IMG/VR virus record: IMGVR_UViG_3300034068_000566 | Span: 1 to 64,000 of that record | Source: a virus | Direction: 5' to 3' (one strand) | Length of the DNA: 64,000 bases | In this document: piece by piece, positions 1 through 64,000 of the stretch | Position numbering within the stretch: position 1 is the first letter of the stretch | Layout of the letters: each line of letters starts with the position of its first letter | Program-made: the position numbers and the translations under genes | The notes under the pieces: model-generated | Seen by the model: only the letters and a program-made list of their open reading frames with translations | Database searches by the model: none | Told to the model about the DNA's origin: nothing

Positions 1-349
1 TAATTTCATTAACAGAAATATTTGGATTTGACGCCACCATCTCTGAAAATTGGAAGGTAGTTCCATAAACATCTCTACCATATTCTTGTGAATCTAAACC
101 ACAAGTGATACCCTGTGACCACTTACCATGAGTAATTCCTGGACCGCAGTAGTCGTTAGTAGGAATGGCAATAACTTGGAAGTCATCTCCGCCATACTTA
201 TCTTGAAGCCACTGTAGGACTTCCATCTGATTAGCGTTACCGCAACCAACTGTAGTGTTTACTAATAGACCAACCTTGCCTTTAAATTGATCTAAAAAAT
301 TGGGGGCTTCTTCAGCCGATAGCAGCGGGATATCATAAATAGGTTTCAT
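1..349 (-). CDS. Glutathione peroxidase-family (thioredoxin fold) protein, runs off the left edge
   Basis: Manual translation from ATG at 349: MKPIYDIPLLSAEEAPNFLDQFKGKVGLLVNTTVGCGNANQMEVLQWLQDKYGGDDFQVIAIPTNDYCG. This matches the GPx pattern KGKV.L.VN...CG...Q...L..L..KY...F.V.A.P.N. Confidence 0.8.
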   Translation of the reverse strand, partial: MKPIYDIPLLSAEEAPNFLDQFKGKVGLLVNTTVGCGNANQMEVLQWLQDKYGGDDFQVIAIPTNDYCGPGITHGKWSQGITCGLDSQEYGRDVYGTTFQFSEMVASNPNISVNEI

Positions 350-384
350 AACTACATTATACAGGCTTTTTAACTTAGCAAAGT

Positions 385-948
385 CTATTGATTAAAAAGC
401 GGGGATTTGGAAAGATCACAAGCAAATCCTATAGCAGCTCTAGGCATAGAGAAGTTAACCGCATGGTATGAATTAGCAGGAATATATACCATATCTCCTG
501 GATTTACACTATAGACCTTATCTTGACACATCCACTCTGTTGAACCTATACATTGCCAATAAAAATTATCTAAAGCATCTTTGTGGCTGGGGATATCTTT
601 TATGTTTGAAGAAAAATTAACATAAAAAGAGCTAAGACCTCCTGGAGCCTGAAGGTTTTTAACAAGAGAGCCTGCTATTTCTTCAGTTTTACCCATATGC
701 CCATGAGATGTTAGATAAAAGTAGAACGATTGCTTGATCATTACATTGCCTTTAATGACAGCATTTAATGATAGATCGTAATCATTTGGTTCGCTTGGCA
801 GATTGCTATTTTCTATTTTAGAACTTTCATCTATATAATCTATAAACTCTTGCCAAGATGGAGTATCAGTACAAAATCCTTTTAGTACAACTATTTCAGA
901 TGCTTTCTTGTGTTCTATAAGAGAACTTAGCATATCTTGAGTTATCAA
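385..948 (-). CDS. JmjC/cupin-type 2OG-Fe(II) oxygenase
   Basis: HKD...NFYWQCIG...W...PGDMVYIP...YHAV cupin motif with an HxD...H triad. Confidence 0.75.
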   Translation of the reverse strand: MITQDMLSSLIEHKKASEIVVLKGFCTDTPSWQEFIDYIDESSKIENSNLPSEPNDYDLSLNAVIKGNVMIKQSFYFYLTSHGHMGKTEEIAGSLVKNLQAPGGLSSFYVNFSSNIKDIPSHKDALDNFYWQCIGSTEWMCQDKVYSVNPGDMVYIPANSYHAVNFSMPRAAIGFACDLSKSPLFNQ

Positions 949-1040
949 TTATCCATCTCCTTTGACCATATGATAAAGCACTTATCACATTGTATTCCAT
1001 CTTTTCGCATATACCATTTATGATCACACTCTTTTGCCAT
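945..1040 (-). CDS. Small Cys/His (zinc-finger-like) protein
   Basis: MAKECDHKWYMRKDGIQCDKCFIIWSKEMDN; its stop overlaps the next start codon. Confidence 0.5.
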   Translation of the reverse strand: MAKECDHKWYMRKDGIQCDKCFIIWSKEMDN

Positions 1041-1400
1041 AAGCACACCATATTCTACCGTCTGTCATGGTTTGATGAAGCTCCCAAAAAAGAGGATCTT
1101 TGTGGCTCATCTCACATTTTGAGCATTCGTTTTTATTCATATACTAATCTTACCCTATTTGTGGGTATAGAAAGAACACTCCTACTAAAGCAATAACTAA
1201 CATAAATGATAATACCGCTATAGCAATATAGTCTTTCACGCAGACAGCCCCATTCTTAGATGAGCCTTACATACACTTGACATAGAATAAACTAAGCCTA
1301 CTTTGACAAGGTCGTTATACTCTGCTGGTTTGTCGCAGTAGAAGCATTTTTCTTTTAATGTAGCCATACATCTATTGTAGCAGATCAAAAATATCTAGGT

Positions 1401-2075
1401 TTAAATCCCTAGATGTCCATGCCAGATGTTATAGGCCAGTGGGTCCCACTGATTTCCAAAAAGGCTAAGGTGTCTATTATCTATCCAGAAATCATCAGTA
1501 TATCCAGATCCAATAAGTGTGTACCCGTATCTGGCAAGAATTTCTCTTTGTGTCTTTTTAACTTTTTCATCAATATCTAATGCTTGGTTAGAGCTTTCTT
1601 TATTTTCTAGCACAATAGTAGAAAACCTATACCTTGATAGTGGCATATTTATCAATGATAGAAGATTTACTGTGTCTGTATCTATAGATAAATGATCTAT
1701 CTGTTTTGGAAAATTATTCTCTTCAAAGTATTTATCCCAATTAAATGTAGTGGCATCACCATGTACGCATGGGTTGGATCTATTTTTATTATACTCATCT
1801 ACATAATGTTGCTCAATTTCTATTCCAACACCTGTCCAGCCAAACTCTTTTTCAAGCATATAGGTATTATTTCCATCACGCCAGTGTGAGGAACCAACTT
1901 CAACATAGGTTCCATTTTCCTTATCGCCACAAAGCCTTAAGGCAAAGGCATTTATAAAGGTAGCATCCTCATGTTCTATATTTAAAGATGCCTGAGTAAA
2001 TGCTTTAATAGTACGAATACCCTGTTTATAGTCATCTATAGTTATTTCCTGTAACTCTGGTAGTATTGGCTTCAT
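1401..2075 (-). CDS. FkbM-like SAM-dependent methyltransferase
   Basis: YVEVGS..GNNTY.LEK..GWTG..IE...IDHLSID motifs; paralog at 18350. Confidence 0.7.
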   Translation of the reverse strand: MKPILPELQEITIDDYKQGIRTIKAFTQASLNIEHEDATFINAFALRLCGDKENGTYVEVGSSHWRDGNNTYMLEKEFGWTGVGIEIEQHYVDEYNKNRSNPCVHGDATTFNWDKYFEENNFPKQIDHLSIDTDTVNLLSLINMPLSRYRFSTIVLENKESSNQALDIDEKVKKTQREILARYGYTLIGSGYTDDFWIDNRHLSLFGNQWDPLAYNIWHGHLGI

Positions 2076-2597
2076 ATTACAAGCATACCATGCTAAAGTT
2101 TTATACCTTTGTTGTCTTTTAAGTTCGGCGCAAAATAGAGGTTAATAAACCTTCCCATGCCCTAAAAGGGCACTATCGGTTAGTATCCAGCGGTTTTCAT
2201 ATATATATTATCTCAGAAATTGCGGGGGATGTCAAGAAAGACCCAAATATCCCTATGGTAATTCCTTAAAGAAGTCTATACCTATATACCACTTAAAGAG
2301 ATATAGCCCAATCTCCCATTGACGTTTGATAGGGTATCCCCAGTTAGCAAGATAGATACCGATAGCGTAGTTAGAAGTCATCTTGCCATAGTGTAGCTTC
2401 ATGTTAGACGAATGACCTTCGTAATGTTCATATTAGGTTCTTCTCTTAATGCCATAGCTCTGGCTTCTTCTTCGTTATCGGCAAAGACCTCAAGATCAAA
2501 TGCTCTGGCATATTCTAGTAGTGAGATTTTATATATGTTCATACTTTAAGTATAGCGGAGATAGGATGGTTTGTCAATATAGGTTCCGTGCAAAAAG

Positions 2598-2872
2598 TTA
2601 TCCACAGGTTTAGACATAATCTGGATGATCTAATGGAGTAGGTGCTGTGATAAGACATTTACATTCCATGCACTGAGCATCATCTAACAAGTACCCAGAA
2701 ATCTCATAGGTCTCATGATCAAATTGGACTGTTACCCTTAATAATGTAGATCCACAACAAGGACAAACAGGTGTTGGGATACCTCTGAGATTTACCATAT
2801 ATCTATAATATCAGAGAGTTATCCACATGTCAATAGGGTGGTTTGGTATAGTTATCCACAGGTTTATCCACA
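2598..2872 (+). promoter_or_regulatory. Cluster of four perfect DnaA boxes (TTATCCACA)
   Basis: Copies at 2598, 2819, 2852 and 2864, all in the same orientation; AT-rich tract at about 3140-3215. Confidence 0.65.
2610..2798 (-). CDS. Small zinc-ribbon protein
   Basis: CPCCG...CMEC; leaderless start 6 nt after TGATATTAT. Confidence 0.6.
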   Translation of the reverse strand: MVNLRGIPTPVCPCCGSTLLRVTVQFDHETYEISGYLLDDAQCMECKCLITAPTPLDHPDYV

Positions 2873-3657
2873 GAAATATGTTACTGATTATATTATTAGA
2901 CAAGGTTTAAGTGGAGCAAAGTGGAGGATAGTGGAGTATAGAACATTTTTAAGAGGGGCGTCGTAATGTACCAAACCCCATAGCCCCATATCAAACACTT
3001 ATACCACATATCCCCAAACATGTCAAACCTTATATCCCCATAGCTCGATAGCGCATTATATACCAAACATTAGTGTTTGTCAAGTATATTTTGTACCAAA
3101 ATAGTATGACAATTTCCTGTGAATTTGGATCAATATCGTAATATAAATATATAAATGTTTTATAAAATTAAATAAAATAAAAGAAAGTTATTGTTTTATA
3201 TATAGTGTTTTATATAGGGGTGTTTGGGTATCAGATGGTGTTCTTTATCCCCTGGATTATTTGGCGGGGATCGTAATGTCTGACAGGATAAGAAAACACG
3301 CTGAGGCGGGGGACCTAAAGAAGTATAGATACTATAAGTAAAGAAACTGTCATAGTAATAAACCCTATAGCTATAAAGATAGAAACACAGTCTGGTTTTT
3401 TATCATTTGGTTCTTCATGGTCTTGATGCTTAGACAAACCATTATTAATAAAGCATGGTCCACCATATTTAGAGAAATAATTTCTACCCATAAAACCATT
3501 ATACATCTATTTGACAAACAAGGTTTGATATGCTAGAATCCTGGCGATTTTTTAGAGAGGTTCGTAATACCTTGGTTTGGAAAATGTTACTCGAAAACCT
3601 GGGCTATTTTTTAAGAGTTCGTAATAGATTGTTTTCAAAAATAAATTTCGAAAATCC

Positions 3658-3951
3658 CTATTCGGGATCGTCTAGCTTTTTCTCATAGGCAATGTCTAAT
3701 AAGGCTGTTAGATTGTCAACGCCTTCTAACTCTTCATCTGTTATATTCATTGCGGCAAGGAACAGGTCAAAGGTTTCCTCAATATACTTTTCAGACAAGG
3801 GTGTAGGAGTAACCAATTCATTAGCAATAAGATATGCCATAGGCAAGCCCAGGTCGTTATACTCCATGAACATGCTCATCTCTTCATCATCCCTGAAATC
3901 AATCCAAAGCTGGCCAAGGATAGCGCATTGATCCTCAAACTCTATATTCAT
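3658..3951 (-). CDS. Hypothetical acidic phage protein
   Basis: ORF overlapping its neighbours in a minus-strand operon. Confidence 0.6.
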   Translation of the reverse strand: MNIEFEDQCAILGQLWIDFRDDEEMSMFMEYNDLGLPMAYLIANELVTPTPLSEKYIEETFDLFLAAMNITDEELEGVDNLTALLDIAYEKKLDDPE

Positions 3952-4235
3952 TCTGCTACTTCCTGTATCTTGAAAAACGCTTCAATGTTTTCATATTCAT
4001 CTCTAGGATCAAGGTCACGCATTTCACAGAACACATTCCAAACATAGTCAATAATTTCTTGAGAGTTCTTAGTAGGCTTAGCCCAATCAACAGCAATCAT
4101 TTTACATAGTTCAAGGACATCTTCATATTGCTGAAAGAACTCAGGTGGTAAGTAAGCACTATCAATCTCTAAGTTGTGTTCCCATAAGAAGGCTAGGACT
4201 TGTACCTTGCCTATTTTTTTAGTCTTCCCAATCAT
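3948..4235 (-). CDS. Hypothetical protein, possible paralog of 3658..3951
   Basis: Similar length and L..LW...PT spacing. Confidence 0.5.
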   Translation of the reverse strand: MIGKTKKIGKVQVLAFLWEHNLEIDSAYLPPEFFQQYEDVLELCKMIAVDWAKPTKNSQEIIDYVWNVFCEMRDLDPRDEYENIEAFFKIQEVAE

Positions 4236-4476
4236 GATTTCTCCAGTCCCTGTAATCGTGGTGCATTCGTGGTTCGTTAATTATCTTTTCTCGTTCTGCT
4301 TGGGCACTCTCTAATACTACCATAACTCTACTAAAAGTTAAAGTAGGTAAGACTCGTGCTACCATTTTTCCTACCTGCTCTAAGTCAAGATTGAGGTCGC
4401 TGACAATGATATTTAATTTTTGTGCTATCTTCTCTTCACTTGTCGTACCGCTAGAATTGCGTATAGAAAATGTCAT
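4219..4476 (-). CDS. Hypothetical phage protein
   Basis: ORF with SD and upstream TACAAT. Confidence 0.55.
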   Translation of the reverse strand: MTFSIRNSSGTTSEEKIAQKLNIIVSDLNLDLEQVGKMVARVLPTLTFSRVMVVLESAQAEREKIINEPRMHHDYRDWRNHDWED

Positions 4477-4550
4477 GTTTCCCCTCTCTCTCTATTGTAC
4501 CGCAAAAAGGAAAGAAGGGCAAGCCCCACGCCTGCCCCCCTTGTCCTATG

Positions 4551-4709
4551 CTAGCGAGAGGTGACCCGTTCCCCTTGCTTGAGAGCGCTAAGACTGGTAT
4601 TGTCAACAAACTTACCATTCTTGCGAAGTACAATACGTTGAGACTTACCGTAACGGGTATCCCATGTTTCCAGGTACGGGACGGTCTTTGCTTTTGCTTT
4701 CTTGGCCAT
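4551..4709 (-). CDS. Small basic hypothetical protein
   Basis: MAKKAKAKTVPYLETWDTRYGKSQRIVLRKNGKFVDN...; AAGGAG SD; hairpin just downstream. Confidence 0.55.
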   Translation of the reverse strand: MAKKAKAKTVPYLETWDTRYGKSQRIVLRKNGKFVDNTSLSALKQGERVTSR

Positions 4710-4719
4710 GTGTTTCTCC

Positions 4720-5076
4720 TTAGTTAGTTAGTGATAGATGTGGTGCGTATGCATTAATAAATGCGTTAAATTCAACAGGGTGACTATCGGTAACAGTATT
4801 ATTAGTAAAGTCAACAACAATGCTTTGTTCGCCTAGGTCCCACGACTCATTGTTAATAGCATAGATACCAAAACCGTGCTCCTCTAGTAGGCTGTGTTGA
4901 ATAAGATAACTAATCATCATGCGGGTGGCATATGAAGAGTCTGACCAACGGACACGAGCATGTGTCAGCGCAGCAGCAATGTCAGGTTGCCAATCTGTTT
5001 GGCCCCAATGACTATAGAGTACTACACTGGGCCCTGACTCTGAGTCTTTAAATATAAAATTAATTCTTGCTCCCAT
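4720..5076 (-). CDS. Hypothetical phage protein (LYSHW motif)
   Basis: MGARINF...VLYSHWG; translationally coupled to the upstream ORF. Confidence 0.6.
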   Translation of the reverse strand: MGARINFIFKDSESGPSVVLYSHWGQTDWQPDIAAALTHARVRWSDSSYATRMMISYLIQHSLLEEHGFGIYAINNESWDLGEQSIVVDFTNNTVTDSHPVEFNAFINAYAPHLSLTN

Positions 5077-7058
5077 TATTGTCCACCTTCTTCGTCATAA
5101 CATCCGCAACATTCAACGCAGATCTGTTCATCATCCTTGTAGCAGTTAGGGCACATGTACTCTGACATATTCATCTCAGGGTCCTTGCACCATTCACATA
5201 TGGCAACGCATAGTTCATCAAAAGTGTATTCAGATAAACGCTTATCTAGTCTGTTAGTCTGTATCGTCATCATCGCTTGGGTCTGAGATGTATCCACGGT
5301 TGGCCATCCACTCTAATACATCTTCTTGGTGTTGTTCGGCACCGTATTCTAATGAGAAGCCTGCTCCATTGCTAACGGCGTCACATAAGTATAGCCACAT
5401 GTCATCCTTACTTACTGTGGCCTTCCATTCAGGGTCATCTAAAATATTATTAATAGTGCTCCATGTCCACAGCCACACTAGTGATAGGCCAAGGTCGGTT
5501 GAGTCTAGAATATCTAGACATTGGTTTAGTTTATCTTTATCATCGGGTTTCATATTACTATTTTACTCCTCTTCCTCATCCTCGTCAAGTTCATCCTCAT
5601 AACGTTGGATAACTTCAACTTGAACATCTGTACCCTCTATCCAAGGCCTCTCAGTAATAAAATATCCAATACGATTAACAAAACTATAGCCAGCCCAGAT
5701 ATAGGTGCCTCCATCATCACCATCACCATAAGTCCAAACAATGTAATCATCTGCCTCCTGTATGAATTTGAGTTCGTCGCCATATGTTTCAAACATATAG
5801 CCATACTCTCCATCGCTAAATGAAGCATTAGTGTCTATATGATTAGGGATTGGTTTGTAGGTATCAAACCATTTGTCATAGTCCATTTCAATAAAATTAT
5901 TCATGTGGGGTCCTTTCAAGGTTAGTACGGTCTATACTTAAATTATACGTCAAGCAGTAGGCATTTGTCAAGGCCTCCATATATCCCTGCAAAAATCTGT
6001 CATCGTTATCTTCCATAGCTTCTTGACAGTCCAGCATTTCTACCTTAAGCCAGCCATGCATTAAATCAATTAGCGGTATAGAGACATCCTCTAAGGCTTT
6101 CGTTAAATGGTCGGGGATAAAAGGATACTTATCACTCATTTATAATCCCCAATAGGTGATCACAGGTATCAATTGCTCCCATGTAAAATGAATCTGATTC
6201 AAAGTACTCATCATCGGGAATCTCAATACCCTCTTGTGCGTCTGCCATATCTTGTTCTAAAGAAATCCTGTGAATATTTATATACTCTCTTAATGTATTT
6301 AGGTCCATATATTAATTATAGGGGTTTGAGTTGATTTTTACAAGCGGTGTGGGTGTGATACTGGTCACATCACTATGGGATGAGGCAAAGATTGTGCCTG
6401 GAAGTTTATGTGTACTTAATTTAACAATGGCCTGGTGAGGGCACGGACAAATCGGGGTAGCAATATATTCATCTTTCCAATAAGTAGTAAACTCCATAAG
6501 AGTATCACACTCAGTACAAAGAAACTCATGCTTAGTCCAGTGGTTTGAAAACATTAGTCATCCTCATCTTCATCTAAGAAATCATTATAGGAACCAAAGG
6601 TAGGCGTAGCCCAGTCAGGAGCATCAATACCCCAATTATCGGGGGAGTAAACAACATCTCTTGTACCGTCAGGATTCATTAGTCAAAGTATCCTTCTGCC
6701 CATAGGCCTTGTAAGAATTCGTGAGCGGTAACTAAATAATTATGAATAGCAGGATTCTCATCAGCATTAATTAACAGATCAGCAGAGCCAACCCCATAAA
6801 TCATATTATCTAAATCTTCTTTAGTATAGCCCATCATAGGTAAAAGTCATCTCCTTCTTTATATCCATAGTATTCGTTATATGATTGTTTTAGTGTATCA
6901 GGAGCGTATGACATAAATTGCCATTCAGCATACTCACTACCCTCATCTAAATTTCTATCATTCCATTGCTCAAAGAGTTCTTGCTCAATATCTACCTGAA
7001 TTGCTCCAAGGATGTGTTCGCCTACTGTATCTGTAAATGGTTCTATTGTTTGGGTCAT
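5076..7058 (-). other. Run of short, mostly acidic early ORFs (5076, 5254, 5563, 5897, 6312, 6834 and smaller ones)
   Basis: Tightly packed or overlapping minus-strand ORFs with no recognisable domains. Confidence 0.55.
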
Positions 7059-7176
7059 GTATTAATTATCGCACAAACCCTGCAAAATGTCAACTCCTTA
7101 CGTAATCCAATTCCTGGAAAAATATCATTGCTTACGTAATCATTGATTTTAAAAAATGTCAAATTCGAAAATCTTG

Positions 7177-7250
7177 CGATCTGTATCGGACTTGAACCGA
7201 CGACCTCTACCGTGACAGGGTAGCGCTCTAACCAACTGAGCTAACAGACC
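7177..7250 (-). tRNA. tRNA-Asp (GTC), CCA not encoded
   Basis: GGTCTGT TAGCTCAGTTGGTTAGAGC G CTACC CTGTCAC GGTAG AGGTC GTCGG TTCAAGT CCGAT ACAGATC G cloverleaf. Confidence 0.95.
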
Positions 7251-7256
7251 TAATGG

Positions 7257-7286
7257 TGAGCAGTTTGAAATCTTGCTCAGGATTTT
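7257..7286 (-). ncRNA. Compact H-type pseudoknot element, copy 1 of 5
   Basis: AAAUC CU GAGCA A GAUUU CAAAC UGCUC. Confidence 0.65.
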
Positions 7287-7290
7287 TTTG

Positions 7291-8307
7291 TTAGGCTAAC
7301 GCCATAACATTTTGAACAACTTTTAACAAGCGATTCTTTTCTGCGTTAATAGCAGGATCAAATCCACTTGCGCTTGCGAGAATAGATTCGTTAGAACCAC
7401 CACGAGCAGAACGATACCAGTCAAGGCGTTCGGTTAGCGCATTGAACGCACCCCAAGCAGAACCAGCAATCATTCCGTTAAACTCACCTGTGTAAATATC
7501 ATTGACCACGTCAATTTTATTTTCCCACTTTTTAAGTGAACCCTTAGAATCTTTTTCAGGCTTAGGGTAAGCAGCAAGAATGATGTTATTGAAATCAACA
7601 GCATTGACTTCTTTTTCAATCATAGCCTTAGCCATAATGTCAAATTCGTCCATATACTTATTAGCCATGCCAAGAGTTTCACGAGCAATTTGTACCTTGC
7701 CGTTAGCAGTTTGAGTATGGCGAATCTTGAAAGATTGCTTGATACCATTCTTTTTCTTGATTGAACCAAGAGCAAGATTGAGAGTGTTAGCGCATACAAC
7801 ACGAACAGGTGTGATACTTGCTTGAATAGCGATTGAGCCGTCATGTGATGTGTTGATGAGCAAATAAGTTTTAACCTTATCGGCAACACCAGTAGGGTCA
7901 AGAATTGTTTCACGTTCTAGTGCTAACGCACCGAATACAACACGACCACCCTTAATTGAGCCAGCAGTTTCCCAACGACCACCGCCGTCTAGGATATTGT
8001 CACCGAATGAGAATAGATCCTCATTCTGTAAAACATGGTAGCGTTCACCAACTACACCAAGAATATCTGTCTGAGTGTTATCGGTGGGATTAGTACGCAA
8101 GACATATTGGTACGCCTTGTCGCTTGTTAGATGTGTAGGGGTTTCTAAATCCTCTAAGCGAACATTCCACCCGTCAAGATTTGCTAATGAAAGCATTTCT
8201 GATGTGGTTTTTTCCTCTGAGAATACAGTACCCAATCCATGCCAAGCAGGTTCACGGAATGAAGCAAAACTTGCTACCCCATTTTGTGATTCTAGTTCAT
8301 GTGCCAT
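7291..8307 (-). CDS. DUF932-family phage/plasmid protein (TIGR03299-like)
   Basis: MAHELE...AWHGLG...Y..LQN...ETAG...GG.VF...SHDG...TPVRVVCANTL...RHT. Confidence 0.85.
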   Translation of the reverse strand: MAHELESQNGVASFASFREPAWHGLGTVFSEEKTTSEMLSLANLDGWNVRLEDLETPTHLTSDKAYQYVLRTNPTDNTQTDILGVVGERYHVLQNEDLFSFGDNILDGGGRWETAGSIKGGRVVFGALALERETILDPTGVADKVKTYLLINTSHDGSIAIQASITPVRVVCANTLNLALGSIKKKNGIKQSFKIRHTQTANGKVQIARETLGMANKYMDEFDIMAKAMIEKEVNAVDFNNIILAAYPKPEKDSKGSLKKWENKIDVVNDIYTGEFNGMIAGSAWGAFNALTERLDWYRSARGGSNESILASASGFDPAINAEKNRLLKVVQNVMALA

Positions 8308-8468
8308 GAGTTTATTTCCTTTCGTTTGATTGTTAATTTAAGTATAACATTACGGACTGACAAAAGCAAATCGGGATAGTTAAACATGGACAATCTGGAC
8401 ATTTTTTCCGTGATCTTAATCACATGATCGTAACTTGACTTTTAAGCTGGCCCGTTCGAAAATTTTGT

Positions 8469-8498
8469 GAAGCAGTTTTAGGACGTGCTCAGGTCCTT
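8469..8498 (-). ncRNA. Pseudoknot element, copy 2
   Basis: AGGAC CU GAGCA C GUCCU AAAAC UGCUU. Confidence 0.6.
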
Positions 8499-8515
8499 TG
8501 ATTAGTAGCCCCCTA

Positions 8516-8920
8516 CTAAACTTCTATTCGGTCAACACTTGATGAAAGATATTCAACACCTTCAGGATAATTAACAGAATCAAAATCAATATCGTGAATT
8601 AAATTTAGTGCTGACTCTTCATCACGAGCACGACATGTCACTGAATATTGAACTGTAACTTCTAATTCAAATTCTTTTGACAATTCAAATCCGCAAATGT
8701 TAGCGATCTGCTCCGCTTCTGCTTCATTGATTGAAGCCTCTTCCAAAGCATTCATAGTCCAGTCAAACATGTCATCACGCAAGCGCTGTAGGGTGCCTGC
8801 TGTTTCATAGTCACGCTGCGCTAAATTCTGGGAATGTAGAACTAAATCATTAATTCGTTCATCCTGCTTAGCAATAGTGGCCTTAAGAAAATCCTCTGTG
8901 GCATTTGTAGTTGTAATCAT
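8516..8920 (-). CDS. Hypothetical phage protein
   Basis: Coupled ORF with a coiled-coil-like N-terminus. Confidence 0.6.
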   Translation of the reverse strand: MITTTNATEDFLKATIAKQDERINDLVLHSQNLAQRDYETAGTLQRLRDDMFDWTMNALEEASINEAEAEQIANICGFELSKEFELEVTVQYSVTCRARDEESALNLIHDIDFDSVNYPEGVEYLSSSVDRIEV

Positions 8921-9186
8921 TAGTTATCCAATCCTTCTGTTAGTTGATTCATTTCTTTCATTGTAGCAACCATGTCTGACATATCTGATTCTGATAAGCA
9001 AATAGACGAGACAAGTGTTGCTGTTAGTGCTGATAGTGAGGCACTGTATTTAAATAGCAACCGAGCAAACTCTTCATTTTCCATGTATTCACGGTTTTTA
9101 AACATAAATTGCGCTAAACCCATTAGTTCATGATCAAAGAGGGCTTCCTCTGTTGCTTCTTTAATTTGTAACATTGTGCTAATCAT
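8920..9186 (-). CDS. Hypothetical phage protein
   Basis: ORF with AAAGG SD. Confidence 0.6.
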   Translation of the reverse strand: MISTMLQIKEATEEALFDHELMGLAQFMFKNREYMENEEFARLLFKYSASLSALTATLVSSICLSESDMSDMVATMKEMNQLTEGLDN

Positions 9187-9212
9187 TGGGCTACCTTTCT
9201 AAAGTTTTGTGT

Positions 9213-9241
9213 TGAGCAGTTTATAGTCATGCTCAGGACAT
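9213..9241 (-). ncRNA. Pseudoknot element, copy 3
   Basis: GUC CU GAGCA U GAC UAUAAAC UGCUC. Confidence 0.6.
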
Positions 9242-9254
9242 TTCCGTTAAGGAA

Positions 9255-9677
9255 TTATAGGTATTCTGATACAGCGTTGTAAGTGCTGGTATTGACAGTT
9301 TCCTCATCTGTCATTTTAAGAATACGAATTGCGTTTTCCAATTCCTTCTTTGACTCACGATAAGTGCTGGCATGAATAAACTCTACTTCACGCTCAGGCT
9401 CAGGTGGCATTTGTGCTTCTGATACTTTGAGGTCAAAGTCAATGTTTAGAGTGTCGTTATACGCACGATAGTTAGTGCGTAAGTTAAAGGCTTGCTTGAT
9501 GTTATCAAGTGCGAAAGTAAGAACTTCTGCTTTCCATGCTTCCATAGCCTTCTCAAACTTTAGTTCATTTTCTTTTTGTGTTGCGTAGTTAGTTTCTAAC
9601 TTAGCAAGTGATACCTCTAGTGCGTTGATGATTTTAGGTGTTGCGATTTTGACATTTATTGCTTTTGCTCTAGCCAT
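9255..9677 (-). CDS. Hypothetical phage protein
   Basis: 140-aa ORF with its own promoter at 9711-9732. Confidence 0.65.
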   Translation of the reverse strand: MARAKAINVKIATPKIINALEVSLAKLETNYATQKENELKFEKAMEAWKAEVLTFALDNIKQAFNLRTNYRAYNDTLNIDFDLKVSEAQMPPEPEREVEFIHASTYRESKKELENAIRILKMTDEETVNTSTYNAVSEYL

Positions 9678-9735
9678 GTGTTTTCTCGTTTCTGTTTGTG
9701 GGGTATTTCTATTATAGGGGGTGGGTGTGACATTT

Positions 9736-9764
9736 TGAGCAGTTTGTATTCATGCTCAGGAATA
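9736..9764 (-). ncRNA. Pseudoknot element, copy 4
   Basis: UAUUC CU GAGCA U GAAUA CAAAC UGCUC. Confidence 0.65.
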
Positions 9765-9774
9765 AGTAATTAGA

Positions 9775-9939
9775 TTACTTTGCTGTCCAAGTTGTGTAGC
9801 GGTGTGCGCCATTGACATCTAGTTTGACTCGGACATTACCATTTGATAGTGGAGTAATCTCTGCGATTGTTCCAGTTACCTTTGATTTTTGTGTGGTGTA
9901 GGTGTCGCCTACCTTGTAAGTTGCTGTATTAACTGACAT
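9775..9939 (-). CDS. Small SH3-like beta-barrel protein
   Basis: MSVNTATYKVGDTYTTQKSKVTGTIAEITPLSNGNVRVKLDVNGAHRYTTWTAK; has SD and promoter. Confidence 0.6.
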   Translation of the reverse strand: MSVNTATYKVGDTYTTQKSKVTGTIAEITPLSNGNVRVKLDVNGAHRYTTWTAK

Positions 9940-10190
9940 TGTATTTCCTTTTCTGTTAGTTGGTTATAGATTAAGTATAACATTTCCTACTGACATTTAT
10001 CAAATTATTATCTGATAATCTCACTATGTGGAATTGTTATTTGGTTATACCTAAGTATGACAGAAAATGTCATAAATGTCAATTCTTAATCGTAAACCTG
10101 GGTGTGATAAATGTCACCTTAATCTGCTATGTGATAAATCTCACACGTGTCGAAAATTTCTGCGGGGAAGCACAGAAATTAACTTATTAC

Positions 10191-11809
10191 TTATTCATCA
10201 CTATCAACATACACATAGAGAGAGATCATCTCATCATGCTTGAAAGTGATAACATCTTTCTCACCAAACTCATCAGTGAACTCAACATGATAGTCATCGC
10301 CGTTATTGCTATCGCTAATACCTGTTACTTCAACAACCTCATCTGAGATACCGATTAGATCATTTAGCATTAGCTGGTTTGGTTGTAAGCGATCAGCAAA
10401 GATTAATTCCATAGTTTTTATTGTAGCAGACATTTTATCCATCCATTTCTACGCAGTCCATAAAGCATTCCTCGCACATATACTCATCAATAGTGTAGTC
10501 ATCTTCATTAAGGCAATCGTGTTCAACGCAAGGGCATTTATTTATTGTCATCATGCGAACATCTCATCTAATTCTGAGTCTGACATTTCTACCCACTCGT
10601 TACTATTTATTAGAAATTCGGGCTCGCCAATAATAGACTCGCAATCAGAAAAATCGGGGAATTGGTAATTGGTCATTACTTCCTCGATATCAGTCGTTTC
10701 AAGATAAAACTCATGATACATGCTTACCTTATAAGTCTTAGACATTATTCGTTATCCTCATCTACTGGGTCAATAAACCATGATAGGTTATGTCCTTCAA
10801 TAATAGCATAGGCTGGTGACTTTGCTTGCCCTCGCCAAGTAACCTGAAAGTTACCAATCATAGGCATATCAATAAGGCGATCATAGTCCTCATCATAGGC
10901 GGCATCAATAGCGGCAATACAAGTAGGTATCATTTCAACGGGTACTGGTGGATAATGATTACCCTGTAAGTGATAACGCAATTGCGTTTCAAGGTCTAAG
11001 GTTGTGTCTGCTAATCCAATTGCTGTTACTGATCCCATTATATTTTCTCCTCAATGTCTGCGACATAAACATCACTTCTGCGAATTCCGCCATATTCTAA
11101 ATTAGAATCAAACATGCTGACGGCATCTTCTTCATTGTCTGCTTCAACGTTAATAAAACAAGTAAACTCATATAGTGCCATTATTTATACCTCTACGCCT
11201 TCGTTGTTGTAAATAGTTAATTCTTTTATGTCTGCGACATAAACATTATCTTTATCTATTCCATATTTTAATTGAAATTGAAAAACATCAATAGCCTCAT
11301 CATGGTTTTCTGCTTCTACATCTATGAAAGTGTTAAACTCAAATCTTGCCATTACTTAGTTACCACCTTTCTACCTTCACGATAGAATACTTTTGTGTAG
11401 CAAACCAATTCGGGAGTGTAAATATTGACAGTTGAGTATTCGTTAGCCGTTCCCCAATCGGTAAACTGAAAAAATGCTTGCCACGCTTTCATTTCATCAG
11501 GGTAATCTTTCTGCCAGTGTGGGGCATTGCTATCATAGGCGACAGTTATTTTATACATTAGTTTCCTTCTTTCGTTGTTGATATTTCTGATACTACCATG
11601 TCGTACTGACAATCGCAGGGTTCTGTGTAATCAAATGAGCAGAAATAGCAACCCATCATTTCATCGCATACACGGCACTGATAGCGGAATTGTACTTCAT
11701 CGCAGCAAATCTGAGATATATCCCAAATTAAATAGTGATCTGTCTTATCTATAACTGTAGCCATAGGGGGCAACCTTCTTTCTTTTTCTTTATACTGTAA
11801 GCCTACCAT
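10191..11809 (-). other. Run of short early ORFs, including tandem paralogs 11038..11181 and 11185..11352
   Basis: MALYEFTCFINVEADNEEDA...VYVADI versus MARFEFNTFIDVEAENHDEA...VYVADI. Confidence 0.55.
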
Positions 11810-12066
11810 TTATCACTGACATTTTCAATTTTTAATAGGCTTATCTTAAATAGTAAGACGGCGTGTCGTGTGATTAATCTCACAACCTGGGTAAGTTATC
11901 CACAGTTCTTAAATCACCCTGTGGACAACCTTTCGAAAAAAATAAAGGACAGCCTGCAGTAGCTGCCCTTTAAATTATTTTTTATTATCCAGATCCAGCA
12001 ATCATTAAGATAGCAATAAAAATACCAGTTGCAATTATTAAGATTTCCATTTTTATTATTCTCCTT

Positions 12067-12801
12067 TTATTTTTTAGTGGCAGAAAAAATTATGTCACTC
12101 TTTGAGTATACACACAATGAGCATGAAACGCAAGCCGAGCCAGCAGTGCTAATCAATGGAATTTGCTTATTATTTTCAGGACATTTAGCAGCAGGGCGCC
12201 CGATCATTTCTTTAACATCTGCTTGACCTATAGCAAAATTCTTAGCAAGGTATGCCATGCGTACGCCACTATTAATTTTTAGATCAACAGCAGTTTTAAC
12301 ATTCTCACTATCAGCAGAAAAATACAGTGAGAGGTTTTCAATATCTTTTAGAATAAGGGCAGCAGACTTAACACGAGTGTAAACCCAGAATTGTACATCC
12401 GCATTAAGTTTAATTACATCGGACCACGCAATGGCATAAGTATCATTAAAGAAGTCACCGTCCCAATGGATACGGAATAACATGGGCGCATTCTTTTTTA
12501 CACAATCAGCCTTAAAATCAGCAATCATCTCACTGATCAAATTAAGCATGGTTAAATAGTCTGCGTCTTTTAGCAGGGCCCAATTATGAAGTAGGTTAAC
12601 CTTTACGGAAGGGAAGACCTTTTCAAGTTTTCCTGCGTAGCATATGCTCTCACATACACTAGTGGCACCAGGGCACGAGAAAGCCTTTCCAGCAGGTAGG
12701 CCGAACGTGTTAGCAATTGCTGCTTGTTTTCCATTTTTTGTGACAAGGTTAGCCACCTTTCTATCGTTAGAACGTTTTAATTTTAGGGGATTAGTAGTCA
12801 A
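12067..12801 (-). CDS. Gp88-family (radical-SAM-like Cys cluster) protein
   Basis: CPGATSVCESICYA, FRIHWDGDF, FWVYTR, NLSLYFSAD and C-terminal C..C..C. Confidence 0.75.
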   Translation of the reverse strand: MTTNPLKLKRSNDRKVANLVTKNGKQAAIANTFGLPAGKAFSCPGATSVCESICYAGKLEKVFPSVKVNLLHNWALLKDADYLTMLNLISEMIADFKADCVKKNAPMLFRIHWDGDFFNDTYAIAWSDVIKLNADVQFWVYTRVKSAALILKDIENLSLYFSADSENVKTAVDLKINSGVRMAYLAKNFAIGQADVKEMIGRPAAKCPENNKQIPLISTAGSACVSCSLCVYSKSDIIFSATKK

Positions 12802-13262
12802 GGCTAAGACTCATTTCTAATACACGATCTTCATGGGTAATAGAATCTGCTAATTCATTTAGCCAGCAATGATCACACATAGGCATATATTCATCAACAG
12901 CATTTTCATTACACTTAGGGCAGGTAGTAGAATAGAATTCATCAAAGAATTCATCGTTTTCAAATGTCATGGGGGCACGACCTTTCTTAGTTGTTGTTAT
13001 TTTTTAATTCTAGCATATCGGACTGACATTTATTCTTGCGAGAATAAACTTTCTTAGACTTAATAGGGGTCGCCGCATTTGACCTACGCAATTCCATAAG
13101 CCTGCGTAAATCCTCAGCGGTTTTCTTAGTTGACATACAATAATCTTAGCATACTTAAAGTTAAAATACAAATTATAAAATTGTGACAAATCTCACAAAA
13201 CCTGGGCCTGTGGACAAAGTACGTAAAGCTGTGGATAACTTTTCGTTTCGAAAAATTTTTAG

Positions 13263-13292
13263 TGAGCAGTTTAAAATCTTGCTCAGGATTTT
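13263..13292 (-). ncRNA. Pseudoknot element, copy 5
   Basis: AAAAUC CU GAGCA A GAUUUU AAAC UGCUC. Confidence 0.65.
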
Positions 13293-13446
13293 TATTTTTA
13301 TTTTTTAATTCGTTCACTTCGCAAAGCAACTTGCAATCTGCGAATTTCTTTTTCTAATTGGATGTTGCGTTGCCAAAAAGCAATCATCATTGTAAGTGAT
13401 CCAGCTAAAGCAATTACAATTGCGATTAGTGTTCCGTTATCTAAAA

Positions 13447-15975
13447 TCAATTTGCCATCTCCAATTCTTTATAGCAAGCAATCGCAAATCTATTTGCGTC
13501 AAATCTTGGGTTATCAGTTTCAAACATTAGAGAAAATTCATCTACCAAATCAGCAAATAAAATTTCTCCTTGCTCATCAAAAACAGATGTAGCAAAATAA
13601 TTGCTAAGAATTTCAGCGGTTGCGACATAGTCTTTACGAGTCATCATTATTCGGCCACCTTTAGAATTGCGTAAGTGCCATTTGCGTTTATATTTTCAAG
13701 GACTGGCTTGATAGCAGGCGCAAGTAAATCTTTTAGCATTGATTCTAAAAGCATTATCTGACTTACTTCATCAAGTGCTAAAAATTGTTGAGCCACTGGA
13801 TGAGTTTCATCAAATTCGGTTACAAACTTTAGAGCGTGTTCTATTGATATTGTCATTTTATTTCCTATTCGTTAGTTGGATTCGGGTGTATTAAATAATT
13901 GTATATCTTGGCACTGACAAGGCTCAACATGGTATTCCTCGCCTGTACCAAAAAAGATTAGGCCAGTTGAGTAGCAATCCTCGCAGGGTATTGTTAAAAC
14001 TGAGTTTATCATTAAGCACCTACCTTTATGGCAACAGTTGCCCAAAAGTTTTTGATTCCACGAGTTGAGCGAACCTCAATAGCGTATGCCTCAAACTCTG
14101 AGCCGTACCAAACATCAGGGCGGGGAGTTGCGTATTGGATAACGCCTTCATCATGGCGATTAGTTGAGCGATAAGTCTTGCCGATTAGCAAGTCCTCTAT
14201 TGTGTATGGTTTTGCTGACATTAGTTGTCACCTTTCTTTATTTCTTTAATTGTAGCGGATAGGACTGACAAAGCCTGAGCCTTGCTTGCGTTGCGTTGCG
14301 CCTGTATTAGCGCCTTATATTCCTCTAGTGTCATTTTTGACCTTTCGTTAATTGCTTACTATGTAAGTTTAGCAGATTAGACTGACATTATCAAATTAGA
14401 AATGCTAACAATTCGGACATTTTGATATTTATTTTTGTGACTATTCTCACACTGTAAATTTTTCTATAACTTTTGTATAACAATCTTAAACCTATCGGCG
14501 TGTCGGTTTGACTTTTCGAATTTTTTTTCACTCCTTAGAAAGTAAAAATAGAAAACGAAAAGCAAAAAATAAAGTTAAGAAAAATAAAGCTCTGCCGTCA
14601 GTGAAAAAAGTTAAGTCCATTTTTTATTCTCCAATTCCGTTAAGCATTTTTTCTAATTCTAAAAGTTGATCATTAGTTAAATGATCTAATTGTATTGCGT
14701 TAGCAAATCCGAATAAATCTATTTCCATTTTTACACCTCTTCATTTTCTCTAATGGCATCTTCAAAATCTAAAAGCGATTGGTGATAAGCGATTGGGTCG
14801 CACTCTCGCAAAATCTGTGAGGCAGAAAAACTTAGGTTGCCAATTTCAAAAGGCTTATACGATTCGTCTAGCATGTCATCAAACCAAGTTTTAATTTCAA
14901 AGGCTACATCAAAATCTAGCATTAGTTATTTTCCTTTTCTATTTTTTTTACATTTAGATAATCGGTTACATTTAAGTAAGTGACATAAGCAGCCCAAATA
15001 AATAAGGGAATAAGAATAAGGTTTATCATTTAGTTAGCCCCTCTAATAGTTCCGTTAATTGCTAATAAGTCACACTCTACTTTTAGAGATGTGTTTTTGT
15101 TAAGGCGTGAAGGCAGGGCAGAAATAAAATCAAGCACCTGTTGCTTAGAATAGAAAGGCATTTTTTTAGTGTTGCCGTTATATGAGGTTAGTGTAAGTGT
15201 TATCATTATTTTTTCTCCATTACTTTAATTATGACATCTAAATCTTTTTCGGTAAGCAATACGCTTGCGCTACCCCATAGGGCAGCATAAGTGTGACCAG
15301 TATCGCCATATTTTTCTTTTGCTAAATCATAGGCTAATTGTCTTTTGTCATATGTATCCATTACTTACACCCCTCGCATGTGAACTTAGTGAACTTTTTA
15401 TCTTTAGCAAATACCTCTAAGTAATTATCATTACAGTTAGAGCATGCGATAAGTGCGGTAGAGGCTCTGCCGTATAGGTGAGGCTCTGATACGGATAATA
15501 GGGCGTTATCTATAACCTCTTGTGTTTTTAGTATAGTCATTTTTGACCACCTTTCGTTTTCGTTATATAGCAATTTTAGCATTAGGGTCTGACATTTTGC
15601 CTTATTTAGACAGCGTGTCGGAAATTTCTTTTTGTGATATAGCCCACAATTCTTTACACTTATCAGGGTTGTTCCACCATGGGAAACCCTCGTGATATTG
15701 GGCGGGGGCTAATACAACCTGACCGCAAGGGCATAAGTTCATCAACCCTTTAGGGTAATCGCTTACAGTAGCGAACTTAGTCCAAATACTCATTTAGTAG
15801 ACACATACCAATCTGTCCACATAGGGAATTGCTCAGGGTCACCATCATAGTAGTAACGCTCAATATTTTGCTCACAATCTTGGCAGAAAGTGAATTGCTC
15901 ATCTCCATAGTTAGAGATAGCGGAAAGCATAGGGTTATGCTCATGTGTTTTTGTTAATGTAGTCATTTTGACCAC
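13447..15975 (-). other. Run of very short early ORFs (13447, 13647, 14012, 14731, 15361, 15602, 15790 and others)
   Basis: Packed ORFs, many with AAAGG SD behind a TGTCAG promoter. Confidence 0.55.
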
Positions 15976-16019
15976 CTTTCTTTAATTTCTTTATACTGTA
16001 AGTTTAACACAGGGGTCTG

Positions 16020-16520
16020 ACAAATTGAGGGGTACAAATAGGATAAAACGGACATTGTGAGGTAGGTCACATGTGTTTCATGTCACATGATTAGATCGTT
16101 ATCAAATTGTTATAATTATTAGGGCGTGTCGGCTTGACAAGGATATACACATCACCCTGTGGATAACTTTTTTTCGACATTTTTTTATGTGGTGTATATC
16201 ACATATAAATATTACACAATTACGGCGTGTCGGGTTGTTTTTGTCAGTGCTACCTGCTATACTTGCCATATAACAACAACGAAAGGACATAAAAATGTCA
16301 CTTACCCTATACCCTGTGAATCAGTACTATTTAACTGATAACACTCAATTTATCCACTGTGGCGAGAGCCAATTCCGTCACTATTGCGACAAGCACTTTC
16401 AGGCTCAGGGGTGCTATTTCTGTGAGTTTGACTACGCTCAGCCTTGCGAGTGTGACGAGTAACACATCAGACACACCCCCAAAAGGGGTCAAAATGTCAG
16501 TTCCCCCTGCTATACTTCCA
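16020..16520. promoter_or_regulatory. Divergent control region with CRP-like, DnaA, GACAC and TGTCAG elements
   Basis: Strand switch; TGTGA-N6-TCACA-type sites at 16056, 16072, 16188, 16451; DnaA box at 16158; GCGTGTCG boxes at 16122 and 16223. Confidence 0.65.
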
Positions 16521-16548
16521 TTATAACAACAACAAGAAAGGTTCAAAA

Positions 16549-17156
16549 ATGAACACTAACACAATCTACGCAACAGATGAAATCTGCTGGGCTATTGAAA
16601 ATGATGACATCTGTGACGGCTTCGGCTGTGCCCCTTGCTCAATAGAAATTGACGGAGAATACACTCCCCTATATCGCTCAACTAACTAAGGAGAATTGAA
16701 ATGAACCCATTCACATACGCAATAGACTGGTTAGATGATAACGCAGACTTCATGGCACCAGTAGGAGCCTTCATTGGCATAGCAATCGCAATCGGATTAT
16801 GTTTTATTAACGGGGGTAACTAAATGAATACACTAGAACGCATTAGACAAGAACAACAAGAACGCTACGCATTACAGCGAGCAAAAGACAAGGCAAGAGG
16901 TGAGGCACTATACGCCCTCAACATTGCTCCACTCAATAACGATTACCTACTAGCGAAAGAAGAAAACTAAATGATAAACGCAACACTAACAACAGTAGGC
17001 GGATCTACTAAGGGTATGACATTTGATAGCAAAGAAAACCTATTACAATTTATTGAATTGTTTGGTGATACGTTGCCATTAGGTACAGCGGTAAATATTG
17101 ACGCCCCACTAGCAGGTATTCACTCAGGCTGGATACAGGGCAAGGCTAAGAAATAA
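16549..17156 (+). other. Four short plus-strand ORFs (16549..16689, about 16700, about 16824, 16971..17156)
   Basis: Consecutive ORFs with SD sequences behind the promoter at 16495. Confidence 0.55.
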
Positions 17157-17157
17157 T

Positions 17158-17208
17158 TTTTGGGGTAGTAGTGTCTAACTTTTACTAGGCACTACACCAA
17201 AAGTTTTT
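17158..17208 (+). terminator. Probable intrinsic terminator
   Basis: GTAGTGTCTA...TAGGCACTAC stem followed by a T-rich tract. Confidence 0.5.
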
Positions 17209-17351
17209 GCTGGTACTACACTATTTATTTTTATTGTTTAGTTATGGGCGCACTAAAATTTGTTGTTTTATTTTCTAAAATCACGTATCATGCACAAGCT
17301 AGATGTTGTCAGAAAATCTCCAGTATGAAATCTGAATGAAATCTGAAGTTT

Positions 17352-17972
17352 ATGATATACTTAAGTATGAGAAAACAATACACAAAAGCCCAATATAACA
17401 AAGATGGTTTAAAACAATGTACAAGTTGCCAGGAATACAAAGAGACATCTGAATTTCATAAATTTTCCAAGGGTCCAGATGGATTAAAGCAATGGTGTAA
17501 GGTTTGTGTAAAACAATACGATTTAAAGGAAAATGACGCAACACGTATTTTTCCACGGAAGCTAGATGAGAATGGAAATATCCACTGTAGAAATTGTGGA
17601 GAATACTTTAAAGAAGATCAAATGAAACAATCTAAGACTGGAAAGTATAAGGGGTTATCCTATTGTACTGAATGTGCTCCATTACTATCTAGAACACGTA
17701 CACTTCAGAAATATCATTTGACTCTTGAGGATTATCACAATTTGTTACAAAGTCAAAACTTCTCATGTATGATTTGTAAGCAAAAAGATACAAGTTTCAG
17801 AAAACGACTATCTGTAGATCATGATCACGCTTGTTGTCCAGGAGAAGGCTCTTGTGGTAATTGTGTAAGAGGTTTGCTATGTCATCACTGTAATGCAGCT
17901 CTAGGAAATGTAAAAGATAATATTCAAACACTACAAATCATGATAGAATATTTAAATGGGAATCTTAGATAA
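17352..17972 (+). CDS. Endonuclease VII-family HNH nuclease with N-terminal zinc fingers (start may be the second ATG, MRKQ)
   Basis: Y.LT.EDY..L...Q...C.IC...LSVDHDH...VRGLLC..CN..LG..KD. Confidence 0.85.
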   Translation: MIYLSMRKQYTKAQYNKDGLKQCTSCQEYKETSEFHKFSKGPDGLKQWCKVCVKQYDLKENDATRIFPRKLDENGNIHCRNCGEYFKEDQMKQSKTGKYKGLSYCTECAPLLSRTRTLQKYHLTLEDYHNLLQSQNFSCMICKQKDTSFRKRLSVDHDHACCPGEGSCGNCVRGLLCHHCNAALGNVKDNIQTLQIMIEYLNGNLR

Positions 17973-18349
17973 TCTAGAAAACGCATGGGATGAACTTGAT
18001 CCTAAATACGAAAGCCTTGCTCAAAAAATATTTTCAGAAACTGTTTGCTCTAACTGCTCTTGCGGACAAGAGTCTAAGCTCATGCCTATAACCGATAACA
18101 TGGGTAGAGAAATTTTCTGGGGAGACCTAGGAAGACCAACTGACGCCTAATCCTCTATATGATCTAGATTCCACATTCTAATATCGGTAGCTGCAATACG
18201 TATTTTTTCAGATTCAATTTCATTTGTCGCTTCAACAACTAGCGTCATACTCAAAGGATAATATCCATCTGCAAATAAATCTTTTTTTGCGTGGAACTTA
18301 TAAGTCTCAGCACAAATCTTTTCATCTACTTTATAATAATATTTTGGCA

Positions 18350-19012
18350 TTATGGTGCTTCGTATCTTCCATAATATTTGTAGATCTCATATGGAATAAC
18401 AGTAGAGTCAACCCACCAGTCTTCATGACCTATCTTTGCAACTAGGGAATAGCCTAGGTTATTTAGAATTTCTCGCTGAGCATCACGCAAGGAAGCATTC
18501 TTGTAGTTGATAATATATTCGTGTTCAAAAGAAATAACGGTAAAGCGATATCTGGATAATGGCAGGGCAATTAAACCATTCAATGGTGTTCCAATAGGAG
18601 CAATAGGTCTTCCACCTTTATCCATAGGAGATTCAATATCAATTTGAAGGTAATCAATTTGTTTTGGAAAGTTGTTCTCTTCAAAGTATTTTAAATAATC
18701 AAAGGTTGTGGCATCTTGCATTAAACAAGGGTTTTTACGAACAGAGTTATATTCATCGACATTTCTTTGATCTAAATCAAAACCAACACCTGTCCAGTCA
18801 TATTCATTTTCCATTTTATAGGTTGTGTTTCCACTAATAGGACCTGCTGATCCCATTTCTACATAATATCCATTTTTCTTATATTCTAAGATATCTAAAG
18901 CAAACATATCTGAAGCTCGCATAACATCTCGTTTATCTCGCATATGTTTTTCAAAATCTGGTCGAGTCATATTATTTATTTCATTGATACGTTCAGTTAT
19001 ACGTTGATCCAT
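18350..19012 (-). CDS. FkbM-like methyltransferase (paralog of 1401..2075)
   Basis: YVEMGS..GNTTY...WTGVG.D...IDYLQID; shares DATTF...YFEENNFPKQID with the paralog. Confidence 0.7.
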   Translation of the reverse strand: MDQRITERINEINNMTRPDFEKHMRDKRDVMRASDMFALDILEYKKNGYYVEMGSAGPISGNTTYKMENEYDWTGVGFDLDQRNVDEYNSVRKNPCLMQDATTFDYLKYFEENNFPKQIDYLQIDIESPMDKGGRPIAPIGTPLNGLIALPLSRYRFTVISFEHEYIINYKNASLRDAQREILNNLGYSLVAKIGHEDWWVDSTVIPYEIYKYYGRYEAP

Positions 19013-19583
19013 CGTGTTCCTCTATTTCGCTAAAGAGTTCTTTATTGAAAAGAACTGGACTTTCTTTTGATCCTCTTACAAAGCATGTTGAAAAATATCG
19101 GGGGAGATCATCAAGAACCGCTAATGACTTATGCAGGATATTCCCACCATGTAATACCAAAGACCTAGCTTTAGGCTTATGTACAATACCTAACTCTGAG
19201 TACTCTAATTCTCCTCCAGCATACTCGTCATTATAATATAAACATACACCATACCTGATGTGATATGGCTCATCCTTTAACCAATAGTCTCTATGTTCCT
19301 GAATAGCTGCTCCTTCTCTATACCGTTGAAGTGCAACTGAGCCTACATACAATAATGATTCAAATAGGTTTTGTATTTGATTATCTATATCTTTAAATAC
19401 CTGTGGTTTGTCACCGTTATATTGCTTACCGTAGAAAAATCCATTTTTATAATCATCATCAGGTGATAGCCACCATTGCTCTTCATCTAAGCCTGATGCA
19501 AAATCTAAAACCTCTTTTTGTTGATCTACTGTAATAAAGTCCTCAATCTCATATAGATCTGGGGATAACCTGTTAATTTTCAT
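18993..19583 (-). CDS. 2OG-Fe(II) oxygenase (prolyl-4-hydroxylase-like)
   Basis: HRD...YYNDEYAGGEL...H...RY. Confidence 0.85.
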   Translation of the reverse strand: MKINRLSPDLYEIEDFITVDQQKEVLDFASGLDEEQWWLSPDDDYKNGFFYGKQYNGDKPQVFKDIDNQIQNLFESLLYVGSVALQRYREGAAIQEHRDYWLKDEPYHIRYGVCLYYNDEYAGGELEYSELGIVHKPKARSLVLHGGNILHKSLAVLDDLPRYFSTCFVRGSKESPVLFNKELFSEIEEHDGSTYN

Positions 19584-19584
19584 A

Positions 19585-19785
19585 TTACCATTTCCCTAAT
19601 GGACACTTAGCTTGTCGTAGCGTAGATTTTAATGCCATAAAACATCCACACTCTCTACACTTAATTAATCGTTTGTTAAAAGATGGACATTCATTACAAA
19701 TTGCCAACCTTTGTTCAATTAGCTCTTTATCACTCCTTGGTTGCGAAGGATCAAATAAGTCACTAAATTTTACATCATCAGACAT
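19585..19785 (-). CDS. Small Cys-rich protein (DUF6171-like)
   Basis: R..IC..C...C.ECGCF...K......CP..KW; paralog at 35780. Confidence 0.6.
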   Translation of the reverse strand: MSDDVKFSDLFDPSQPRSDKELIEQRLAICNECPSFNKRLIKCRECGCFMALKSTLRQAKCPLGKW

Positions 19786-19952
19786 ACTTCTATTATAGCG
19801 TATAAGGCTATAGGAACCAATCTAAGACATGTTTGGGGATGTTCCCCATAGATTGTCTATAGATGGTTTGGATATCCTCTATTTCGGCGAATTTAAATCG
19901 GCGAACTCTATATCCCGCCGTATTTTAATAAACTAATAGTATAATAAAACTT

Positions 19953-20225
19953 ATGAGCGTACAAGACTGGGCAGCATTAATTTTGAGCGTACTGACCATA
20001 GTTGGTATTATGGCGGGTGGAATTAAATTTCTCGTAAAACATTATCTCAGCGAACTTAAACCCAATTCAGGCTCGTCAATGAAAGACCAAATTTCAAGGT
20101 TAGAACATAAAATTTATGATGCTGATGTTAGTCGTAAGCAGATGAAAGAAGATCATAAAGTTATGAAAGACAAGTTAGACCGTATGTACGATATACTTTT
20201 AGACTATATTGCAAAATCTAAATAA
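19953..20225 (+). CDS. Membrane protein with coiled coil, possible holin
   Basis: One N-terminal transmembrane helix followed by a coiled coil. Confidence 0.4.
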   Translation: MSVQDWAALILSVLTIVGIMAGGIKFLVKHYLSELKPNSGSSMKDQISRLEHKIYDADVSRKQMKEDHKVMKDKLDRMYDILLDYIAKSK

Positions 20226-20480
20226 CTACTATATATAATATATAAGATATATAAATATAAACCTTTAAAGATAGTTCTTTTTTCTTATATATATTTAGTA
20301 TACACTATTACAGTCTTGATTTCTTAATTTTTATACCCTGACAAATAACAATCTTATAACAATTTACTTTATAACTTTTTGTTATCTATTATTATAACGT
20401 TTTGTTACTTTAATATACATGATGTCCGATATGATATAATTTAGATTGACTAATACCTTGGTTGTCTTATACCCACCACC

Positions 20481-20897
20481 TTGGTATTAGTCATTTTTTA
20501 TGGTATAATCAAGATTATGAGTACATGTGGTCCTGAGATTTTTGGTGCTGATCCCGTTAGAATTAAGTGGAACGTGGTTAGAGGAGATACTGCGCCTTTG
20601 CGTATTGAATTCTTAGAAGATGATGAGACTACTTATTTTGATATTTCTGATTGGGAATTTACAGCCTCAAGTTATGATCCTAAAGGTGACATTATAGATG
20701 AGCTTGAAGTCGTCTCATATAATGGATACGTTGATGTTACAGCTCCTGCTTCAATTACAGAATATTGGGGAACTGGTTACAAAACAGCGGTAGCTGAATT
20801 AATTTTTGATCTACAAGTAATTATTGATGGCGATACTACATGGACTCCAGTTATTGGAACTATTCATGTTATCGGAGATGTCTCAGGTACTTTGTAA
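20481..20897 (+). CDS. Virion/baseplate protein (BppU-N-like); likely start is the ATG at 20517
   Basis: W.VVRGDT...FDLQV...WT...G pattern shared with 23147 and 28426. Confidence 0.55.
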   Translation: MVLVIFYGIIKIMSTCGPEIFGADPVRIKWNVVRGDTAPLRIEFLEDDETTYFDISDWEFTASSYDPKGDIIDELEVVSYNGYVDVTAPASITEYWGTGYKTAVAELIFDLQVIIDGDTTWTPVIGTIHVIGDVSGTL

Positions 20898-20995
20898 TGG
20901 CTGTTATTAAAGTTACAACTCCAAGACCTGAGTTGCCACCAGTCATTAGAATTAAGAATAAAGTATTTAAAGTAAATAAGTGATATAATCTAGGT

Positions 20996-21277
20996 ATGAC
21001 TTTACATGCCCACACAACCCTTAGCAATACAACTGCTACTCGCTTAACTCCAAACGGAATTCATTCTGGAATGGATATTACAATTCAGAATATACATGAA
21101 TCTGCTTATGTCTATATTGGTGGAGAAGATGTATCTGCCTCTGTTTATGGATATCGTATTGCTCCAGATGCAGCATTTTCTATTGAGCTACCTGGATTAG
21201 ATGCACTTTACGCAATATCATCTGTTAACAATTCAAAGGTCGCAATTCTACAAACTGGCTTAGAAACAGGCAACTAA
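20996..21277 (+). CDS. Small beta-rich virion protein
   Basis: IQN...VYIGG..V....GY.I.P pattern; context. Confidence 0.5.
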   Translation: MTLHAHTTLSNTTATRLTPNGIHSGMDITIQNIHESAYVYIGGEDVSASVYGYRIAPDAAFSIELPGLDALYAISSVNNSKVAILQTGLETGN

Positions 21278-22353
21278 TGGCACGGTTTACTACAACAGGT
21301 GGTAGCGGAGATGGTACTCCAGGCGCACCAGGAGCAGATGGTGCTGACGGAGCAGATGGAGCGGATGCTCTTTGGGATTTTACTGGTGAATGGGTAAACG
21401 GAATTGACTATGCTGCTGGATCTGTAGTTGAATTTCAAGGATCTACTTACTATCATCCTACTGGTCAATTTTCATCATACTCTCCACCAACAAATGGTTG
21501 GCTTTTAGTATCCGCTAAAGGTGCAGATGGTGCAGATGGTGCAGATGGTGCAGATGGATCTGACGGTACTAATGGAACAGATTTTGGAATTTATTATTTA
21601 GGAAACTATAATGCATCAAGTGGATATTCACCAAACATTGCAGTAGTAAGAGGATCAGATGGACAACTCTATCTTGCTAAAGCAAGTGGACAACTTGGTG
21701 ATCCAGTTGGTAACTCTTCAGAATGGGAAGTTTGGATTCCAAAGGGTGCAGACGGCTCTGATGCAAATACAGGAGATATAACTTTTGACGGATCACGAAT
21801 TATTGGTGCAGGAACAGGAGCAGGTGATGGATCTGGAAACGGAACAATAGAACTAGTTCCAGATGGAGATATTACATCAAATCAATATTTAATTATTGAT
21901 CCAACAGCACCAAACCATATTCATATTCGTGCAGGTGGAAACCAGGATGCTTCTACTGCAGATCTAATCTTTGGTGGAGAAAGAAATAAAGTTCTTGTTT
22001 CTGATACTGAAAGATTAGTATTGGTAAGCACAAGACCGCCTGGAGAAGAAGTATCTGAAAACCAATGGGTATTTGGATCTGATGGATTATTAACTGGCCC
22101 AGCACCAGACAGTTTAATAAAAGTTAATGGACTTTATGGTAAAGATGCAGATCCTTTATTTTTACTTGCTCCTGACACTGTTGTTATATCTGGAGATGGT
22201 GGAGAATTCTTAGATGATCCAACTGTTGCTGATAATCAAATTGCAACTATTGGTGATTTACCAACGGGAGCAACAGGAACATTCCAAACCTCAGATAGCA
22301 AGATAGTTACAGTTACTAATGGAATCATTACATCTATAGATCCACTGACTTAA
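21277..22353 (+). CDS. Collagen-like (GAD)n fibre protein with carbohydrate-binding-like modules
   Basis: GADGADGAD repeats; W..G..Y..G.VV..G..Y module. Confidence 0.65.
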   Translation: MARFTTTGGSGDGTPGAPGADGADGADGADALWDFTGEWVNGIDYAAGSVVEFQGSTYYHPTGQFSSYSPPTNGWLLVSAKGADGADGADGADGSDGTNGTDFGIYYLGNYNASSGYSPNIAVVRGSDGQLYLAKASGQLGDPVGNSSEWEVWIPKGADGSDANTGDITFDGSRIIGAGTGAGDGSGNGTIELVPDGDITSNQYLIIDPTAPNHIHIRAGGNQDASTADLIFGGERNKVLVSDTERLVLVSTRPPGEEVSENQWVFGSDGLLTGPAPDSLIKVNGLYGKDADPLFLLAPDTVVISGDGGEFLDDPTVADNQIATIGDLPTGATGTFQTSDSKIVTVTNGIITSIDPLT

Positions 22354-22373
22354 TATCGTGAGATAATGGCTAA

Positions 22374-23129
22374 ATGGCTACTTCTAAATCTATGGATTTT
22401 CCTGCTTCAAAATCCTCTAGCTATGCCGATAAAGTAAAGCAAGAAAATGGCCAAGTAGATAATAGTATTTATATTCCAGTTCCTGGACCACAAGGCGAAA
22501 AAGGATATCCAGGAAAAGATGGTTTGCCTGGCCCAGAGGGACCCGCAGGACCAAGAGGTGAACGTGGACTTCAGGGCAAAGACGGAAAAGACGGCAAACC
22601 AGGTCCTCAAGGCCCTAAAGGGGAACCTGGAGAGTTAGATCCAACAACTAATCCATATGCACAACACACTGGTTGGGCTATTTATGATAATTTAAATAAT
22701 AAGGGCCTAAGAATTGGAGCAAATAGAGGAACAGATGGTTGGGTAGATCTTTCAGTTGATGGTTTGGGTTCAAATACAAATGAAGTGTACCTTCCAGGAA
22801 ATAAAATTCCTTTATACAACATAGAATCTCAAAAGCTTAATTTTAAGCATATTAAGCTGGGATCTAGAGTAGACATAACCTATAATCTAAGCATAGAAAC
22901 TCTTAATAATAATACAGAAATATGGCTAAAATCACTCTTCCCAGATGATGACAACAGTATTATAAGTTTTGTAGCTTCTCTAAAATATCAACATACATAC
23001 AATCTATCTACTACTCATAGCTTTGTTATAGATACCGAAAAAGTTAAAAGGCTTGGTATTTCACCACAAATAATGTCAGATTTAGAAGGCACGGCTATCT
23101 TAAACTCTATCTACATTTCAATATCCTAG
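22374..23129 (+). CDS. Collagen triple-helix repeat protein
   Basis: Uninterrupted Gly-X-Y run [10 protein letters not shown]...GEPGE. Confidence 0.8.
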
Positions 23130-23146
23130 CATGGTATAATAAAACT

Positions 23147-23503
23147 ATGGCATTTCCAAGCGAATTAAATATTACCTACTACAAGGGTGACACCTATGAA
23201 TTTAACATATACCCGAAAAAAAATGGTTCAACTGTTTTTAGTTTAGAAGGATATTCAATAAAATTTACTATAGCATTAACAAGAGGAGCCACATCAATCA
23301 TTGAAGGTTATGCAGCTATCTCTTCAGATAACACGTATGCTACCTGTGCAATCACTCCAGGTGCAGGAGCTTCTATGACAGCTGGAACTCAGTATGTATA
23401 TGACGTTGAAGTTAAAAAATCTGCGACACCTTACAATTTAGTTCATACTTTGTTGACTGGCAACGTTACTGTAACTGAACAAGTAACTCCAGCAGGAGCG
23501 TAG
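23147..23503 (+). CDS. Virion protein (BppU-N-like)
   Basis: YKGDT...YVYDVEV...LLTG.V.V. Confidence 0.55.
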   Translation: MAFPSELNITYYKGDTYEFNIYPKKNGSTVFSLEGYSIKFTIALTRGATSIIEGYAAISSDNTYATCAITPGAGASMTAGTQYVYDVEVKKSATPYNLVHTLLTGNVTVTEQVTPAGA

Positions 23504-23504
23504 T

Positions 23505-24089
23505 ATGGCTGAAGTATTAGTAACTGCAGATGATATTACAGTTTTAGGTGGTCCAAGTTCAATTACTGTAGATTTAGATTTTGGTCCACAAGGGCAAAGA
23601 GGAAGTCAGATATTTACTGGATCTGGACAACCAAATAATCCTAATAATGATATTTATGATCAAAGCTTAGAGATTTTTGATCTATACATTAATACACTTG
23701 TTGGAGATTCAGAATATCTTTATATGTATCAATACATTAATAGTAATGGAAGCAATACTTGGGTTCCTGTAGTAAAATTAATTCCAAACATTTATAGTAA
23801 AAATATTGAAAAAGTTTTTGTTGATGGATCTACAACAATTAATGTAAAACTTGTAGATATTGTTTCTGGAAGCTTAGTCTCTTCTTTAGAATCAACAAAC
23901 TTTAATGTTCAAGCCTCTATTAATAATCTAGGAAATCCAGTAGCAACAACCATTTCTTTAGGAACAGTTGCAATAGTTGCAGGATTTAGATCTTTACCTA
24001 TAACCATTACTGCTGTTGAGTATGATGGCACCAGTTGGGCAAATCTAGACGGGACAAGGGTAGTCAATTTATTGATTACTGTGGTATAA
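23505..24089 (+). CDS. Tail/virion protein
   Basis: GPQGQRGSQIFTG.G.P...DLYIN fibre-type motif. Confidence 0.5.
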   Translation: MAEVLVTADDITVLGGPSSITVDLDFGPQGQRGSQIFTGSGQPNNPNNDIYDQSLEIFDLYINTLVGDSEYLYMYQYINSNGSNTWVPVVKLIPNIYSKNIEKVFVDGSTTINVKLVDIVSGSLVSSLESTNFNVQASINNLGNPVATTISLGTVAIVAGFRSLPITITAVEYDGTSWANLDGTRVVNLLITVV

Positions 24090-24108
24090 TCTAAAGTGGT
24101 GATATATT

Positions 24109-24564
24109 ATGGCTGAAAATATTGATGGTACCGTTGGCGGGACTGGTTTATTCAATACCAAAATTCCTGCACTTTCAGAGGCAGCTGACATTCAAGCAGC
24201 CCTTAGACTATATCACTATGGTGAAGACTATGATGGATCAAATACTGATGTTACAGAATTAAAGACTCCATCACTGGCTCAACATTTACAAGATTTGACA
24301 GAAGCAATTGACACGGTTGACGCAAAAGGTATTGGTTCAATTTATTCAGCTACCGAGCCAGCCACACCACAAGACGGCTTTGTTTGGATGGATTCAACAA
24401 CATCTAGCGCTTCTTCAATTGGTATTCCAACAGCAGTATATACAAACTCAGAACCAACTACAGGATTAACTGATGGATTACTTTGGGTAGATAAAGATTC
24501 TTCACCACTTAAGATGTATATCTATGATTCTACTTTAACTACATTTAGAGAGATAGGTGCGTAA
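24109..24564 (+). CDS. Tail fibre-associated protein
   Basis: Two EP...DG..W.D repeats. Confidence 0.5.
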   Translation: MAENIDGTVGGTGLFNTKIPALSEAADIQAALRLYHYGEDYDGSNTDVTELKTPSLAQHLQDLTEAIDTVDAKGIGSIYSATEPATPQDGFVWMDSTTSSASSIGIPTAVYTNSEPTTGLTDGLLWVDKDSSPLKMYIYDSTLTTFREIGA

Positions 24565-24666
24565 TGGCTAAGCTATCAGATCAAGAATTAAAAGAACTTG
24601 GCATTGGAAAATTAGTTGCACTTGGTTTGACTGAGGCAGAATTAAGAGCATTGGGGTTGAGATCAG

Positions 24667-25293
24667 ATGACAATTAATTCTAATGGAAAAGTAGCATATG
24701 TTTATCAAGATTCAACAGATACTTGGCATCCAGTAGCGGGAACAACATCAACTGGAGCAAACTACGCTTGGACTGGAACTCACAGTTTTGGTTCAGCAGT
24801 AAGCCTTACTGAAGTTTTAACTGCTAAAGCAGGAGTCAATAACTTTTTAAATACTGCTACTCGTGACGCAGCACTTCCGTCTCCAACAAATGGTATTGTT
24901 TGTTTTGTTCGTCAAAACTCAAACGGTAATGAAATTAACGAACTTCAATATTATGATAATGCTTGGAGATCATTAAATGATGCTACAACACTATTACCTA
25001 AAACAGCAAGCTATACTGCTGCATTGACTGATGCTGGAAAAACTATTACCATGGATGTTGCAAGTGGAAATTCTGTAACTATTCCAACAAATGCTAGTGT
25101 TGCTTTTCCAATAGGTTCTAGATTTGATATTGTTCAAATTGGAGCAGGCCAAACACAAATAGATCCAGTATCAGTAGCTGTTACAATTTATAGCAAAAAT
25201 TTAAATAAGAAAATTGCTGCAAGATACTCAGGTTGTACAATTATTAAAATAGATACCAATGCCTGGGTTCTTATTGGCGATTTGACAGCGTAG
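24667..25293 (+). CDS. Short tail fibre with a C-terminal ...WVLIGDLTA domain
   Basis: The C-terminal domain TIP.....FPIG..DI.Q.GAGQ is shared with 32018. Confidence 0.65.
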   Translation: MTINSNGKVAYVYQDSTDTWHPVAGTTSTGANYAWTGTHSFGSAVSLTEVLTAKAGVNNFLNTATRDAALPSPTNGIVCFVRQNSNGNEINELQYYDNAWRSLNDATTLLPKTASYTAALTDAGKTITMDVASGNSVTIPTNASVAFPIGSRFDIVQIGAGQTQIDPVSVAVTIYSKNLNKKIAARYSGCTIIKIDTNAWVLIGDLTA

Positions 25294-25300
25294 GCTTTAC

Positions 25301-26722
25301 ATGCTGGGGTTTATAGGCCGTTGGGCAGCATCCAAAGGAATGGTAGCAGTACCAAACCTAGTTGGTCTATTAAACACAGCAGCACAAACAGCAATTACAA
25401 ATAGTGGTTTAACTTTTTCTTCAAGCTCCACAACAAACACTGGAGACTCTAATTTAGCAAATAAAGTTCAATCACAAACTCCAACTTCAGGAACCCTTGC
25501 TGACTATGAGTCTTCTGTTAGTTTTGTTTCTTATTCTTATGTAGCACCACCATTCTTTCCATTCTTCCCACCATTCTTCCCACCTTACTTTGCTCCAACG
25601 CCAAGTGCAACAATTTCAAACCTTACATATACAGCTAATGGCCCACACGATGGAACCTTATCTTGGACTGGATCAAATATAGTTAATTATCTATATACAT
25701 CCACTAATGGCGCTACAAATTATCCATCAGAATACAACTACGGAGCATATACTGCATCATGGCCTGGCAATTTAGTTAACATGGCTAATGGCCAGTCTTA
25801 TACCGTCACAATTACGGTTAATCCTGGAGGAGCAAGTCAAACAATAACATTCACCCATAGTTATGCAAACGCCTTCCCTTCATTTACTACACCTCTTGCT
25901 TTATCTTCAAAAACATCTACATCTTTAACATATTCATGGGATGGTTTTGATGCACTTTCTTGGCAGTTAAAAGATGGAGCAACAATTTTAGCATCAGGAA
26001 ATGGTTTTGGTCCACAGACAGCGACGAGAACTGGTCTAACTCCAAATACTTCTTATACTTCATATGTTAGAATATGGAGTGGATCTGGACAAACAGGAAA
26101 TTCTGCAGACTCACCAGGTGTTAGCGCAACAACACATTATAGCATCTGGTCAGGTTGTTATAACGGAGTCACACAAGGTGCAGGATACGGTTCAGGACCT
26201 ACAGCAGTAGGGTGGAGTATTGTTAACGGAACAACAGAAAGTTCCTCACTTACAGAATCTGAAATCCGTGCATTAATTGGTGGAGGATGCCCAGCAGCAC
26301 CGTTCTTCCCACCATACTTTGCTCCAGCACCGTTCTTCCCACCATACTTTGCTCCAGCACCAACATATACAATCTGGTCAGGTTGCTACAATGGTGTAAC
26401 GCAAGGTGCAGGATACGGCTCAGGATCTACAGCAGTAGGGTGGAGTATTGTTAACGGAACAACAGAAAGTTCCTCACTTACAGAATCTGAAATCCGTGCA
26501 TTAATTGGTGGAGGATGCCCAGCAGCACCGTTCTTCCCACCATACTTTGCACCAGCACCGTTCTTCCCACCATACTTTGCTCCAGCACCGTTCTTCCCAC
26601 CATACTTTGCACCTTCCGAACCATCAAATCTCTGTACGGGATATGATGTTTTCGGCCAGTCTAGTTCAAGCTGCGTTGTTGTAGGTGAATGTAATCCAAC
26701 CGCATCAGGTGATCCATGTTGA
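25301..26722 (+). CDS. PASTA + Fn3-like protein with Pro/Phe repeats, an internal duplication and a Cys-rich tail
   Basis: VPNLVGL...A...I...GL...VQSQTP..G (PASTA); GLTPNTSY (Fn3); PPFFP/APFFPPYFAP repeats. Confidence 0.7.
   Translation: MLGFIGRWAASKGMVAVPNLVGLLNTAAQTAITNSGLTFSSSSTTNTGDSNLANKVQSQTPTSGTLADYESSVSFVSYSYVAPPFFPFFPPFFPPYFAPTPSATISNLTYTANGPHDGTLSWTGSNIVNYLYTSTNGATNYPSEYNYGAYTASWPGNLVNMANGQSYTVTITVNPGGASQTITFTHSYANAFPSFTTPLALSSKTSTSLTYSWDGFDALSWQLKDGATILASGNGFGPQTATRTGLTPNTSYTSYVRIWSGSGQTGNSADSPGVSATTHYSIWSGCYNGVTQGAGYGSGPTAVGWSIVNGTTESSSLTESEIRALIGGGCPAAPFFPPYFAPAPFFPPYFAPAPTYTIWSGCYNGVTQGAGYGSGSTAVGWSIVNGTTESSSLTESEIRALIGGGCPAAPFFPPYFAPAPFFPPYFAPAPFFPPYFAPSEPSNLCTGYDVFGQSSSSCVVVGECNPTASGDPC
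26144..26612 (+). repeat. 228-bp near-identical direct repeat plus 30-bp tandem units
   Basis: ATCTGGTCAGGTTG at 26144 and 26372; (CCAGCACCGTTCTTCCCACCATACTTTGCW)n. Confidence 0.9.
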
Positions 26723-26750
26723 TAGTATATAAAATAAGAAAAGAGGAAAT

Positions 26751-27176
26751 ATGATTAATGATTTAGACATTACCTATAGCTCTGAAAGAGATAGGTTGAA
26801 AGGTGCTCCATTAACTTTTGTAATTGAGGGGGAATGCCTTTATGACTTTGTAGTTACAGAAGAGGGTGTTGATTTATTTACAAAAAATAAAGGTATGAAT
26901 GATATTTCTAATAATTATCCAGATTATGATGGCATAACTCTTGAGATTATTAAAGAAAACGATGAAATTGAAATATATCAAACTAATGAGTACTTTGGTT
27001 CAATTTTATTAAGCAACCCCACGATAGTAAATGTTATTGATTATCCTTATGGACACTACGTTCTTTCCCCAGAAGCATCTTTTGATGGCGAAAAGTTTAT
27101 TATTAATAATAGACTACTTTCTGAATTAACTGAGTGGCATATTACTAATCCAAACCATCCCAACAATATAAAATAA
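26751..27176 (+). CDS. Hypothetical protein, paralog of 35297..35743
   Basis: Shares GAPL.FVI.GECLY, KENDEIE.YQTNEYFGS.LLSNPT and LTEWHI. Confidence 0.7.
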   Translation: MINDLDITYSSERDRLKGAPLTFVIEGECLYDFVVTEEGVDLFTKNKGMNDISNNYPDYDGITLEIIKENDEIEIYQTNEYFGSILLSNPTIVNVIDYPYGHYVLSPEASFDGEKFIINNRLLSELTEWHITNPNHPNNIK

Positions 27177-27210
27177 AAAACCCCTACTTTTTACAGTAGA
27201 GGTTGTTTAT
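27175..27210. terminator. Bidirectional terminator between convergent genes
   Basis: AAAAACCCCTACT...AGTAGAGGTTGTTT. Confidence 0.55.
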
Positions 27211-27222
27211 TTGGTAAATTTT

Positions 27223-27771
27223 TTATTCAGGAAACTTTTGCATCCAAGACTTTGTCTTAGGAGTAATTCCCTTCCAGGCAGACCAATTTTTACCACCGTC
27301 TGACATATGAAATGCTATTTTTGCATTTACGACGGGATTTAGAAGGTCTGAGTTAGCATCAAGATTAAACTTATCTCGACGATCAGGACCTAATTGCCCA
27401 ATCATATTAATCTGAAACATACCATAAGAACTGTCTCCAGTCTCAGTGTTTCCATTAAATCTGATTGGTTGACCATTAGACTCTTTTTTGGCTACTGCCC
27501 AAGCCTCCTTTAGATCGTTGCCCCTAAAGCCAACGAGATATAAAAGTTCCTTGAGTTCACCATCGGTTAGAGAACCCTTGTTTTCAAACTTTTGTAATTT
27601 TTTCTCCTTAGAAACACTTAAAGCCTCTTGCGAGGCTGAATCTGCGGATACTACAATTTCCGTACTTAAGTTATTGCGTTCACTAGCATTAGCAACATTT
27701 AAACCTTGTGCTGCCATTACTATAATCGTGAGTATTCCGATGAGTTTTTGTTTATCTTTTGCTATATTCAT
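27223..27771 (-). CDS. Lytic transglycosylase/lysozyme-like protein with an N-terminal signal anchor
   Basis: AVAKKES...SYGMFQIN...N.KIA...W.AW. Confidence 0.8.
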   Translation of the reverse strand: MNIAKDKQKLIGILTIIVMAAQGLNVANASERNNLSTEIVVSADSASQEALSVSKEKKLQKFENKGSLTDGELKELLYLVGFRGNDLKEAWAVAKKESNGQPIRFNGNTETGDSSYGMFQINMIGQLGPDRRDKFNLDANSDLLNPVVNAKIAFHMSDGGKNWSAWKGITPKTKSWMQKFPE

Positions 27772-27885
27772 CTGTTTCCTCCTTAGAAACGAAAAACCCT
27801 TTTCAGGGTTGTTACTACCAAGTATAACATAATTTTATCACTATAGTCAAATCCCCAGTTCAGAAGGTGGTATAATAAATATACT

Positions 27886-28407
27886 ATGGCTACTGGAAAT
27901 ACAGATGATGGTTTATTTAATTTACCTTACCCGCTTGCAGAAGATCCTGTAAATGTACACGGAGATATTGAAGCATTAGCTGATAGATTAAAGATTATTT
28001 TACCTCCACTTGGATTATCTCAATTTCAAATTCAAGTAAAAAATACTGGGGGATCAACACTTGCAGCAGGAACACCCGTATATGCAACAGGATATACCAC
28101 AGTTACAACTGTGTCAAAAGCAATCCCAACAACTACATCTCCTATTTTGGGATTATTAAAAACTAGTTTAGCAAACAATGCAGAAGGTATTGCAGTTGTT
28201 GCTGGAGTTATGGAAGATATTAATACTTCTGGTTTTTCTAATGGAGATGTTTTATATGTTGCAGAATCAGGCGGATTAACAGCAACACGACCAACATCTG
28301 GCTCAGGGGCAGTTGGAATTGTAGCTCATGCAGCCTCATCTGGAATTATTATTGTTGAGGCAAAAGGCAACGGGACATGGGGGGCACTAAAGGCTGGACT
28401 AGCCTAA
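27886..28407 (+). CDS. Virion structural protein
   Basis: LPYP...DPVNV.GDI.ALA N-terminus; GD.LYV..SGGLT.T.P motif. Confidence 0.55.
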   Translation: MATGNTDDGLFNLPYPLAEDPVNVHGDIEALADRLKIILPPLGLSQFQIQVKNTGGSTLAAGTPVYATGYTTVTTVSKAIPTTTSPILGLLKTSLANNAEGIAVVAGVMEDINTSGFSNGDVLYVAESGGLTATRPTSGSGAVGIVAHAASSGIIIVEAKGNGTWGALKAGLA

Positions 28408-28425
28408 TAGTGATATAATAAACAA

Positions 28426-28830
28426 ATGGCAACTACTCGTGGATCAGCAAACTCTTATGACATTGGAAATAAACCTCCAACAGTTCTTTGGACTGTAGTT
28501 CGTGGAGATACTTCAGGTTTTAGAGTCTATGCCACAGATGATGCAAAGGTTCCATTAGTAATTGATGATTGGACAATCTCAATGAAAATTAAAAGACCAA
28601 ACAGCGTTTCTAATCTTGGAATAATTACAGATGATGCTACAACTGTTATGATTTTAACTCCCGCTCCAGATGCAGATGATGGCCTAGGAGAATTTACAGT
28701 TTGGCTTGAAGCAGCACAATCTCAAAATCTTCAAACAGGAGACATCTTTGACATTCAATTATCAGACCCTTCACGAGTTTGGACAGTAGCTCAGGGCTCA
28801 ATGAAGATCCTTGAAGATGTAACAGATTAA
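28426..28830 (+). CDS. Virion protein (BppU-N-like)
   Basis: WTVVRGDT...FDIQL...WTV.QG. Confidence 0.55.
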   Translation: MATTRGSANSYDIGNKPPTVLWTVVRGDTSGFRVYATDDAKVPLVIDDWTISMKIKRPNSVSNLGIITDDATTVMILTPAPDADDGLGEFTVWLEAAQSQNLQTGDIFDIQLSDPSRVWTVAQGSMKILEDVTD

Positions 28831-29051
28831 TGGCCACAGCATTAATACTTGATGAATTAAATAATAAAACAAAAAGTATTTATTCAATAAATTATTCAGT
28901 TATAAAAATAGAAGATAAAAATCGTCAAACAGTAGTCAATGATATACTTCCCTTTAGAGTCAAGTTTATTCCTATACAGATAGAATCTTTGTTTGGTAAT
29001 CCACCAGGAATTGGACTTCAAGTAATTGGCTATAGCAACTATATTCTCTAA
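28830..29051 (+). CDS. Small virion-associated protein
   Basis: Coupled ORF ending PPGIGLQVIGYSNYIL. Confidence 0.45.
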   Translation: MATALILDELNNKTKSIYSINYSVIKIEDKNRQTVVNDILPFRVKFIPIQIESLFGNPPGIGLQVIGYSNYIL

Positions 29052-29085
29052 TTAAATAACTATAAATAGGGGTTATAATTACAGC

Positions 29086-29532
29086 ATGGCTAAAATATCA
29101 ATTGCAAGCGTAAAGGCCCTGTTTCAAACAGGAGACAGACCTACTCAAGAAAATTATGAAGATTTAATTGATACCTCTTCAGCACAGGCAACAGATCTGG
29201 GCACTGCGGGTAATAATGAGAGCACAATCAATGGTATTGAAAATGCTACAACCGTAGATAGCTTTGATGCAACAGCATGGCGTTCAGTTACCTATGCTGT
29301 TTCAATTTCAAAAACTTCTGCGGGAGCCAACAAGTTCTACGCAACCAAATTAGATATTCTTGTTGACGGTACCGATGTATCTGTTAACGAGTATGGCACA
29401 ATCGACAATGATGGGAATATTGGCACCATTAATGTTTCTCGCACTGGAAATACCGTGGCCTTAACAGTCACTCCAGACCCTGCGATAAAGCCAGTCACTG
29501 TACGATTTTCTCGTATGGGACTTAAGGCATAA
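29086..29532 (+). CDS. Tail protein
   Basis: K..FQTGDRPT...Y.DLID N-terminus; its C-terminal domain resembles the C-terminus of 29549. Confidence 0.6.
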   Translation: MAKISIASVKALFQTGDRPTQENYEDLIDTSSAQATDLGTAGNNESTINGIENATTVDSFDATAWRSVTYAVSISKTSAGANKFYATKLDILVDGTDVSVNEYGTIDNDGNIGTINVSRTGNTVALTVTPDPAIKPVTVRFSRMGLKA

Positions 29533-29548
29533 CTAAGGAGATATAAAA

Positions 29549-31477
29549 ATGGCAACAGTAAATAAAGATTTTAGAATTAAGCACGGTCTCGTCGTTGAAG
29601 GTTCAACTGCAACAGTTAACGGCAAGAATATTATCACAGCAGGCGTCGTTGATGCTAAGGGTGATTTAATTGTAGGTAGTGCAGATGATGCAGTAGCTCG
29701 TTTAGGCGTTGGCTCAAATGGTCAAGTCCTTACAGCAGCATCAGGTGCAACATACGGAGTTCAGTGGTCTGATCCAGCAGCCGTTGGCATCTTCCAAACA
29801 GAAATTACTTTTGAGGGTTCAACAGCAAATGATTTTGAAACTACTCTTACACTTGTAGATCCAACAGCAGATCGTACAATAACATTTCCAGACGCAACAG
29901 GAACTGTAGCACTTACTTCAGATATTACTACAGCGGTAGATGCAATTACAACAACTGTTATTGAAGAAGGAACAAACCTTTACTTCACAGATGAAAGAGC
30001 ACAAGATGCCATTGGAGACAATGTCGGAACTGGTCTTTCATATAATGATACAACAGGTGCAATATCTGTAACAGCAAATACCTATGATGCATATGGCGCA
30101 GCTGCTTCAGCACAAACTGCTGCAGAATCAACTGCTTCAGGATATGTATCAACACACGCCAACCTAACAGAAGCACATGGCGCAAGTGGTGCGGTAGTTG
30201 GAACAACTAACACACAAACTCTTACAAACAAAACACTTACTTCACCAAAAATTAATGAAGATGTAGTTCTTACATCTACAGCTACAGAGCTTAACGTTCT
30301 TGACGGAATCACAGCCTCTACTGCTGAACTTAACCTTCTTGATGGAGTAACAGCTACAACTGCTGAACTTAACATCCTTGACGGAGTAACTGCTACAGCA
30401 GCAGAGATTAACCTTCTTGATGGAGTGACTGCTACTACAACTGAACTTAACTATGTAGACGGAGTAACTTCAGAAATTCAAGGTCAGATTGACCTAAAGG
30501 CTCCTCTTGCATCACCAGCACTTACTGGAGTACCTACTGCTCCAACTGCAGTAGCAAGTACTGATACAACTCAGATTGCTACAACAGCATTCGTAAAAGC
30601 AGCAGTAGCAGGACTTGTAGATGGTGCACCAGCACTTCTTGACACTCTTAATGAGTTGGCAGCAGCAATTAACGATGATGCTTCATTTGCTACAACACTT
30701 ACTACATCAGTAGGAACAAAGGTTTCAAAGGCTGGCGATACAATGACTGGACTTCTTGTCCTTTCAGCAGATCCATCAGAAAACCTTGGTGCAGCAACAA
30801 AGCAGTACGTTGATACAGCAGAATCAGATGCAAACACTACAGCATCAGGATATGTTTCAACACACTCAGGCCTTACAACTGGTGTTCACGGTGTAGCTGG
30901 TAATGTTGTTGGTACAACTGATACACAAACATTAACAAACAAGACAATTGATGGCGCAAGCAATACTCTTACAGTACGAATTGCAAATGATGTTTCTGGT
31001 CTTGGAACTGGCGTAGCCACATTCCTTGCCACACCATCTTCTTCAAACCTTGCAGCAGCATTAACTGATGAAGCAGGGTCTGGAACAGTAGCATTTACTA
31101 CTAGCCCAACTTTTGTTACACCAACTCTTGGTGCAGCATCTGGTACAAGCCTTGCTCTACCAGATTCTCTTGTTGGATCTTCAACAGGAACTGCTGGAAC
31201 TTCAGCAACTACAGTTGACACATGGTCAGCAACAACTTATTCAAGCGCTAAATACTTAGTTCAGATGAAAAAATCTGGGGATATTGAAACAAGCGAAATT
31301 CTTGTAACAGTAGACGGAGCAAACAATGTATATATTACAGAGTATGCCAATGTAATTAGTAATGCTGCCCTTGGAACAATTACTGCAGCCTATAGCGCTG
31401 GAAATGTTGTTCTTACAGTTGCTGCAACAGCAGCAGATACTTCAGTTAAGTTACACAAGACTTACGTTGAAGCATAA
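29549..31477 (+). CDS. Long tail fibre
   Basis: 14-aa TAELN.LDG.T repeats, NLYFTDERA, SPALTG.PTAPT, LDTLNELAAA. Confidence 0.8.
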   Translation: MATVNKDFRIKHGLVVEGSTATVNGKNIITAGVVDAKGDLIVGSADDAVARLGVGSNGQVLTAASGATYGVQWSDPAAVGIFQTEITFEGSTANDFETTLTLVDPTADRTITFPDATGTVALTSDITTAVDAITTTVIEEGTNLYFTDERAQDAIGDNVGTGLSYNDTTGAISVTANTYDAYGAAASAQTAAESTASGYVSTHANLTEAHGASGAVVGTTNTQTLTNKTLTSPKINEDVVLTSTATELNVLDGITASTAELNLLDGVTATTAELNILDGVTATAAEINLLDGVTATTTELNYVDGVTSEIQGQIDLKAPLASPALTGVPTAPTAVASTDTTQIATTAFVKAAVAGLVDGAPALLDTLNELAAAINDDASFATTLTTSVGTKVSKAGDTMTGLLVLSADPSENLGAATKQYVDTAESDANTTASGYVSTHSGLTTGVHGVAGNVVGTTDTQTLTNKTIDGASNTLTVRIANDVSGLGTGVATFLATPSSSNLAAALTDEAGSGTVAFTTSPTFVTPTLGAASGTSLALPDSLVGSSTGTAGTSATTVDTWSATTYSSAKYLVQMKKSGDIETSEILVTVDGANNVYITEYANVISNAALGTITAAYSAGNVVLTVAATAADTSVKLHKTYVEA

Positions 31478-31511
31478 TTTAAAAATACAGTAAAAAGAAA
31501 AGAGGACGGGA

Positions 31512-31964
31512 ATGGCAACTACTACTAAAGACTTTAAAGTTAAACACGGTTTATCCGTAGTCAATGGAGGTTCCTTTGGTGGAACGGTAGTAGTTGCTAC
31601 CCCAACCGAAAATACACATGCAACAACAAAAGCATATGTTGATGGTCTTGCTGGGATAACAATAGCAACAACAGCACCAGCAATAACAAGAAATGGACAG
31701 TTCTACTTTAATCCAGATACCTACCACTTATCAGTCTCTTATGACAGTGAGTGGTTAGTTTTGGCAAATTATATGGACACTGTAAATCTTCCACAGCACA
31801 TCCACGACACCTCTATTGGTGGAAATGGCTTACTAACTACAATTTTCCAGGATGCAGGATTCTATTATGAAGTCCCACTATCATTTAATGATGCTAGTTT
31901 TTATAATAATGCTATCTGGGAAATTCTTTTTGACGGCGGTATGGCAGTAGATAACTTCAACTAA
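31512..31964 (+). CDS. Tail fibre-associated protein
   Basis: KDF.VKHGL.V N-terminus as in 29549; HATTKAYVD. Confidence 0.6.
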   Translation: MATTTKDFKVKHGLSVVNGGSFGGTVVVATPTENTHATTKAYVDGLAGITIATTAPAITRNGQFYFNPDTYHLSVSYDSEWLVLANYMDTVNLPQHIHDTSIGGNGLLTTIFQDAGFYYEVPLSFNDASFYNNAIWEILFDGGMAVDNFN

Positions 31965-32017
31965 ATTGATGTTATAATAATATAAGTAATGGGTAGCACC
32001 CAAAAGGAGAACTAAAT

Positions 32018-34231
32018 ATGGCAACTAGAATGCAACAGCGCAGAGGAACTGCAGCTCAGTGGATATCTTTAAATGATGGAGATGGCCCAATTCTTGCTGC
32101 TGGCGAAATTGGTTTTGAGAGCGATACTGGTCAGTTTAAGATCGGTAATGGAGTCAGCCATTGGACAGATCTTTCATATTTTAAAGACTTTGGCGATCTA
32201 GGCGGATCATTAGACGACTATATTGAACTTACAGCTAAAGGAGCAGCATCTGGAGTTGCAGAACTCGATGCTACATTTAATGTTTTAACAAAGACTGGCG
32301 TTGTTTTTGAAGGCGCTACAGCAAATGATTTTGAGACAACTTTACAGGTAACAGAGCCAACAGCTGATCGGGCTATCACACTTCCAAATGCTACAGGAAC
32401 AGTTGTTCTTGCAGATGGCAGCGGTAACGTAACAGTATCAGGAGACTTAACAGTATCAGGTACAACTACTATCATTGACAGCACAACAATTAATGTTCAA
32501 AATAACATTAGATTTGAAGGAACAACACCAAATGATTTTGAGACAAGCTTAACAGCAGCAGATCCAACTGCAGACAGAACTATCACACTTCCAGATGCCA
32601 CAGGAACAGTTGTTCTTGAAGATGGAACTCAAACACTATCTAATAAGACAATTAATTTAAATGCAAACACTTTAAACACTACTCTTGCTCAATTAAATAC
32701 AGCAGTATCTGATGCCGATGTTGCTTCACTTGCTGGATCAGAAACATTAACTAATAAAACTTTAACATCTCCAAATGTTAATGAAGCAGTTGCTCTTACA
32801 GCAACATCTACAGAGTTAAATATTCTTGACGGAGCAACCGTAAGTGCTGCAGAACTAAATATTCTTGATGGCGTAACATCTTCAACCGCAGAACTAAATA
32901 TTCTTGACGGTGTTACATCAACAGCTGCAGAATTAAACGTACTTGATGGAATTACTTCATCTACTGCAGAACTAAATATCCTTGACGGAGTAACAGCAAC
33001 CGCAGCACAAATAAATGTTCTTGGAAGCCTAACTGCTACTGCAGCAGAATTAAACATTCTTGACGGTGTTACATCTACTACAGCAGAGATAAACAAACTT
33101 TCTGGAGTAACCGCTACATCGGCTGAAATTAATACTTTGTCTGGAATTACTTCCACTGTTGCAGAATTAAATATTCTAGATGGTGCACTTTTATCTGTAA
33201 CAGAATTAAACTATCTAGATGGTGTTACTTCTGCAATTCAAACACAGATTGATGCTAAAGCAGATACTGCTGCCCCTACATTTACAGGAACAGTTGTTCT
33301 TCCATCTACAACATCAATTGGAACAGTAACCTCAACAGAATTAGGATATATTAGTGGAGTAACCTCAGCAATTCAAACTCAGATATCTGGAAAGCAATCA
33401 GTTGTTGCTAATGTTTCAGATGTTGAGATTGGATATTTAGATGGCGTTACTTCTCCAATTCAAACTCAATTAGGAAATAAGCAAGCAGTTGTTGCCAATG
33501 TTTCAGATACTGAAATAGGATACCTTGATGGAGTTACATCCGCAATTCAGACCCAACTTGACGCTAAACTAGCATCTGCAACAGCAGCATCAACTTATGC
33601 CCCTCTAGTATCTCCAGCACTTACTGGAACACCTACAGCACCATTGGCAGTAACTGGAACTAATACAACGCAGGTTGCTACAACAAGTTTTGTACAGCAA
33701 GAACTTGCCGTATTAACAACTGGCGCACCAGCAGCACTAAATACGCTTGATGAACTGGCAGCAGCCCTAGGTGATGATGCTAACTATGCAGCTACAATTA
33801 CAACAGCACTTGGAAATAAGGCTCCACTTGCCTCTCCTACATTTACAGGAACAGTTACTCTTCCTGCAGCAGGAATTGTATTTACAGATGGCACACAAGC
33901 AAAAGAAGGTGTTCCTTCTCGTACACCAATTATTGCAAAGACAGATTCTTACACACTGTCAGCATTAACTGAAAGAGATTCATTGATTGAAGTTGCAAAA
34001 GCAACAGCAACAACAGTTACAATCCCAACAGATGCAACTCTAAACTTCCCAATTGGAACATCTATTGATATTCTTCAAACTGGAGCGGGACAAGTAACGA
34101 TTGCCCCAGTATCAGGAACAGTTACAGTCAATGCTACACCTGGATTAAAGCTTCGTACAACTTGGTCATCTGCAACTCTTCTTAAAAGAGCAGCAAATAC
34201 TTGGGTTGTATTTGGCGATCTAACAGCGTAA
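32018..34231 (+). CDS. Long tail fibre (Mtd-N-like N-terminus, 14-aa repeats)
   Basis: QRRGTAAQW...LAAGEIGFESDT..FKIG.G; many AELNILDGVT repeats; WVVFGDLTA end. Confidence 0.8.
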   Translation: MATRMQQRRGTAAQWISLNDGDGPILAAGEIGFESDTGQFKIGNGVSHWTDLSYFKDFGDLGGSLDDYIELTAKGAASGVAELDATFNVLTKTGVVFEGATANDFETTLQVTEPTADRAITLPNATGTVVLADGSGNVTVSGDLTVSGTTTIIDSTTINVQNNIRFEGTTPNDFETSLTAADPTADRTITLPDATGTVVLEDGTQTLSNKTINLNANTLNTTLAQLNTAVSDADVASLAGSETLTNKTLTSPNVNEAVALTATSTELNILDGATVSAAELNILDGVTSSTAELNILDGVTSTAAELNVLDGITSSTAELNILDGVTATAAQINVLGSLTATAAELNILDGVTSTTAEINKLSGVTATSAEINTLSGITSTVAELNILDGALLSVTELNYLDGVTSAIQTQIDAKADTAAPTFTGTVVLPSTTSIGTVTSTELGYISGVTSAIQTQISGKQSVVANVSDVEIGYLDGVTSPIQTQLGNKQAVVANVSDTEIGYLDGVTSAIQTQLDAKLASATAASTYAPLVSPALTGTPTAPLAVTGTNTTQVATTSFVQQELAVLTTGAPAALNTLDELAAALGDDANYAATITTALGNKAPLASPTFTGTVTLPAAGIVFTDGTQAKEGVPSRTPIIAKTDSYTLSALTERDSLIEVAKATATTVTIPTDATLNFPIGTSIDILQTGAGQVTIAPVSGTVTVNATPGLKLRTTWSSATLLKRAANTWVVFGDLTA

Positions 34232-34261
34232 TAAAAATTCAATAAAAAATAGGAGATATAA

Positions 34262-35248
34262 ATGGCATCAGGTAAAAAAATAGGCAAGAAGTCTCAAGCG
34301 TCAAATGACTTCTTAGAGCCAATGGCTCCTACTGGTGTAACAGCAACAAATGTTGGAACTGGAAGAGCCTTTAATAATGGAGCAGCTACAGTTACATTTT
34401 CTTTGCCTGCACTATCTCCTGCTGCTTCATCATTTACTGTAACCTCATCACCTGGCGGATATACTGGCACTGGAGCATCTTCTCCAATTACAGTAGCTGG
34501 ACTTCAATCTGCCACAGCCTATACATTTACCGCAACAGCTACTAATGCTGCAGGAACATCTGTAGCCTCTTCTGCTTCAGCTTCTATTACCGCAACAACA
34601 GTTCCAGCAACTATGTCTGCTCCAACCCCAACTGCTGGAGTTAATCAAAACTCAATTGCTTTTTCAGCACCAGCAACTGGTGGATCTACAATTACAGGAT
34701 TTACCGTAACAGGCTCTGATGGTACATCTGGAACTGGAGCATCTTCTCCAATTGTTATTGCAGACACTGGTGGAACTTCTCAGACATATACAGTTAGGGC
34801 AACTAATGCTAACGGTACTGGTTCAGCTTCATCTGCATCTGGATCTATTACCACTACCCCGCCATTTTTCCCACCATTCTTCCCACCTTTCTTCCCGTTC
34901 TTCCCACCATTCTTCCCTCCGTTCTTCCCTCCGTTCTTCCCACCATTCTTCCCATTCTTCCCGTTCTTCCCACCATTCTTCCCTCCGTTCTTCCCACCTT
35001 TCTTCCCACCATTCTTCCCATTCTTCCCACCATTCTTCCCACCTTTCTTCCCTCCATTCTTCCCACCGTTCTTCCCATTCTTCCCATTCTTCCCATTCTT
35101 CCCACCATTCTTCCCACCTTTCTTCCCACCTTCATTCCCATTCTTCCCTCCATTCTTCACAGCACCTTCTTGCCACACTTGCAATGGCTCTGATGCCTAC
35201 TGGGGCTACTATGGCTGTGGTTACCCAGGAGAAGTTGTTTGCAACTAA
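34262..35248 (+). CDS. Two Fn3 domains + 100-residue (PPFF/PFF)n tract + Cys-rich tail
   Basis: APTGVTAT...GLQSATAYTFT..ATNAAG (Fn3); Pro/Phe tract; CHTC...C...C. Confidence 0.8.
   Translation: MASGKKIGKKSQASNDFLEPMAPTGVTATNVGTGRAFNNGAATVTFSLPALSPAASSFTVTSSPGGYTGTGASSPITVAGLQSATAYTFTATATNAAGTSVASSASASITATTVPATMSAPTPTAGVNQNSIAFSAPATGGSTITGFTVTGSDGTSGTGASSPIVIADTGGTSQTYTVRATNANGTGSASSASGSITTTPPFFPPFFPPFFPFFPPFFPPFFPPFFPPFFPFFPFFPPFFPPFFPPFFPPFFPFFPPFFPPFFPPFFPPFFPFFPFFPFFPPFFPPFFPPSFPFFPPFFTAPSCHTCNGSDAYWGYYGCGYPGEVVCN
34858..35158 (+). repeat. Pyrimidine-rich coding repeat (CCN CCN TTC TTC)n
   Basis: 18 PPFF, 8 PFF and 1 PPSF units. Confidence 0.95.
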
Positions 35249-35296
35249 GCAGATATCAATGATTATGATATACTTGTATAAAGAAAAGGAGAACTA

Positions 35297-35743
35297 ATGA
35301 TTAAAGATATTGATATTCAACATAGTTTTAGTAGAGATAAGTTAGCAGGAGCACCATTAGTATTTGTTATTGATGGGGAGTGTCTTTATAATTTTAATGC
35401 AACACTTCCTGGCATTGACCTATTTACAAAAAATAAAGGCATTACAGATATATCTGCTGACTACCCAGAGCACGATGGGGCTACACTTCAAATTGTTAAA
35501 GAAAATGATGAAATTGAAGTCTATCAAACTAACGAATACTTTGGTTCAGTTTTACTAAGCAATCCAACAGTTCTTGATTTAAATGATTATCCTTATGGAC
35601 ATCATGTTATGTCTCCAGATGCCTCATTTGATGGAGAAAAGTTTATTATTAAAAATAAAACGGTTGCTGAACATGTACGATTAACGGAATGGCATATTCA
35701 CAATCCTAAAAATCCAAATTATGTACCCCATCCAAACGTTTAA
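35297..35743 (+). CDS. Hypothetical protein, paralog of 26751
   Basis: High identity to 26751..27176. Confidence 0.7.
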   Translation: MIKDIDIQHSFSRDKLAGAPLVFVIDGECLYNFNATLPGIDLFTKNKGITDISADYPEHDGATLQIVKENDEIEVYQTNEYFGSVLLSNPTVLDLNDYPYGHHVMSPDASFDGEKFIIKNKTVAEHVRLTEWHIHNPKNPNYVPHPNV

Positions 35744-35779
35744 TTTTTTTATTATATAATTACAACAAAGGAGTTTGTT

Positions 35780-36013
35780 TTGTCAGAAAAAAGCGCATGG
35801 GAAAAATATAAAGAAAAAAATGGGGTAACTCCACTAGATATGCTTAATCCACATACAAAGCGTATACCACATGAATCTGCTCAAAAAAGATTTGATATTT
35901 GTAAGGAGTGTCCAGAATTAATAAAACTTACTTCTCAGTGTAAAAAATGTGGTTGTTTCATGAAAGTTAAGACTACTCTTGAGATTGCTAAATGCCCACT
36001 AAATAAGTGGTAA
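35780..36013 (+). CDS. Small Cys-rich protein (DUF6171-like)
   Basis: RFDICKECP...QCKKCGCFM..K......CP..KW. Confidence 0.6.
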   Translation: MSEKSAWEKYKEKNGVTPLDMLNPHTKRIPHESAQKRFDICKECPELIKLTSQCKKCGCFMKVKTTLEIAKCPLNKW

Positions 36014-36086
36014 CACTCGCTATATATTGCTTTAAATAGCACTTTTATGCTATAATAAAACTATACCATTAAAAGATAGGAATCAC

Positions 36087-36806
36087 ATGCAAGCATATGA
36101 TGAAAACGATAATCACTGGTTTACTAAAGATAGATCAGAAACAGCCTCAACAAGAATTTCCCGATTGATGCCTCAAAGTAATATCCCGATTAGCAATCCA
36201 GGATTAGGTTTAAATATTTATCATAATGTTTTTTCAAAAGATGATTCAGATAGATATATCAATACTCTTGAGCACAATCTTTCAGGGGATAATAAGTATA
36301 AGTGGTCTGAAGCACAGGTAACAAACTCTACTGTTCCAATCAAAAAAGCAAGAGATGCTGTAGACTTTAAATATAAGCAAGAAAATCTTGGTCCAAGAGA
36401 TGAACATAATGCTGATCTGATTGATTTGCATGAAGAGATATATCAAAAACTAAAATTGTGCATAGATGATTATGCACACTACTGGGGAATAAATGTTACA
36501 TATTATGAAGCATTTAACTTTGTAAAGTATGAAGGTGAAGGAACTCACTTTAATATACATGCTGATCATGGTCCAGCTTATAATTGTACTGTTTCTGCAG
36601 TAATTTATATTAATGATGATTACGAAGGTGGAGAAATTAAGTTTCCAAGATTAGATAATTTTGTTCATACCCCAAAGGTTGGAGATATAGCAATCTTTCC
36701 TTCAAACTATATATATGAGCATGCTTCTTTGCCAATGAAAACAGGAACAAAATATTGTGTTGTCATTATGACAGACATTAATCTTTTAGGTCACACAGGA
36801 AATTAA
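36087..36806 (+). CDS. 2OG-Fe(II) oxygenase
   Basis: HADH...YINDDYEGGEI.F...FPSN..Y.H...KY. Confidence 0.9.
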   Translation: MQAYDENDNHWFTKDRSETASTRISRLMPQSNIPISNPGLGLNIYHNVFSKDDSDRYINTLEHNLSGDNKYKWSEAQVTNSTVPIKKARDAVDFKYKQENLGPRDEHNADLIDLHEEIYQKLKLCIDDYAHYWGINVTYYEAFNFVKYEGEGTHFNIHADHGPAYNCTVSAVIYINDDYEGGEIKFPRLDNFVHTPKVGDIAIFPSNYIYEHASLPMKTGTKYCVVIMTDINLLGHTGN

Positions 36807-36819
36807 CATAGGAGAAAAT

Positions 36820-37491
36820 ATGAATACAGAAAATACAACATCAGCACCTTGGAGCAGCTATGAAGAGATTGCTCCAGGAATTTTTGTTTACCACGACGTT
36901 CTGCCAACAGAATTAAACATTATTGATAGGCTGGAAGAGGTTTTGAATAATGACAGACCAAACTATAATTGGCAACCAGCCTATGTTGGTTATCAACAAA
37001 GAATGCCAGAGTATAGAGATTGCGTTGATTTTAAATTTAAGAAAACAGACATTGAAAGAGATGTATCTCCAGACTCCTTAAAACTTCAGGGCATTTGGCA
37101 AGACTGTTATGATAGACAAAAGTTAGCAGTAGAAGATTACTGCAGACGCTTTAATATTAATAACCTAAGATACTGGGAAGCTTTTAATTACATTAAGTAT
37201 GAGCCTGGTCAACACTTTATGGAACATCATGATCATGGATTTTCATATAACTGTACATTGTCTCTAGTTGCTTATATTAATGATAATTTTGAAGGCGGAG
37301 AATTATTCTTTAGACTTCAAGGAATTACGTATATTCCAAAAGCTGGGGATGTTGTATTGTTCCCATCTAACTTTATGTATCCACATCAAGCTAAGGTTGT
37401 TCATTCTGGGACAAAGTATTCTTTAGTAACAATGCTTGACTATAGCGATAAGTATCACACTCCAGAGATGTATCAAGAGACTGGATCATAA
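36820..37491 (+). CDS. 2OG-Fe(II) oxygenase
   Basis: HHDH...YIND.FEGGEL.F...FPSN..YPH...KY. Confidence 0.9.
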   Translation: MNTENTTSAPWSSYEEIAPGIFVYHDVLPTELNIIDRLEEVLNNDRPNYNWQPAYVGYQQRMPEYRDCVDFKFKKTDIERDVSPDSLKLQGIWQDCYDRQKLAVEDYCRRFNINNLRYWEAFNYIKYEPGQHFMEHHDHGFSYNCTLSLVAYINDNFEGGELFFRLQGITYIPKAGDVVLFPSNFMYPHQAKVVHSGTKYSLVTMLDYSDKYHTPEMYQETGS

Positions 37492-38204
37492 TGTCAATTA
37501 TCACTGCTTATAGAAAAACACCAATGGCATTGAATATAGAGCCAATGTCTATAAAAAGAGATTGGATGGATGAAACTCCACAGGGTCATGCCTATAGATG
37601 TCATCCAGTCACATCTGCCAATGTTATTGGCTGGAGTATATCTTCACCAGTAGACATAAAGTTCATCTGGAATGGTGTTAATGATACAAGCGGAGATAAT
37701 GTTACTATACTTGAAGGAAAAGAGTATGTTTATACTGGAAGAGGACAGTCAACAGTTAGTTTTAATACTGGATTTATTTTAAGAACAGATGAAAAAACTA
37801 GCGTATTGACAATAACTCCACAAAACTATTTTAATGAAGATGTTGAGGTTATGTCCTCTCTCATATCTACTTCTTTTTTAAATACAGATTTTCCCTTAGC
37901 AATTAAATGCAAGGTAGCAAATAAAGAAATTACTATTAAGGCAGGTTCACCCATAGCAACCATAATTCCTATCTCTTTAACTTCTTTAAAAGATGAGTCT
38001 GTAGAGATAGTCAACTTTGTACACACACAAGAATATTCTGATGCTTTAAACTCATATGGTAAAGCAGCTCAAGAAGTAAACCAGAGTGGAGAGTGGACTG
38101 ACTGGTATAGAAATGCTGTAAATGAAAAAGGCGAGTCTATTGGATCACACGAAGTTAAAAATTTAAAATTAAACGTTATTGATAATACAGGAGGCAAACA
38201 GTGA
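37491..38204 (+). CDS. DUF6065-like protein
   Basis: RDWMD.T...HAYRC.P...AN..GW motif. Confidence 0.65.
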   Translation: MSIITAYRKTPMALNIEPMSIKRDWMDETPQGHAYRCHPVTSANVIGWSISSPVDIKFIWNGVNDTSGDNVTILEGKEYVYTGRGQSTVSFNTGFILRTDEKTSVLTITPQNYFNEDVEVMSSLISTSFLNTDFPLAIKCKVANKEITIKAGSPIATIIPISLTSLKDESVEIVNFVHTQEYSDALNSYGKAAQEVNQSGEWTDWYRNAVNEKGESIGSHEVKNLKLNVIDNTGGKQ

Positions 38205-38926
38205 AGATCATTGAGTTTATAACTAATAGGCCTTGGCTAAATAAAGATAGTAAATCAAAGCCAATACCAATTTCAAGATCAATGCCACAGTGGTATAAAG
38301 AAGCTGATAGGTTTGCTAAAAAACCAGATGGAGAATATTGGATAGGACCAGACAAAGGAAAGATCCCTACATGGAAAGCCTGTCCTGCAATTCTTGATAT
38401 TTTAACAACTGGGTATAGCCTTGTAACCCCCTGTGATATAGAATTTTTCCTTGATGGCGCAGGGCAAATTGATGTTAAAACTGAAGATCCAATGTATAAA
38501 GATTTTGCTACAAGAAGAACTCCCATGCCACAATTTCGTCATCCAGAAGGATATTATAATTATCACTTTGCATGGATGCCAGATTGGGCAGTAAAGGTTC
38601 CAGATGGCTATAGCGTTTTATATGTTGCTCCATTTAATAGATACGATCTTCCAATTATGACAGTTTCTGGAATTATTGATAATGACAAAGTTAACTTGCC
38701 TGGATCTTTTCCATTTTTTGTACAAAAAGGTTGGACTGGAGTTCTTCCAGCAGGAACTCCTTATGCTCAGTTGCTTCCATTTTTGAGGGAAGATTGGAAA
38801 TCCGAAATAACTGTTCCAACTGCTTCTGAAATGATGAATCATAATATAGAAAATAGTAAAAAATATCGTGTCCCAGATGGCGGAGTTTATCAAAAAGAAG
38901 TCTGGACTAAGAGATTCTACGAATAG
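38201..38926 (+). CDS. Hypothetical protein distantly related to DUF6065 (possible dUTPase-like beta fold)
   Basis: P.WYK...T.K.CP...D....GY...P.D...W....P.GYS...SGIID.D...GTP.AQ..PF.R. Confidence 0.5.
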   Translation: MKIIEFITNRPWLNKDSKSKPIPISRSMPQWYKEADRFAKKPDGEYWIGPDKGKIPTWKACPAILDILTTGYSLVTPCDIEFFLDGAGQIDVKTEDPMYKDFATRRTPMPQFRHPEGYYNYHFAWMPDWAVKVPDGYSVLYVAPFNRYDLPIMTVSGIIDNDKVNLPGSFPFFVQKGWTGVLPAGTPYAQLLPFLREDWKSEITVPTASEMMNHNIENSKKYRVPDGGVYQKEVWTKRFYE

Positions 38927-38944
38927 GAAATGGTATAATAAAAC

Positions 38945-39625
38945 ATGAAACAAAATAACGAGTCGTACACAGTAGTTAAAAGAACACCATCTATAACTCC
39001 ATCTGGTTGGTTTGGAGATAGCAAAGACATGATTGTCGAGCTAGAAAATTTTATGACCCCAGAAGAGATTGAGTTTTTAGAAAAAGCTGCTAAGTCTTTG
39101 ACAATTTGGGATGTAACTGAAAGCCATATGAATGAAAATGGGACTGTTACATATGACTCAAACTATTGGAAAGACAGAGTTGCTACTAGCCCAACATTAA
39201 ATAAAAATGATCCAACCATCGCACCAGTAATTGCTGGATTATTTCAAAGATTAAAACCAATTGTTGAAGAATTTTATAAGGTAGAAGTCGTTCCAACTGG
39301 AACAACTATTGTTAAATGGCTTCCTGGACAATTTCAAAAACCTCATGCGGATAAAGAGTTACATGAAGGTCCTGATGCTGGAACTCCTAATGACTTTCCA
39401 AATTATGACCTATCTAGTCTATTTTATTTAAATGATGACTATGAGGGTGGAGAATTATACTTTCCTATACAAGGTGTACAGTTTAAGCCTAAAAAAGGAG
39501 CTGCATACTTCTTCCCAGGAGATAAAAACTATATTCATGGAGTTACTGAAATCAAAAGTGGCCTAAGATTTACATGTCCATTTTTTTGGGAAATTACTAA
39601 GCATACAGGAGATAGGCAACCATAA
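38945..39625 (+). CDS. 2OG-Fe(II) oxygenase
   Basis: HAD...YLNDDYEGGELYF...HGV...R. Confidence 0.9.
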   Translation: MKQNNESYTVVKRTPSITPSGWFGDSKDMIVELENFMTPEEIEFLEKAAKSLTIWDVTESHMNENGTVTYDSNYWKDRVATSPTLNKNDPTIAPVIAGLFQRLKPIVEEFYKVEVVPTGTTIVKWLPGQFQKPHADKELHEGPDAGTPNDFPNYDLSSLFYLNDDYEGGELYFPIQGVQFKPKKGAAYFFPGDKNYIHGVTEIKSGLRFTCPFFWEITKHTGDRQP

Positions 39626-40512
39626 TGACATATCCTTGGCCAAACAATAATAAACTTGAGTCAATAGAAATATATCCAAATATTGTTGTGTACAAAAATC
39701 TTTTTAAAGATATTGAAAAATCTTATAAAATTTTAACAGATTCTTTATCAGAAACAGAAGATGGTTTGTTTAATCCTTGGACCACTTGGTCTGTTTTTGG
39801 GGAATACTTAAATCCAATAACTCCTCAATTTTCAATGAATGATAGATATGGAAATATGAAAGATGTAGAAACATCAACAGAAACGCAAGAAAATCATAAA
39901 AACTTTGTAATTGAAATGATGGACAATTTTTATTTAGCTACAGAAGACTATATCAAGAGCCATAATTTAGACGTAGATTTAGATGCAATGTCTATAAATG
40001 ATGATGGGAATCCTATTCCAACATGGAGATGGGCTGGTGGAACTATAGGTAAATATCATGTAAGTAATGAAGACAGTAGAGTTGGAATGAACTATCATTC
40101 AGACTATATAAGAGAGCAAGGTCATACCCCAGGTTATAAGTTTGTAATAACATCTACAATATATTTTAATGATAACTATGAGGGTGGAGAAATTGATTTT
40201 GCAATGGGAGACAAGCTTGTAAAGTATAAACCAGAAGCAGGAGATGTTTTAGTTTTTCCATCAGGGCACCCAGACTATCTGACAGAAGAAGGAAAACCAT
40301 ATTTACATGGAGTTATGCCATCATATAAAAATAATAAGTTTTTGTCAAGAATGTATTGGCAAAAATATCAAAAAGGAACTGATGATTGGTATGAAAAAGA
40401 AAAAGAGTTTGGAAAAGATGTTTGGGCGGAAATGCAAAAAGATTTAGACGAACAGTTTAGACTAAAGCACCCGCAAAGAGCTGTAATAGAAAATGGAGTA
40501 AGAATACAATGA
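39625..40512 (+). CDS. 2OG-Fe(II) oxygenase
   Basis: HSD...YFNDNYEGGEI.F...HGV...K. Confidence 0.85.
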   Translation: MTYPWPNNNKLESIEIYPNIVVYKNLFKDIEKSYKILTDSLSETEDGLFNPWTTWSVFGEYLNPITPQFSMNDRYGNMKDVETSTETQENHKNFVIEMMDNFYLATEDYIKSHNLDVDLDAMSINDDGNPIPTWRWAGGTIGKYHVSNEDSRVGMNYHSDYIREQGHTPGYKFVITSTIYFNDNYEGGEIDFAMGDKLVKYKPEAGDVLVFPSGHPDYLTEEGKPYLHGVMPSYKNNKFLSRMYWQKYQKGTDDWYEKEKEFGKDVWAEMQKDLDEQFRLKHPQRAVIENGVRIQ

Positions 40513-41267
40513 ACCTAGAGAATAAAGTTAGGCTAACAAAAGACATAGTTGTTTATAAAAATTTTATAAGCAAAGAGGATTGTCAAAAGATGATTCAAGC
40601 ATTAGATGCTCAGGCAGATAATGGTGCACTCTCTTGGATGCCTATTTCATTTTATGAATCATACTCTTCTGTCCTTCCACAAGACAATGATCAAGAGTTG
40701 CTTGATGCTGAACTATCTCCAACTATTTTTTCAGACATTGAAAAAACAATGCCAGAGGCAATTGCTTCAGTTCATGACTTAGATCCAAAGACAATTTCTA
40801 AGATTGGATACCATACACAAAAGTGGGAGCCAGGAGCATACGCAAGAATTCACTCTGATAATACAGATGCTCAAGGAAATTCAGGAGCATTTACAAGAAG
40901 TCGTTATGCAGGGTTCCTATATCTAAACGATGACTTTGAAGGGGGACTGCTTAAGTTTCCAAGTCATAACATAGAGATTAAACCAGAAGTTGGAATGCTT
41001 GCTGTTTTTGACGGGGGATTTAGCAACATGCACGAAGTCTCCCTAATAGAAAGTGGAGTAAGATATACCATTGGATCTTTTTGGGATGACAGAGAAGAAG
41101 ATGCTTACCCACAAGAATTAAGAGATGCCTGGGCTGCAGAAATGAAAGAGACTAGAGCAAAACAAGAAATTGAAAGAGCCGAATGGCAAGATCTTTTAAA
41201 AGAAGGATGGAAGTTGGATGCTGCTGGAAATAAATATAAGGTAGAAGATTTAGGGAATAATGTCTAA
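40509..41267 (+). CDS. 2OG-Fe(II) oxygenase
   Basis: HSD...YLNDDFEGG.L.F...HEV...RY. Confidence 0.9.
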   Translation: MNLENKVRLTKDIVVYKNFISKEDCQKMIQALDAQADNGALSWMPISFYESYSSVLPQDNDQELLDAELSPTIFSDIEKTMPEAIASVHDLDPKTISKIGYHTQKWEPGAYARIHSDNTDAQGNSGAFTRSRYAGFLYLNDDFEGGLLKFPSHNIEIKPEVGMLAVFDGGFSNMHEVSLIESGVRYTIGSFWDDREEDAYPQELRDAWAAEMKETRAKQEIERAEWQDLLKEGWKLDAAGNKYKVEDLGNNV

Positions 41268-41919
41268 TTTTCTAACAAGCATACTAAAAGAAAATAATTT
41301 TCAGGTTGAAGAAGTTACTGATGATATTGTTTTAGTTAAAGATTTTTTTTCTAAAGATGATCTAGATCAAGTTTTTAATATTATAGACTCAACTCCAAAT
41401 GAAGAGTGGTTTATAGAATATCATGCTAACTTAAAAAACTTTTGTATGCAAAAATTTGGCAGAGATGATGTTGATAATTTAGTTGCAGAAGGTAAATTTG
41501 AAATAACTCAAAACTGGCAAGATAAAAATTTAAATATAGGACAACACCCATTTCAAAAAACCTTGTTCGATAGACTAAATAATTTAGTTCAAAATGTTGA
41601 CAACACAATAGAGTTAAGTGGTTTTGCAACTATTCAAAGGATGCAAGAGGGTGTCGAGTTAAAAGCTCACACAGATCAAGATACAGATCCATCGATTAGG
41701 TACGCTGCCATTCTGTATTTAAATAATGATTATGTTGACGGAGAGTTGTTTTTTCCAAACAATGGCTTAGAGTTTAAGCCTGATCCTGGGTCAATGCTTA
41801 TTTTTCCAGGCACAGCAGAATATAATCATGGAGTAAAGCATGTAGGTCCAGGACCAATTAGATATGTTTTGGTTGGATTTATTAAGGTTAAAAATTTTTA
41901 TGATAACAATAAATACTAA
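41260..41919 (+). CDS. 2OG-Fe(II) oxygenase
   Basis: HTD...YLN.DY..GEL.F...HGV...RY. Confidence 0.9.
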   Translation: MSNFLTSILKENNFQVEEVTDDIVLVKDFFSKDDLDQVFNIIDSTPNEEWFIEYHANLKNFCMQKFGRDDVDNLVAEGKFEITQNWQDKNLNIGQHPFQKTLFDRLNNLVQNVDNTIELSGFATIQRMQEGVELKAHTDQDTDPSIRYAAILYLNNDYVDGELFFPNNGLEFKPDPGSMLIFPGTAEYNHGVKHVGPGPIRYVLVGFIKVKNFYDNNKY

Positions 41920-41930
41920 AGGAGAAATAA

Positions 41931-42662
41931 ATGAATAAAGAACTACTAGACCCAAAGGTATACTATTATACTGACGCAATTGAAAATTTTGACAAATTTA
42001 AACAAGTTTGGAAAGAGTTAGACACTCTTGAGCAATATGATGAGTTAGGGGTAAATGTTTGGAACCCTTGGACATCTTCTAACGATAAAACTTTTATCTA
42101 CGGAGAAACAAAAACTTTTGATGCTAATGCAATAAGCAATCTTAGTGGAGATGTAGCAGAAAAAAGTAAATATATTTATGATGCCGTTATGACTACAATG
42201 TATAATGTTTGTAAAGACTATGCATCCTCTATGGGAGACTTTGATGAGCCAAGACTTTTTCCAACATTTAACATAAAAAAGTACAATACTGGAATGGCTA
42301 TGGGGGCGCACTTTGATCAACTCGATGGCGATAAGACATTGAGATATTCTTTGGTAATGTATTTAAACGATGACTGTGAAGGCGGAGAAATTTCTTTTCA
42401 GTTAAAGGACTATGATGGTGGATGGACTAGCTCAGAAGGTTGGGTAAGTGGCGCACCAGCAGTAGAGTTAGACTATGATCTTGCAGTTGCAAACAAAGCT
42501 ATTAGTTTTGGTGTAAAACCTAAAGAAAATAGCGTTGTAATATTTCCAGCATATGCTCCATATTTTCACACGGCACACACAGTTAAGTCTGGCGTAAAGT
42601 ATATGATTCCTGGACATTGGATCCATAACAATATGGAGCTTAATCAAAGCCAGAGCATGTAA
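41931..42662 (+). CDS. 2OG-Fe(II) oxygenase
   Basis: HFD...YLNDDCEGGEI.F...H.A...KY. Confidence 0.9.
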   Translation: MNKELLDPKVYYYTDAIENFDKFKQVWKELDTLEQYDELGVNVWNPWTSSNDKTFIYGETKTFDANAISNLSGDVAEKSKYIYDAVMTTMYNVCKDYASSMGDFDEPRLFPTFNIKKYNTGMAMGAHFDQLDGDKTLRYSLVMYLNDDCEGGEISFQLKDYDGGWTSSEGWVSGAPAVELDYDLAVANKAISFGVKPKENSVVIFPAYAPYFHTAHTVKSGVKYMIPGHWIHNNMELNQSQSM

Positions 42663-43331
42663 TTGAAAACAGCAATTGTAACTGGAGCAAGTAAGGGTGT
42701 TGGATTAGCAACAGTTAAGCGCTTGTCTGAAAATGGGTATAAAGTAATTGCTGTTTCAAGAAACCTTTCAAAAGTCTCTGAACTAATATCTGATAATGTT
42801 GAGGTATATAATCTAGACATTACAGACTCTAAAGCAATAGAAGTGTTCTTTGAAAAATACAAAGACATTACTTTAGACCTTTTAGTTAATAATGCTGGAG
42901 GAGGGTCAGGCCCAACTCATATTATTAATGAGACTCCAGAAAACTTTAGAAAAGCTTATGATATAAATGTAACTGGCCCTATGTACCTATCTCAACTATT
43001 TGCTCCATGTATGGAAAAGTCAGAGTCTCCAACAATTATCTTTATTACTTCTTTTGGAGGAAAGGTACCATATCGTGGTGGAGGAAACTATACAAATGCG
43101 AAGAGAGGTGAACGTGGTCTTATTGATACAATGAGACTTGAGTTTCCTCAATTTGGGATTAAGATTACAGAAATCTGTCCAGCAACTATTGATACCCAAG
43201 AACAAAAACGGGATCAAGCATTAACCGCAGAAGATTTAGCAGAAGCAATTTACTGGGTAGGATCATTACCAAGTCATGTTAATATAAATGAAATTGAAAT
43301 CTGTCATATTCACAGCAGCAAGTATGGTTAA
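42663..43331 (+). CDS. Short-chain dehydrogenase/reductase
   Basis: TGASKGVG, NNAG and YTNAK (YxxxK). Confidence 0.9.
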   Translation: MKTAIVTGASKGVGLATVKRLSENGYKVIAVSRNLSKVSELISDNVEVYNLDITDSKAIEVFFEKYKDITLDLLVNNAGGGSGPTHIINETPENFRKAYDINVTGPMYLSQLFAPCMEKSESPTIIFITSFGGKVPYRGGGNYTNAKRGERGLIDTMRLEFPQFGIKITEICPATIDTQEQKRDQALTAEDLAEAIYWVGSLPSHVNINEIEICHIHSSKYG

Positions 43332-43493
43332 CTATTTCTTTATAACACTTTTGTTATATAAAAGTGCTAACCATAAACAATAACTTTATAGATTGAAATC
43401 AAGCGTAGAATTGTTTTAAATTACCTGCTATACTTAGGAGTACTTTCAATTCTACAAAGTACTAATACAATAATAGAAAGGTGGCATACTTAA

Positions 43494-45479
43494 ATGTCAG
43501 ATGTTTTTTCATTTCGTTTATCAGAGGATTTTGTAACAAAATATAGTAATACTCCAGCACCGTTTGGATTTGCAGATGCGGGGGAAAACTCTTTAGGAGA
43601 AATTACTTTTATTCGTACCTATTCTCGTGTAAAAGAAGACGGAACAAAAGAACGTTGGCACGAAGTTTGTCGTCGTGTTATTGAAGGCATGTATTCAGTT
43701 CAAAAAAATCATGCTAAAGATAATCGTCTAGGCTGGAATGACAATAAAGCTCAGAAGTCTGCACAAGAAGCATTCCAAAGAATGTTTGAATTAAAGTGGA
43801 CCCCTCCAGGTCGTGGTATGTGGACATTTGGAACAGCCATGACTATGGAAAAGAAAAACTCAGCAGCGCTACAAAACTGTGCAATGGTTTCTACAAAAGA
43901 CCTTGACAAGAATGATCCAGGGGCTTTGTTTGCTTGGGTTATGGATGCCTTAATGCTTGGTATTGGTGTAGGGTTTGACACAATAGGACAAGAGAAGAAT
44001 TTTTCTATTTATGCTCCAACAGAACCAGCAGTTATCTTTGAAATTCCAGATACTCGTGAGGGCTGGGTAGAATCAGTACGTATACTATTAAACTCTTACC
44101 TAAGATCAAATCAACCTATCCAAAAGTTTAATTATGACCTTATCAGACCTCTAGGAGCACCAATTAAGGGCTTTGGAGGGGTCGCTAGCGGTCCAGCACC
44201 ACTCATTGCATTACACGATAAGATCAATCATGTCATAGGCTCTAGAGCAGGGGAAATCCTAGATTCTCGTGCTATTACAGACATCGTCAACCTTATTGGA
44301 ACATGTGTTGTTTCAGGAAATGTCCGTCGTTCTGCAACCTTAGCTTTAGGTGCTCCAGGAGATGAAGATTTTATTAATTTAAAAAACCCAGAAGTATTCC
44401 CAGAACGTAACTCCTATGATTCAGATAATCCAGGATGGGCATGGATGTCTAATAATTCTATTGCAGCAACAGTTGGAATGGATTATGAAAAATATACAGA
44501 TTTAATTGTAAACAATGGAGAGCCAGGTTTTATTTGGCTTGATGTTGCTCGTAACTATGGTCGTCTTGCAGATCCAGCGGATGGAAAAGACTATCGTGTT
44601 ATGGGCTTTAATCCTTGTGCGGAGCAGCCATTAGAATCATACGAACTTTGTACACTTGTAGAAGTGCACTTAAACCGTCATGATTCCAAGACTGTAACTC
44701 TTCTTCCAACACATTGGCAGCAAACAAACGGTATTATGCAACGCAACCGTCGTATTGGTACATCTCTTACTGGTATTGCATCATTTGCAGATCAAAATGG
44801 ATTACCAATTGTTCGTGAATGGATGGACGAAGGTTATAACAAGATACGTTATTATGATAAAAAATATTCAGAGTGGTTGTGTGTTCGTGAATCAATTCGT
44901 GTAACAACTGTTAAGCCATCTGGATCAGTTTCAATTCTTTCTGGTGCAACCCCTGGGGTTCACTGGGGACCTGGAGGAAACTTCTTCCTTCGTGCTATTC
45001 GTTTTGGAAACACAGATCCAATGCTTCATTTGTTTAAAGCAGCAGGGTATAAAATTGAAGACGATCTAGTATCAGCAAACACATCAGTAGTTTATTTCCC
45101 AGTTAAATCAGGTCATCCAAGATCTGAAAAGGATGTAACCCTGTTTGAAAAGATAAACCTTGCTGCAACAGCTCAAAAGTATTGGTCTGACAATGGAGTA
45201 TCTGTAACTCTATCCTTTGATAAGGAGACAGAGTCAAAGCATGTTCCAACAGTTTTGCATATGTACGAGGGACAACTAAAGGCAGTATCATTCCTTCCAA
45301 TGGGAAATCATACTTATCCACAACAGCCATATACTCAGATCACAGAAGAAGAATATGATTACTATGTTGGTCGTATCGGTCATATTGATTTCTCTGCTAT
45401 TTATGACGGGGTAGATAATCTTGAGGCACTTGGCGAAAGCTATTGCACTACAGACTACTGTGAGATTAAAATTAAATAG
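43494..45479 (+). CDS. nrdJ: Class II (adenosylcobalamin) ribonucleoside-triphosphate reductase
   Basis: F.RTYSR, PPGRG.W, LQNC, NPCAEQPL..ELC.L, TTVKPSG and C-terminal CTTDYC. Confidence 0.9.
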   Translation: MSDVFSFRLSEDFVTKYSNTPAPFGFADAGENSLGEITFIRTYSRVKEDGTKERWHEVCRRVIEGMYSVQKNHAKDNRLGWNDNKAQKSAQEAFQRMFELKWTPPGRGMWTFGTAMTMEKKNSAALQNCAMVSTKDLDKNDPGALFAWVMDALMLGIGVGFDTIGQEKNFSIYAPTEPAVIFEIPDTREGWVESVRILLNSYLRSNQPIQKFNYDLIRPLGAPIKGFGGVASGPAPLIALHDKINHVIGSRAGEILDSRAITDIVNLIGTCVVSGNVRRSATLALGAPGDEDFINLKNPEVFPERNSYDSDNPGWAWMSNNSIAATVGMDYEKYTDLIVNNGEPGFIWLDVARNYGRLADPADGKDYRVMGFNPCAEQPLESYELCTLVEVHLNRHDSKTVTLLPTHWQQTNGIMQRNRRIGTSLTGIASFADQNGLPIVREWMDEGYNKIRYYDKKYSEWLCVRESIRVTTVKPSGSVSILSGATPGVHWGPGGNFFLRAIRFGNTDPMLHLFKAAGYKIEDDLVSANTSVVYFPVKSGHPRSEKDVTLFEKINLAATAQKYWSDNGVSVTLSFDKETESKHVPTVLHMYEGQLKAVSFLPMGNHTYPQQPYTQITEEEYDYYVGRIGHIDFSAIYDGVDNLEALGESYCTTDYCEIKIK

Positions 45480-45510
45480 GTCTTCTGTGGTAAAATAGGT
45501 TAGGAGAACT

Positions 45511-48500
45511 ATGACTAACCCATCTAACTTATATGCTGAAAAGATTTTTGCGGAACATCCATTGGCTTTGTGGGCACTGGATGATAAGGTTGACTATATA
45601 TCTTTAATCACTGAGTCTCAAAGAAATCTATCAAACTGGACAATAACTAATGGGTCTTCAGAGTCATTCACCTTTGATTATCCAGTGTTTGATCAGCCCT
45701 TTCCAGAAAGTTATATTGGTTTATTTTCTGCCGATGTACCCTCTAACCCTATAGAGCAAATAGTTGCAATAAGCGATGACATCTTAAACTTTAACGACTT
45801 CAGCTCTGAACTGTCAACATTTTCTGTAGGAGCTTGCTTATATTCTTTAAGTCCATATATTAATAGCGTTGAAATTGGATATGAGTATTACGATACAACA
45901 ACCTCTTCTACTGTACAACACTTAAAAAGTTTTGACATATCGTTAACAGATCAGTGGTTTTTTATTTCTGAAACCTTTGGTATTCTTCCAGAAAGCGCAA
46001 CAGTTAGAATTGTTGTTAAAATAAACTATTTGTCTGGATCGTTATCTGCAGAAGACTACTTGTTTTTAATTAATGGAATTTCTTTGGGTCAATGGAGTGA
46101 AGAGTTTCAGTCGTATTCTTTAGGAATCAACCCTCAAACCTTGCCTGCTGGAATTTTTTCATCTACAACAAAAGGAATTAAAGCATATTCTTATGGATTA
46201 GAAGAAGAGTTTGGATACTACTTAACTGAGAATGAAACACTTTTATCTAAAAATTCAGGACTGCCAATTGTTTATGGATCTTCTAATGTTACGGCCTTAT
46301 CGCCAAGTTCTAATGGTATGCCATCTTTAATAATTCCAGGCAAAGGCTTTTTAAATAAAATTGGTCAATACAAAGACTATACTTTTGAGATGTGGTTAAA
46401 AGTAGCCGTAGACTCTACAGAACCTAAAAAAATATTTGGAAATCTTAGGGGAGACAACGGTCTATGGGTTGATGGTTCTTTCCTTATCCTTAAAATAGGA
46501 TCAAGTCTTGGGTCTTATTTTGTTGGCGAGTGGGACAGGCCCATGCTAATCCACATAACTGTTTCAGAGAATAACTCTTCTTTATTGGTTAATGGAGAAG
46601 AAGTAATCTCTCTAACTTATCTAAGCACAGATCTAGAATTTCCAGAAATTTATTCCGACACCCTAAGTAATGACTGGCTTGGCTTTTGGTCTTATGACGA
46701 CGTCTATCCTTTTCAAATTGATTGTGTTGCAATTTATCCTTACAGAGTTTCTTCTATTGTTGCAACAAGAAGGTTTGTATATGGACAAGGAGTTGAGTTT
46801 CCAGAAGGGATAAATCAGTCTTATAGCGGAACGTCTGTTTTTATTGACTATCCTTTTGCAGACTATACAAACAACTACTCTTATCCTAATATGGCTAGTT
46901 GGAATCAAGGATCTGTTGATAACCTTACAACTAATAATGGAATTTTATCAACCCCAGAATACTTCCTGCCAGACATTGTTGTAAGTAATAAGACTGATCA
47001 AGATTTTTATTCAGATAATGCGTCTAGTCAAAATGAATCTGACCTATTCTTTTCTTTATATCCTGGAGGTCTAGATTCTTGGGACTACTCAGAAGGATAT
47101 CTTTTATTTAATAATTTAAGTTTTTTACAAGAAGAAATTAAATGTTTCTATGGAATATTTAAATCTAAGTCTCCAGCAATTAATGAAATTCTTATTTACA
47201 TTGACTCAGCAGACTCAAATGACTATTTTGAAATTTCTTTAAATGGCAGTGTAATTTCTTATAAGTTGAATTATAATGGAATCTTAGAAACAGTATATCA
47301 ATCGTATGGATATTCAACGGGAGAAACATTTGTTTCTGGAATTCATATAGACTCCTTTGTAAGTCATTTTGGTGGAAACGTAGCCTCATTTTTTGGTAAT
47401 CGTGGGAGTTTAAGACCTTATGTCGGTGGCAAAAAAGAACTAGAGAATACTTTTAAAGGAAATATCTATAATGTAGGATTCTCTAATAATAAAAACTATC
47501 AGCAAATTAAAGATTTTTTTAACGACATTGGCGTTCCAGTAAACTATGAGAATGTTTTTAATTTATACGGTAGCCTTGTAGACTATGATGCTGGAGAAAC
47601 TTACTTTGGCAATCAGGCGTCTTATTGGCAGTTTTTATTAAACGGAGGGACTCCTTCAGGGTTTTCAACTTATATGCTTATTAACCATACAGCAAGCTAC
47701 ACCCTGTCTCCAGTATTATACTTTGGCGAATATAGTTTAGATATTGATATTAATGGTTCCTGGAAAGACTATCTTCCACTTTCTTATTTTGCTCAATACG
47801 TAAAGAATGCAAAAGACGATTTTTATTACGATTTAGATTTTTTGCAATTTAATATTAACTACCCAGAACCTTCAAAGTTTGTTGAAGATCAATCTTCTGG
47901 CACTTGGACATATCAAGAACTTAAAGAGCAATACGCAATTCCTGTACAAAGAACATATGAGTCACTAGATAATCAACTTTATACAGGGTACAACGATTAT
48001 TCAGATTTGCAAAACAAGTCAATAAAAAACTATAAGTATGACACCTCTACATCAATGGTAAAGACCCATATATCATTTGAGTACTTATCTTCTGGAGCCA
48101 ATGCAATAGATGAATTTTTTACCTATGCTGAGCTAGCTCCTAAAGAAGGAGTTATTGAACCAGGGACCAATTGGATAAACACAAAGTATGAAGTAGTTAA
48201 TAATACAATCTTGTATCCTCCAAAAACTTCAGACATTTTAGATATTGCTGTAGTAACGCATGTTGACTTTACTGTTAAATCCTCTTTAAAGAAAAGGGTT
48301 AATATTAAAAGTTTACAACTTTGCTCTCAAGCCTTTAATGATGTTTCTCCAAATCCTATTGGTACAAGATTTGGAACTTCTATTTATCCATACAAAAAGA
48401 CAGGGATTTACTATGACTATAAAAGTCCAAACCCTTTTACCATATACAAAGGAAGCTCTCCATATTTATACACAACAAGGCATAGCGGTATAGAGTTAAA

Positions 48501-49224
48501 AGGAACTTATGACCCAATAGTTAATCGTGGAGTATCAATTCCAATAAATCAAAACGCAGTAAGCTCGTTTAAGGTTATTGCAATTCAGGCAGCAATTAGA
48601 TATACTCAAGACTTTTTCCCTTTTGCAGCAACAGAAATATTTGAGATTGAGTCACGGGATAAGGTAATTAAAATTTATATGGTCGCCAATGATCCACAGG
48701 GTAGAAGAGCAAAACTCTATGCTGTTGATTCCTACAGTGGACAGATTTCAAATGATATTGGATTTTACTGGAATGGTAAGGTTGTTAAAGAGCCTATAAT
48801 TACCACCAAGGATTGGGGCTTCTTAGGTCTTTCATTTATTAATGCTCTTAATTTTTCAAATATTGTGGGATCAATTAAAATAACTGGACCAATTTTAACT
48901 AATACTATTTCTTATTATCAATCAACAAATTTACAAGAAAAGCAAAAGGTAGTAAATAGGCCATGGTTTAAAGTCAAGACAGATATATCTACTGAGCTTG
49001 ACTGGAATTACTGGGATTCACCAAGCGTAACTTGGAATAATGTTTTGATTCTTGCCTCTAGCAGTTATTATGGGGTAGATCCATCAATTATTTATAAGAT
49101 TTACACAGGAACCAACAAGATCATTGTGGGAGACGGTCCAGATAAGATTTTAAAGTTTGGGTCTTACCAATATCTATTCTATCAAGATGTTTTATGGACA
49201 AGCAACACAGAGAATGCTATCTAA
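45511..49224 (+). CDS. Large virion structural protein with LamG-like domain(s)
   Basis: HPLALWALDD, YTFEMW, IDCVAIY; lies before the portal. Confidence 0.6.
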   Translation: MTNPSNLYAEKIFAEHPLALWALDDKVDYISLITESQRNLSNWTITNGSSESFTFDYPVFDQPFPESYIGLFSADVPSNPIEQIVAISDDILNFNDFSSELSTFSVGACLYSLSPYINSVEIGYEYYDTTTSSTVQHLKSFDISLTDQWFFISETFGILPESATVRIVVKINYLSGSLSAEDYLFLINGISLGQWSEEFQSYSLGINPQTLPAGIFSSTTKGIKAYSYGLEEEFGYYLTENETLLSKNSGLPIVYGSSNVTALSPSSNGMPSLIIPGKGFLNKIGQYKDYTFEMWLKVAVDSTEPKKIFGNLRGDNGLWVDGSFLILKIGSSLGSYFVGEWDRPMLIHITVSENNSSLLVNGEEVISLTYLSTDLEFPEIYSDTLSNDWLGFWSYDDVYPFQIDCVAIYPYRVSSIVATRRFVYGQGVEFPEGINQSYSGTSVFIDYPFADYTNNYSYPNMASWNQGSVDNLTTNNGILSTPEYFLPDIVVSNKTDQDFYSDNASSQNESDLFFSLYPGGLDSWDYSEGYLLFNNLSFLQEEIKCFYGIFKSKSPAINEILIYIDSADSNDYFEISLNGSVISYKLNYNGILETVYQSYGYSTGETFVSGIHIDSFVSHFGGNVASFFGNRGSLRPYVGGKKELENTFKGNIYNVGFSNNKNYQQIKDFFNDIGVPVNYENVFNLYGSLVDYDAGETYFGNQASYWQFLLNGGTPSGFSTYMLINHTASYTLSPVLYFGEYSLDIDINGSWKDYLPLSYFAQYVKNAKDDFYYDLDFLQFNINYPEPSKFVEDQSSGTWTYQELKEQYAIPVQRTYESLDNQLYTGYNDYSDLQNKSIKNYKYDTSTSMVKTHISFEYLSSGANAIDEFFTYAELAPKEGVIEPGTNWINTKYEVVNNTILYPPKTSDILDIAVVTHVDFTVKSSLKKRVNIKSLQLCSQAFNDVSPNPIGTRFGTSIYPYKKTGIYYDYKSPNPFTIYKGSSPYLYTTRHSGIELKGTYDPIVNRGVSIPINQNAVSSFKVIAIQAAIRYTQDFFPFAATEIFEIESRDKVIKIYMVANDPQGRRAKLYAVDSYSGQISNDIGFYWNGKVVKEPIITTKDWGFLGLSFINALNFSNIVGSIKITGPILTNTISYYQSTNLQEKQKVVNRPWFKVKTDISTELDWNYWDSPSVTWNNVLILASSSYYGVDPSIIYKIYTGTNKIIVGDGPDKILKFGSYQYLFYQDVLWTSNTENAI

Positions 49225-49236
49225 TATGGTATACTT

Positions 49237-49647
49237 ATGGTTATGAATATTGAAAATCAAAAGAAAAAGCGTAAACCAGCCCCTAAGATGAAGGGACAAG
49301 TTGGTGAGTCCAAGGTAAAAGTTATTGAAAAGCATTACGATTGGGGCTTGTATGTCTACAAAAAGGCTAGCGGTAAATGGTTTACAGACGGAAATGGCTC
49401 AGTTCTAAACATCCCCTCAATGAAGGGTGACCTTTCTAAAATTTCTGAACTCAAAACAGCAGCAAAGCATTATGGTGATGAAGGAGATGGAACGTGTGTA
49501 TTTGTTCCAGGACTTACTAGAATTTCAGAAGAAGAGTATTCTGAGCAAAAGCAAAGAATGTCAGAAGGCTTAATTCCTTCTTTAAACGATCTTGGTGCAG
49601 TCCAGGCAGCAAAAGATACAATTGCAAAATATGGAAGTGATGACTAA
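49237..49647 (+). CDS. Hypothetical protein upstream of the portal
   Basis: Coupled to the portal gene; likely leaderless start at 49243. Confidence 0.55.
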   Translation: MVMNIENQKKKRKPAPKMKGQVGESKVKVIEKHYDWGLYVYKKASGKWFTDGNGSVLNIPSMKGDLSKISELKTAAKHYGDEGDGTCVFVPGLTRISEEEYSEQKQRMSEGLIPSLNDLGAVQAAKDTIAKYGSDD

Positions 49648-51263
49648 TGTCAGATACAAACGATTATGTGATTGGTGCAAGAATTGATAAGGCAATTGCA
49701 GCCGACGACACATTTGAAAAACAAGATCCATTTAATAAATCTTGGGATGATTTAAAAAACCTTAGCGGTTTAGATAATAACTTTAAACGTCGAAGCTCTC
49801 GTGTAGTCAAATCATTAGAGACAGATTTATCTAAAGTTGACGCATCACAAGGATATATTGATGCAGCTCGTGCTGTTAGCTCTGGTATTAACGGGGCACA
49901 ATCAAAAGAGATAAATCCTGGATTAATTTATCGCAATGGATACGGACTATTTGATGTAATTACTCCACCTTGGAATATGTATGAGCTTGCTAATTTTTAT
50001 GATACTTCATTTGCCAATCATGCTGCTATAGACGCAAAGGTAGAAAATATAGTTGGTCTAGGATATGACTTTGAAGTATCCCCAAGAACAATGTTAAAGC
50101 TTGAGTCTTCTTCAGATGCAGCCTCAATAGATCGTGCAAGAAAACGAATTGAAAGAGCAAAGATTGAAGTTAGAGACTGGTTAGAAAGTCTAAATAGCGA
50201 TGACTCTTTTACAACATCTATGGAAAAGGTTGAGACAGATCTACAAGCAACGGGTAATGGTTACCTTGAAGTCGGCAGAACCGTAAAAGGAGAAATTGGC
50301 TACATTGGTCACATTCCTTCTACAACGGTTCGAGTTCGCAGACTGCGTGATGGTTTTGTTCAGGTAATTGCAAACAAGGTTGTCTACTTCCGTAACTTTG
50401 GAGCAACAAATCCAAACCCATTAGGCACTGACGCTAGACCAAATGAGATTATTCACTTTAAACAATACTCACCGCTAAACACTTTTTATGGTGTTCCAGA
50501 TATTATTTCGGCTATCAATTCTTTATATGGTGATAGCCTTGCTTCTCAATACAACATTGACTACTTCCAAAACAAAGCTGTTCCAAGATATGTCGTGACT
50601 CTAAAAGGTGCAAAGCTTTCCTCAGATGCAGAAGACAAAATGTTTAGATTCCTTCAAACTGGGCTTAAGGGTCAATCACATAGAACCCTTTACATTCCAC
50701 TTCCAGGAGATTCAGAAACCAACAAGGTTGAGTTCAAAATGGAGCCAATTGAAAACGGCGTTCAAGAAGGATCATTTGAAAAGTATCGCAAACAAAACCG
50801 TGATGATATTCTAATAGCTCATCAAGTTCCTTTGTCTAAGTTAGGTGGCAGCGACGCCTCTGGCATTGCAGCAGCACTTTCTCAAGACAGAACATTTAAA
50901 GAGCAGGTAGCAAGACCAGCACAAGATAAATTAAACAAAATGATTAGCAAGATTATTCGTGAAAAAACAGACATCCTAGACTTTAAGTTTAACGAGCTTA
51001 CTCTAACTGATGAGATCACACAGTCTCAAATTCTTGAGAGATATGTTAAGACTCAAATTATGGTTCCAAATGAAGCTCGTACAATTTTGGGTATGCCACA
51101 AAGAGATGGTGGAGACGAACCTTTAGAGATGAAGCCAGAACAAGCAGCAGATGCTACTGCCAATAGAGCAAGAGATTCACAAAGAACCAACAATAATTCT
51201 GACAGCCCGTCAACTGTTGCTGGAAGAAACCCAAAAGGCGAAGGCCGTAAATTTGATGAATAA
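49647..51263 (+). CDS. Portal protein (PBSX-like)
   Basis: GNGYLEV.R, EIIHFK.Y.P....YGVP, YF.N.A.P, AHQVP, PNEAR. Confidence 0.9.
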   Translation: MSDTNDYVIGARIDKAIAADDTFEKQDPFNKSWDDLKNLSGLDNNFKRRSSRVVKSLETDLSKVDASQGYIDAARAVSSGINGAQSKEINPGLIYRNGYGLFDVITPPWNMYELANFYDTSFANHAAIDAKVENIVGLGYDFEVSPRTMLKLESSSDAASIDRARKRIERAKIEVRDWLESLNSDDSFTTSMEKVETDLQATGNGYLEVGRTVKGEIGYIGHIPSTTVRVRRLRDGFVQVIANKVVYFRNFGATNPNPLGTDARPNEIIHFKQYSPLNTFYGVPDIISAINSLYGDSLASQYNIDYFQNKAVPRYVVTLKGAKLSSDAEDKMFRFLQTGLKGQSHRTLYIPLPGDSETNKVEFKMEPIENGVQEGSFEKYRKQNRDDILIAHQVPLSKLGGSDASGIAAALSQDRTFKEQVARPAQDKLNKMISKIIREKTDILDFKFNELTLTDEITQSQILERYVKTQIMVPNEARTILGMPQRDGGDEPLEMKPEQAADATANRARDSQRTNNNSDSPSTVAGRNPKGEGRKFDE

Positions 51264-51308
51264 GCATGGTTTTTAAATAAACGAATAAAAAGGGATTATA
51301 ATATAATA

Positions 51309-52694
51309 GTGAATAGTATATCAAAAGCCCACTGGGATACAGATGGGGAAAATGTTCGTCTATCAATGCCACTTACTAAGGTTGATAAGGAACGACGCAT
51401 CGTTTCAGGCTTTGCATCACTAGATAATGTTGATAAACAAGATGACATCGTAACAGCAGAAGCATCAATGGATGCCTTTGCAAAGTTTCGTGGGAATATT
51501 AGAGAAATGCATCAACCTTTAGCAGTAGGCAAAATGGTATCCTTTAAATCAGATAAGTACTTCGATCCAGAAACAAAGAAATTCTATAATGGAGTTTTTG
51601 TCTCTGCCTATGTTTCTAAGGGCGCACAAGATACTTGGGAAAAGGTTCTTGACGGAACCCTACAAGGTTTTTCAATTGGCGGAAGAATGAACAAGTGGGA
51701 TGACGCATATGATGAGAAAGCAGATAAGACAATTAGAGTTATTAAGCAATATGATTTGGTAGAGTTGAGCCTTGTTGATTCCCCTGCTAATCAGTTTGCA
51801 AACATTGTATCTGTTGAAAAAGTAGATGGCGTAGATGTTATTAAGGGCGATGAGACATTGCTCGAAAATGTATTTTGGGACAAAGAGTCTGGCCTTGTAA
51901 TGGTTTCAGAAAATGAATCTGAGACAAGCCCAGTCAATGGCAATGAGATGTCAAATATAGGTTTCGTTGAAAAAACGGATAATGAAAAAACAAACATGAT
52001 AAAGTTCTTAGTTGATAGTGCTAAAGGCATTAATACTTCTAAGATTAACAAGGAGGCAAATCCTATGGCAAAAACAACAAAAAACGTAACAGAAGAAATC
52101 GTTGAGAAATCAGAAGTTGCAGTTGAAGCAGTAGAGGTCGCTCCAGAGGCAGTTGCAGTTGCGGAAGCAACAGAAGCAGTCGAAGCAGCAGTAGCAAAAT
52201 CTGATACAGAGAAGGCAGTAATGCCATCTAATGGTAAAGAAGATGCTGAAGAAGATGCAGAAGAATCAACAGAAAAAGCTGAAAAGCCAATGACTGATGA
52301 AGAAATTGCAGCTGCTAAAGAGGCTGAGGCAATGAAGCCAATGGCTCCTAAGTCAGATGAAGTTGCTGCAGATGCAGACAACTCTGTCGATCTTAACCAA
52401 GCCTTTAGCGATCTAGTATCAACAGTCAAATCTTTACAAGCAGAAGTAGAACTTCTTAAGTCTTCAAAGGTAGATGTAGATGAAGTAAAAAACTCATTTG
52501 AAGCGGTAGCAAAAGATATTGCAGCAGCATCAAATGTATTCAATGAATTTGGTAAGAGAGTAGATGCTGTAGAAGCAGATACTGCTTTCCGAAAGTCTGG
52601 CGATCTCGGCGAGATAGTACAGAATCAACCTGAAACGGTTGAAAAATCCCTATGGGGCGGTAGTTTCCTCAAAACAGCCGACTTATTCAATTAA
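51309..52694 (+). CDS. Prohead protease with an acidic scaffold-like C-terminus
   Basis: V.GFAS....D...D, REMH, GFSIGG, LVELSLVD.PAN. Confidence 0.85.
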   Translation: MNSISKAHWDTDGENVRLSMPLTKVDKERRIVSGFASLDNVDKQDDIVTAEASMDAFAKFRGNIREMHQPLAVGKMVSFKSDKYFDPETKKFYNGVFVSAYVSKGAQDTWEKVLDGTLQGFSIGGRMNKWDDAYDEKADKTIRVIKQYDLVELSLVDSPANQFANIVSVEKVDGVDVIKGDETLLENVFWDKESGLVMVSENESETSPVNGNEMSNIGFVEKTDNEKTNMIKFLVDSAKGINTSKINKEANPMAKTTKNVTEEIVEKSEVAVEAVEVAPEAVAVAEATEAVEAAVAKSDTEKAVMPSNGKEDAEEDAEESTEKAEKPMTDEEIAAAKEAEAMKPMAPKSDEVAADADNSVDLNQAFSDLVSTVKSLQAEVELLKSSKVDVDEVKNSFEAVAKDIAAASNVFNEFGKRVDAVEADTAFRKSGDLGEIVQNQPETVEKSLWGGSFLKTADLFN

Positions 52695-52730
52695 AAAATC
52701 GATAAGTAAAAATCACTAGGAGGTGACAAT

Positions 52731-53879
52731 ATGTCGGAACAAAATATAGAAAAGAACCAGCCAGGTACTTCAGGTAACATTGGCGGAACAACTCCAGGAC
52801 TCTATCAGGGTCAGGGAGCATTTGCATCAGGTTCAGATGCAGCAGTTAACACACCAGGCAATTACACTGATGGCGGAGTATTAAACAATATCCCAACAGC
52901 ACTATCAGGTATTACATCAGGTGCCAACGCAGTAAACCCTTCAGGTGAGGCTGGATCAGGTATCCTACGCCCAGAGCAAGCACGTCGTTTTATTGACTAC
53001 GTGTGGGATGCAACCATTCTCGCCCAAGATGGCCGTCGTGTTACTATGAGAGCCAACACAATGGAACTCGAAAAGGTAAACGTCGGAGAGCGTGTAATTC
53101 GTTCTGCAACACAATCACTCGGAGAGTACACAAACGCTGGAGCAACTTTTACAAAGGTTGAATTGACTACAAAGAAGATTCGTCTTGACTGGGAAGTAAC
53201 TTCAGAAGCACTAGAAGATAACATCGAAGGTGCAGCACTTGAAGATCACATCGTTCGTCTTATGACAAACGCATTCGGTAATGACATTGAAGACCTTGCC
53301 ATTAATGGTGTAGGTTCAGGCAGCGATGCTTTCCTTGGAATTATGGAAGGCTTTGTTAATAAGGTCAAAACAGAGGGTGATGCTCATGAGTCAGTTGTAA
53401 CAGTCGCTAATAACGCCTGGACAACAGATGTAATGCAAGACATCATTCTAGCAATGCCACGCAAGTATCGTGCTATCAAGTCTAACTTGAAGTTCTATGC
53501 TGGTACAGATGCATTCCAGGGAATCGTTAAGAATAACGGTACTCTAGCAGACGCAGTTGCTGAAGCATTTGCTTCACAAGCTGGCGGAACTCCAACTAAT
53601 CGTCAAGCATACCTTGATGGTGGAGCACAGACATTCGGCGGAGCACGTACAACACGTGTTCTTGGAATTGACGTACAAGAAGTTCCTTACTACCCTGCAG
53701 GATATATCGACTTGACATTCCCACAGAACCGTGTATGGGGATTCCAGCGTGACATCACTGTTAACCGTGAATACAAGCCAAAGAAGGACACTGTAGAATA
53801 CACAGTCTTCGTTCGCTTCGGTATTACATGGGAAGAGCAAGATGCTATCGCATATGCTGATGCTGCATCAGATTCATAA
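52731..53879 (+). CDS. Major capsid protein (HK97 fold)
   Basis: G.L.PEQA..FID, E.LEDNIEG, FG.DIEDLAING; follows the protease. Confidence 0.9.
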   Translation: MSEQNIEKNQPGTSGNIGGTTPGLYQGQGAFASGSDAAVNTPGNYTDGGVLNNIPTALSGITSGANAVNPSGEAGSGILRPEQARRFIDYVWDATILAQDGRRVTMRANTMELEKVNVGERVIRSATQSLGEYTNAGATFTKVELTTKKIRLDWEVTSEALEDNIEGAALEDHIVRLMTNAFGNDIEDLAINGVGSGSDAFLGIMEGFVNKVKTEGDAHESVVTVANNAWTTDVMQDIILAMPRKYRAIKSNLKFYAGTDAFQGIVKNNGTLADAVAEAFASQAGGTPTNRQAYLDGGAQTFGGARTTRVLGIDVQEVPYYPAGYIDLTFPQNRVWGFQRDITVNREYKPKKDTVEYTVFVRFGITWEEQDAIAYADAASDS

Positions 53880-53900
53880 TCTGTAAACAGTAAAATTTTA

Positions 53901-53935
53901 GGGGGAGTAGGAGTTAATTCTCTTACTCCCCTTAT
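53901..53935 (+). terminator. Terminator hairpin after the capsid gene
   Basis: GGGGAGTAGGAG...CTCTTACTCCCC. Confidence 0.7.
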
Positions 53936-53972
53936 TAACTTATAATGATATAATACTATTTAGGAGGAAATA

Positions 53973-54395
53973 ATGGAAAATATAAATGAAAACTCAACTG
54001 TAGAAGAAAATATTGAAACTCCAGTTGTTGAAGAAACACCAGAGGTTGCTGAAACCCCTGTAGTAGAAGCACCAGTTGTTGAACAAGAACCAACAGCAAT
54101 TGATACATCAGATTTTGGGAAATCAACTTCTGAGGTACAAGCAGTTGGTCAAGTAGATAATGGTGCAATTGGAGTTACAGCAGCACCAGTAGCACCTAAG
54201 CAATCCAAGAAGTCAAAGATGGATGCAGAAGAAAAAGTTGCTATTAGATCAACAAAAAATGTTTCTTGGTCAGAAGTTGGTAAAGTCTATGTTGGTATCA
54301 ACATTGTGCCAGCATCTGCAGCTGAAAAATGGCTAACTAGATCACACATTTCACTTGCTACACCAGAAGAAGTTGCCAAGGAATTTGGTAAGTAA
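53973..54395 (+). CDS. Hypothetical head-associated protein
   Basis: Acidic low-complexity N-terminus; position after the capsid gene. Confidence 0.55.
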   Translation: MENINENSTVEENIETPVVEETPEVAETPVVEAPVVEQEPTAIDTSDFGKSTSEVQAVGQVDNGAIGVTAAPVAPKQSKKSKMDAEEKVAIRSTKNVSWSEVGKVYVGINIVPASAAEKWLTRSHISLATPEEVAKEFGK

Positions 54396-54398
54396 TTC

Positions 54399-55313
54399 AT
54401 GGAAATATTGAGGGTTCCGCCATATGATGATATTCTTGTAAATTTTGTTGTCCCAGCAGGGTATACCGATGCAGACATCTACGCAAGAGTAACAGATATG
54501 GCGGATCTTTCAGTCCAAGATTTAGAGTTTTTAGAATGGTCTACAGGAGATAATATAAATATATATCTCCCTGGAAGATACGACAACGACTATAGAGTTG
54601 AAATTTTTACAATTGGTGAGGGTGAAGAATTAATTCACGAAGAATATTATGAACTAATAAGACCATATGTAAACCCAAACACATTAGGAACAACAGCATC
54701 TGAGATTACTGAGTATACAACATTAGAATTAGTAGCCAGATCAATTATTGATACTTTTGTCACAGAAGGTTTTTATAATAAAAAAATAACAGTGGTAGGT
54801 ACTGGAAATGGAACAGACTACTTTCCTTTGTGGAACAGAGTTTATAGAGTATTTAAAGTATATGAGAATAACGAACTATCTTATGACAAATCAACTCCAG
54901 ATACTAATGAATATGAATACATAATTACAGCAGATAAAACAGCTATACAAAAAGTAGTATCTGGTGGATTAAATAGATATGAATCTACTGGTCCAAATCT
55001 TATTTCTGCAAGAGGAGATCTTGGATACTACGGGTATGACGGTGTTGGATTTCCACAAGGGTATGATTATACTTTTGTTGTTGACCAAGGATATTTAACA
55101 GTTCCAGCGGACATTGAGTATGCCTCAAAACTTTTGATTGAAGATTTAAAGTGTGGCAAGTTAGATTACTATAAGAGATACGTCACAGCATACAACACAG
55201 ACCAATTTAGAATTCAATTTGATAAAACAATGTTTGATGGTACTGGTAACTTCTTGGTAGATAGGATACTGGATAAATATATTAAAACCATTACCAAACC
55301 AGGGATAATTTAA
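54399..55313 (+). CDS. Head-tail adaptor
   Basis: A..IID....F and GY..VP.DI..A...L motifs; synteny. Confidence 0.65.
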   Translation: MEILRVPPYDDILVNFVVPAGYTDADIYARVTDMADLSVQDLEFLEWSTGDNINIYLPGRYDNDYRVEIFTIGEGEELIHEEYYELIRPYVNPNTLGTTASEITEYTTLELVARSIIDTFVTEGFYNKKITVVGTGNGTDYFPLWNRVYRVFKVYENNELSYDKSTPDTNEYEYIITADKTAIQKVVSGGLNRYESTGPNLISARGDLGYYGYDGVGFPQGYDYTFVVDQGYLTVPADIEYASKLLIEDLKCGKLDYYKRYVTAYNTDQFRIQFDKTMFDGTGNFLVDRILDKYIKTITKPGII

Positions 55314-55759
55314 TGATATGCGAAGAGCCAGATTTTATATTCCCCATGCAAGCAGATGTCTACTATCCAATTGTTGAGCAAGGCGCATATGGTAATGTTA
55401 AGAAGCAGTGGATTTTAGATAAAACAATTGCAGGTAGCTTTGCCTCAGCTGGTTCTGCATTTAAAGAAGAAGTAACTCCTAATGTAAATATAACCCAAGA
55501 ATCACTATTGCTTGGAAGAGTAAAAACTGATATTAGAGTTTCAAGCAAAGATTCTAGAAACTCAATTACAAACATAGTTGTTACAAATATTCGTGATAAA
55601 AACTGTAATGAAATTTACACCGAAACCTCTGGTCCAAGATCTGGAAAGCCAACAATATTTGAAGTAGCCACAGTAGAGCCTTTTGTAGGTCCATTTGGTG
55701 GAGTAGAGTATTATAAAATTGTTATACGCCGTTCTGAGAATCAGGCGGTAGACCTATGA
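55313..55759 (+). CDS. Head closure protein (putative)
   Basis: Synteny and size. Confidence 0.5.
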   Translation: MICEEPDFIFPMQADVYYPIVEQGAYGNVKKQWILDKTIAGSFASAGSAFKEEVTPNVNITQESLLLGRVKTDIRVSSKDSRNSITNIVVTNIRDKNCNEIYTETSGPRSGKPTIFEVATVEPFVGPFGGVEYYKIVIRRSENQAVDL

Positions 55760-56427
55760 AAATGAACATAGACTCTAGAGCATTTAGAAAAGACATGAAC
55801 AACATTGTTCAATATTCTTTTGGTTTTTTAGAAGGAGCACAAAAAGGTAAAACAGTTATGTACAGAACCCTTGGAGCAGGGGTATCAAAAATAATGTATG
55901 AGTATATTGATAGTAATGCCAGAGTAAGTCCAGCTACGCTACACCATGTATATGAGTGGTCAGAAATTGGAACACCACAAGGCCGTCTATTTGACATAGA
56001 TTTTACTATTAGCAATCTAGGCCTTACCTTTAAAACCAATCTACAGCAGTCTACATCTATTAAAAATGGTTCTAGAGTTCCATTCTATGACAAAGCAAAG
56101 ATTATGGAAAACGGAATTGCTGTAACTATTACTCCTAAAAAAGCAGAAGCCTTAAGGTTTGAAATAGGTGGAGAAGAAATTTTTACTAAAGAGCCAGTAA
56201 CAGTTTTAAATCCTGGAGGAGAAACACAGGGTAAGTTTGAGCAGGTTATTGATACATTCTTTAATTTATATTTTAGACAATCATTTTTAAGAATAAGTGG
56301 GCTAGAGTCACACTTTAATAATCCATCCGTATATAGAAAAAATTTACAGAGTGGAAAAAAGCAAGGAAGATCTGCTGGAATTAAAACAGGGTTTCAGTGG
56401 GTCGCTAGTGCGGGAGTTGGTATGTAA
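55756..56427 (+). CDS. Neck/tail completion protein (putative)
   Basis: Synteny; I.PKKA.ALRF motif. Confidence 0.5.
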   Translation: MKMNIDSRAFRKDMNNIVQYSFGFLEGAQKGKTVMYRTLGAGVSKIMYEYIDSNARVSPATLHHVYEWSEIGTPQGRLFDIDFTISNLGLTFKTNLQQSTSIKNGSRVPFYDKAKIMENGIAVTITPKKAEALRFEIGGEEIFTKEPVTVLNPGGETQGKFEQVIDTFFNLYFRQSFLRISGLESHFNNPSVYRKNLQSGKKQGRSAGIKTGFQWVASAGVGM

Positions 56428-57008
56428 TGGCAAACGATAGTTTATTAAATACTCCAGTTTTATGGATTAACAAATATCTACAAAGTAAGATTGAGTTACT
56501 TACTGACATAGAAACGCCATTTTTCCCATCAACCCCATCAACAATAAATGATTTAACTCAATACTTTCCTGATGGTGGAGTCATGGCTACATGGGACAGA
56601 TTAATTAAAATGAATAAAAAAGGCTTTCCTCATATTAAGTGTGAGCAGCTGCTTTATTATTTTTATGCTACTGCAGAGAACAGTGTAGAGAATATGATAC
56701 AAATTCAAGAGTCAGTATTAAGACTAATGGACAGGTTTGATGAAACTGCAGAAGAGATTAACGCATGGTGTGCAAATAGAAGCATAAACATTGGAACAAC
56801 ACAATCTCCAGAGATAATTGACAACCAATTCTATTTCCACAACTTTAAAGTCTATCAGCTGGAAGAAACCAGAGACATCATTGATTTTGGAACAGCTCGT
56901 ACATACGGTGGAAATAAGATAATCATTGATTTTGATTATCATCAAATGCCAGATTTAATTAACACAGAAGGACCCGAAAGCCGTTTGGCTACTAAAATAA
57001 TTATATAA
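56427..57008 (+). CDS. Tail terminator (putative)
   Basis: Synteny, immediately before the tail tube gene. Confidence 0.5.
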   Translation: MANDSLLNTPVLWINKYLQSKIELLTDIETPFFPSTPSTINDLTQYFPDGGVMATWDRLIKMNKKGFPHIKCEQLLYYFYATAENSVENMIQIQESVLRLMDRFDETAEEINAWCANRSINIGTTQSPEIIDNQFYFHNFKVYQLEETRDIIDFGTARTYGGNKIIIDFDYHQMPDLINTEGPESRLATKIII

Positions 57009-57076
57009 AACCCGTGTTATACTTTATATGAGGAAACACGCCCACAATTTAATACAATCGAAAGAGGTGGAAAATT

Positions 57077-57748
57077 ATGGCATATTCAAGAGGCGACAGT
57101 ACTAACATTATCGTTGGTGCAGCAGCACTTTTTACATACAATGACGGCATCCTAACTGATGCTGATCTTCCAGCGTATGCAGATGGAAAATCTTTTAAGG
57201 ATTCTCTATCTGGTTATTCAGGCCAAGTTGCAGGAGATGCTGCAAAAGCAGCAAACTTCCGTAACGTTGGTTACACAATGAATGGTTTGGAAATTCAATT
57301 CCAGCCAGATTTCGGCGAAGTTGCCGTAGATCAGGTTCTTGACGTAGCAAAGTTGTTCAAGCAAGGTATGCAGGTTAACCTAAATACCACATTTGCTGAG
57401 TCAACATTAGAAAATCTTTTGTTTGCAATCGCAGGCAAGGGTGACGAATCAGCTAACCCAGATCTAACAACAGTTTCAGGAAATCCAACACTCAACCTTT
57501 CAGCAGGAGACATCGGAGAATGTCCAGTTGAGCGTGGTTTGGTAGCAGTAGGTCCAGGTACAGGTGACTGTGCAATTGGTTCAGAGTTGGAAAGAATTTA
57601 TGTTGCATACCGTGCACTCTCAATTGAGAATGTTTCAGTATCAGCAAAGCGTGATGAAGCAACAATGTTTGAGGTTTCATTCCGTCTACTTCCAAATGAT
57701 GATGCATCATACGGTAAAATCGTAGATCGCACTATTCCAGAAGCATAA
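57077..57748 (+). CDS. Major tail (tube) protein
   Basis: NIIVGAA, VGYT..G, VDQ, AE.TLENL; followed by chaperones and the tape measure. Confidence 0.8.
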   Translation: MAYSRGDSTNIIVGAAALFTYNDGILTDADLPAYADGKSFKDSLSGYSGQVAGDAAKAANFRNVGYTMNGLEIQFQPDFGEVAVDQVLDVAKLFKQGMQVNLNTTFAESTLENLLFAIAGKGDESANPDLTTVSGNPTLNLSAGDIGECPVERGLVAVGPGTGDCAIGSELERIYVAYRALSIENVSVSAKRDEATMFEVSFRLLPNDDASYGKIVDRTIPEA

Positions 57749-57767
57749 TACAACTTAATAATACAGG

Positions 57768-57806
57768 GTTGCCCTTCATCTTCGGATGCGGGGCAATTTT
57801 GTTTTT
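57768..57806 (+). terminator. Intrinsic terminator
   Basis: GTTGCCC..CATC TTCG GATG.GGGCAAT followed by TTTGTTTTT. Confidence 0.75.
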
Positions 57807-57820
57807 GGTATACTGTATTA

Positions 57821-58507
57821 ATGGCTACAAGAATATATAATAGTGAGTTGCTCTATTTAGTTGATGGAACACCCCTTTATATTACCCCATTAAAAATAAA
57901 ATATTTAAGACAATTTATGGTTGCTTTTGAAATTGTTAGAAAGTCTCAAGGGGATCAAGACACTATTGAAAATCTAGTAGAGTGTGCCAGAATTGCTATG
58001 CAACAATATATGCCAGAAATAAAGACGGTAGAGGATCTAGAAGACAACTTTGACCTTCCCACAATATATAAACTAATAGATATTGCAGCAGGGATTAAAG
58101 TAGATAAAGATTCAGAGCAAAGCGTTAAAGAGCAAGCAGTAGAAAGTGGATCTTCTTGGGAAACATTAGATTTAGCAAAGCTAGAGTCTGAGTTATTTTT
58201 GCTGGGTATCTGGAAAGACTACAATCAACTAGAAGAATCTTTGTCGATGCCAGAATTAATAGCAACCCTTGAAAGCAAAAGAGAGTCAAGATACGATGAA
58301 CAGAAATTTTTAGCAGCAATGCAAGGTGTTGATCTTGACAAAGCAAGTAATAAGAGTACAGGCAATGCTTGGGAAGAATTAAAGGCTAGAGTTTATAGTG
58401 GCGGATCAGCAGCAAACTCAAAGGATGTTTTAGCGTTACAAGGAGCAAATGCACAAAAGGCTGGCTTTGGTATTGGTATGGGATTATCTTACGAAAGAAT
58501 AGACTAA
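57821..58507 (+). CDS. Tail assembly chaperone, long form (gpGT-like)
   Basis: The N-terminal half is paralogous to 58558, with an added C-terminal extension. Confidence 0.65.
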   Translation: MATRIYNSELLYLVDGTPLYITPLKIKYLRQFMVAFEIVRKSQGDQDTIENLVECARIAMQQYMPEIKTVEDLEDNFDLPTIYKLIDIAAGIKVDKDSEQSVKEQAVESGSSWETLDLAKLESELFLLGIWKDYNQLEESLSMPELIATLESKRESRYDEQKFLAAMQGVDLDKASNKSTGNAWEELKARVYSGGSAANSKDVLALQGANAQKAGFGIGMGLSYERID

Positions 58508-58557
58508 AAATAAGCCTGCCTATGGTATAATTAATCTACAACCACAGGAGGTTATAC

Positions 58558-58884
58558 ATGGCCACTAAGCCAATTGAAAAGAATGAGATCGTCTTTATCG
58601 ACGGAACAAAAATTGACGCACAGCCACTTAAGATTTCTCTACTTAGACCGTTTATGAAATCTTTTGAAGGACTAACAGCAGTAGCAACAGATAATGAAAA
58701 ATCAATGGACATCTTAATTAATTGTGTCCACATTGCAATGAAACAATATAAAGCAGACGCAGACTACTCTGTTGCTGATTTGGAAGATCTAATTGATCTG
58801 CCAACAGTATACAAGATCATTGAAGCAGCATCAGGAATCAATCTAAACGATTCAGCATTACTTGCACTTGCTTCACAAGAATAA
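58558..58884 (+). CDS. Tail assembly chaperone, short form (gpG-like)
   Basis: DGT....PLKI..LR.FM..FE...IAM.QY...DLED..DLPT.YK.I..A.GI shared with 57821. Confidence 0.65.
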   Translation: MATKPIEKNEIVFIDGTKIDAQPLKISLLRPFMKSFEGLTAVATDNEKSMDILINCVHIAMKQYKADADYSVADLEDLIDLPTVYKIIEAASGINLNDSALLALASQE

Positions 58885-58914
58885 AAAAATAAAATAGGGG
58901 GTCATGGCGGTTAA

Positions 58915-61900
58915 ATGGCAGATATAAATAGCAATATTTTAATTAATATTGATACAACGCAGGCTATGTCCGCACTACGTGGGCTAGACAAGCAGATATC
59001 TGCACTTAACCGCTCCATGATCGTCGGCACTAAGGCTGCTTCATTAGCTCAAGCTGACTTTGCAAAATCACTACTTCATAATGTTAATGCCACGGGCATG
59101 TTTAATGCCTCAATGGGCAAGATGTCTACTTCTACGGATCAGTTTTCAAAACGTTTAGAAGCTGGCAAACTATCTCTTCGTGAATACTACCGATATGGAA
59201 TGGCATCAACTAAAACATTTGGAAAAAATTACGGTAGAGAATTTCAAACAATTAGCAACCTTGCTGAAAAAAGAGTTAAGGCTCTTCAAAGCCAGTATGT
59301 CCAACTAGGTAAAGACGCACAGGGCGCAATACGCTCAATGCGAATTACACCAAAAGCACTAAATTATAACGACGCACTAACAAGAATGTCAATGACTATT
59401 CAACGTCAACAGATAATGAATAAGCTGCTTGACGATGGTGCTACAAAACTTCTTAACTTTGGTAAAAATACACAGTGGGCTGGTCGTCAGCTTATGGTTG
59501 GTTTTACAATTCCATTGGCCATGTTTGCAGGATCAGCAATAAAAGCATTTAAAGAAATTGAAACTCAGGCAGTTAGATTTAAAAAGGTTTATGGCGACAT
59601 CTTTACAACACAAGATGACACTGATAAAGCTCTTAAAAACATGAAGGATATTGCTAAAGAATATACAAAGTATGGACTTAAAGTTTCTGAAACAATCAAG
59701 ATGGCTGCAGATGCAGCAGCAGCAGGTAACTCAGGCCAACAGCTTGAAACTGTAGTAAAGCAAGCAAGCAAGCTAGCAGTTCTTGGTGGAGTAGCACAGG
59801 ACAAAGCCTTAGAAACAACAATTGCTTTACAGAACGCATTTCAAATTGGCAGTGGTGAACTTGGTAAAACGATGGACTTTCTCAACTCTGTTGAAAACCA
59901 AACTGTTTTAAGTCTTGAGGATTTATCTAATGCAATTCCAAGAGTTGCTCCAGTTATTAAACAGCTTGGCGGAGATGTAAAAGATTTAGCATTCTTCCTT
60001 ACAGCAATGAAAGAAGGTGGTATCAGTGCAGAGCAAGGAGCTAACGCACTTAAGTCTGGTCTTGCATCTTTAATTAATCCATCAAAAGCAGCAACTGAAG
60101 CAACTTCAAAGCTAGGCATTAACCTTAAGGGAATTATTGAAAGCAATCAGGGTAACTTAAAAAATACTGTTGTTTCTTTTGCTCAAGCATTACAACCACT
60201 AACAGACCTACAAAGAGCACAAACAATTGAAAAAGTTTTTGGCAAGTATCAGTTTTCAAGAATCTCAGCACTTTTAAATAACGTAACAAAAGAAGGAAAC
60301 CAAGCAAGCAGAGTTTTAAAATTGGCATCTGCATCTGCAGAAGAGTTAGCGCTGTTATCTGAACGAGAATTAAAAACACAGGAATCATCTCCTATGTATA
60401 AAATGCAGGCAGCAATTGAGAAACTAAAAGCATCTATTGCTCCAATTGGTGAATTGTTTGCAAAGGTGTTAACTCCAGTTATTAATTTCTTTGTTAACCT
60501 GTTTGATAAATTTAACAATGCTCCAGAAGGCATTAAAAAAGCAGTAGCAATTATCGTAGCAGCTGTAGCTGGTATTGGTCCAGTTCTTCTTATGACTGTT
60601 GGTCTTGTTGCTAATGGTTTAGCCAACCTAATGAAAATGTTTAACCTTATTCGTAAAGGTTTTCAAGGCTTAGCTTATGGATCAAAAGATGCAGCCCTTG
60701 GAACACAGTACCTCAGCAATGAGGAGCTAGAAAATATTGCTGTATCAAACAGTCTTGCAACAGCTCACAAATCTTTGTCTTCCGCATATGTCCTTGAGTC
60801 GGCAAGCCTTGTTGCCTTAACTAATGCTTACAGAGAAGCAAAAGTTGCAATGTCTAGTTTTGCTAGTACAAACCCTGGAATGTTTATGCCAAGCAGGGGC
60901 AGAGTTACCCCTCCAAGACGTTTTGCTAAGGGTGTAACAAGTGTTCCTGGAACAGGTAATAAAGATACTACCCCAGCCCTTCTAACCCCTGGAGAAGCCG
61001 TTATTCCTGCTGACATGGCTAAAAAGTATGCACCATTTATTGGACAGATGATTGACGGAACCCTTCCAGGCCACATGGCTGGAAGAATGCCATTATTTTT
61101 GGGTATGCCAAAAACTATTAAAGCAGTAACAGATCAACGTAAAGCAAGAATGACAATGGAAGAGATTGCAAAAGCAACAGAAGCAAGTAGATTTGGAAAG
61201 ATGGACCCTACTGATTTTGGTGTACAACTTGAGGCAACCACAGGTCGTTCATTCCCAGTACGAGGAGTTGGCGGTTTATATCAAAAGCCAGATGGGACAA
61301 AGGTATTCGTTAAACCAATGCTCGATGAGACTGCTGCTTTAGCAGAACTAAGAGCAACTACTATTGCAAGAGAAGCACACGGACTAAATGCACCTCAACA
61401 AACAATTCGCACAATGATTGATCCGACTGATCCATTAAAGAAAAGAAAACTTATTGCATTAGAAGCACCGTACAATCCTGAGTTTGCTAAGCCAACTGGA
61501 AAGTTTTCAAAAGACGAATACTTTAGACAACTAGTTGCCTCTGGATTAAGAGGAGATAAAGATTTGCAGGTGGCCAATCTATCAGGAAATAACCTAGTAG
61601 ATGTTGGACCAGCAGGTGTATTTAGTGCAGCATCTGGTCTAAGATCATATGCAAAAACTATGCCATCTGTTGAAGATCAGGTTCGTATAAACTTACTTGG
61701 TGTAAAGGGTTCAAATACAAGAAGATTCTTTGCTGAAGAAACAACCAATATTCCAAAGGGAATGACTCCTCAAGCATACAACCAAGCAATGGTAGACGAA
61801 ATAGATTTGGTTTTGCCTAAACTTAGAAAGACAATAAAAGGCTTTGGTGATTTAAATCCAGAAGAACAAGGTATTTATCAAAACATGATTAAGCGTCTAG

Positions 61901-64000
61901 AAGATTCTAGAGGCGCTAACTGGAGAGAACTACATGGTGTTCACTCATCAGTAATTAAAAGCACAAAGAAGCCACTAACCCCTGCAGCAATAAAGAAAAT
62001 AGAAGATGAAATTACATTAAGAGCAAGACAAAAAGGACATGGTGCATCTTTATCTGACAAAGACTTTATGGATGGCTTTGCTAAATGGGCACAAGGAAAT
62101 GGTTTTGCTAAGGGTGGAGTAGTTCCAGGATACATGGCTGGAAGAACTGGCTTAACCTATGGCGCAGCAGCAGCAACGAAAGTTTCAGGGGCAAAAGAAG
62201 CAGCAACAGTTGCCAGTCTAGAATCTAGAACAAGATTACCACTAACTCCACTGCCTCCTGGCATGCCATTTAAAATTAGTAGACTTGAATCTGGAATGTC
62301 ACAAATTCAAATAGGTGGTCAATCTATGACCGCAAAAACGTCAGAAGTTTCTAAGTTTGAAGAAAGATGGAAAGAGTTTGCAGCAGCCTATCCAGATAAA
62401 ACAATTTATGCCCAAAAAGTAAAAGATTTAGAAGCAAGAATTTTAGATTATAAACTTAATCCTAGAATAGACTCTAAAACTGGTCTCGAAAAGCCATTAA
62501 GATTATCTGGAACTGGCAATAATGGTTTATTTGCTAATGTCAATCCTTGGTCAGGATCAAGAACTAGAAAAACTCCACCAGAAGTAAAAAGTAGATGGCA
62601 AAAGGTTCTTGCTGACCCTAGTAAAAATAAGCCAGCCCAAAAACTATTAAATTATTATGCAGAAGAGCTTGCTTCTGTAAAGAAGAATCTTGTTGGCAAA
62701 GGTCCTGGAAAAATTTCAGAAGCAGATGCGCTTGCTGTATTAAAAGCACCAGACTTTAAAACTGCAATAGAGAGAGTCAGATCTGGCGAAGGCGGAATCG
62801 CAGCAAGTCATATAAAAGCTACTGGTAAAAATAGAGATTTAGAGTTTTGGCCAGCAGACAATGTTGTGAGAGATCAAACAGTTGTAAACTCTGGAATGAA
62901 TGCACTTTCAAAAAGGATGGGCGCAATTCACGTAACAACTGAAAAAGAAGCATTGAGAGCAATTAGTAAATTAGAAAGTAAAAAACATCAATATAAAGGT
63001 TGGGGTGCAAAAAATAAAACAGACACTTGGACAACTACAGATATAATTACTGAACACCTGCTAAGGAAAAGAATTCGTGATGGTTATTATAGAGATCAGA
63101 AGTTTAAAGATTCAGACTATATGCCAGCAGATACTCTTGCATTATCAAAAGGAATTTTTTCAGTTCCAGGGCCAAAGGGTGCGGGAGATATTCAACCAGC
63201 AATGCTATCTCCTGGAGAAGCAGTTATCCCAGCAAAGGCTGCATCTAAATATTCTTCATTAGTTTCAGGAATGATTAATGGAACAATTCCAGAACATGGA
63301 AAAGGCAAGGGTGGAGTTCCAAGACCTCTTCCTGGATACACCATGGTCGATAAGGGTGATGGTTGGGGAGCAACTCCAGTAGCAAATACACCAGCACCTT
63401 CAAGGGGAGCAGATGTTCTTGGAAAAGCCACAGCTCAAGTTAGCAAGTTTGGAACGGCGGTAGTAACTGGAACTAAAGCAGTTGCTAATAATGCTAGGGT
63501 TCAATCAGCAAGTGCAAAAGCAATGGATAGAGTTAGAAAGATTGATGCTCGCCTGTCATCTATGGGTGGTCCTTCTGGTCCTGGTGGTCCAGGTGGTCCT
63601 AGCGGTCCTAAACCACATGGTGGTTATTGGACAGGGTACGGAAAAGTTGCAACCCATGATCAAGATGGTAAGGCATTAACTAAGGAACAAAGAATTAATG
63701 CAAGACAAGATTATAGAATGAAGTCATCTCAAACCATGATGGGTGTAGGAATGGCAGCCATGATGATTCCTATGCTTGCTCAAGGAATTGCACAAGGATC
63801 ACCTGATTCAACATTAGGAAAAGCTGCAGCCAATAACATGCCAGCAATTATAGGAGCATCTATGCTTCCAATGATATTGCCACTTCTTAATTCACCGCTA
63901 AAGAAATTAATTGCCACAGTAGTAGCATTAGGCGCTGCATTTAAGATGCAGAGTATGGCAATTAGAAAATCTATTTCTGATGGAGTTAAACAGGGACAAT
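58915..64000 (+). CDS. Tape measure protein (partial, runs off the right edge) with internal cargo domains
   Basis: ATG at 58915; frame open in every segment translated, including the window end; GKNTQWAGRQL...A.KEGG....GANALKS tape-measure core; position after the chaperones. Confidence 0.9.
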   Translation, partial: MADINSNILINIDTTQAMSALRGLDKQISALNRSMIVGTKAASLAQADFAKSLLHNVNATGMFNASMGKMSTSTDQFSKRLEAGKLSLREYYRYGMASTKTFGKNYGREFQTISNLAEKRVKALQSQYVQLGKDAQGAIRSMRITPKALNYNDALTRMSMTIQRQQIMNKLLDDGATKLLNFGKNTQWAGRQLMVGFTIPLAMFAGSAIKAFKEIETQAVRFKKVYGDIFTTQDDTDKALKNMKDIAKEYTKYGLKVSETIKMAADAAAAGNSGQQLETVVKQASKLAVLGGVAQDKALETTIALQNAFQIGSGELGKTMDFLNSVENQTVLSLEDLSNAIPRVAPVIKQLGGDVKDLAFFLTAMKEGGISAEQGANALKSGLASLINPSKAATEATSKLGINLKGIIESNQGNLKNTVVSFAQALQPLTDLQRAQTIEKVFGKYQFSRISALLNNVTKEGNQASRVLKLASASAEELALLSERELKTQESSPMYKMQAAIEKLKASIAPIGELFAKVLTPVINFFVNLFDKFNNAPEGIKKAVAIIVAAVAGIGPVLLMTVGLVANGLANLMKMFNLIRKGFQGLAYGSKDAALGTQYLSNEELENIAVSNSLATAHKSLSSAYVLESASLVALTNAYREAKVAMSSFASTNPGMFMPSRGRVTPPRRFAKGVTSVPGTGNKDTTPALLTPGEAVIPADMAKKYAPFIGQMIDGTLPGHMAGRMPLFLGMPKTIKAVTDQRKARMTMEEIAKATEASRFGKMDPTDFGVQLEATTGRSFPVRGVGGLYQKPDGTKVFVKPMLDETAALAELRATTIAREAHGLNAPQQTIRTMIDPTDPLKKRKLIALEAPYNPEFAKPTGKFSKDEYFRQLVASGLRGDKDLQVANLSGNNLVDVGPAGVFSAASGLRSYAKTMPSVEDQVRINLLGVKGSNTRRFFAEETTNIPKGMTPQAYNQAMVDEIDLVLPKLRKTIKGFGDLNPEEQGIYQNMIKRLEDSRGANWRELHGVHSSVIKSTKKPLTPAAIKKIEDEITLRARQKGHGASLSDKDFMDGFAKWAQGNGFAKGGVVPGYMAGRTGLTYGAAAATKVSGAKEAATVASLESRTRLPLTPLPPGMPFKISRLESGMSQIQIGGQSMTAKTSEVSKFEERWKEFAAAYPDKTIYAQKVKDLEARILDYKLNPRIDSKTGLEKPLRLSGTGNNGLFANVNPWSGSRTRKTPPEVKSRWQKVLADPSKNKPAQKLLNYYAEELASVKKNLVGKGPGKISEADALAVLKAPDFKTAIERVRSGEGGIAASHIKATGKNRDLEFWPADNVVRDQTVVNSGMNALSKRMGAIHVTTEKEALRAISKLESKKHQYKGWGAKNKTDTWTTTDIITEHLLRKRIRDGYYRDQKFKDSDYMPADTLALSKGIFSVPGPKGAGDIQPAMLSPGEAVIPAKAASKYSSLVSGMINGTIPEHGKGKGGVPRPLPGYTMVDKGDGWGATPVANTPAPSRGADVLGKATAQVSKFGTAVVTGTKAVANNARVQSASAKAMDRVRKIDARLSSMGGPSGPGGPGGPSGPKPHGGYWTGYGKVATHDQDGKALTKEQRINARQDYRMKSSQTMMGVGMAAMMIPMLAQGIAQGSPDSTLGKAAANNMPAIIGASMLPMILPLLNSPLKKLIATVVALGAAFKMQSMAIRKSISDGVKQGQ

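Follow-up and report, generated by a model that had tools for sequence, protein, structure and literature searches.

A compact, covarying H-type RNA pseudoknot recurs just past gene ends in many unrelated phages and mobile elements

Background

Coremin (xrRNA-C) and its Watson-Crick variant (xrRNA-WCC) are carried by beny-, cucumo- and picorna-like RNA viruses (Dilweg et al.; PMC6546385, PMC10520033, PMC10321173). The coremin motif reads GUC-CGAA-GAC-GUUAAACUAC and the variant GUC-GGAG-GAC-GUUAAA-CUC-A, and RNAs of both kinds stall Xrn1 as well as ribosomes (PMC10520033, PMC10321173). Coremin blocks enzymes arriving from the 5' side, not from the 3' side, and shields the downstream RNA from Xrn1 (PMC6546385, PMC10520033, PMC10321173). 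Its loop lp1 follows the rule YGAD (4 nt) or YGNNAD (6 nt) (PMC10520033, PMC10321173); in xrRNA-WCC the L1 G is required, with both G5A and G5C abolishing function (PMC10321173).

Here we analyse five repeats in a 64,000-nucleotide stretch of phage DNA (positions 1 to 64,000 of IMG/VR virus record IMGVR_UViG_3300034068_000566; hereafter the window) and show that they are genuine copies of a tiny RNA fold common to many unrelated phages. From sequence and gene context we tentatively read this fold as a self-sufficient element that caps the upstream gene's 3' end or marks its boundary, an explanation that we prefer while holding it at somewhat less than even confidence.

Copies in the window

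The pattern CTGAGCA-N(3-14)-AAACTGCT matches the window exactly five times, always on the minus strand (7259-7280, 8471-8492, 9215-9236, 9738-9759 and 13265-13286), against an expectation of 0 matches in shuffled sequence. Covariance model R1, run on the window at E up to 5, returned the same five copies and nothing more (Table 1), and looser scans of the whole 95,289-bp lake-phage genome found no sixth. A generic-architecture scan of the genome with P1 of at least 4 bp recovered four of the five and nothing else, missing copy 3, whose P1 has only 3 bp. The five minus-strand copies reported in the initial annotation are thus borne out, and all of the P1 pairings listed there were reproduced.

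Table 1. Pseudoknot copies and neighbouring features in the window, with covariance model R1 scores, P1 arms and flanking elements.
Feature	Position	Strand	Score (bits)	P1 arms	Upstream gene (stop-to-P1 distance)	3' flank or remark
Copy 1	7258..7285	minus	49.5	AAAUC/GAUUU (7285-7281 with 7272-7268)	DUF932 gene 7291-8307 (5 nt)	tRNA-Asp
Copy 2	8470..8497	minus	40.5	AGGAC/GUCCU (8497-8493 with 8484-8480)	ORF 8516-8920 (18 nt)	CACAAAA-UUUUCGAA (8455-8462), then operator-like site 8410-8424
Copy 3	9214..9239	minus	46.6	GUC/GAC	ORF 9255-9677 (15 nt)	Start codon of ORF 8920-9186 after 27 nt
Copy 4	9737..9764	minus	42.3	UAUUC/GAAUA	ORF 9775-9939 (10 nt)	Start of ORF 9255-9677 after 59 nt
Copy 5	13264..13292	minus	51.3	AAAAUC/GAUUUU	ORF 13298-13450 (5 nt)	ACUAAAAA-UUUUUCGAA (13247-13254), DnaA-box-like sites, operator-like site 13182-13196
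Canonical hairpin + U-tract terminator	11943..11972	minus				Then UUUUCGAA
Weaker hairpin	10155-10180					Same slot as terminator
tRNA-Asp (GUC)	7176-7250	minus				No encoded CCA; immediately downstream of copy 1

Fold and covariation

The element is an H-type pseudoknot of about 28 nt (26-29 nt in the window) with the layout P1(3-6 bp, variable)-CU-GAGCA-N-P1'-N(0-3)AAAC-UGCUC-A. Loop L1 is C(U), stem 2 pairs (U)GAGCA with UGCUC(A) and has one junction nucleotide after its 5' strand, and L3 ends in AAA(C), of which AAA is invariant, with C and U above 90%. In copy 1, L1 CU lies at 7280-7279, GAGCA (7278-7274) pairs with UGCUC (7262-7258), L3 is CAAAC and the tail is ACCAUUA; in copy 2, GAGCA faces UGCUU, giving one G-U pair.

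P1 can take any sequence, all four pair types occurring at each position, and its closing pair is C-G in 112 of 113 sequences. In an alignment of these 113 examples 91.8% of P1 cells are paired vs 77% in shuffles, with none of 500 shuffles matching the observed covariation, and a pattern restricted to the core found three or more P1 pairs at the fixed offset in 121 of 139 matches. The compensating P1 first noticed in the five copies is therefore strengthened by the larger alignment, and stem 2 covaries as well, with compensated variants in other phages (AAGCA/UGCUU, GAGUA/UACUC, GGACA/UGUCC and GAGCCA/UGGCUC). Within the window the core could be seen only as nearly invariant; in divergent copies elsewhere stem 2 carries compensatory double changes. 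The single-stranded nucleotides are highly invariant, the L1 U and stem 2's first G either do not vary or change with compensation, and in 102 of 122 cases 7 nt separate stem 2 from AAAC. Selection acts on the fold.

Invariant core nucleotides, together with homology junctions between phages at the knot (see below), might also point to a self-cleaving mini-ribozyme or to a DNA-level site such as a recombination or protein-binding palindrome. No known ribozyme family is matched, however, and a DNA site is opposed by G-U pairs in both stems, strict co-orientation with genes and arms that are compensatory rather than identical, all of which agree with the initial proposal that selection acts on RNA structure. 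We give explanations of this kind very little credence. For ribozyme and ligand-aptamer roles we found neither support nor contrary evidence.

Nested folding yields about -6 kcal/mol, with stem 2 contributing most. AU-rich P1 helices of 3-5 bp are marginal alone, which counts against a 3'-end cap, and stability therefore putatively depends on tertiary contacts or a partner.

Catalogue status and distribution

Over the whole window, cmscan against Rfam 15 at the gathering threshold matched only a tRNA. At E up to 10 across 7000-13500, just two matches overlapped any copy, both at chance level and both on copy 5 (snR67, 16.8 bits, gathering 55; Ysr197, 14.1 bits, gathering 167), and copies 1-4 had none. 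The pseudoknot thus falls in no Rfam 15 family, preQ1-I, the known ribozymes and the RAGATH motifs included. A literature search found no paper describing the pseudoknot, and the earlier statement that it belongs to no named family agrees with the Rfam result. Carriers comprise more than 100 viral contigs and more than 100 bacterial or archaeal genome contigs, with mostly phage or mobile-element genes, and among their hosts are Saccharibacteria, Actinomycetes, Firmicutes, Bacteroidota, Proteobacteria (including beta- and gamma-proteobacterial contigs), Cyanobacteria and Methanobrevibacter. Planktothrix phage PaV-LD, which can be cultured, has a knot at 15222-15255. Whatever the mechanism, the pseudoknot is abundant, strongly conserved and missing from Rfam.

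The invariant unpaired nucleotides and marginal helices would suit an aptamer, whether its partner were a small ligand, as in a preQ1-I-like riboswitch, or a conserved protein of the ribosomal or RNA-chaperone kind. PreQ1-I offers the same topology and size, its L1 being short, its L3 rich in A and its junction a single nucleotide. Rfam nevertheless provides not even a weak match, and a position behind stop codons is unlike that of an expression platform. Moreover, the genes flanking the pseudoknot are unrelated to one another, most have no known function, and they hence offer an aptamer no shared pathway to regulate; we consider such a role very doubtful.

In BLAST comparisons to contigs of related phages, homology blocks stop within 5 nt of a knot's 3' edge in 12 cases and at its 5' edge in none; five random points, used as a control, gave a mean of 1.9 block ends (P about 0.001). 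The pseudoknot thus moves with the upstream gene during cassette exchange between phages. Crossovers within the conserved AAACUGCUC, the sole kind to keep P1 matched, could be an alternative source of the 3'-edge breaks.

Position relative to genes

Same-strand ORFs contain only 7 of the 135 instances vs 66% of random positions. The distance from the stop codon to P1 has a hard floor at 4 nt and a mode at 5-6 nt, both of which fit a ribosome-edge position; it is 20 nt or less in 75 of 122 cases, with a tail to more than 30 nt. The window copies, described from the start as lying shortly after a stop codon, have the distances given in Table 1. The pseudoknot is therefore part of the upstream gene's transcript and sits as near the stop codon as a terminating ribosome permits without unwinding it, a context that favours a 3'-end stabiliser or boundary role.

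Distances from the knot to the next start codon are broad (median 76 nt), with a peak at 20-30 nt (29/122). Cross-tabulation gave 40 instances with a close stop and far start vs 19 with a far stop and close start. The latter (19/135), lying near a downstream start and far from any ORF of at least 50 aa, look like 5'-UTR use, as does a conserved Saccharibacteria leader (L145:3755-3830) with the same arrangement, and they speak against the 3'-cap reading.

These leader-like instances and the 20-30 nt peak would be accommodated by the main rival, in which the knot, by analogy with coremin, acts as a roadblock to 5'-to-3' movers (RNase J, scanning RNase E, Rho, or a post-termination or scanning ribosome) and shields or insulates downstream RNA. 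The likeness to coremin and its Watson-Crick variant is specific, extending to the P1-closing C-G, AAAC-U and the GAG/CUC stem 2. The loop, however, is an 8-nt CUGAGCAN whose second nucleotide is an invariant U, not G, and so breaks the YGAD / YGNNAD rule. The hairpin hp2 that coremin requires for Xrn1 resistance, immediately past its spacer, is not enriched downstream: a hairpin begins 0-4 nt past the knot in 13 of 121 instances, compared with 7-21 at other offsets, and directly after none of the five window copies. Nor do the flanks fit, in that 14 knots precede a tRNA and none follows one, and what lies beyond copies 2 and 5 is promoter and operator sequence rather than RNA needing shielding. 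Beta- and gamma-proteobacteria, which are among the carriers, mostly lack RNase J. We regard a roadblock as unlikely, though worth serious consideration.

Terminator slots, tRNA neighbours and RNA 3' ends

Copies 2 and 5 sit at transcription-unit ends, given the UUUUCGAA and operator-like site after the former and the ACUAAAAA-UUUUUCGAA, DnaA-box-like sites and operator-like site after the latter, whereas copy 3 is operon-internal by virtue of its distances to the preceding stop and following start (Table 1). The order gene end, structure, UUUUCGA, operator-like palindrome is common to copies 2 and 5 and to the canonical terminator and weaker hairpin of two neighbouring units. Of all 135 instances only four have a canonical terminator within about 50 nt downstream, and the knot therefore replaces terminator hairpins rather than accompanying them.

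A transcription element, folding in the RNA polymerase exit channel and causing pausing or termination alone or with a U-run, would explain why copies 2 and 5 occupy terminator slots. A U-run follows the knot directly in 20 of 135 instances (~15%), including the Methanobrevibacter copies, and an archaeal terminator is a U-run alone. Yet the pseudoknot does not match an intrinsic terminator, a stable hairpin with an immediate U-tract. None of the window's five copies has a U-run directly behind it; that of copies 2 and 5 begins 8 nt past the knot, too distant for hairpin-type termination, and copies 3 and 4 are operon-internal with the next gene 27-59 nt away. We find this explanation improbable, and because 85% of copies lack the U-run, 3'-end formation itself is something that we infer rather than demonstrate.

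A tRNA gene starts 4-13 nt downstream of the knot in 14 of the 135 instances; no instance has a tRNA ending within 60 nt upstream. Copy 1 belongs to the former group, its UGCUC end (7258) lying 7 nt from the start of tRNA-Asp, or the 6 nt originally given if the conserved A is counted in the motif. UGCUC is followed by a discriminator-like A in 72% of instances, and G makes up only 4% of the tail's first 5 nt. An ACCA tail occurs in 16 of 135 (12%), where a rough base-composition estimate without a control predicts ~0.4%, and is commoner beside a tRNA (5/14 vs 11/121 others, P = 0.013).

These tails recall a tRNA acceptor, an arm imitated by the TYMV tRNA-like structure, and by analogy the coaxial stack of P1 and stem 2 with its 3' ACCA might act as an acceptor mimic undergoing CCA repair and protected from RNase T. 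It might also be an RNase P site, in which a cut at C-U|GAGCA would leave U at -1, a G1-C72 pair and A73, in keeping with the invariant or compensated L1 U and first stem 2 G. The stack, though, has 9-11 bp instead of 12, ACCA is confined to a minority of instances, many of them closely related to each other, and an RNase P site would be redundant directly before a tRNA, while cleavage in L1 would wreck the knot and expose the upstream RNA. Both versions seem to us quite improbable.

A putative 3'-end cap and its significance

In the 3'-cap reading, a compact, mechanically robust knot would fix and protect the 3' end of the upstream message. It would act alone, with no phage-specific partner needed, an autonomy supported by its presence in phages and mobile elements of very distant hosts. 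The transcript would first be ended or cut just past the knot: by RNase P at the next tRNA, so that the upstream RNA's last structure would be the knot; by an endonuclease at the AU-rich A/UUUUCGAA stretch past copies 2 and 5; or by termination at the U-run in about 15% of instances. Exonucleases of 3'-to-5' polarity would then trim back and halt at the knot, which would preserve the coding part and insulate neighbouring cassettes from one another.

A bolder and rather unlikely version makes the element a host-independent 'full stop' of the mobilome, a triplex-type knot of ~28 nt that would physically resist processive RNA enzymes and in this way define where messages end, as the prokaryotic counterpart of the coremin xrRNA of eukaryotic RNA viruses. 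Its range would run from Saccharibacteria to methanogen viruses, its kinship with coremin would be by descent or convergence, and the conserved AAACUGCUC would double as micro-homology for shuffling gene-plus-knot cassettes. Were this so, it would be the first exoribonuclease-resistant RNA class from bacteria and phages.

If the 3'-cap reading is true, a tiny portable RNA sets message ends and stability, whatever the host, across many phages and mobile elements, a new class joins the short list of bacterial mRNA stabilisers, and phage biology gains a tie to the exonuclease-resistant RNAs known from eukaryotic viruses. The reading would also account for a boundary that recurs among mosaic gene cassettes, true gene ends could be marked in the annotation of phage 'dark matter', and synthetic biology would gain a 28-nt insulator or stabiliser.

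Comparison with known RNAs

Like the bacterial 3' stabiliser hairpins, REP elements and intrinsic terminators, the pseudoknot lies just past genes in operon-internal or terminal positions, but it is a sequence-conserved knot rather than a GC-rich hairpin, mostly lacks a U-tract, and is common across phyla where those elements are species-specific. With preQ1-I (RF00522) it shares the H-type topology, the size and an A-rich 3' tail serving as L3; it differs in that cmscan gives no match even with E raised to 10, queuosine genes are not associated with it, and it is located behind stop codons instead of overlapping a ribosome-binding site.

The frameshifting pseudoknots of luteovirus type (BWYV and similar) share its length of ~28 nt, an L1 of 1-2 nt starting with C, a single unpaired nucleotide at the junction and an L3 whose A-richness suits minor-groove triples. 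A -1 frameshift or readthrough stimulator would keep a fixed spacer from a slippery site or a leaky stop. The 5-6 nt from the A-site codon equal the frameshift spacer, but our pseudoknot follows a stop codon, apparently instead of a slippery heptamer, with no extended frame apparent, and its spacing has a lower limit only (4 nt to >30 nt).

Coremin is likewise small, and both RNAs have a C-G-closed hairpin (hp1 in coremin) whose loop pairs past an N2-3-AAAC spacer, with AAACU present; both lie in untranslated stretches beside genes, and the pseudoknot, like coremin, would act as a mechanical block. Stem 2 of the pseudoknot has 5-6 Watson-Crick pairs vs 0-3 in coremin; although xrRNA-WCC shares the GAG/CUC pairing, its stem 2 has 3 bp and its L1 is G where ours is C(U). 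The hosts also differ from those of coremin, being prokaryotic DNA phages and mobile elements, and the context of the pseudoknot suggests a role at the upstream gene's 3' end, whereas coremin protects downstream RNA from Xrn1.

Copies of the pseudoknot in the window

The window makes up the first 64 kb of a single contig of 95,289 bp with a G+C content of 37%. The five copies of the knot reported in the initial annotation are real: a scan for CTGAGCA-N7-AAACTGCT gave five minus-strand matches in the window (none expected from dinucleotide shuffles), and the same five, with no further ones, were returned by loose regular-expression scans of the whole contig and by a covariance model of the knot run on the window with E up to 5. 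When the contig was scanned for the generic architecture (P1 of 4 bp or more - YU - X5 - N - P1' - AAAN - complement of X5), four of the five copies and no other match were found, copy 3 being missed due to its 3-bp P1. The reported position shortly after a stop codon also holds for every copy, the knot starting 5-18 nt downstream, and copy 1 ends 7 nt before tRNA-Asp.

Pseudoknot structure and covariation

A pattern fixing just the two cores (GAGCA, the 5' strand of stem 2, and AAAC-UGCUC, the end of loop L3 with the 3' strand) matched at least 118 loci in IMG/VR. The bases preceding CU (loop L1) formed at least three P1 pairs with those following GAGCA-N in 121 of the 139 matches listed, with a nearly always identical pairing offset of 1 nt. 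A stricter pattern, applied to one genome per prokaryotic species, gave at least 119 further loci, and P1 reached 3 bp or more in 103 of the 120 matches among the prokaryotic loci listed. In an alignment of 113 distinct examples, all four Watson-Crick types occur at each of the two middle P1 pairs. Here 91.8% of cells are paired, versus 77% in shuffles and 27-43% after partners are shifted by 1-3 columns, and none of 500 shuffles reached the observed covariation. One qualification is that the three inner P1 pairs had been used to select the examples, which does not apply to the fourth pair or to the raw pattern hits.

Stem 2 looks invariant in the window, and relaxed searches turned up compensated variants: AAGCA/UGCUU (carrier loci L095, L089, L037 and L009, and phage PaV-LD), GAGUA/UACUC (L063), GGACA/UGUCC and GGGUA/UACCC (both L078), and a 6-bp form, GAGCCA/UGGCUC (L008). 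G-U intermediates, window copy 2 among them, and a recurrent 3' variant, AAAAGGCUC, were also found. With P1 covarying in the larger alignment and stem 2 compensated, the structural reading of the initial annotation is supported and the motif is a real pseudoknot; that it is a DNA site instead has a very low probability.

Stem 2 and AAAC are spaced by 7 nt in 102 of 122 cases, and a negative correlation between P1 and L3 lengths was discarded as a mere reflection of this fixed distance. In 72% of instances UGCUC is followed by an A, which can extend stem 2 to 6 bp by pairing with the U of L1; the five nucleotides beyond this position contain only 4% G. Nested folding yields about -6 kcal/mol, and because stem 2 contributes most of this, the AU-rich P1 depends on the knot. 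We propose that L1 forms C+.G-C and U.A-U triples and that L3 makes A-minor contacts. In some copies a hairpin of 15-30 nt is inserted, either at the junction nucleotide or within L3, so the fold tolerates insertions at both places.

Gene context

Context was counted over 135 non-redundant instances, comprising the viral loci and this genome. Only seven fall within an ORF of at least 50 aa on the same strand, as compared with 66% of random positions. From stop codon to P1 the minimum distance is 4 nt, with a peak at 5-6 nt and with 75 of 122 values no greater than 20 nt. The distance from the knot to the next start is broadly spread (median 76 nt, secondary peak at 20-30 nt). When a stop codon occupies the ribosomal A site, a structure 4-5 nt downstream just clears the mRNA entry site; the 4-nt lower edge may thus correspond to a knot just clearing a ribosome at the stop codon.

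A tRNA gene follows 4-13 nt downstream of the knot in 14 of 135 instances, and none of the 135 has a tRNA within 60 nt upstream. Of the 135 instances, 20 are directly followed by a U-run and just four have a canonical terminator within about 50 nt downstream. A knot acting as a mimic of a tRNA end is quite improbable, and little weight is given to a termination element. A Rho site was rejected, since the G-poor tail stops after about 10 nt. A sigma-70 promoter scan showed no enrichment (31 matches versus 23 in shuffles), so promoters are called solely from operator-like repeats and individual strong matches.

Two groups of carriers place the knot ahead of a gene. In a leader conserved among Saccharibacteria genomes (L145; also L119, L153, L178 and L231), the knot looks like a 5'-UTR element, and the order is promoter-like sequence, a 14-codon mini-ORF (MSSDREQWAGPEHD) whose stop codon sits within L3, a strong ribosome-binding site, a 138-aa gene of no known family, and a HIT-family gene. 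In one subfamily, a conserved GC-rich structure (..GUCGGGGGAGACAGCGAC..) lies 5' of the knot, and AUUAAAAUUUAAGGAG lies 3' of it, followed by a gene starting MFEYRV or MPNYDY, which we take to resemble small zinc-ribbon regulatory proteins. The knot in this subfamily may belong to a larger leader.

Architecture of the early region

The minus-strand early region is divided into units, each ending in a structure followed by UUUUCGA(A); two end in hairpin terminators, two in a knot, and one in a knot plus tRNA, while copies 3 and 4 both lie within one unit. This occupation of hairpin-terminator positions by knots is the strongest local hint of a 3'-end element. The octamer UUUUCGAA comes after every unit-ending structure, whether hairpin, knot or tRNA-Asp, and is the terminator U-tract in three cases; where it follows copy 2, copy 5 or the tRNA, the sequence ahead of it is A-rich, and the junction looks like an AU-rich cleavage site of the RNase E type, a similarity that we infer from sequence.

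Downstream of unit ends lies an operator-like 15-bp palindrome, GTGAGATTNATCACA, at six distinct sites (seven matches, two being one palindrome read on both strands, versus 0.7 expected), every early transcription unit having one or two of them in front. A phage repressor probably binds this palindrome. In contig L074 a knot is followed by a related sequence. There are eight exact matches to the DnaA-box consensus, TTATCCACA, in the window, four of them clustered in 275 bp; allowing one mismatch gives 33 matches versus 23 in shuffles, none of which reached 33. Two units contain DnaA-box-like sites, and boxes outside the cluster border the early promoter regions immediately downstream of copy 5 and downstream of the hairpin terminator at 11943-11972. 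These boxes may serve as an origin, or in control or titration by DnaA. Two adjacent small ORFs are clear paralogues (M-A-x-x-EF...VEA-N-E-A...), which points clearly to a tandem duplication in the early region.

Coordinates of features in the window and in carrier loci
Feature	Sequence	Coordinates	Strand	Remark
Knot core, copy 1	window	7259-7280	minus	pattern scan; unit end with tRNA
Knot core, copy 2	window	8471-8492	minus	pattern scan; unit end
Knot core, copy 3	window	9215-9236	minus	pattern scan
Knot core, copy 4	window	9738-9759	minus	pattern scan
Knot core, copy 5	window	13265-13286	minus	pattern scan; unit end
Hairpin terminator	window	11943-11972		unit end
Hairpin terminator	window	10155-10180		unit end
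Palindrome GTGAGATTNATCACA	window	8410-8424, 10103-10117, 10130-10144, 11869-11883, 13182-13196, 14436-14450		candidate repressor site
Octamer UUUUCGAA	window	3647-3654, 7164-7171, 8455-8462, 11932-11939, 13247-13254	minus	
DnaA-box cluster	window	2598-2872		four exact boxes
Other DnaA boxes	window	11896-11928, 13209-13238, 16158-16166, 45314-45322		
Small ORF	window	11038-11181	minus	47 aa
Small ORF	window	11185-11352	minus	55 aa
DUF932 gene + knot block	window	7254/7258 to about 8372		
Knots with inserted hairpin	L084, L074, L076	3081-3144, 6625-6673, 11046-11099		
Saccharibacteria leader	L145	3755-3830		
Leader subfamily	L021, L034, L058, L062, L106	2456-2510, 1700-1757, 7530-7620, 3880-3937, 1620-1710		

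Homology breaks and cassette exchange

When window positions 6-14.5 kb were compared with related contigs by BLAST, 12 homology blocks ended within 5 nt of a knot 3' edge and none at a 5' edge, indicating that knot and upstream gene are inherited together, with the caveat that crossovers in the conserved AAACUGCUC would look the same. A block consisting of the DUF932 gene and its knot is common to L078, L089, L040 and L017, and there it comes without the tRNA found next in the window. The stretch occurs in at least 20 DNA runs from lake water and four metatranscriptome runs. As the matches (window 6800-13600) are assembled contigs of relatives at 90-99% identity, they carry no RNA starts, ends or strand and are not evidence of expression or processing. 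Some contig joints leap between knot copies (9736 to 9213, 9734 to 7254 and 9243 to 9772), a hint that natural variants may differ by whole gene-plus-knot cassettes.

Distribution and putative function

Prokaryotic carriers among the matches listed include Saccharibacteria (many), Anaerolineae, Actinomycetes, Firmicutes, Bacteroidota, Cyanobacteria, Methanobrevibacter, and alpha-, beta-, gamma- and deltaproteobacteria. So wide a range of hosts favors an RNA acting by itself or through universal machinery. The many Saccharibacteria matches suggested an origin in a cellular gene, which was rejected because flanking ORFs are of mobile-element types (DUF2958, DUF3768, phage capsid) or unknown; all nameable upstream genes are of phage or mobile-element type (phage minor capsid protein, DUF2958 and DUF3768, with DUF932 in the window). 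The covariance model identified one true copy in Planktothrix phage PaV-LD, at 15222-15255, and only chance-level matches in T4, T5, SPO1 and Syn9, those in T4 being late-promoter-like TATAAATA stretches. Candidate copies in Paracoccus phage ParKuw1, Gordonia phage GMA2, Lactobacillus phage EV3 and gut Clostridia phages are BLAST matches only, that in ParKuw1 lying at 28611-28638 and that in EV3 near 32677. No near-identical phage record was found for the window, and tblastn with portal and tail-fibre proteins gave distant relatives only (portal about 46% identical to Streptomyces BE-cluster phages).

Of the functions considered, that of a 3' cap or boundary element for the upstream gene has the best support and is offered tentatively; the mechanism by which it would act is one we infer.

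Comparison with known RNAs

Neither Rfam nor the searchable literature describes the motif, and its initial placement outside any named family stands. At the gathering threshold, Rfam 15 detected only a tRNA in the whole window; with E up to 10 over 7000-13500, four of the five copies had no overlap and copy 5 had two at chance level (snR67 and Ysr197, E above 5). Eight carrier loci from genomes gave tRNAs only, and searches of the open-access literature by topic and by literal core sequences found no description of such a phage motif. The topology of the knot equals that of luteoviral frameshift knots and preQ1-I. It differs from the former in that no slippery site is apparent at the motif, and from the latter in lacking a queuosine context and an Rfam match; an aptamer, like a ribozyme, is given only a slight chance.

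The xrRNA-C of plant RNA viruses (coremin) has the form GUC-CGAA-GAC-GUUAAACUAC, and its Watson-Crick variant (xrRNA-WCC) is GUC-GGAG-GAC-GUUAAA-CUC-A (PMC10520033, PMC10321173). Features in common with the knot are a C-G pair that closes the hairpin, a spacer ending in AAAC-U and, in the variant, a stem 2 of GAG/CUC. However, the knot loop breaks the YGAD / YGNNAD rule of coremin, the L1 G required in the Watson-Crick variant is absent, and the downstream hairpin required in coremin (hp2) is not enriched after knots; the motif is therefore not a coremin member. The likeness of the knot to coremin is one of form, and perhaps of principle too. A coremin-like 5'-to-3' block is an unlikely function, though less so than the other alternatives to a 3' cap or boundary element.

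Follow-up and report, generated by a model that had tools for sequence, protein, structure and literature searches.

A lake phage genome carries, within one 8-kb block, 14 promoter-like sites in which TGTCAG (once TGTCAC) stands exactly 10 nt upstream of TANNNT. The explanation favoured here, with moderate confidence and from sequence, is that these sites are promoters lacking a -35 element, that TGTCAG would be read by a PafBC-type WYL activator of the host, and that single-stranded DNA (ssDNA) would switch the block on.

The window, i.e. the whole stretch of 64,000 nt that was analysed, contains 13 exact matches to TGTCAG-N10-TANNNT, with 0.86 expected and 3 as the largest number in any shuffle. 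All of them are confined to positions 8341-16516, and none occurs in the other 79 kb of the 95-kb record. The fourteenth site, TGTCAC at 9711, looks real, as it is intergenic and an ATG follows after 33 nt; the other TGTCAC site, at 54758, is contained in a structural gene and has probably arisen by chance. Twelve of the sites had been listed in a preliminary description, every one of them correctly as to position and strand. Two boxes on the minus strand (8960-8981 and 11590-11611; next ATG 31-39 nt away) had been overlooked, so that the total is 14. The sites are as follows.

8341-8362, minus strand: PafBC-type box TGTCAG-N10-TATACT; the DUF932 gene (7291-8307) has its ATG 33 nt downstream
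8960-8981, minus strand: PafBC-type box, newly found, within the 3' end of ORF 8920-9186 and 39 nt before the ATG of ORF 8516-8920
9711-9732, minus strand: variant box TGTCAC-N10-TATAAT; the ATG of ORF 9255-9677 follows after 33 nt
9974-9995, minus strand: PafBC-type box preceding ORF 9775-9939
11590-11611, minus strand: PafBC-type box, newly found, preceding ORF 11352-11558 and overlapping the upstream ORF at its 3' end
11800-11821, minus strand: PafBC-type box preceding ORF 11558-11764
13007-13028, minus strand: PafBC-type box preceding ORF 12791-12970, then the L5-gp88 homologue (12067-12801, PF17338)
13898-13919, minus strand: PafBC-type box preceding ORF 13647-13856
14249-14270, minus strand: PafBC-type box preceding ORF 14012-14221
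14366-14387, minus strand: PafBC-type box preceding ORF 14221-14334
15573-15594, minus strand: PafBC-type box preceding ORF 15361-15540
16001-16022, minus strand: PafBC-type box, leftward half of a divergent pair, preceding ORF 15790-15966
16242-16263, plus strand: PafBC-type box, rightward half of the divergent pair, preceding ORF 16295-16462
16495-16516, plus strand: PafBC-type box preceding ORF 16549-16689

All 14 boxes are co-oriented with the gene downstream, in agreement with the earlier observation that their orientation flips with the genes. Each box had also been said to be followed by a Shine-Dalgarno sequence (SD) and an ORF. This holds for the start codon, which lies 27-41 nt from the -10 at all 14 boxes; an SD (ribosome site) of the GAAAGG type is present behind 13. 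The -10 is extended (TGn) in 11 boxes and lacks TGn in three. The genes behind the boxes are ORFans, the DUF932 gene and the L5-gp88 homologue.

Similarity to PafBC-dependent promoters and conservation

The published PafBC consensus is tGTCgg(N10)tA(N3)T, with a -26 element at -23 to -28 and without a -35 (PMC8635444). The phage boxes likewise have a -26 element, an exact 10-nt spacer and no -35; in these respects and in core sequence, the match to PafBC (RecA-NDp) promoters proposed in the preliminary description is exact (PMC8635444). The same TGTC-purine-G core and N10 spacer to TAnnnT are found in the PafBC-dependent promoters (RecA-NDp, recA P1-type) as a class (PMC8635444, PMC11804915, PMC8223512), which also lack a -35. 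The identical TGTCAG form precedes actinobacterial recA genes in metagenomes. Comparison of the flanks between the phage (37% GC) and actinobacterial recA boxes revealed further shared features: both are A-rich just upstream and have G or C at positions 8-9 after the T of TGTCAG. Since promoter sequence and spacing equal those of host PafBC promoters, recA among them, the phage probably borrows a host switch.

The phage boxes differ from the PafBC class in being located on a virus, in numbering 14 within 8 kb and in preceding ORFans where the PafBC class has repair genes. In the phage clade, A occupies the fifth base nearly throughout (96%, with G at position 6 in 98%), in place of the G of the PafBC consensus. 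The phage -10 is nearer to consensus and usually extended, and many boxes have a phased CRP-like palindrome upstream, unlike known PafBC promoters. No description of viral promoters of this type was found in the literature searched.

The phage clade comprises hundreds of contigs in lake metagenomes. On 80 related lake-phage contigs (IMG/VR loci) 785 boxes were counted, as opposed to 15 with the reversed control, which confirms the enrichment in related actinophage contigs for which a check had been suggested. In 1.66 Mb of related DNA the spacer is rigid (N10, 791 sites; N9, 16; N11, 3), all positions of TGTCAG are constrained, and each single-base variant is rare. In the logo of 597 unique sites the -10 is near consensus; positions 11 to 3 upstream of TGTCAG (the would-be -35 region) carry little information, and A/T-richness is confined to the three bases adjoining TGTCAG upstream. 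The logo contains no -35-like signal. The boxes are absent from six cultured actinophages (BillNye, Tomas, Annadreamy, Grayson, Ankus and L5), which include the closest cultured relatives, and are therefore no general actinophage habit. No match to a near-identical cultured phage was found.

Host and proposed mode of action

The host is very probably a low-GC freshwater actinobacterium, as judged from gene content (DnaE, portal, gp88, WhiB), leaderless genes and origin from lake water. DnaE and the portal protein are 54% and 46% identical, respectively, to those of Streptomyces phages, and the gp88 homologue is 54% identical to gp88 of mycobacteriophage L5. A search of five relatives, four of them complete and one 89% complete, found WhiB in every one; within the phage collection its homologues occur in actinophages only. 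Leaderless genes are numerous in the phage, and the sample source was lake water.

When metagenomes were scanned for the box at a distance of 70-130 nt upstream of the codons for RecA GKGS(I/V)M, most of the recA genes retrieved were of actinobacterial type; as the scan is conditional on the box, it shows presence and not frequency. The box-bearing recA contigs include L181, L161 and L167 (44-47% GC). L181, a lake contig of 44% GC, has its only box in 13 kb, 32 nt before recA. Its RecA shares 85-87% identity with RecAs labelled Candidatus Nanopelagicales and 92% with that of acAMD-5; judged by RecA, L181 is close to Nanopelagicales. Matches to the phage RNR were uninformative on the host, because related phage contigs are mis-binned into MAGs of at least five phyla. 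The phylum of one such MAG, named 'Bifidobacterium', is not the Actinomycetota, as four genomes sampled from that phylum lack WhiB.

PafBC is activated by ssDNA (PMC11804915). We infer PafBC binding in the host lineage named above, with the following trigger and timing. PafBC bound to ssDNA inserts between region 4 of sigma-A and the DNA ('sigma adaptation'), which enables the housekeeping RNA polymerase to use promoters in which a -26 element replaces the -35. In the phage the role of this element would fall to the invariant TGTCAG, which spans about -28 to -23 and is separated by exactly 10 nt from a strong -10 (TAnAAT), in many cases an extended one (TGn). Each promoter would give rise to a leader of approximately 25-35 nt with a GAAAGG ribosome site, followed by one to several small genes. 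The block would be switched on once ssDNA arises in the infected cell through injection, end resection, replication or breakdown of host DNA.

PafBC-type WYL regulators are cellular DNA-damage sensors, and relatives of theirs are anti-phage defence switches. More tentatively, this clade of lake phages, which are abundant, may wire one block to PafBC as the ssDNA alarm of the host, with sigma adaptation as a timing switch, perhaps with decoys, and with a CRP-like input. If so, dozens of replicated decoy sites would perhaps soak up PafBC and blunt host repair and WYL-controlled defences, and through the CRP-like sites these promoters would also respond to the nutritional state of the host. A virus that exploits a WYL-type activator would then be known for the first time; its use of the PafBC promoter grammar would make the host alarm a phage timing signal, a counterpart to T4 sigma appropriation for which no phage factor is required. 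The clade probably infects the most abundant freshwater bacteria, the phage biology of which is almost unknown.

Second promoter class and alternative readers of the box

A second class of promoters lies to the left of the boxes.

2207-7093, minus strand: second promoter class, TTGACA-N17/18-TATAAT, with sites at 2235, 2577, 2833, 3083, 5588, 5971 and 7093

The ATG stands exactly 6 nt downstream of the -10 at 2235, 2577, 2833, 5588 and 7093, an arrangement indicative of leaderless mRNAs. This sigma-A block codes for conserved small acidic ORFans; it may represent the true immediate-early class, and its genes are no less likely than those behind the boxes to be expressed first. The labels 'early' and 'host-takeover', previously attached to the genes behind the boxes, are accordingly assumptions, given the ORFan, DUF932 and gp88 content of that block and the rivalry of the sigma-A block. 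Four metatranscriptome runs carry parts of the region in the form of assembled contigs only, which cross the boxes and have no visible ends.

The preliminary description had allowed for a phage-encoded analogue of PafBC and had proposed a search for WYL genes elsewhere in the phage. The phage was searched for WYL, HTH_11 and sigma-70 region 2 domains, and 32 related records (four complete) for WYL, in each case without a match; the search yielded no candidate, and a phage-made WYL analogue is therefore unlikely.

A serious but rather unlikely alternative is that a phage-encoded activator of non-WYL type, or a MotA/AsiA-like sigma-remodelling pair, is made from the leaderless sigma-A block and reads TGTCAG, the likeness to PafBC promoters being convergence or mimicry of geometry. 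The near-perfect TTGACA-N17-TATAAT promoters at 2207-7093 fit an immediate-early class able to supply such a factor, and the numerous ORFan products of these consensus promoters could include an unrecognisable phage activator; conserved small acidic ORFans are encoded there. An element near -26/-30 combined with a -10 is also the geometry of sigma appropriation, as noted in PMC8635444. However, approximately 35 ORFs of the two small-gene blocks have no match to DNA-binding, sigma-binding, MotA or AsiA families (Pfam, PHROG), and the conserved sigma-A-block proteins have no sequence match in the PDB. One of these proteins gave a confident model (pLDDT 85), which is not HTH and has no fold match; the model of another is unusable at pLDDT 43. 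Moreover, a factor specific to the phage would have no need of an element that is identical to the host recA box in every base and in spacing.

The middle promoters of T4 (MotA box near -30 plus -10) resemble the phage boxes in that the -35 gives way to an element located about 10-12 nt upstream of the -10 and recognised via a protein placed at sigma region 4, as proposed here for PafBC. They differ in sequence, the element of the lake phage being TGTCAG at -28 to -23 and not a MotA box, and in that phage-encoded MotA and AsiA remodel sigma region 4, whereas no MotA/AsiA-like gene was recognised here. The middle and late promoters of Thermus phage P23-45, where gp39 blocks use of the -35, share the switch from -35-dependent to -35-independent promoters and the common occurrence of an extended -10 (PMC3950348). 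Those promoters have no conserved -26 element, in contrast to the invariant TGTCAG of the boxes.

The 11 extended -10s might work without an activator, which counts against the PafBC reading. It is improbable, though conceivable, that they fire with sigma-A alone and that TGTCAG serves as the operator of a phage or host repressor controlling the timing of the block, or as a sink by which host PafBC is drawn off repair and defence genes. The -10s near consensus and the 14 sites per genome, multiplied by replication, would suit such a role, and a link of PafBC to phage resistance is cited in a passage of PMC12848934. The fixed 10-nt distance to the -10 (791 vs 16 and 3) is that of a promoter element and not of a dispersed operator, and the three sites without TGn still keep the box. 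Mycobacteriophage L5 offers a precedent for asymmetric, transcription-oriented repressor sites. The Cluster A stoperators (L5 gp71 sites) are short, contain TGTCA, occur many times per genome and are oriented with transcription; they are 13-bp repressor sites that are flanked by GC-rich sequence on the 5' side and stand at no set distance from a -10. The boxes resemble them as oriented, TGTCA-containing sites in a phage that shares the gp88 homologue with L5, but have rigid 10-nt spacing, and L5 itself has no TGTCRG-N10-TANNNT site.

Reading of the box by another host factor (a different WYL activator, an alternative sigma factor, or sigma-A in complex with WhiB of the host or the phage) is very improbable, even though relatives encode WhiB and SiwR, a second mycobacterial WYL activator, also acts via the -26 region (PMC10693628): the SiwR site was rejected as a 19-bp palindrome with GGA at -26 that differs from TGTCAG (PMC10693628), the -35/-10 pair of a sigma factor requires a spacer longer than 10 nt, and just 4 of the 14 sites allow TTGTCA to be taken as a weak -35 paired with a second -10 located 17 nt further downstream.

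CRP/GlxR-like palindromes

The block with the boxes also contains palindromes that resemble CRP/GlxR sites.

8409-16466, no strand assigned: 11 CRP/GlxR-like palindromes, TGTGA-N6-TCACA with at most one mismatch, scattered upstream of boxes, at 8409, 10103, 10130, 11869, 13182, 14436, 15633, 16056, 16072, 16188 and 16451

A phased CRP-like palindrome is located upstream of approximately 60% of the boxes of the clade, which indicates that other factors are involved. An Rfam search of positions 1-20000 returned a tRNA as the sole match.

Promoters of the PafBC type

The window contains 13 exact matches to TGTCAG-N10-TANNNT, compared with a mean of 0.86 and a maximum of 3 in dinucleotide-preserving shuffles. 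The relaxed pattern TGTCRS brings in the TGTCAC variant at 9711-9732 and one site at 54758, within a structural gene, which was taken as a chance match. The source record is an IMG/VR virus of 95,289 bp rated 88% complete; its first 64 kb make up the window, and the remainder contains no further boxes. All 12 sites listed in the preliminary description are real, and its count was short by two:

8960-8981, box; overlaps the end of the preceding ORF, 39 nt before the next ATG
11590-11611, box; likewise overlaps the preceding ORF's end, with the next ATG 31 nt on

The sites take the direction of the next gene (14 of 14), the orientation switches at 16022/16242, where the genes diverge, and a ribosome site of the GAAAGG type precedes the ORF (13 of 14). 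The spacing from -10 to ATG is 27-41 nt, and 11 of the 14 sites carry a TGn extended -10.

Relatives were found by an IMG/VR search with the L5-gp88-like protein (12067-12801), which returned more than 570. The best 80 of these loci (81-98% identity, 35-40% GC) contain 785 sites, compared with 15 for the backwards pattern. The logo from 597 unique sites reads A-W-W-TGTCAG-t-S-S-c-nnn-T-G-n-TAnAAT, with no information at the -35 position. The spacer in related DNA is 10 nt at 791 sites, 9 nt at 16 and 11 nt at 3, and TGTCAG outnumbers each of its single-base variants by a factor of ten or more. The clade counts, the logo, the rigid spacing and the rarity of variants indicate that the sites are promoters of a real, conserved, -35-less class and not chance matches. 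The boxes are absent from six cultured actinophages (BillNye, Tomas, Annadreamy, Grayson, Ankus and L5), the closest cultured relatives among them, and are therefore a feature of the lake clade and not a general actinophage trait.

The in vivo consensus of PafBC promoters is tGTCgg(N10)tA(N3)T, with a GTC triplet at -23 to -28 read by the PafB helix-turn-helix; these promoters are without a -35 element and are served by the housekeeping sigma factor (PMC8635444). According to a review, the RecA-NDp promoter is also present in other Actinobacteria (PMC8223512). Single-stranded DNA activates PafBC (PMC11804915). The phage element agrees in core, spacing and absence of a -35, as expected of the PafBC-type identity first proposed, and the class agrees with the PafBC promoters in every feature that sequence can show. 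A literature search for such promoters on a virus found no paper.

Consensus sigma-A promoters and expression order

Near-perfect TTGACA-N17/18-TATAAT sites, all on the minus strand, occur at 2235, 2577, 2833, 3083, 5588, 5971 and 7093. At 2235, 2577, 2833, 5588 and 7093 the ATG follows the -10 at a distance of exactly 6 nt, which predicts leaderless mRNAs; across the clade, this offset is found at 164 of 886 unique consensus promoters. Actinobacteria are typically rich in leaderless genes, and this second promoter class (2207-7093), which the preliminary description does not mention, would agree on the host phylum as a hallmark of Actinobacteria. The consensus sigma-A block could be expressed immediate-early, and the PafBC-type block would then be delayed, awaiting single-stranded DNA. 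Assembled RNA contigs of the region read through the boxes and had no visible ends or start sites. Between the two blocks lies one tRNA gene:

7176-7250, minus strand, tRNA-Asp (GTC)

Boxes before recA and the probable host

A metagenome collection was scanned for the box followed, 70-130 nt on, by codons for the RecA motif GKGS(I/V)M. About 75 of the 80 loci returned are recA genes; with the box itself a condition of the scan, the result shows presence at recA in such lineages and not frequency. Most have an actinobacterial N-terminus (DREKAL...VIPTGSIALD) by reading of the sequence, and three loci are low in GC (L181, 44%; L161, 44%; L167, 47%). L181 has a single box in 13 kb, located 32 nt before the recA ATG with an AAGGAG ribosome site between, which is the phage layout. 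Its RecA matches one from a MAG labelled Actinobacteria at 100% identity, that of acAMD-5 at 92% and others labelled Candidatus Nanopelagicales at 85-87%. The recA and phage boxes have their flanks in common: the position immediately before the box is rich in A, and bases 2 and 3 after TGTCAG are G/C. In a phage of 37% GC, composition does not explain these shared flanks.

At about 37% GC, the phage is very different in composition from Mycobacterium and Streptomyces; its gene content, judged by protein similarity, is nevertheless that of an actinophage. The DnaE-type polymerase (54% identity) and the portal (46%) match Streptomyces phages of Stanwilliamsviridae, and the 244-aa protein at 12067-12801 (Pfam PF17338) shares 54% identity with mycobacteriophage L5 gp88. 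Each of the five relatives searched, of which four are rated complete and one is 89% complete, encodes a WhiB-like protein that has four cysteines and a GIWGG turn and scores above the Pfam cut-off; WhiB homologues in the phage collection belong only to Streptomyces, Mycobacterium and Rhodococcus phages.

L103:1405-1686, whiB-like gene (G318) in a relative; preceded at about 660 nt by a consensus sigma-A promoter and not by a PafBC-type box

This 88% complete record has no whiB gene, which, judged by its position in relatives, probably lies in the unassembled part. The DNA runs with the region are lake-water metagenomes. From gene content, WhiB, the lake-water runs and the leaderless genes, the putative host was concluded to be a lake-dwelling actinobacterium of low GC, for which Nanopelagicales (acI) or a neighbour would be the obvious guess. 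The clade contigs L095-L102 (RNR 81-87% identical) sit in MAGs from varied taxa (Chitinophagaceae, Flavobacterium, Bifidobacterium, Gammaproteobacteria, Luteolibacter, Bacteroidota, Beijerinckiaceae); these placements are contamination of the bins and may misdirect attempts at host prediction.

Elsewhere in the record, ten consecutive genes of 219-295 aa each occupy 36087-43331 (plus strand), and the three scanned are 2OG-Fe(II) oxygenases (PF13640). An uninterrupted reading frame of 3654 aa extends from window position 58915 to record position 69879 (plus strand), and a frame of 1533 aa comes next.

18993-19583, minus strand, additional copy of the 36087-43331 gene type

Candidate readers and neighboring elements

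Use of the host PafBC is, with moderate confidence, the best explanation; it depends on the putative host assignment and on analogy. A phage-encoded activator may instead read the box, but no candidate emerged among the proteins examined. The analogue suggested earlier was not found: WYL, sigma-70 region 2 and HTH_11 domains are all absent from the record, and WYL from 32 related records (four complete). Across the two blocks, about 35 small ORFs gave no informative Pfam or PHROG match; the products of the consensus-promoter block are mostly acidic. Two conserved products checked by sequence against solved structures had no match. The structure model of one was unusable; the other is encoded in the consensus-promoter block:

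4720-5076, minus strand, conserved 118-aa protein, phrog_31860

Its model is confident (pLDDT 85, pTM 0.80) and not a helix-turn-helix, and Foldseek found no match in the PDB.

A second factor probably acts on the PafBC-type promoters. CRP/GlxR-type palindromes (TGTGA-N6-TCACA) number 13 in the window, compared with 2.8 expected, and 11 of them lie within 8409-16466. Clade palindromes fall at four discrete positions relative to the predicted start (-64.5, -69.5, -74.5 and -85.5), three of these positions being spaced by about one helical turn.

CCTGAGCAYG-N5-AAACTGCT has five minus-strand copies in the window (0.06 expected), which directly follow stop codons or adjoin the tRNA; no Rfam family matched it. 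The CGACACGCC motif upstream of several boxes is weakly enriched (5 compared with 1.6 expected).

7259-7281, 8471-8493, 9215-9237, 9738-9760 and 13265-13287, minus strand, CCTGAGCAYG-N5-AAACTGCT
11860, 14497, 15612, 16123 and 16224, minus strand, CGACACGCC motif

The boxes at 11800 and 16242 are preceded by a DnaA-box-like TGTGGATAAC.

Follow-up and report, generated by a model that had tools for sequence, protein, structure and literature searches.

A Pro/Phe tract gene and an adjoining oxygenase array as a candidate fibre-maturation module in an uncultured lake phage

Gene content of the locus

The window, a stretch of 64,000 nucleotides, comes from an uncultured freshwater (lake) siphovirus-like phage whose portal protein is ~46% identical to that of Streptomyces phages. 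The genome examined spans 95 kb and is 88% complete. Overall, positions 34262-43331 hold a Pro/Phe tract gene and, on the same strand, two small genes, seven oxygenases, two DUF6065-like genes and an SDR (Table 1). A sequence-only reading had proposed this cluster, and each gene that it listed was found where it had been placed.

Table 1. Features of the block and related genes elsewhere in the window
Feature	Position	Strand	Description
Eighth P4H-like oxygenase	18993..19583	-	Outside array
Collagen-like fibre protein	22374..23129	+	G-X-Y x17; another possible substrate
PF2, second tract protein	25301..26722	+	Three short PF tracts (PPFFPFFPPFFPPYF and APFFPPYF repeats), Cys-containing end
h141	26751..27176	+	h148 paralogue directly after PF2
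TF2 tail-fibre protein (Mtd_N)	32018..34231	+	Directly upstream of PF1; context only
PF1	34262..35248	+	328 aa; Fn3 repeats, (P)PFF tract, 29-aa 4-Cys C-terminal end; candidate substrate
(P)PFF tract	34859..35158	+	aa 200-299 of PF1; 53 F, 46 P, 1 S
h148	35297..35743	+	Small protein without family match; candidate fibre-specific helper
DUF6171 Cys-rich mini-protein	35780..36013	+	77 aa; CxxC...CxxC, zinc-ribbon-like; PF19668 29.8 bits, phrog_13558
Ox1, P4H-like 2OG-Fe(II) oxygenase	36087..36806	+	PF13640 E 2.3e-10
Ox2, P4H-like oxygenase	36820..37491	+	PF13640 E 3.7e-12
DUF6065a	37491..38204	+	PF19541 E 2.4e-32; without the Asp-containing motif of its paralogue DUF6065b (alignment A4)
DUF6065b	38201..38926	+	dUTPase-fold protein, conserved Cys; phrog_7084
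Ox3, P4H-like oxygenase	38945..39625	+	PF13640
Ox4, P4H-like oxygenase	39625..40512	+	PF13640; variably present among relatives
Ox5, P4H-like oxygenase	40509..41267	+	PF13640
Ox6, P4H-like oxygenase	41260..41919	+	PF13640
Ox7, P4H-like oxygenase	41931..42662	+	PF13640; ~30-aa insert
Classical SDR	42663..43331	+	Last gene of array; PF00106 (adh_short) E 1.4e-40
Class II ribonucleotide reductase (RNR)	43494..45479	+	Directly downstream of array; context only

The tract of PF1 is almost pure Pro and Phe over its 100 residues, as first described, and consists of 18 PPFF, 8 PFF and 1 PPSF units. At the DNA level, Tandem Repeats Finder reported a 12-nt unit in 27 copies with 81% matches. The Fn3 domain (aa 40-106) scored 25.8 bits against the Pfam cut-off of 25. 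Three Pro codons are used in the tract (CCA 29, CCT 10, CCG 7), which agrees with the synonymous variation noted earlier. The tract also shows a strong Phe codon bias that the earlier reading had not mentioned: it uses TTC 52 times and TTT once, whereas 17 other genes in the window use TTC 53 times and TTT 250 times. Across more than 100 related IMG/VR contigs, the Fn3 part falls to 40-50% identity but a (P)PFF tract of variable length is retained, and this comparison demonstrates the proposed protein-level selection on the tract better than the codons do. The PF1 orthologues follow the TF2 fibre gene in more than 100 contigs, and it is this gene position that points to PF1 as a putative virion protein.

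Two further candidates were newly found in the window, namely PF2, which has a weak PASTA match, and the h148 paralogue behind it, whose product is 67% identical to h148. For h148 itself there was no Pfam match and no PHROG match, and its distribution is sparse (14 matches in ~280 loci). Its AF2 model (pLDDT 68) gave weak best fold matches to the cyanophage Pam3 fibre (Z 5.4) and the Mu fibre-chaperone complex (Z 3.3). The sequence-only reading had also named a JmjC protein and two FkbM-like enzymes as possible participants. The JmjC protein (385-948) and one FkbM-like gene (18350-19012) gave sub-threshold Pfam matches only, and a second FkbM-like gene was not identified.

The oxygenases, DUF6065 proteins and SDR

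PF13640 scored above its Pfam cut-off in 7/7 array oxygenases. The HxD...H residues, together with a Lys/Arg ~10 residues past the distal His, are intact in these seven and in the eighth oxygenase elsewhere in the window, as the earlier reading had held for the triads of the array. In Ox1, H158/D160/H212/K222 are invariant among orthologues. The best solved relatives of Ox1-3 were B. anthracis P4H, P3H1, LH3, mimivirus L230 and PBCV-1 P4H, which supports a predicted placement of the oxygenases in the branch of peptidyl Pro/Lys hydroxylases. These are weak PDB matches, with E about 1e-5 (Ox1 to B. anthracis P4H, 1.5e-5; Ox3 to P3H1, 6e-5, and to PBCV-1 P4H, 5c5t, 3e-3).

Identity between oxygenase paralogues is 18-39%, against 60-90% between orthologues, so each oxygenase is kept by selection. 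Across the run from Ox1 to the SDR, successive genes either overlap or are separated by 1-19 nt, and their strand is that of the structural genes. The interval that separates the array from the tract gene showed no convincing terminator. On the other hand, the nearest homologues in cultured phages are cyanomyovirus oxygenases of putative function (PMC9602691), which counts against a role on fibres.

Both DUF6065-like genes were recovered, by different routes. DUF6065a matched PF19541, while DUF6065b had no Pfam match, aligns with DUF6065a and matched phrog_7084 at E 1.7e-33 (the neighbouring DUF6065a reached 4.6e-9). For the AF2 model of DUF6065b (pLDDT 84), the 22 closest structures were all dUTPase or dCTP deaminase, with Z from 9.5 to 5.5. 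The Cys-rich mini-protein and the SDR likewise bore out their first descriptions through Pfam matches, and the SDR translation shows the motifs TGxxxGxG and YxxxK.

Linkage of tract genes and arrays in relatives

Co-occurrence across phage contigs had been suggested as a check, and we counted it from both sides within a single phage lineage of conserved synteny, where the counts are not independent events. A tract gene was present at 39/39 DUF6065b-seeded loci with at least 4 kb upstream, with a median of ~530 bp from its end to the first oxygenase. A DNA pattern scan gave 87 tract genes, and for 79 of them a same-strand oxygenase began no more than 3 kb further downstream. Records with a tract protein in another context still carried 6-13 PF13640 genes. 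These results support the view that tract gene and array are inseparable within the lineage. Arrays occurring independently of PPFF or collagen genes had been named as what would speak against the proposal, and the array of phage Syn9, with no Pro-rich neighbour, is in part such a case.

In the neighbourhoods of relatives, DUF6171 is the gene with the tightest linkage to Pro-rich fibre genes, and we found cassettes that the earlier reading had not listed. In L122, L205-L213 and L187, the genes behind PF2 are DUF6171, a small oxygenase, h189 and GT60, and the same four genes follow (PT)n or (APTPV)n fibre proteins in L215-L240 and L253-L257. In relative G015 the set is reduced to a single gene each for the fibre protein, DUF6171, the oxygenase and GT60. 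The fibre protein-oxygenase association thus recurs at other genome positions and in minimal form. One relative has a DUF6171::GT60 fusion (L098:915-2129). DUF6065 is also newly associated with GT60, being fused to it in P0140 and adjoining it in L242-248, L252, L258, L261 and L263.

The transferases belong to PF11397, which we take to be the family of Gnt1, the Skp1 hydroxyproline GlcNAc-transferase. Gnt1 is classed as CAZy GT60 and requires Hyp made by the P4H PhyA (PMC6939170). Since PF tracts lack Ser/Thr, a GT60 acting on them would presumably need Hyp. The 95-kb, 88% complete genome of the window's phage contained no PF11397/GT60 gene. The earlier suggestion of priming for glycosylation predicts such a fibre/DUF6171/P4H-like/GT60 cassette and is supported by its presence in relatives, but not by the window's own genome.

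Comparison with known systems

Several known systems share parts of this arrangement. In PBCV-1, a P4H (PDB 5c5t) and Pro-rich repeat proteins are both virus-encoded (Eriksson 1999, as cited in PMC7019647), as a P4H-type 2OG oxygenase and a repeat protein are here, although PBCV-1 virions reportedly contain no hydroxyproline (ref. 162 as cited there). By contrast, the virus here infects bacteria, and its seven to eight divergent paralogues form an operon that directly adjoins the repeat gene. Its repeat is (P)PFF rather than (PAPK)n, it adds DUF6065, DUF6171 and SDR genes, and its oxygenases are only remotely similar to the PBCV-1 enzyme. Mimivirus L230 (PDB 6ax6), a collagen lysyl hydroxylase/glucosyltransferase, is a virus hydroxylase acting on the virus's own repetitive fibre proteins. 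It is among the PDB matches of the oxygenases, and a collagen-like fibre gene is present here too. It differs in its fused glycosyltransferase, whereas the enzymes here are separate and single-domain.

The Skp1 pathway of Dictyostelium and Toxoplasma, PhyA (P4H) followed by Gnt1 (GT60) (PMC6939170), resembles the relatives' cassettes, in which a P4H-like oxygenase adjoins a PF11397/GT60-type transferase behind a Pro-rich protein. Its enzymes are only remotely related to those of the phages, the candidate substrate here is a long structural-protein repeat rather than one Skp1 Pro, and the window's genome does not share the GT60. Mycobacteriophages likewise offer an actinophage-type virus whose own enzymes act on its virion proteins, but as cited in PMC12801897 (Freeman et al. 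2023) this is direct O-glycosylation of capsid and tail-tube C-termini, with no oxygenase step. A P4H-like protein has been detected in a cyanophage virion proteome (PMC12801897). In Syn9 (gp41-gp54), divergent classical 2OG-Fe(II) dioxygenases stand in tandem with a DUF6065-type dUTPase-fold protein, co-directional with and just after tail-fibre genes (PMC2938197). Syn9 gp43 matched the DUF6065 profile A4 at E 4e-15. Syn9 is, however, a T4-like myovirus of a different lineage, its array includes tryptophan halogenases and a JmjC member that are missing from the array here, and its neighbourhood holds no Pro-rich tract protein, DUF6171 or SDR.

Alternative explanations

Syn9 also provides the main alternative, for which the published reading is secondary-metabolite tailoring (Iyer et al. 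2010, PMC2938197). The array could be an island that tailors a small metabolite, peptide-derived or otherwise, or it could comprise auxiliary metabolic genes directed at the host, whose products would use up 2OG or hydroxylate metabolites or proteins of the host. Its place beside the fibre genes would then reflect no more than a tolerance of insertions there, and the tract protein would be an unrelated fibre component. Consistent with this, the Syn9 array pairs its dioxygenases with a Cys-bearing dUTPase-fold protein (gp43) and no Pro-rich protein nearby, and 2OG/N-stress or DNA-repair roles have been proposed (Sullivan et al. 2010). In addition, cyanophage genes that carry an auxiliary-metabolic-gene annotation are the closest homologues from cultured phages, Ox4 and other members are gained or missing between relatives, and a non-structural gene, the RNR, lies within the same block. 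However, the block contains no halogenase, NRPS, ATP-grasp, transporter or precursor-peptide genes, the tract-gene linkage is strict from both seeding directions, and minimal cassettes reduce to one oxygenase, a Pro-rich fibre protein and a polypeptide-type GT60. The Syn9 array too directly follows fibre genes, which fits a fibre-directed role there as well. We regard this alternative as possible but doubtful. That the oxygenases modify host proteins (translation factors, ribosomal or cell-envelope proteins) seems unlikely. PF13640 does include enzymes of this kind, such as bacterial PHD/EF-Tu or Ofd1/Tpa1-type enzymes, NCBIfam gave weak matches to PiuC/YbiX-type hydroxylases, and PiuC is among the PDB matches, but such a role would leave unexplained the strict adjacency to tract genes, the DUF6171 and GT60 pairing behind Pro-rich fibre proteins and the placement within the late structural block.

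The dUTPase fold and the adjoining RNR are also compatible with nucleotide chemistry, which counts against the fibre interpretation. In such an island, DUF6065 would remove or bind a pyrimidine (deoxy)nucleotide, while modification of a base or sugar would fall to the oxygenases and SDR, in concert with the RNR directly after the array. Besides the fold of DUF6065b, its GIIDxD stretch resembles dUTPase motif III in alignment A4, a halovirus homologue adjoins thymidylate synthase and DNA polymerase, the genome has no canonical dUTPase, and Ox3, Ox2 and Ox6 gave sub-threshold Tet_JBP matches. Nevertheless, PF00692 gave no match at all, DUF6065a lacks the Asp motif, and DUF6065 is fused to or repeatedly adjoins GT60 glycosyltransferases, not DNA enzymes. 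P4H-type models also give the oxygenases far better scores than TET/JBP or AlkB-type models do, and the proteins scanned included none resembling thymidylate synthase or a base-transfer enzyme. This explanation appears the least probable, and we consider it very unlikely.

A proposed route of fibre maturation

We give about an even chance to the block being a module that matures Pro-rich virion fibres by hydroxylation, with glycosylation added in relatives. The original interpretation gains from the peptidyl-hydroxylase branch, the tract-array linkage and the relatives' cassettes, and loses from the missing GT60 in the window's genome, while its crosslinking and RiPP-like elements drew no support. 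Seven or eight divergent, old oxygenase paralogues also exceed the apparent need of a two-residue Pro/Phe repeat, a point against a fibre-directed function. Gene content, catalytic residues, fold, conservation and linkage are observed here, whereas we infer which substrate is modified, by what reaction, and that it lies in the virion.

Under fibre maturation, the Fn3-(P)PFF protein PF1, PF2 and perhaps the collagen-like fibres would be produced at the late stage at which the tail fibres are made. The Pro-rich tracts, presumably of polyproline-II type, would be hydroxylated on their prolines, and possibly on other side chains, by the seven P4H-like oxygenases, which are co-directional with the fibre genes and probably translationally coupled. 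The DUF6171 mini-protein and h148 may serve as substrate-side helpers. The two dUTPase-fold DUF6065 proteins would be part of the same pathway, where uridine-nucleotide handling would be a guess. In related phages, the GT60 next to an oxygenase would attach a sugar to the newly made hydroxyl, a step that the window's phage may have lost or never had. Its products would then be hydroxylated, and perhaps oxidised further by the SDR, without GT60 glycosylation. Judged from its genes, this phage probably hydroxylates its own fibre proteins.

The (P)PFF tract and its protein

The locus lies in the first 64 kb of a linear source record of 95,289 bp (88% complete according to CheckV). The Pro/Phe tract, seven oxygenases with an intact HxD...H, the pair of DUF6065 genes and the short-chain dehydrogenase/reductase (SDR), all of which had been read from the sequence alone, were confirmed there by Pfam, PHROG and alignment. 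Adjacent genes of the stretch Ox1-SDR either overlap or leave gaps of 1-19 nt. Consensus scans of the interval between PF1, the Fn3 protein with the tract, and the array revealed no surplus of promoter-like sites and no terminator that was convincing.

Features of the locus and of other genes considered in the analysis
Feature	Position	Strand	Remarks
Cupin/JmjC match	385-948		sub-threshold
Eighth oxygenase	18993-19583	minus	outside the array
Separate collagen-like gene	22374-23129		Gly-X-Y x17
PF2, second tract protein	25301-26722		followed by an h148 paralogue
182-aa ORF	27223-27771	minus	hydrophobic N-terminus
TF1 fibre gene	29549-31477	+	
150-aa gene	between TF1 and TF2	+	
TF2 fibre gene	32018-34231	+	Mtd_N
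PF1 tract protein	34262-35248	+	328 aa, folded Fn3 domains
PF1 tract	34859-35158	+	residues 200-299
h148	35297-35743	+	small gene after PF1
DUF6171 protein	35780-36013	+	77 aa
Array	36087-43331	+	Ox1, Ox2, DUF6065a, DUF6065b, Ox3, Ox4, Ox5, Ox6, Ox7, classical SDR (in order)
DUF6065a	37491-38204	+	in the array
DUF6065b	38201-38926	+	in the array
Class II ribonucleotide reductase	43494-45479		B12-type; then 1237-aa protein, portal, protease, major capsid protein
3654-aa ORF	58915-64000, on to 69879 of the record		tail region

The PF1 tract consists of 53 Phe, 46 Pro and a single Ser, arranged as 18 PPFF units, 8 PFF units and one PPSF. Its DNA is an imperfect 12-nt repeat in which Pro is encoded by CCA, CCT and CCG. 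For Phe, the ratio of TTC to TTT was 52:1 in the tract compared with 53:250 in 17 other genes of the window, and the otherwise rare CCG made up 7 of 46 Pro codons against 5 of 297 elsewhere. This codon bias possibly results from the avoidance of T-runs and slippage, or from homogenisation of the repeat. PF1 orthologues have diverged down to 40-50% identity in the Fn3 part yet keep the (P)PFF tract, at variable length. The tract is under selection and is confined to one phage lineage. An extensin- or collagen-type repeat, with which it had been compared, did not bear scrutiny: the tract is built of PPFF and PFF, with neither the Ser-Pro3-5 repeat of extensins nor the Gly-X-Y repeat of collagens. 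Literature searches yielded no description of PPFF in phages, of the (P)PFF tract or of DUF6065.

Beyond the tract, PF1 orthologues have either a variable Cys-rich end or, in some cases, a Hint/intein-like domain. The latter replaces the Cys-rich end in some relatives (L020:1087-2274, L043:3020-4381 and L205:4003-5733), where it begins with Cys and ends with SHN followed by Lys. Judged from these residues, it seems possible that the domain performs cleavage or thioester transfer, but not splicing. Its occurrence in place of the Cys-rich end suggests that processing or attachment takes place at the C-terminus of the tract.

The gene after PF2 is 67% identical to h148, so that the tract protein and its putative helper form a duplicated unit. 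The structural model of h148 was mediocre (pLDDT 68), and its fold matches, with Z no higher than 5.4, were too weak to be informative. PF2 itself contains two near-identical modules of about 80 residues, both ending in APFFPPYF repeats, and its N-terminus has a weak PASTA-like segment (21.4 bits, below the cut-off) which, if real, would indicate peptidoglycan binding and a Gram-positive host. The 182-aa ORF on the minus strand, with a lytic-transglycosylase-like motif recognised by eye, occupies the spot where relatives have a conserved reverse-strand gene of about 200 residues after a glycosyltransferase cassette.

Seven divergent oxygenases with intact iron triads

PF13640 scores of the array oxygenases Ox1-Ox7 ranged from 33 to 47 bits (cut-off 27), and that of the eighth oxygenase was borderline at 25.7-27.4 bits. 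The HxD...H motif is invariant in all eight, with a Lys or Arg about 10 residues past the distal His, and both features are likewise invariant within the orthologue sets. In this enzyme class the motif is the iron triad, and such a basic residue binds the C5 carboxylate of 2OG. The best solved relatives of the Ox1-3 profiles were a B. anthracis P4H (E about 1e-5), P3H1 (6e-5) and LH3, with further matches to mimivirus L230, the PBCV-1 P4H and PiuC. Being remote, these matches support the class of peptidyl Pro/Lys hydroxylases, not a substrate. Identity is 18-39% between paralogues and 60-90% between orthologues across the lineage; the oxygenases are old and individually maintained. The last gene of the array encodes a classical SDR (PF00106, 139 bits), with TGxxxGxG and YxxxK readable in the translation.

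Several observations bear on the comparison with RiPP maturation, also part of the sequence-only reading. The array genes gave no Pfam or NCBIfam match to protease, RRE-type or cyclase families, and nothing in NCBIfam above cut-off save generic SDR models; Ox5 had one weak, sub-threshold NCBIfam match to the peptide oxygenase YhhC. PF1 as a candidate substrate is a 328-residue protein with folded Fn3 domains, whereas RiPP clusters have short leader-core precursors and recognition or cleavage machinery; a Hint domain does come after the tract in some relatives.

Tract and array form a stable unit in one lineage

A search of IMG/VR seeded with DUF6065b returned 80 loci with the gene order of the window, and a degenerate DNA pattern for PFFPPFFPFFP returned at least 119 stretches; among the matches listed, nearly all fetched pattern loci have homologues of the lineage's fibre or array genes. 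In all 39 array-seeded loci that extend 4 kb or more upstream, a tract gene ends within 4 kb of the first oxygenase (median about 530 bp). For 79 of the 87 tract-seeded genes followed by 3 kb or more of sequence, again among the matches listed, a P4H-like gene starts within 3 kb downstream on the same strand. Four of five pattern-match records with an atypical local context carry arrays (6-13 PF13640 genes), the fifth being a 26%-complete fragment with no PF13640 gene; another five comprise one record with 13 oxygenase genes and four small fragments without any. All of these counts derive from a single lineage whose synteny is conserved; they show a stable unit rather than independent co-evolution. 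The co-occurrence of PPFF proteins and arrays across phage contigs, a check the sequence-only reading had called for, holds within this lineage but does not extend to the array of Synechococcus phage Syn9.

The tract pattern occurred on 15 contigs among 185,579 prokaryotic species genomes. Several matches each were found only in a few lake MAG contigs, and the remaining contigs had a single match each, possibly by chance. The multi-copy contigs (L287, L290, L296, L297 and L299) were binned as Luteolibacter, Bacteroidetes, Beijerinckiaceae, Acidimicrobiaceae and Chitinophagaceae. Given this discordant taxonomy, they are most simply explained as mis-binned phage contigs, and they indicate neither a host nor a cellular counterpart. 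In 50,697 phage records, no match was obtained for the block (megablast) or for PF1 and DUF6065a (tblastn). Matches to cultured phages were limited to the portal (about 46%, large Streptomyces siphophages), DUF6065b (25-29%, haloviruses) and Ox2 (about 30%, cyanomyoviruses). From sequence matches, an actinobacterial host is plausible; WhiB gave a sub-threshold match only.

The ribonucleotide reductase, flanked by the tail-fibre/oxygenase block on one side and the head genes on the other, is at an unusual site for a gene of nucleotide metabolism, and this placement is kept across the lineage. The 3654-aa ORF, presumably a tape-measure or giant tail protein, is followed by a 1533-aa ORF without Pfam matches.

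In relatives a glycosyltransferase gene accompanies Pro-rich fibre genes

At the position of PF2, and at a third position in the related genome G015, relatives carry a compact cassette. Its first gene encodes a Pro-rich fibre protein with a PF, (PT)n, (APTPV)n or (TPPAPTP)n tract and a Cys-rich or Hint end. There follow DUF6171, in some cases as a fusion with the enzyme after it, then a small P4H-like oxygenase, often the gene h189, and lastly a PF11397 glycosyltransferase; the cassette of locus L152 additionally contains a GT2 and a sugar epimerase. The minimal form, in G015 (L301-L304, about 19.6-25.7 kb), is made up of a (TP)n fibre protein of 1106 aa, DUF6171, a single P4H-like oxygenase and a single GT60; DUF6065 did not appear in the 76.7 kb of G015 examined. 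This genome (also L256) was considered as an independent lineage and rejected, as it shares replication and tail modules with the window phage.

We take PF11397 to be the family of Gnt1; its profile had no informative solved relative. Gnt1 belongs to CAZy GT60, and its sole acceptor is the hydroxyproline that the P4H PhyA forms on Skp1; GT60 also includes a Thr-directed mucin GlcNAc-transferase (PMC6939170). As PF tracts are devoid of Ser and Thr, hydroxyproline would be the only plausible acceptor at loci where such a tract precedes a GT60 cassette (L205-L213). The relatives resemble the PhyA/Gnt1 pathway in having GT60, but the window phage differs, with no PF11397 match beside its P4H-like genes or elsewhere in the 95-kb record. 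The proposal of a modification system is partly supported and sharpened; for the window genome the glycosyltransferase step is missing.

DUF6065 has a dUTPase-like fold and is linked to GT60

DUF6065a passed the Pfam threshold; DUF6065b did not, yet it shares phrog_7084 and aligns with DUF6065a. The model of DUF6065b (pLDDT 84) is a dUTPase/dCTP-deaminase jelly roll, and its top 22 structural neighbours are all dUTPases or dCTP deaminases (Z 9.5-5.5), after which the scores fall. A dUTPase proper was rejected: PF00692 matched no gene of the genome, even with E values of up to 1 allowed, and of the five motifs only a motif-III-like GIIDxD stretch is found, in the DUF6065b type and missing from the a type. 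One Cys is invariant in the DUF6065 alignment. A near-length homologue search with DUF6065a returned close relatives only.

The fold, the adjacent ribonucleotide reductase and a halovirus homologue beside thymidylate synthase suggested nucleotide chemistry. That reading was downgraded after a profile search uncovered a natural GT60::DUF6065 fusion (P0140, a protein absent from IMG/VR) and DUF6065 genes directly before GT60 genes at several loci. Together with the missing PF00692 match, fusion and adjacency lead us to place DUF6065 in the putative protein-modification pathway.

Function of the array

Two elements of the picture are already known, namely viruses that encode both a P4H and Pro-rich repeats, and the dioxygenase arrays of phages. 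Reports of multi-copy P4H-like genes in aquatic phages go back to about 2007-2010, and the genes are still called uninvestigated (PMC3037559, PMC2938197, PMC9602691), with 2OG/N-stress or DNA-repair roles among the proposals (Sullivan et al. 2010); tandem arrays in cyanophages were described by Iyer et al. 2010 (PMC2938197). The most likely function of the array, with about an even chance of being correct, is in our view to hydroxylate Pro-rich fibre proteins of the phage itself, a step that in relatives would be coupled to GT60 glycosylation. A P4H-like protein has been found in a cyanophage virion preparation (PMC12801897), and a note in a chlorovirus review states that hydroxyproline could not be detected in particles of PBCV-1 (PMC7019647).

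The main rival, which we judge rather unlikely, is an island of the Syn9 type that tailors metabolites or acts on the host. The window array resembles the Syn9-type array in its at least five divergent classical 2OG dioxygenases and a Cys-bearing dUTPase-fold protein, and the DUF6065 profile finds gp43 of Syn9 at E 4e-15. The Syn9 array (L285, 32.9-43.1 kb) also lies directly after tail-fibre and fibre-assembly genes, as in the window. Nevertheless, no Pro-rich tract or DUF6171 occurs in the proteins neighbouring it, and the window array genes have no Pfam match to the tryptophan halogenases and the JmjC/MINA member that belong to the Syn9-type array; the cupin/JmjC match in the window lies far from the array. 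Several Syn9 array dioxygenases are annotated as 'DNA endonuclease V', 'minor coat protein' or 'ferrochelatase', which look like annotation errors.

Fibre hydroxylation could be extended to a division of labour, a joint proposal that we regard as doubtful. Each oxygenase paralogue would hydroxylate a different repeat position, giving for example 4-Hyp, 3-Hyp or beta-hydroxy-Phe. The repeat would thereby become a heavily oxidised polyproline-II rod resembling extensin on a bacterial virus, Hyp-glycosylated in relatives, and the dUTPase-fold DUF6065 proteins would assist protein glycosylation or hydroxylation as a new class of partners that depend on uridine nucleotides. If this were true, the long-puzzling dioxygenase arrays of aquatic phages would be fibre-maturation systems.

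The lineage offers a concrete and cheap test of fibre hydroxylation, as the candidate substrate is almost only Pro and Phe and lies directly beside the enzymes; relatives add GT60, the family of the Hyp-specific Gnt1 of protists. If hydroxylation were refuted, the tract protein would be a lineage-specific, strongly selected low-complexity fibre element. Confirmation would make this the first case of a bacteriophage appendage matured through hydroxyproline. DUF6065, DUF6171 and some of the dioxygenases of phages would then acquire a function, and rigid protein rods would gain a new repeat chemistry.
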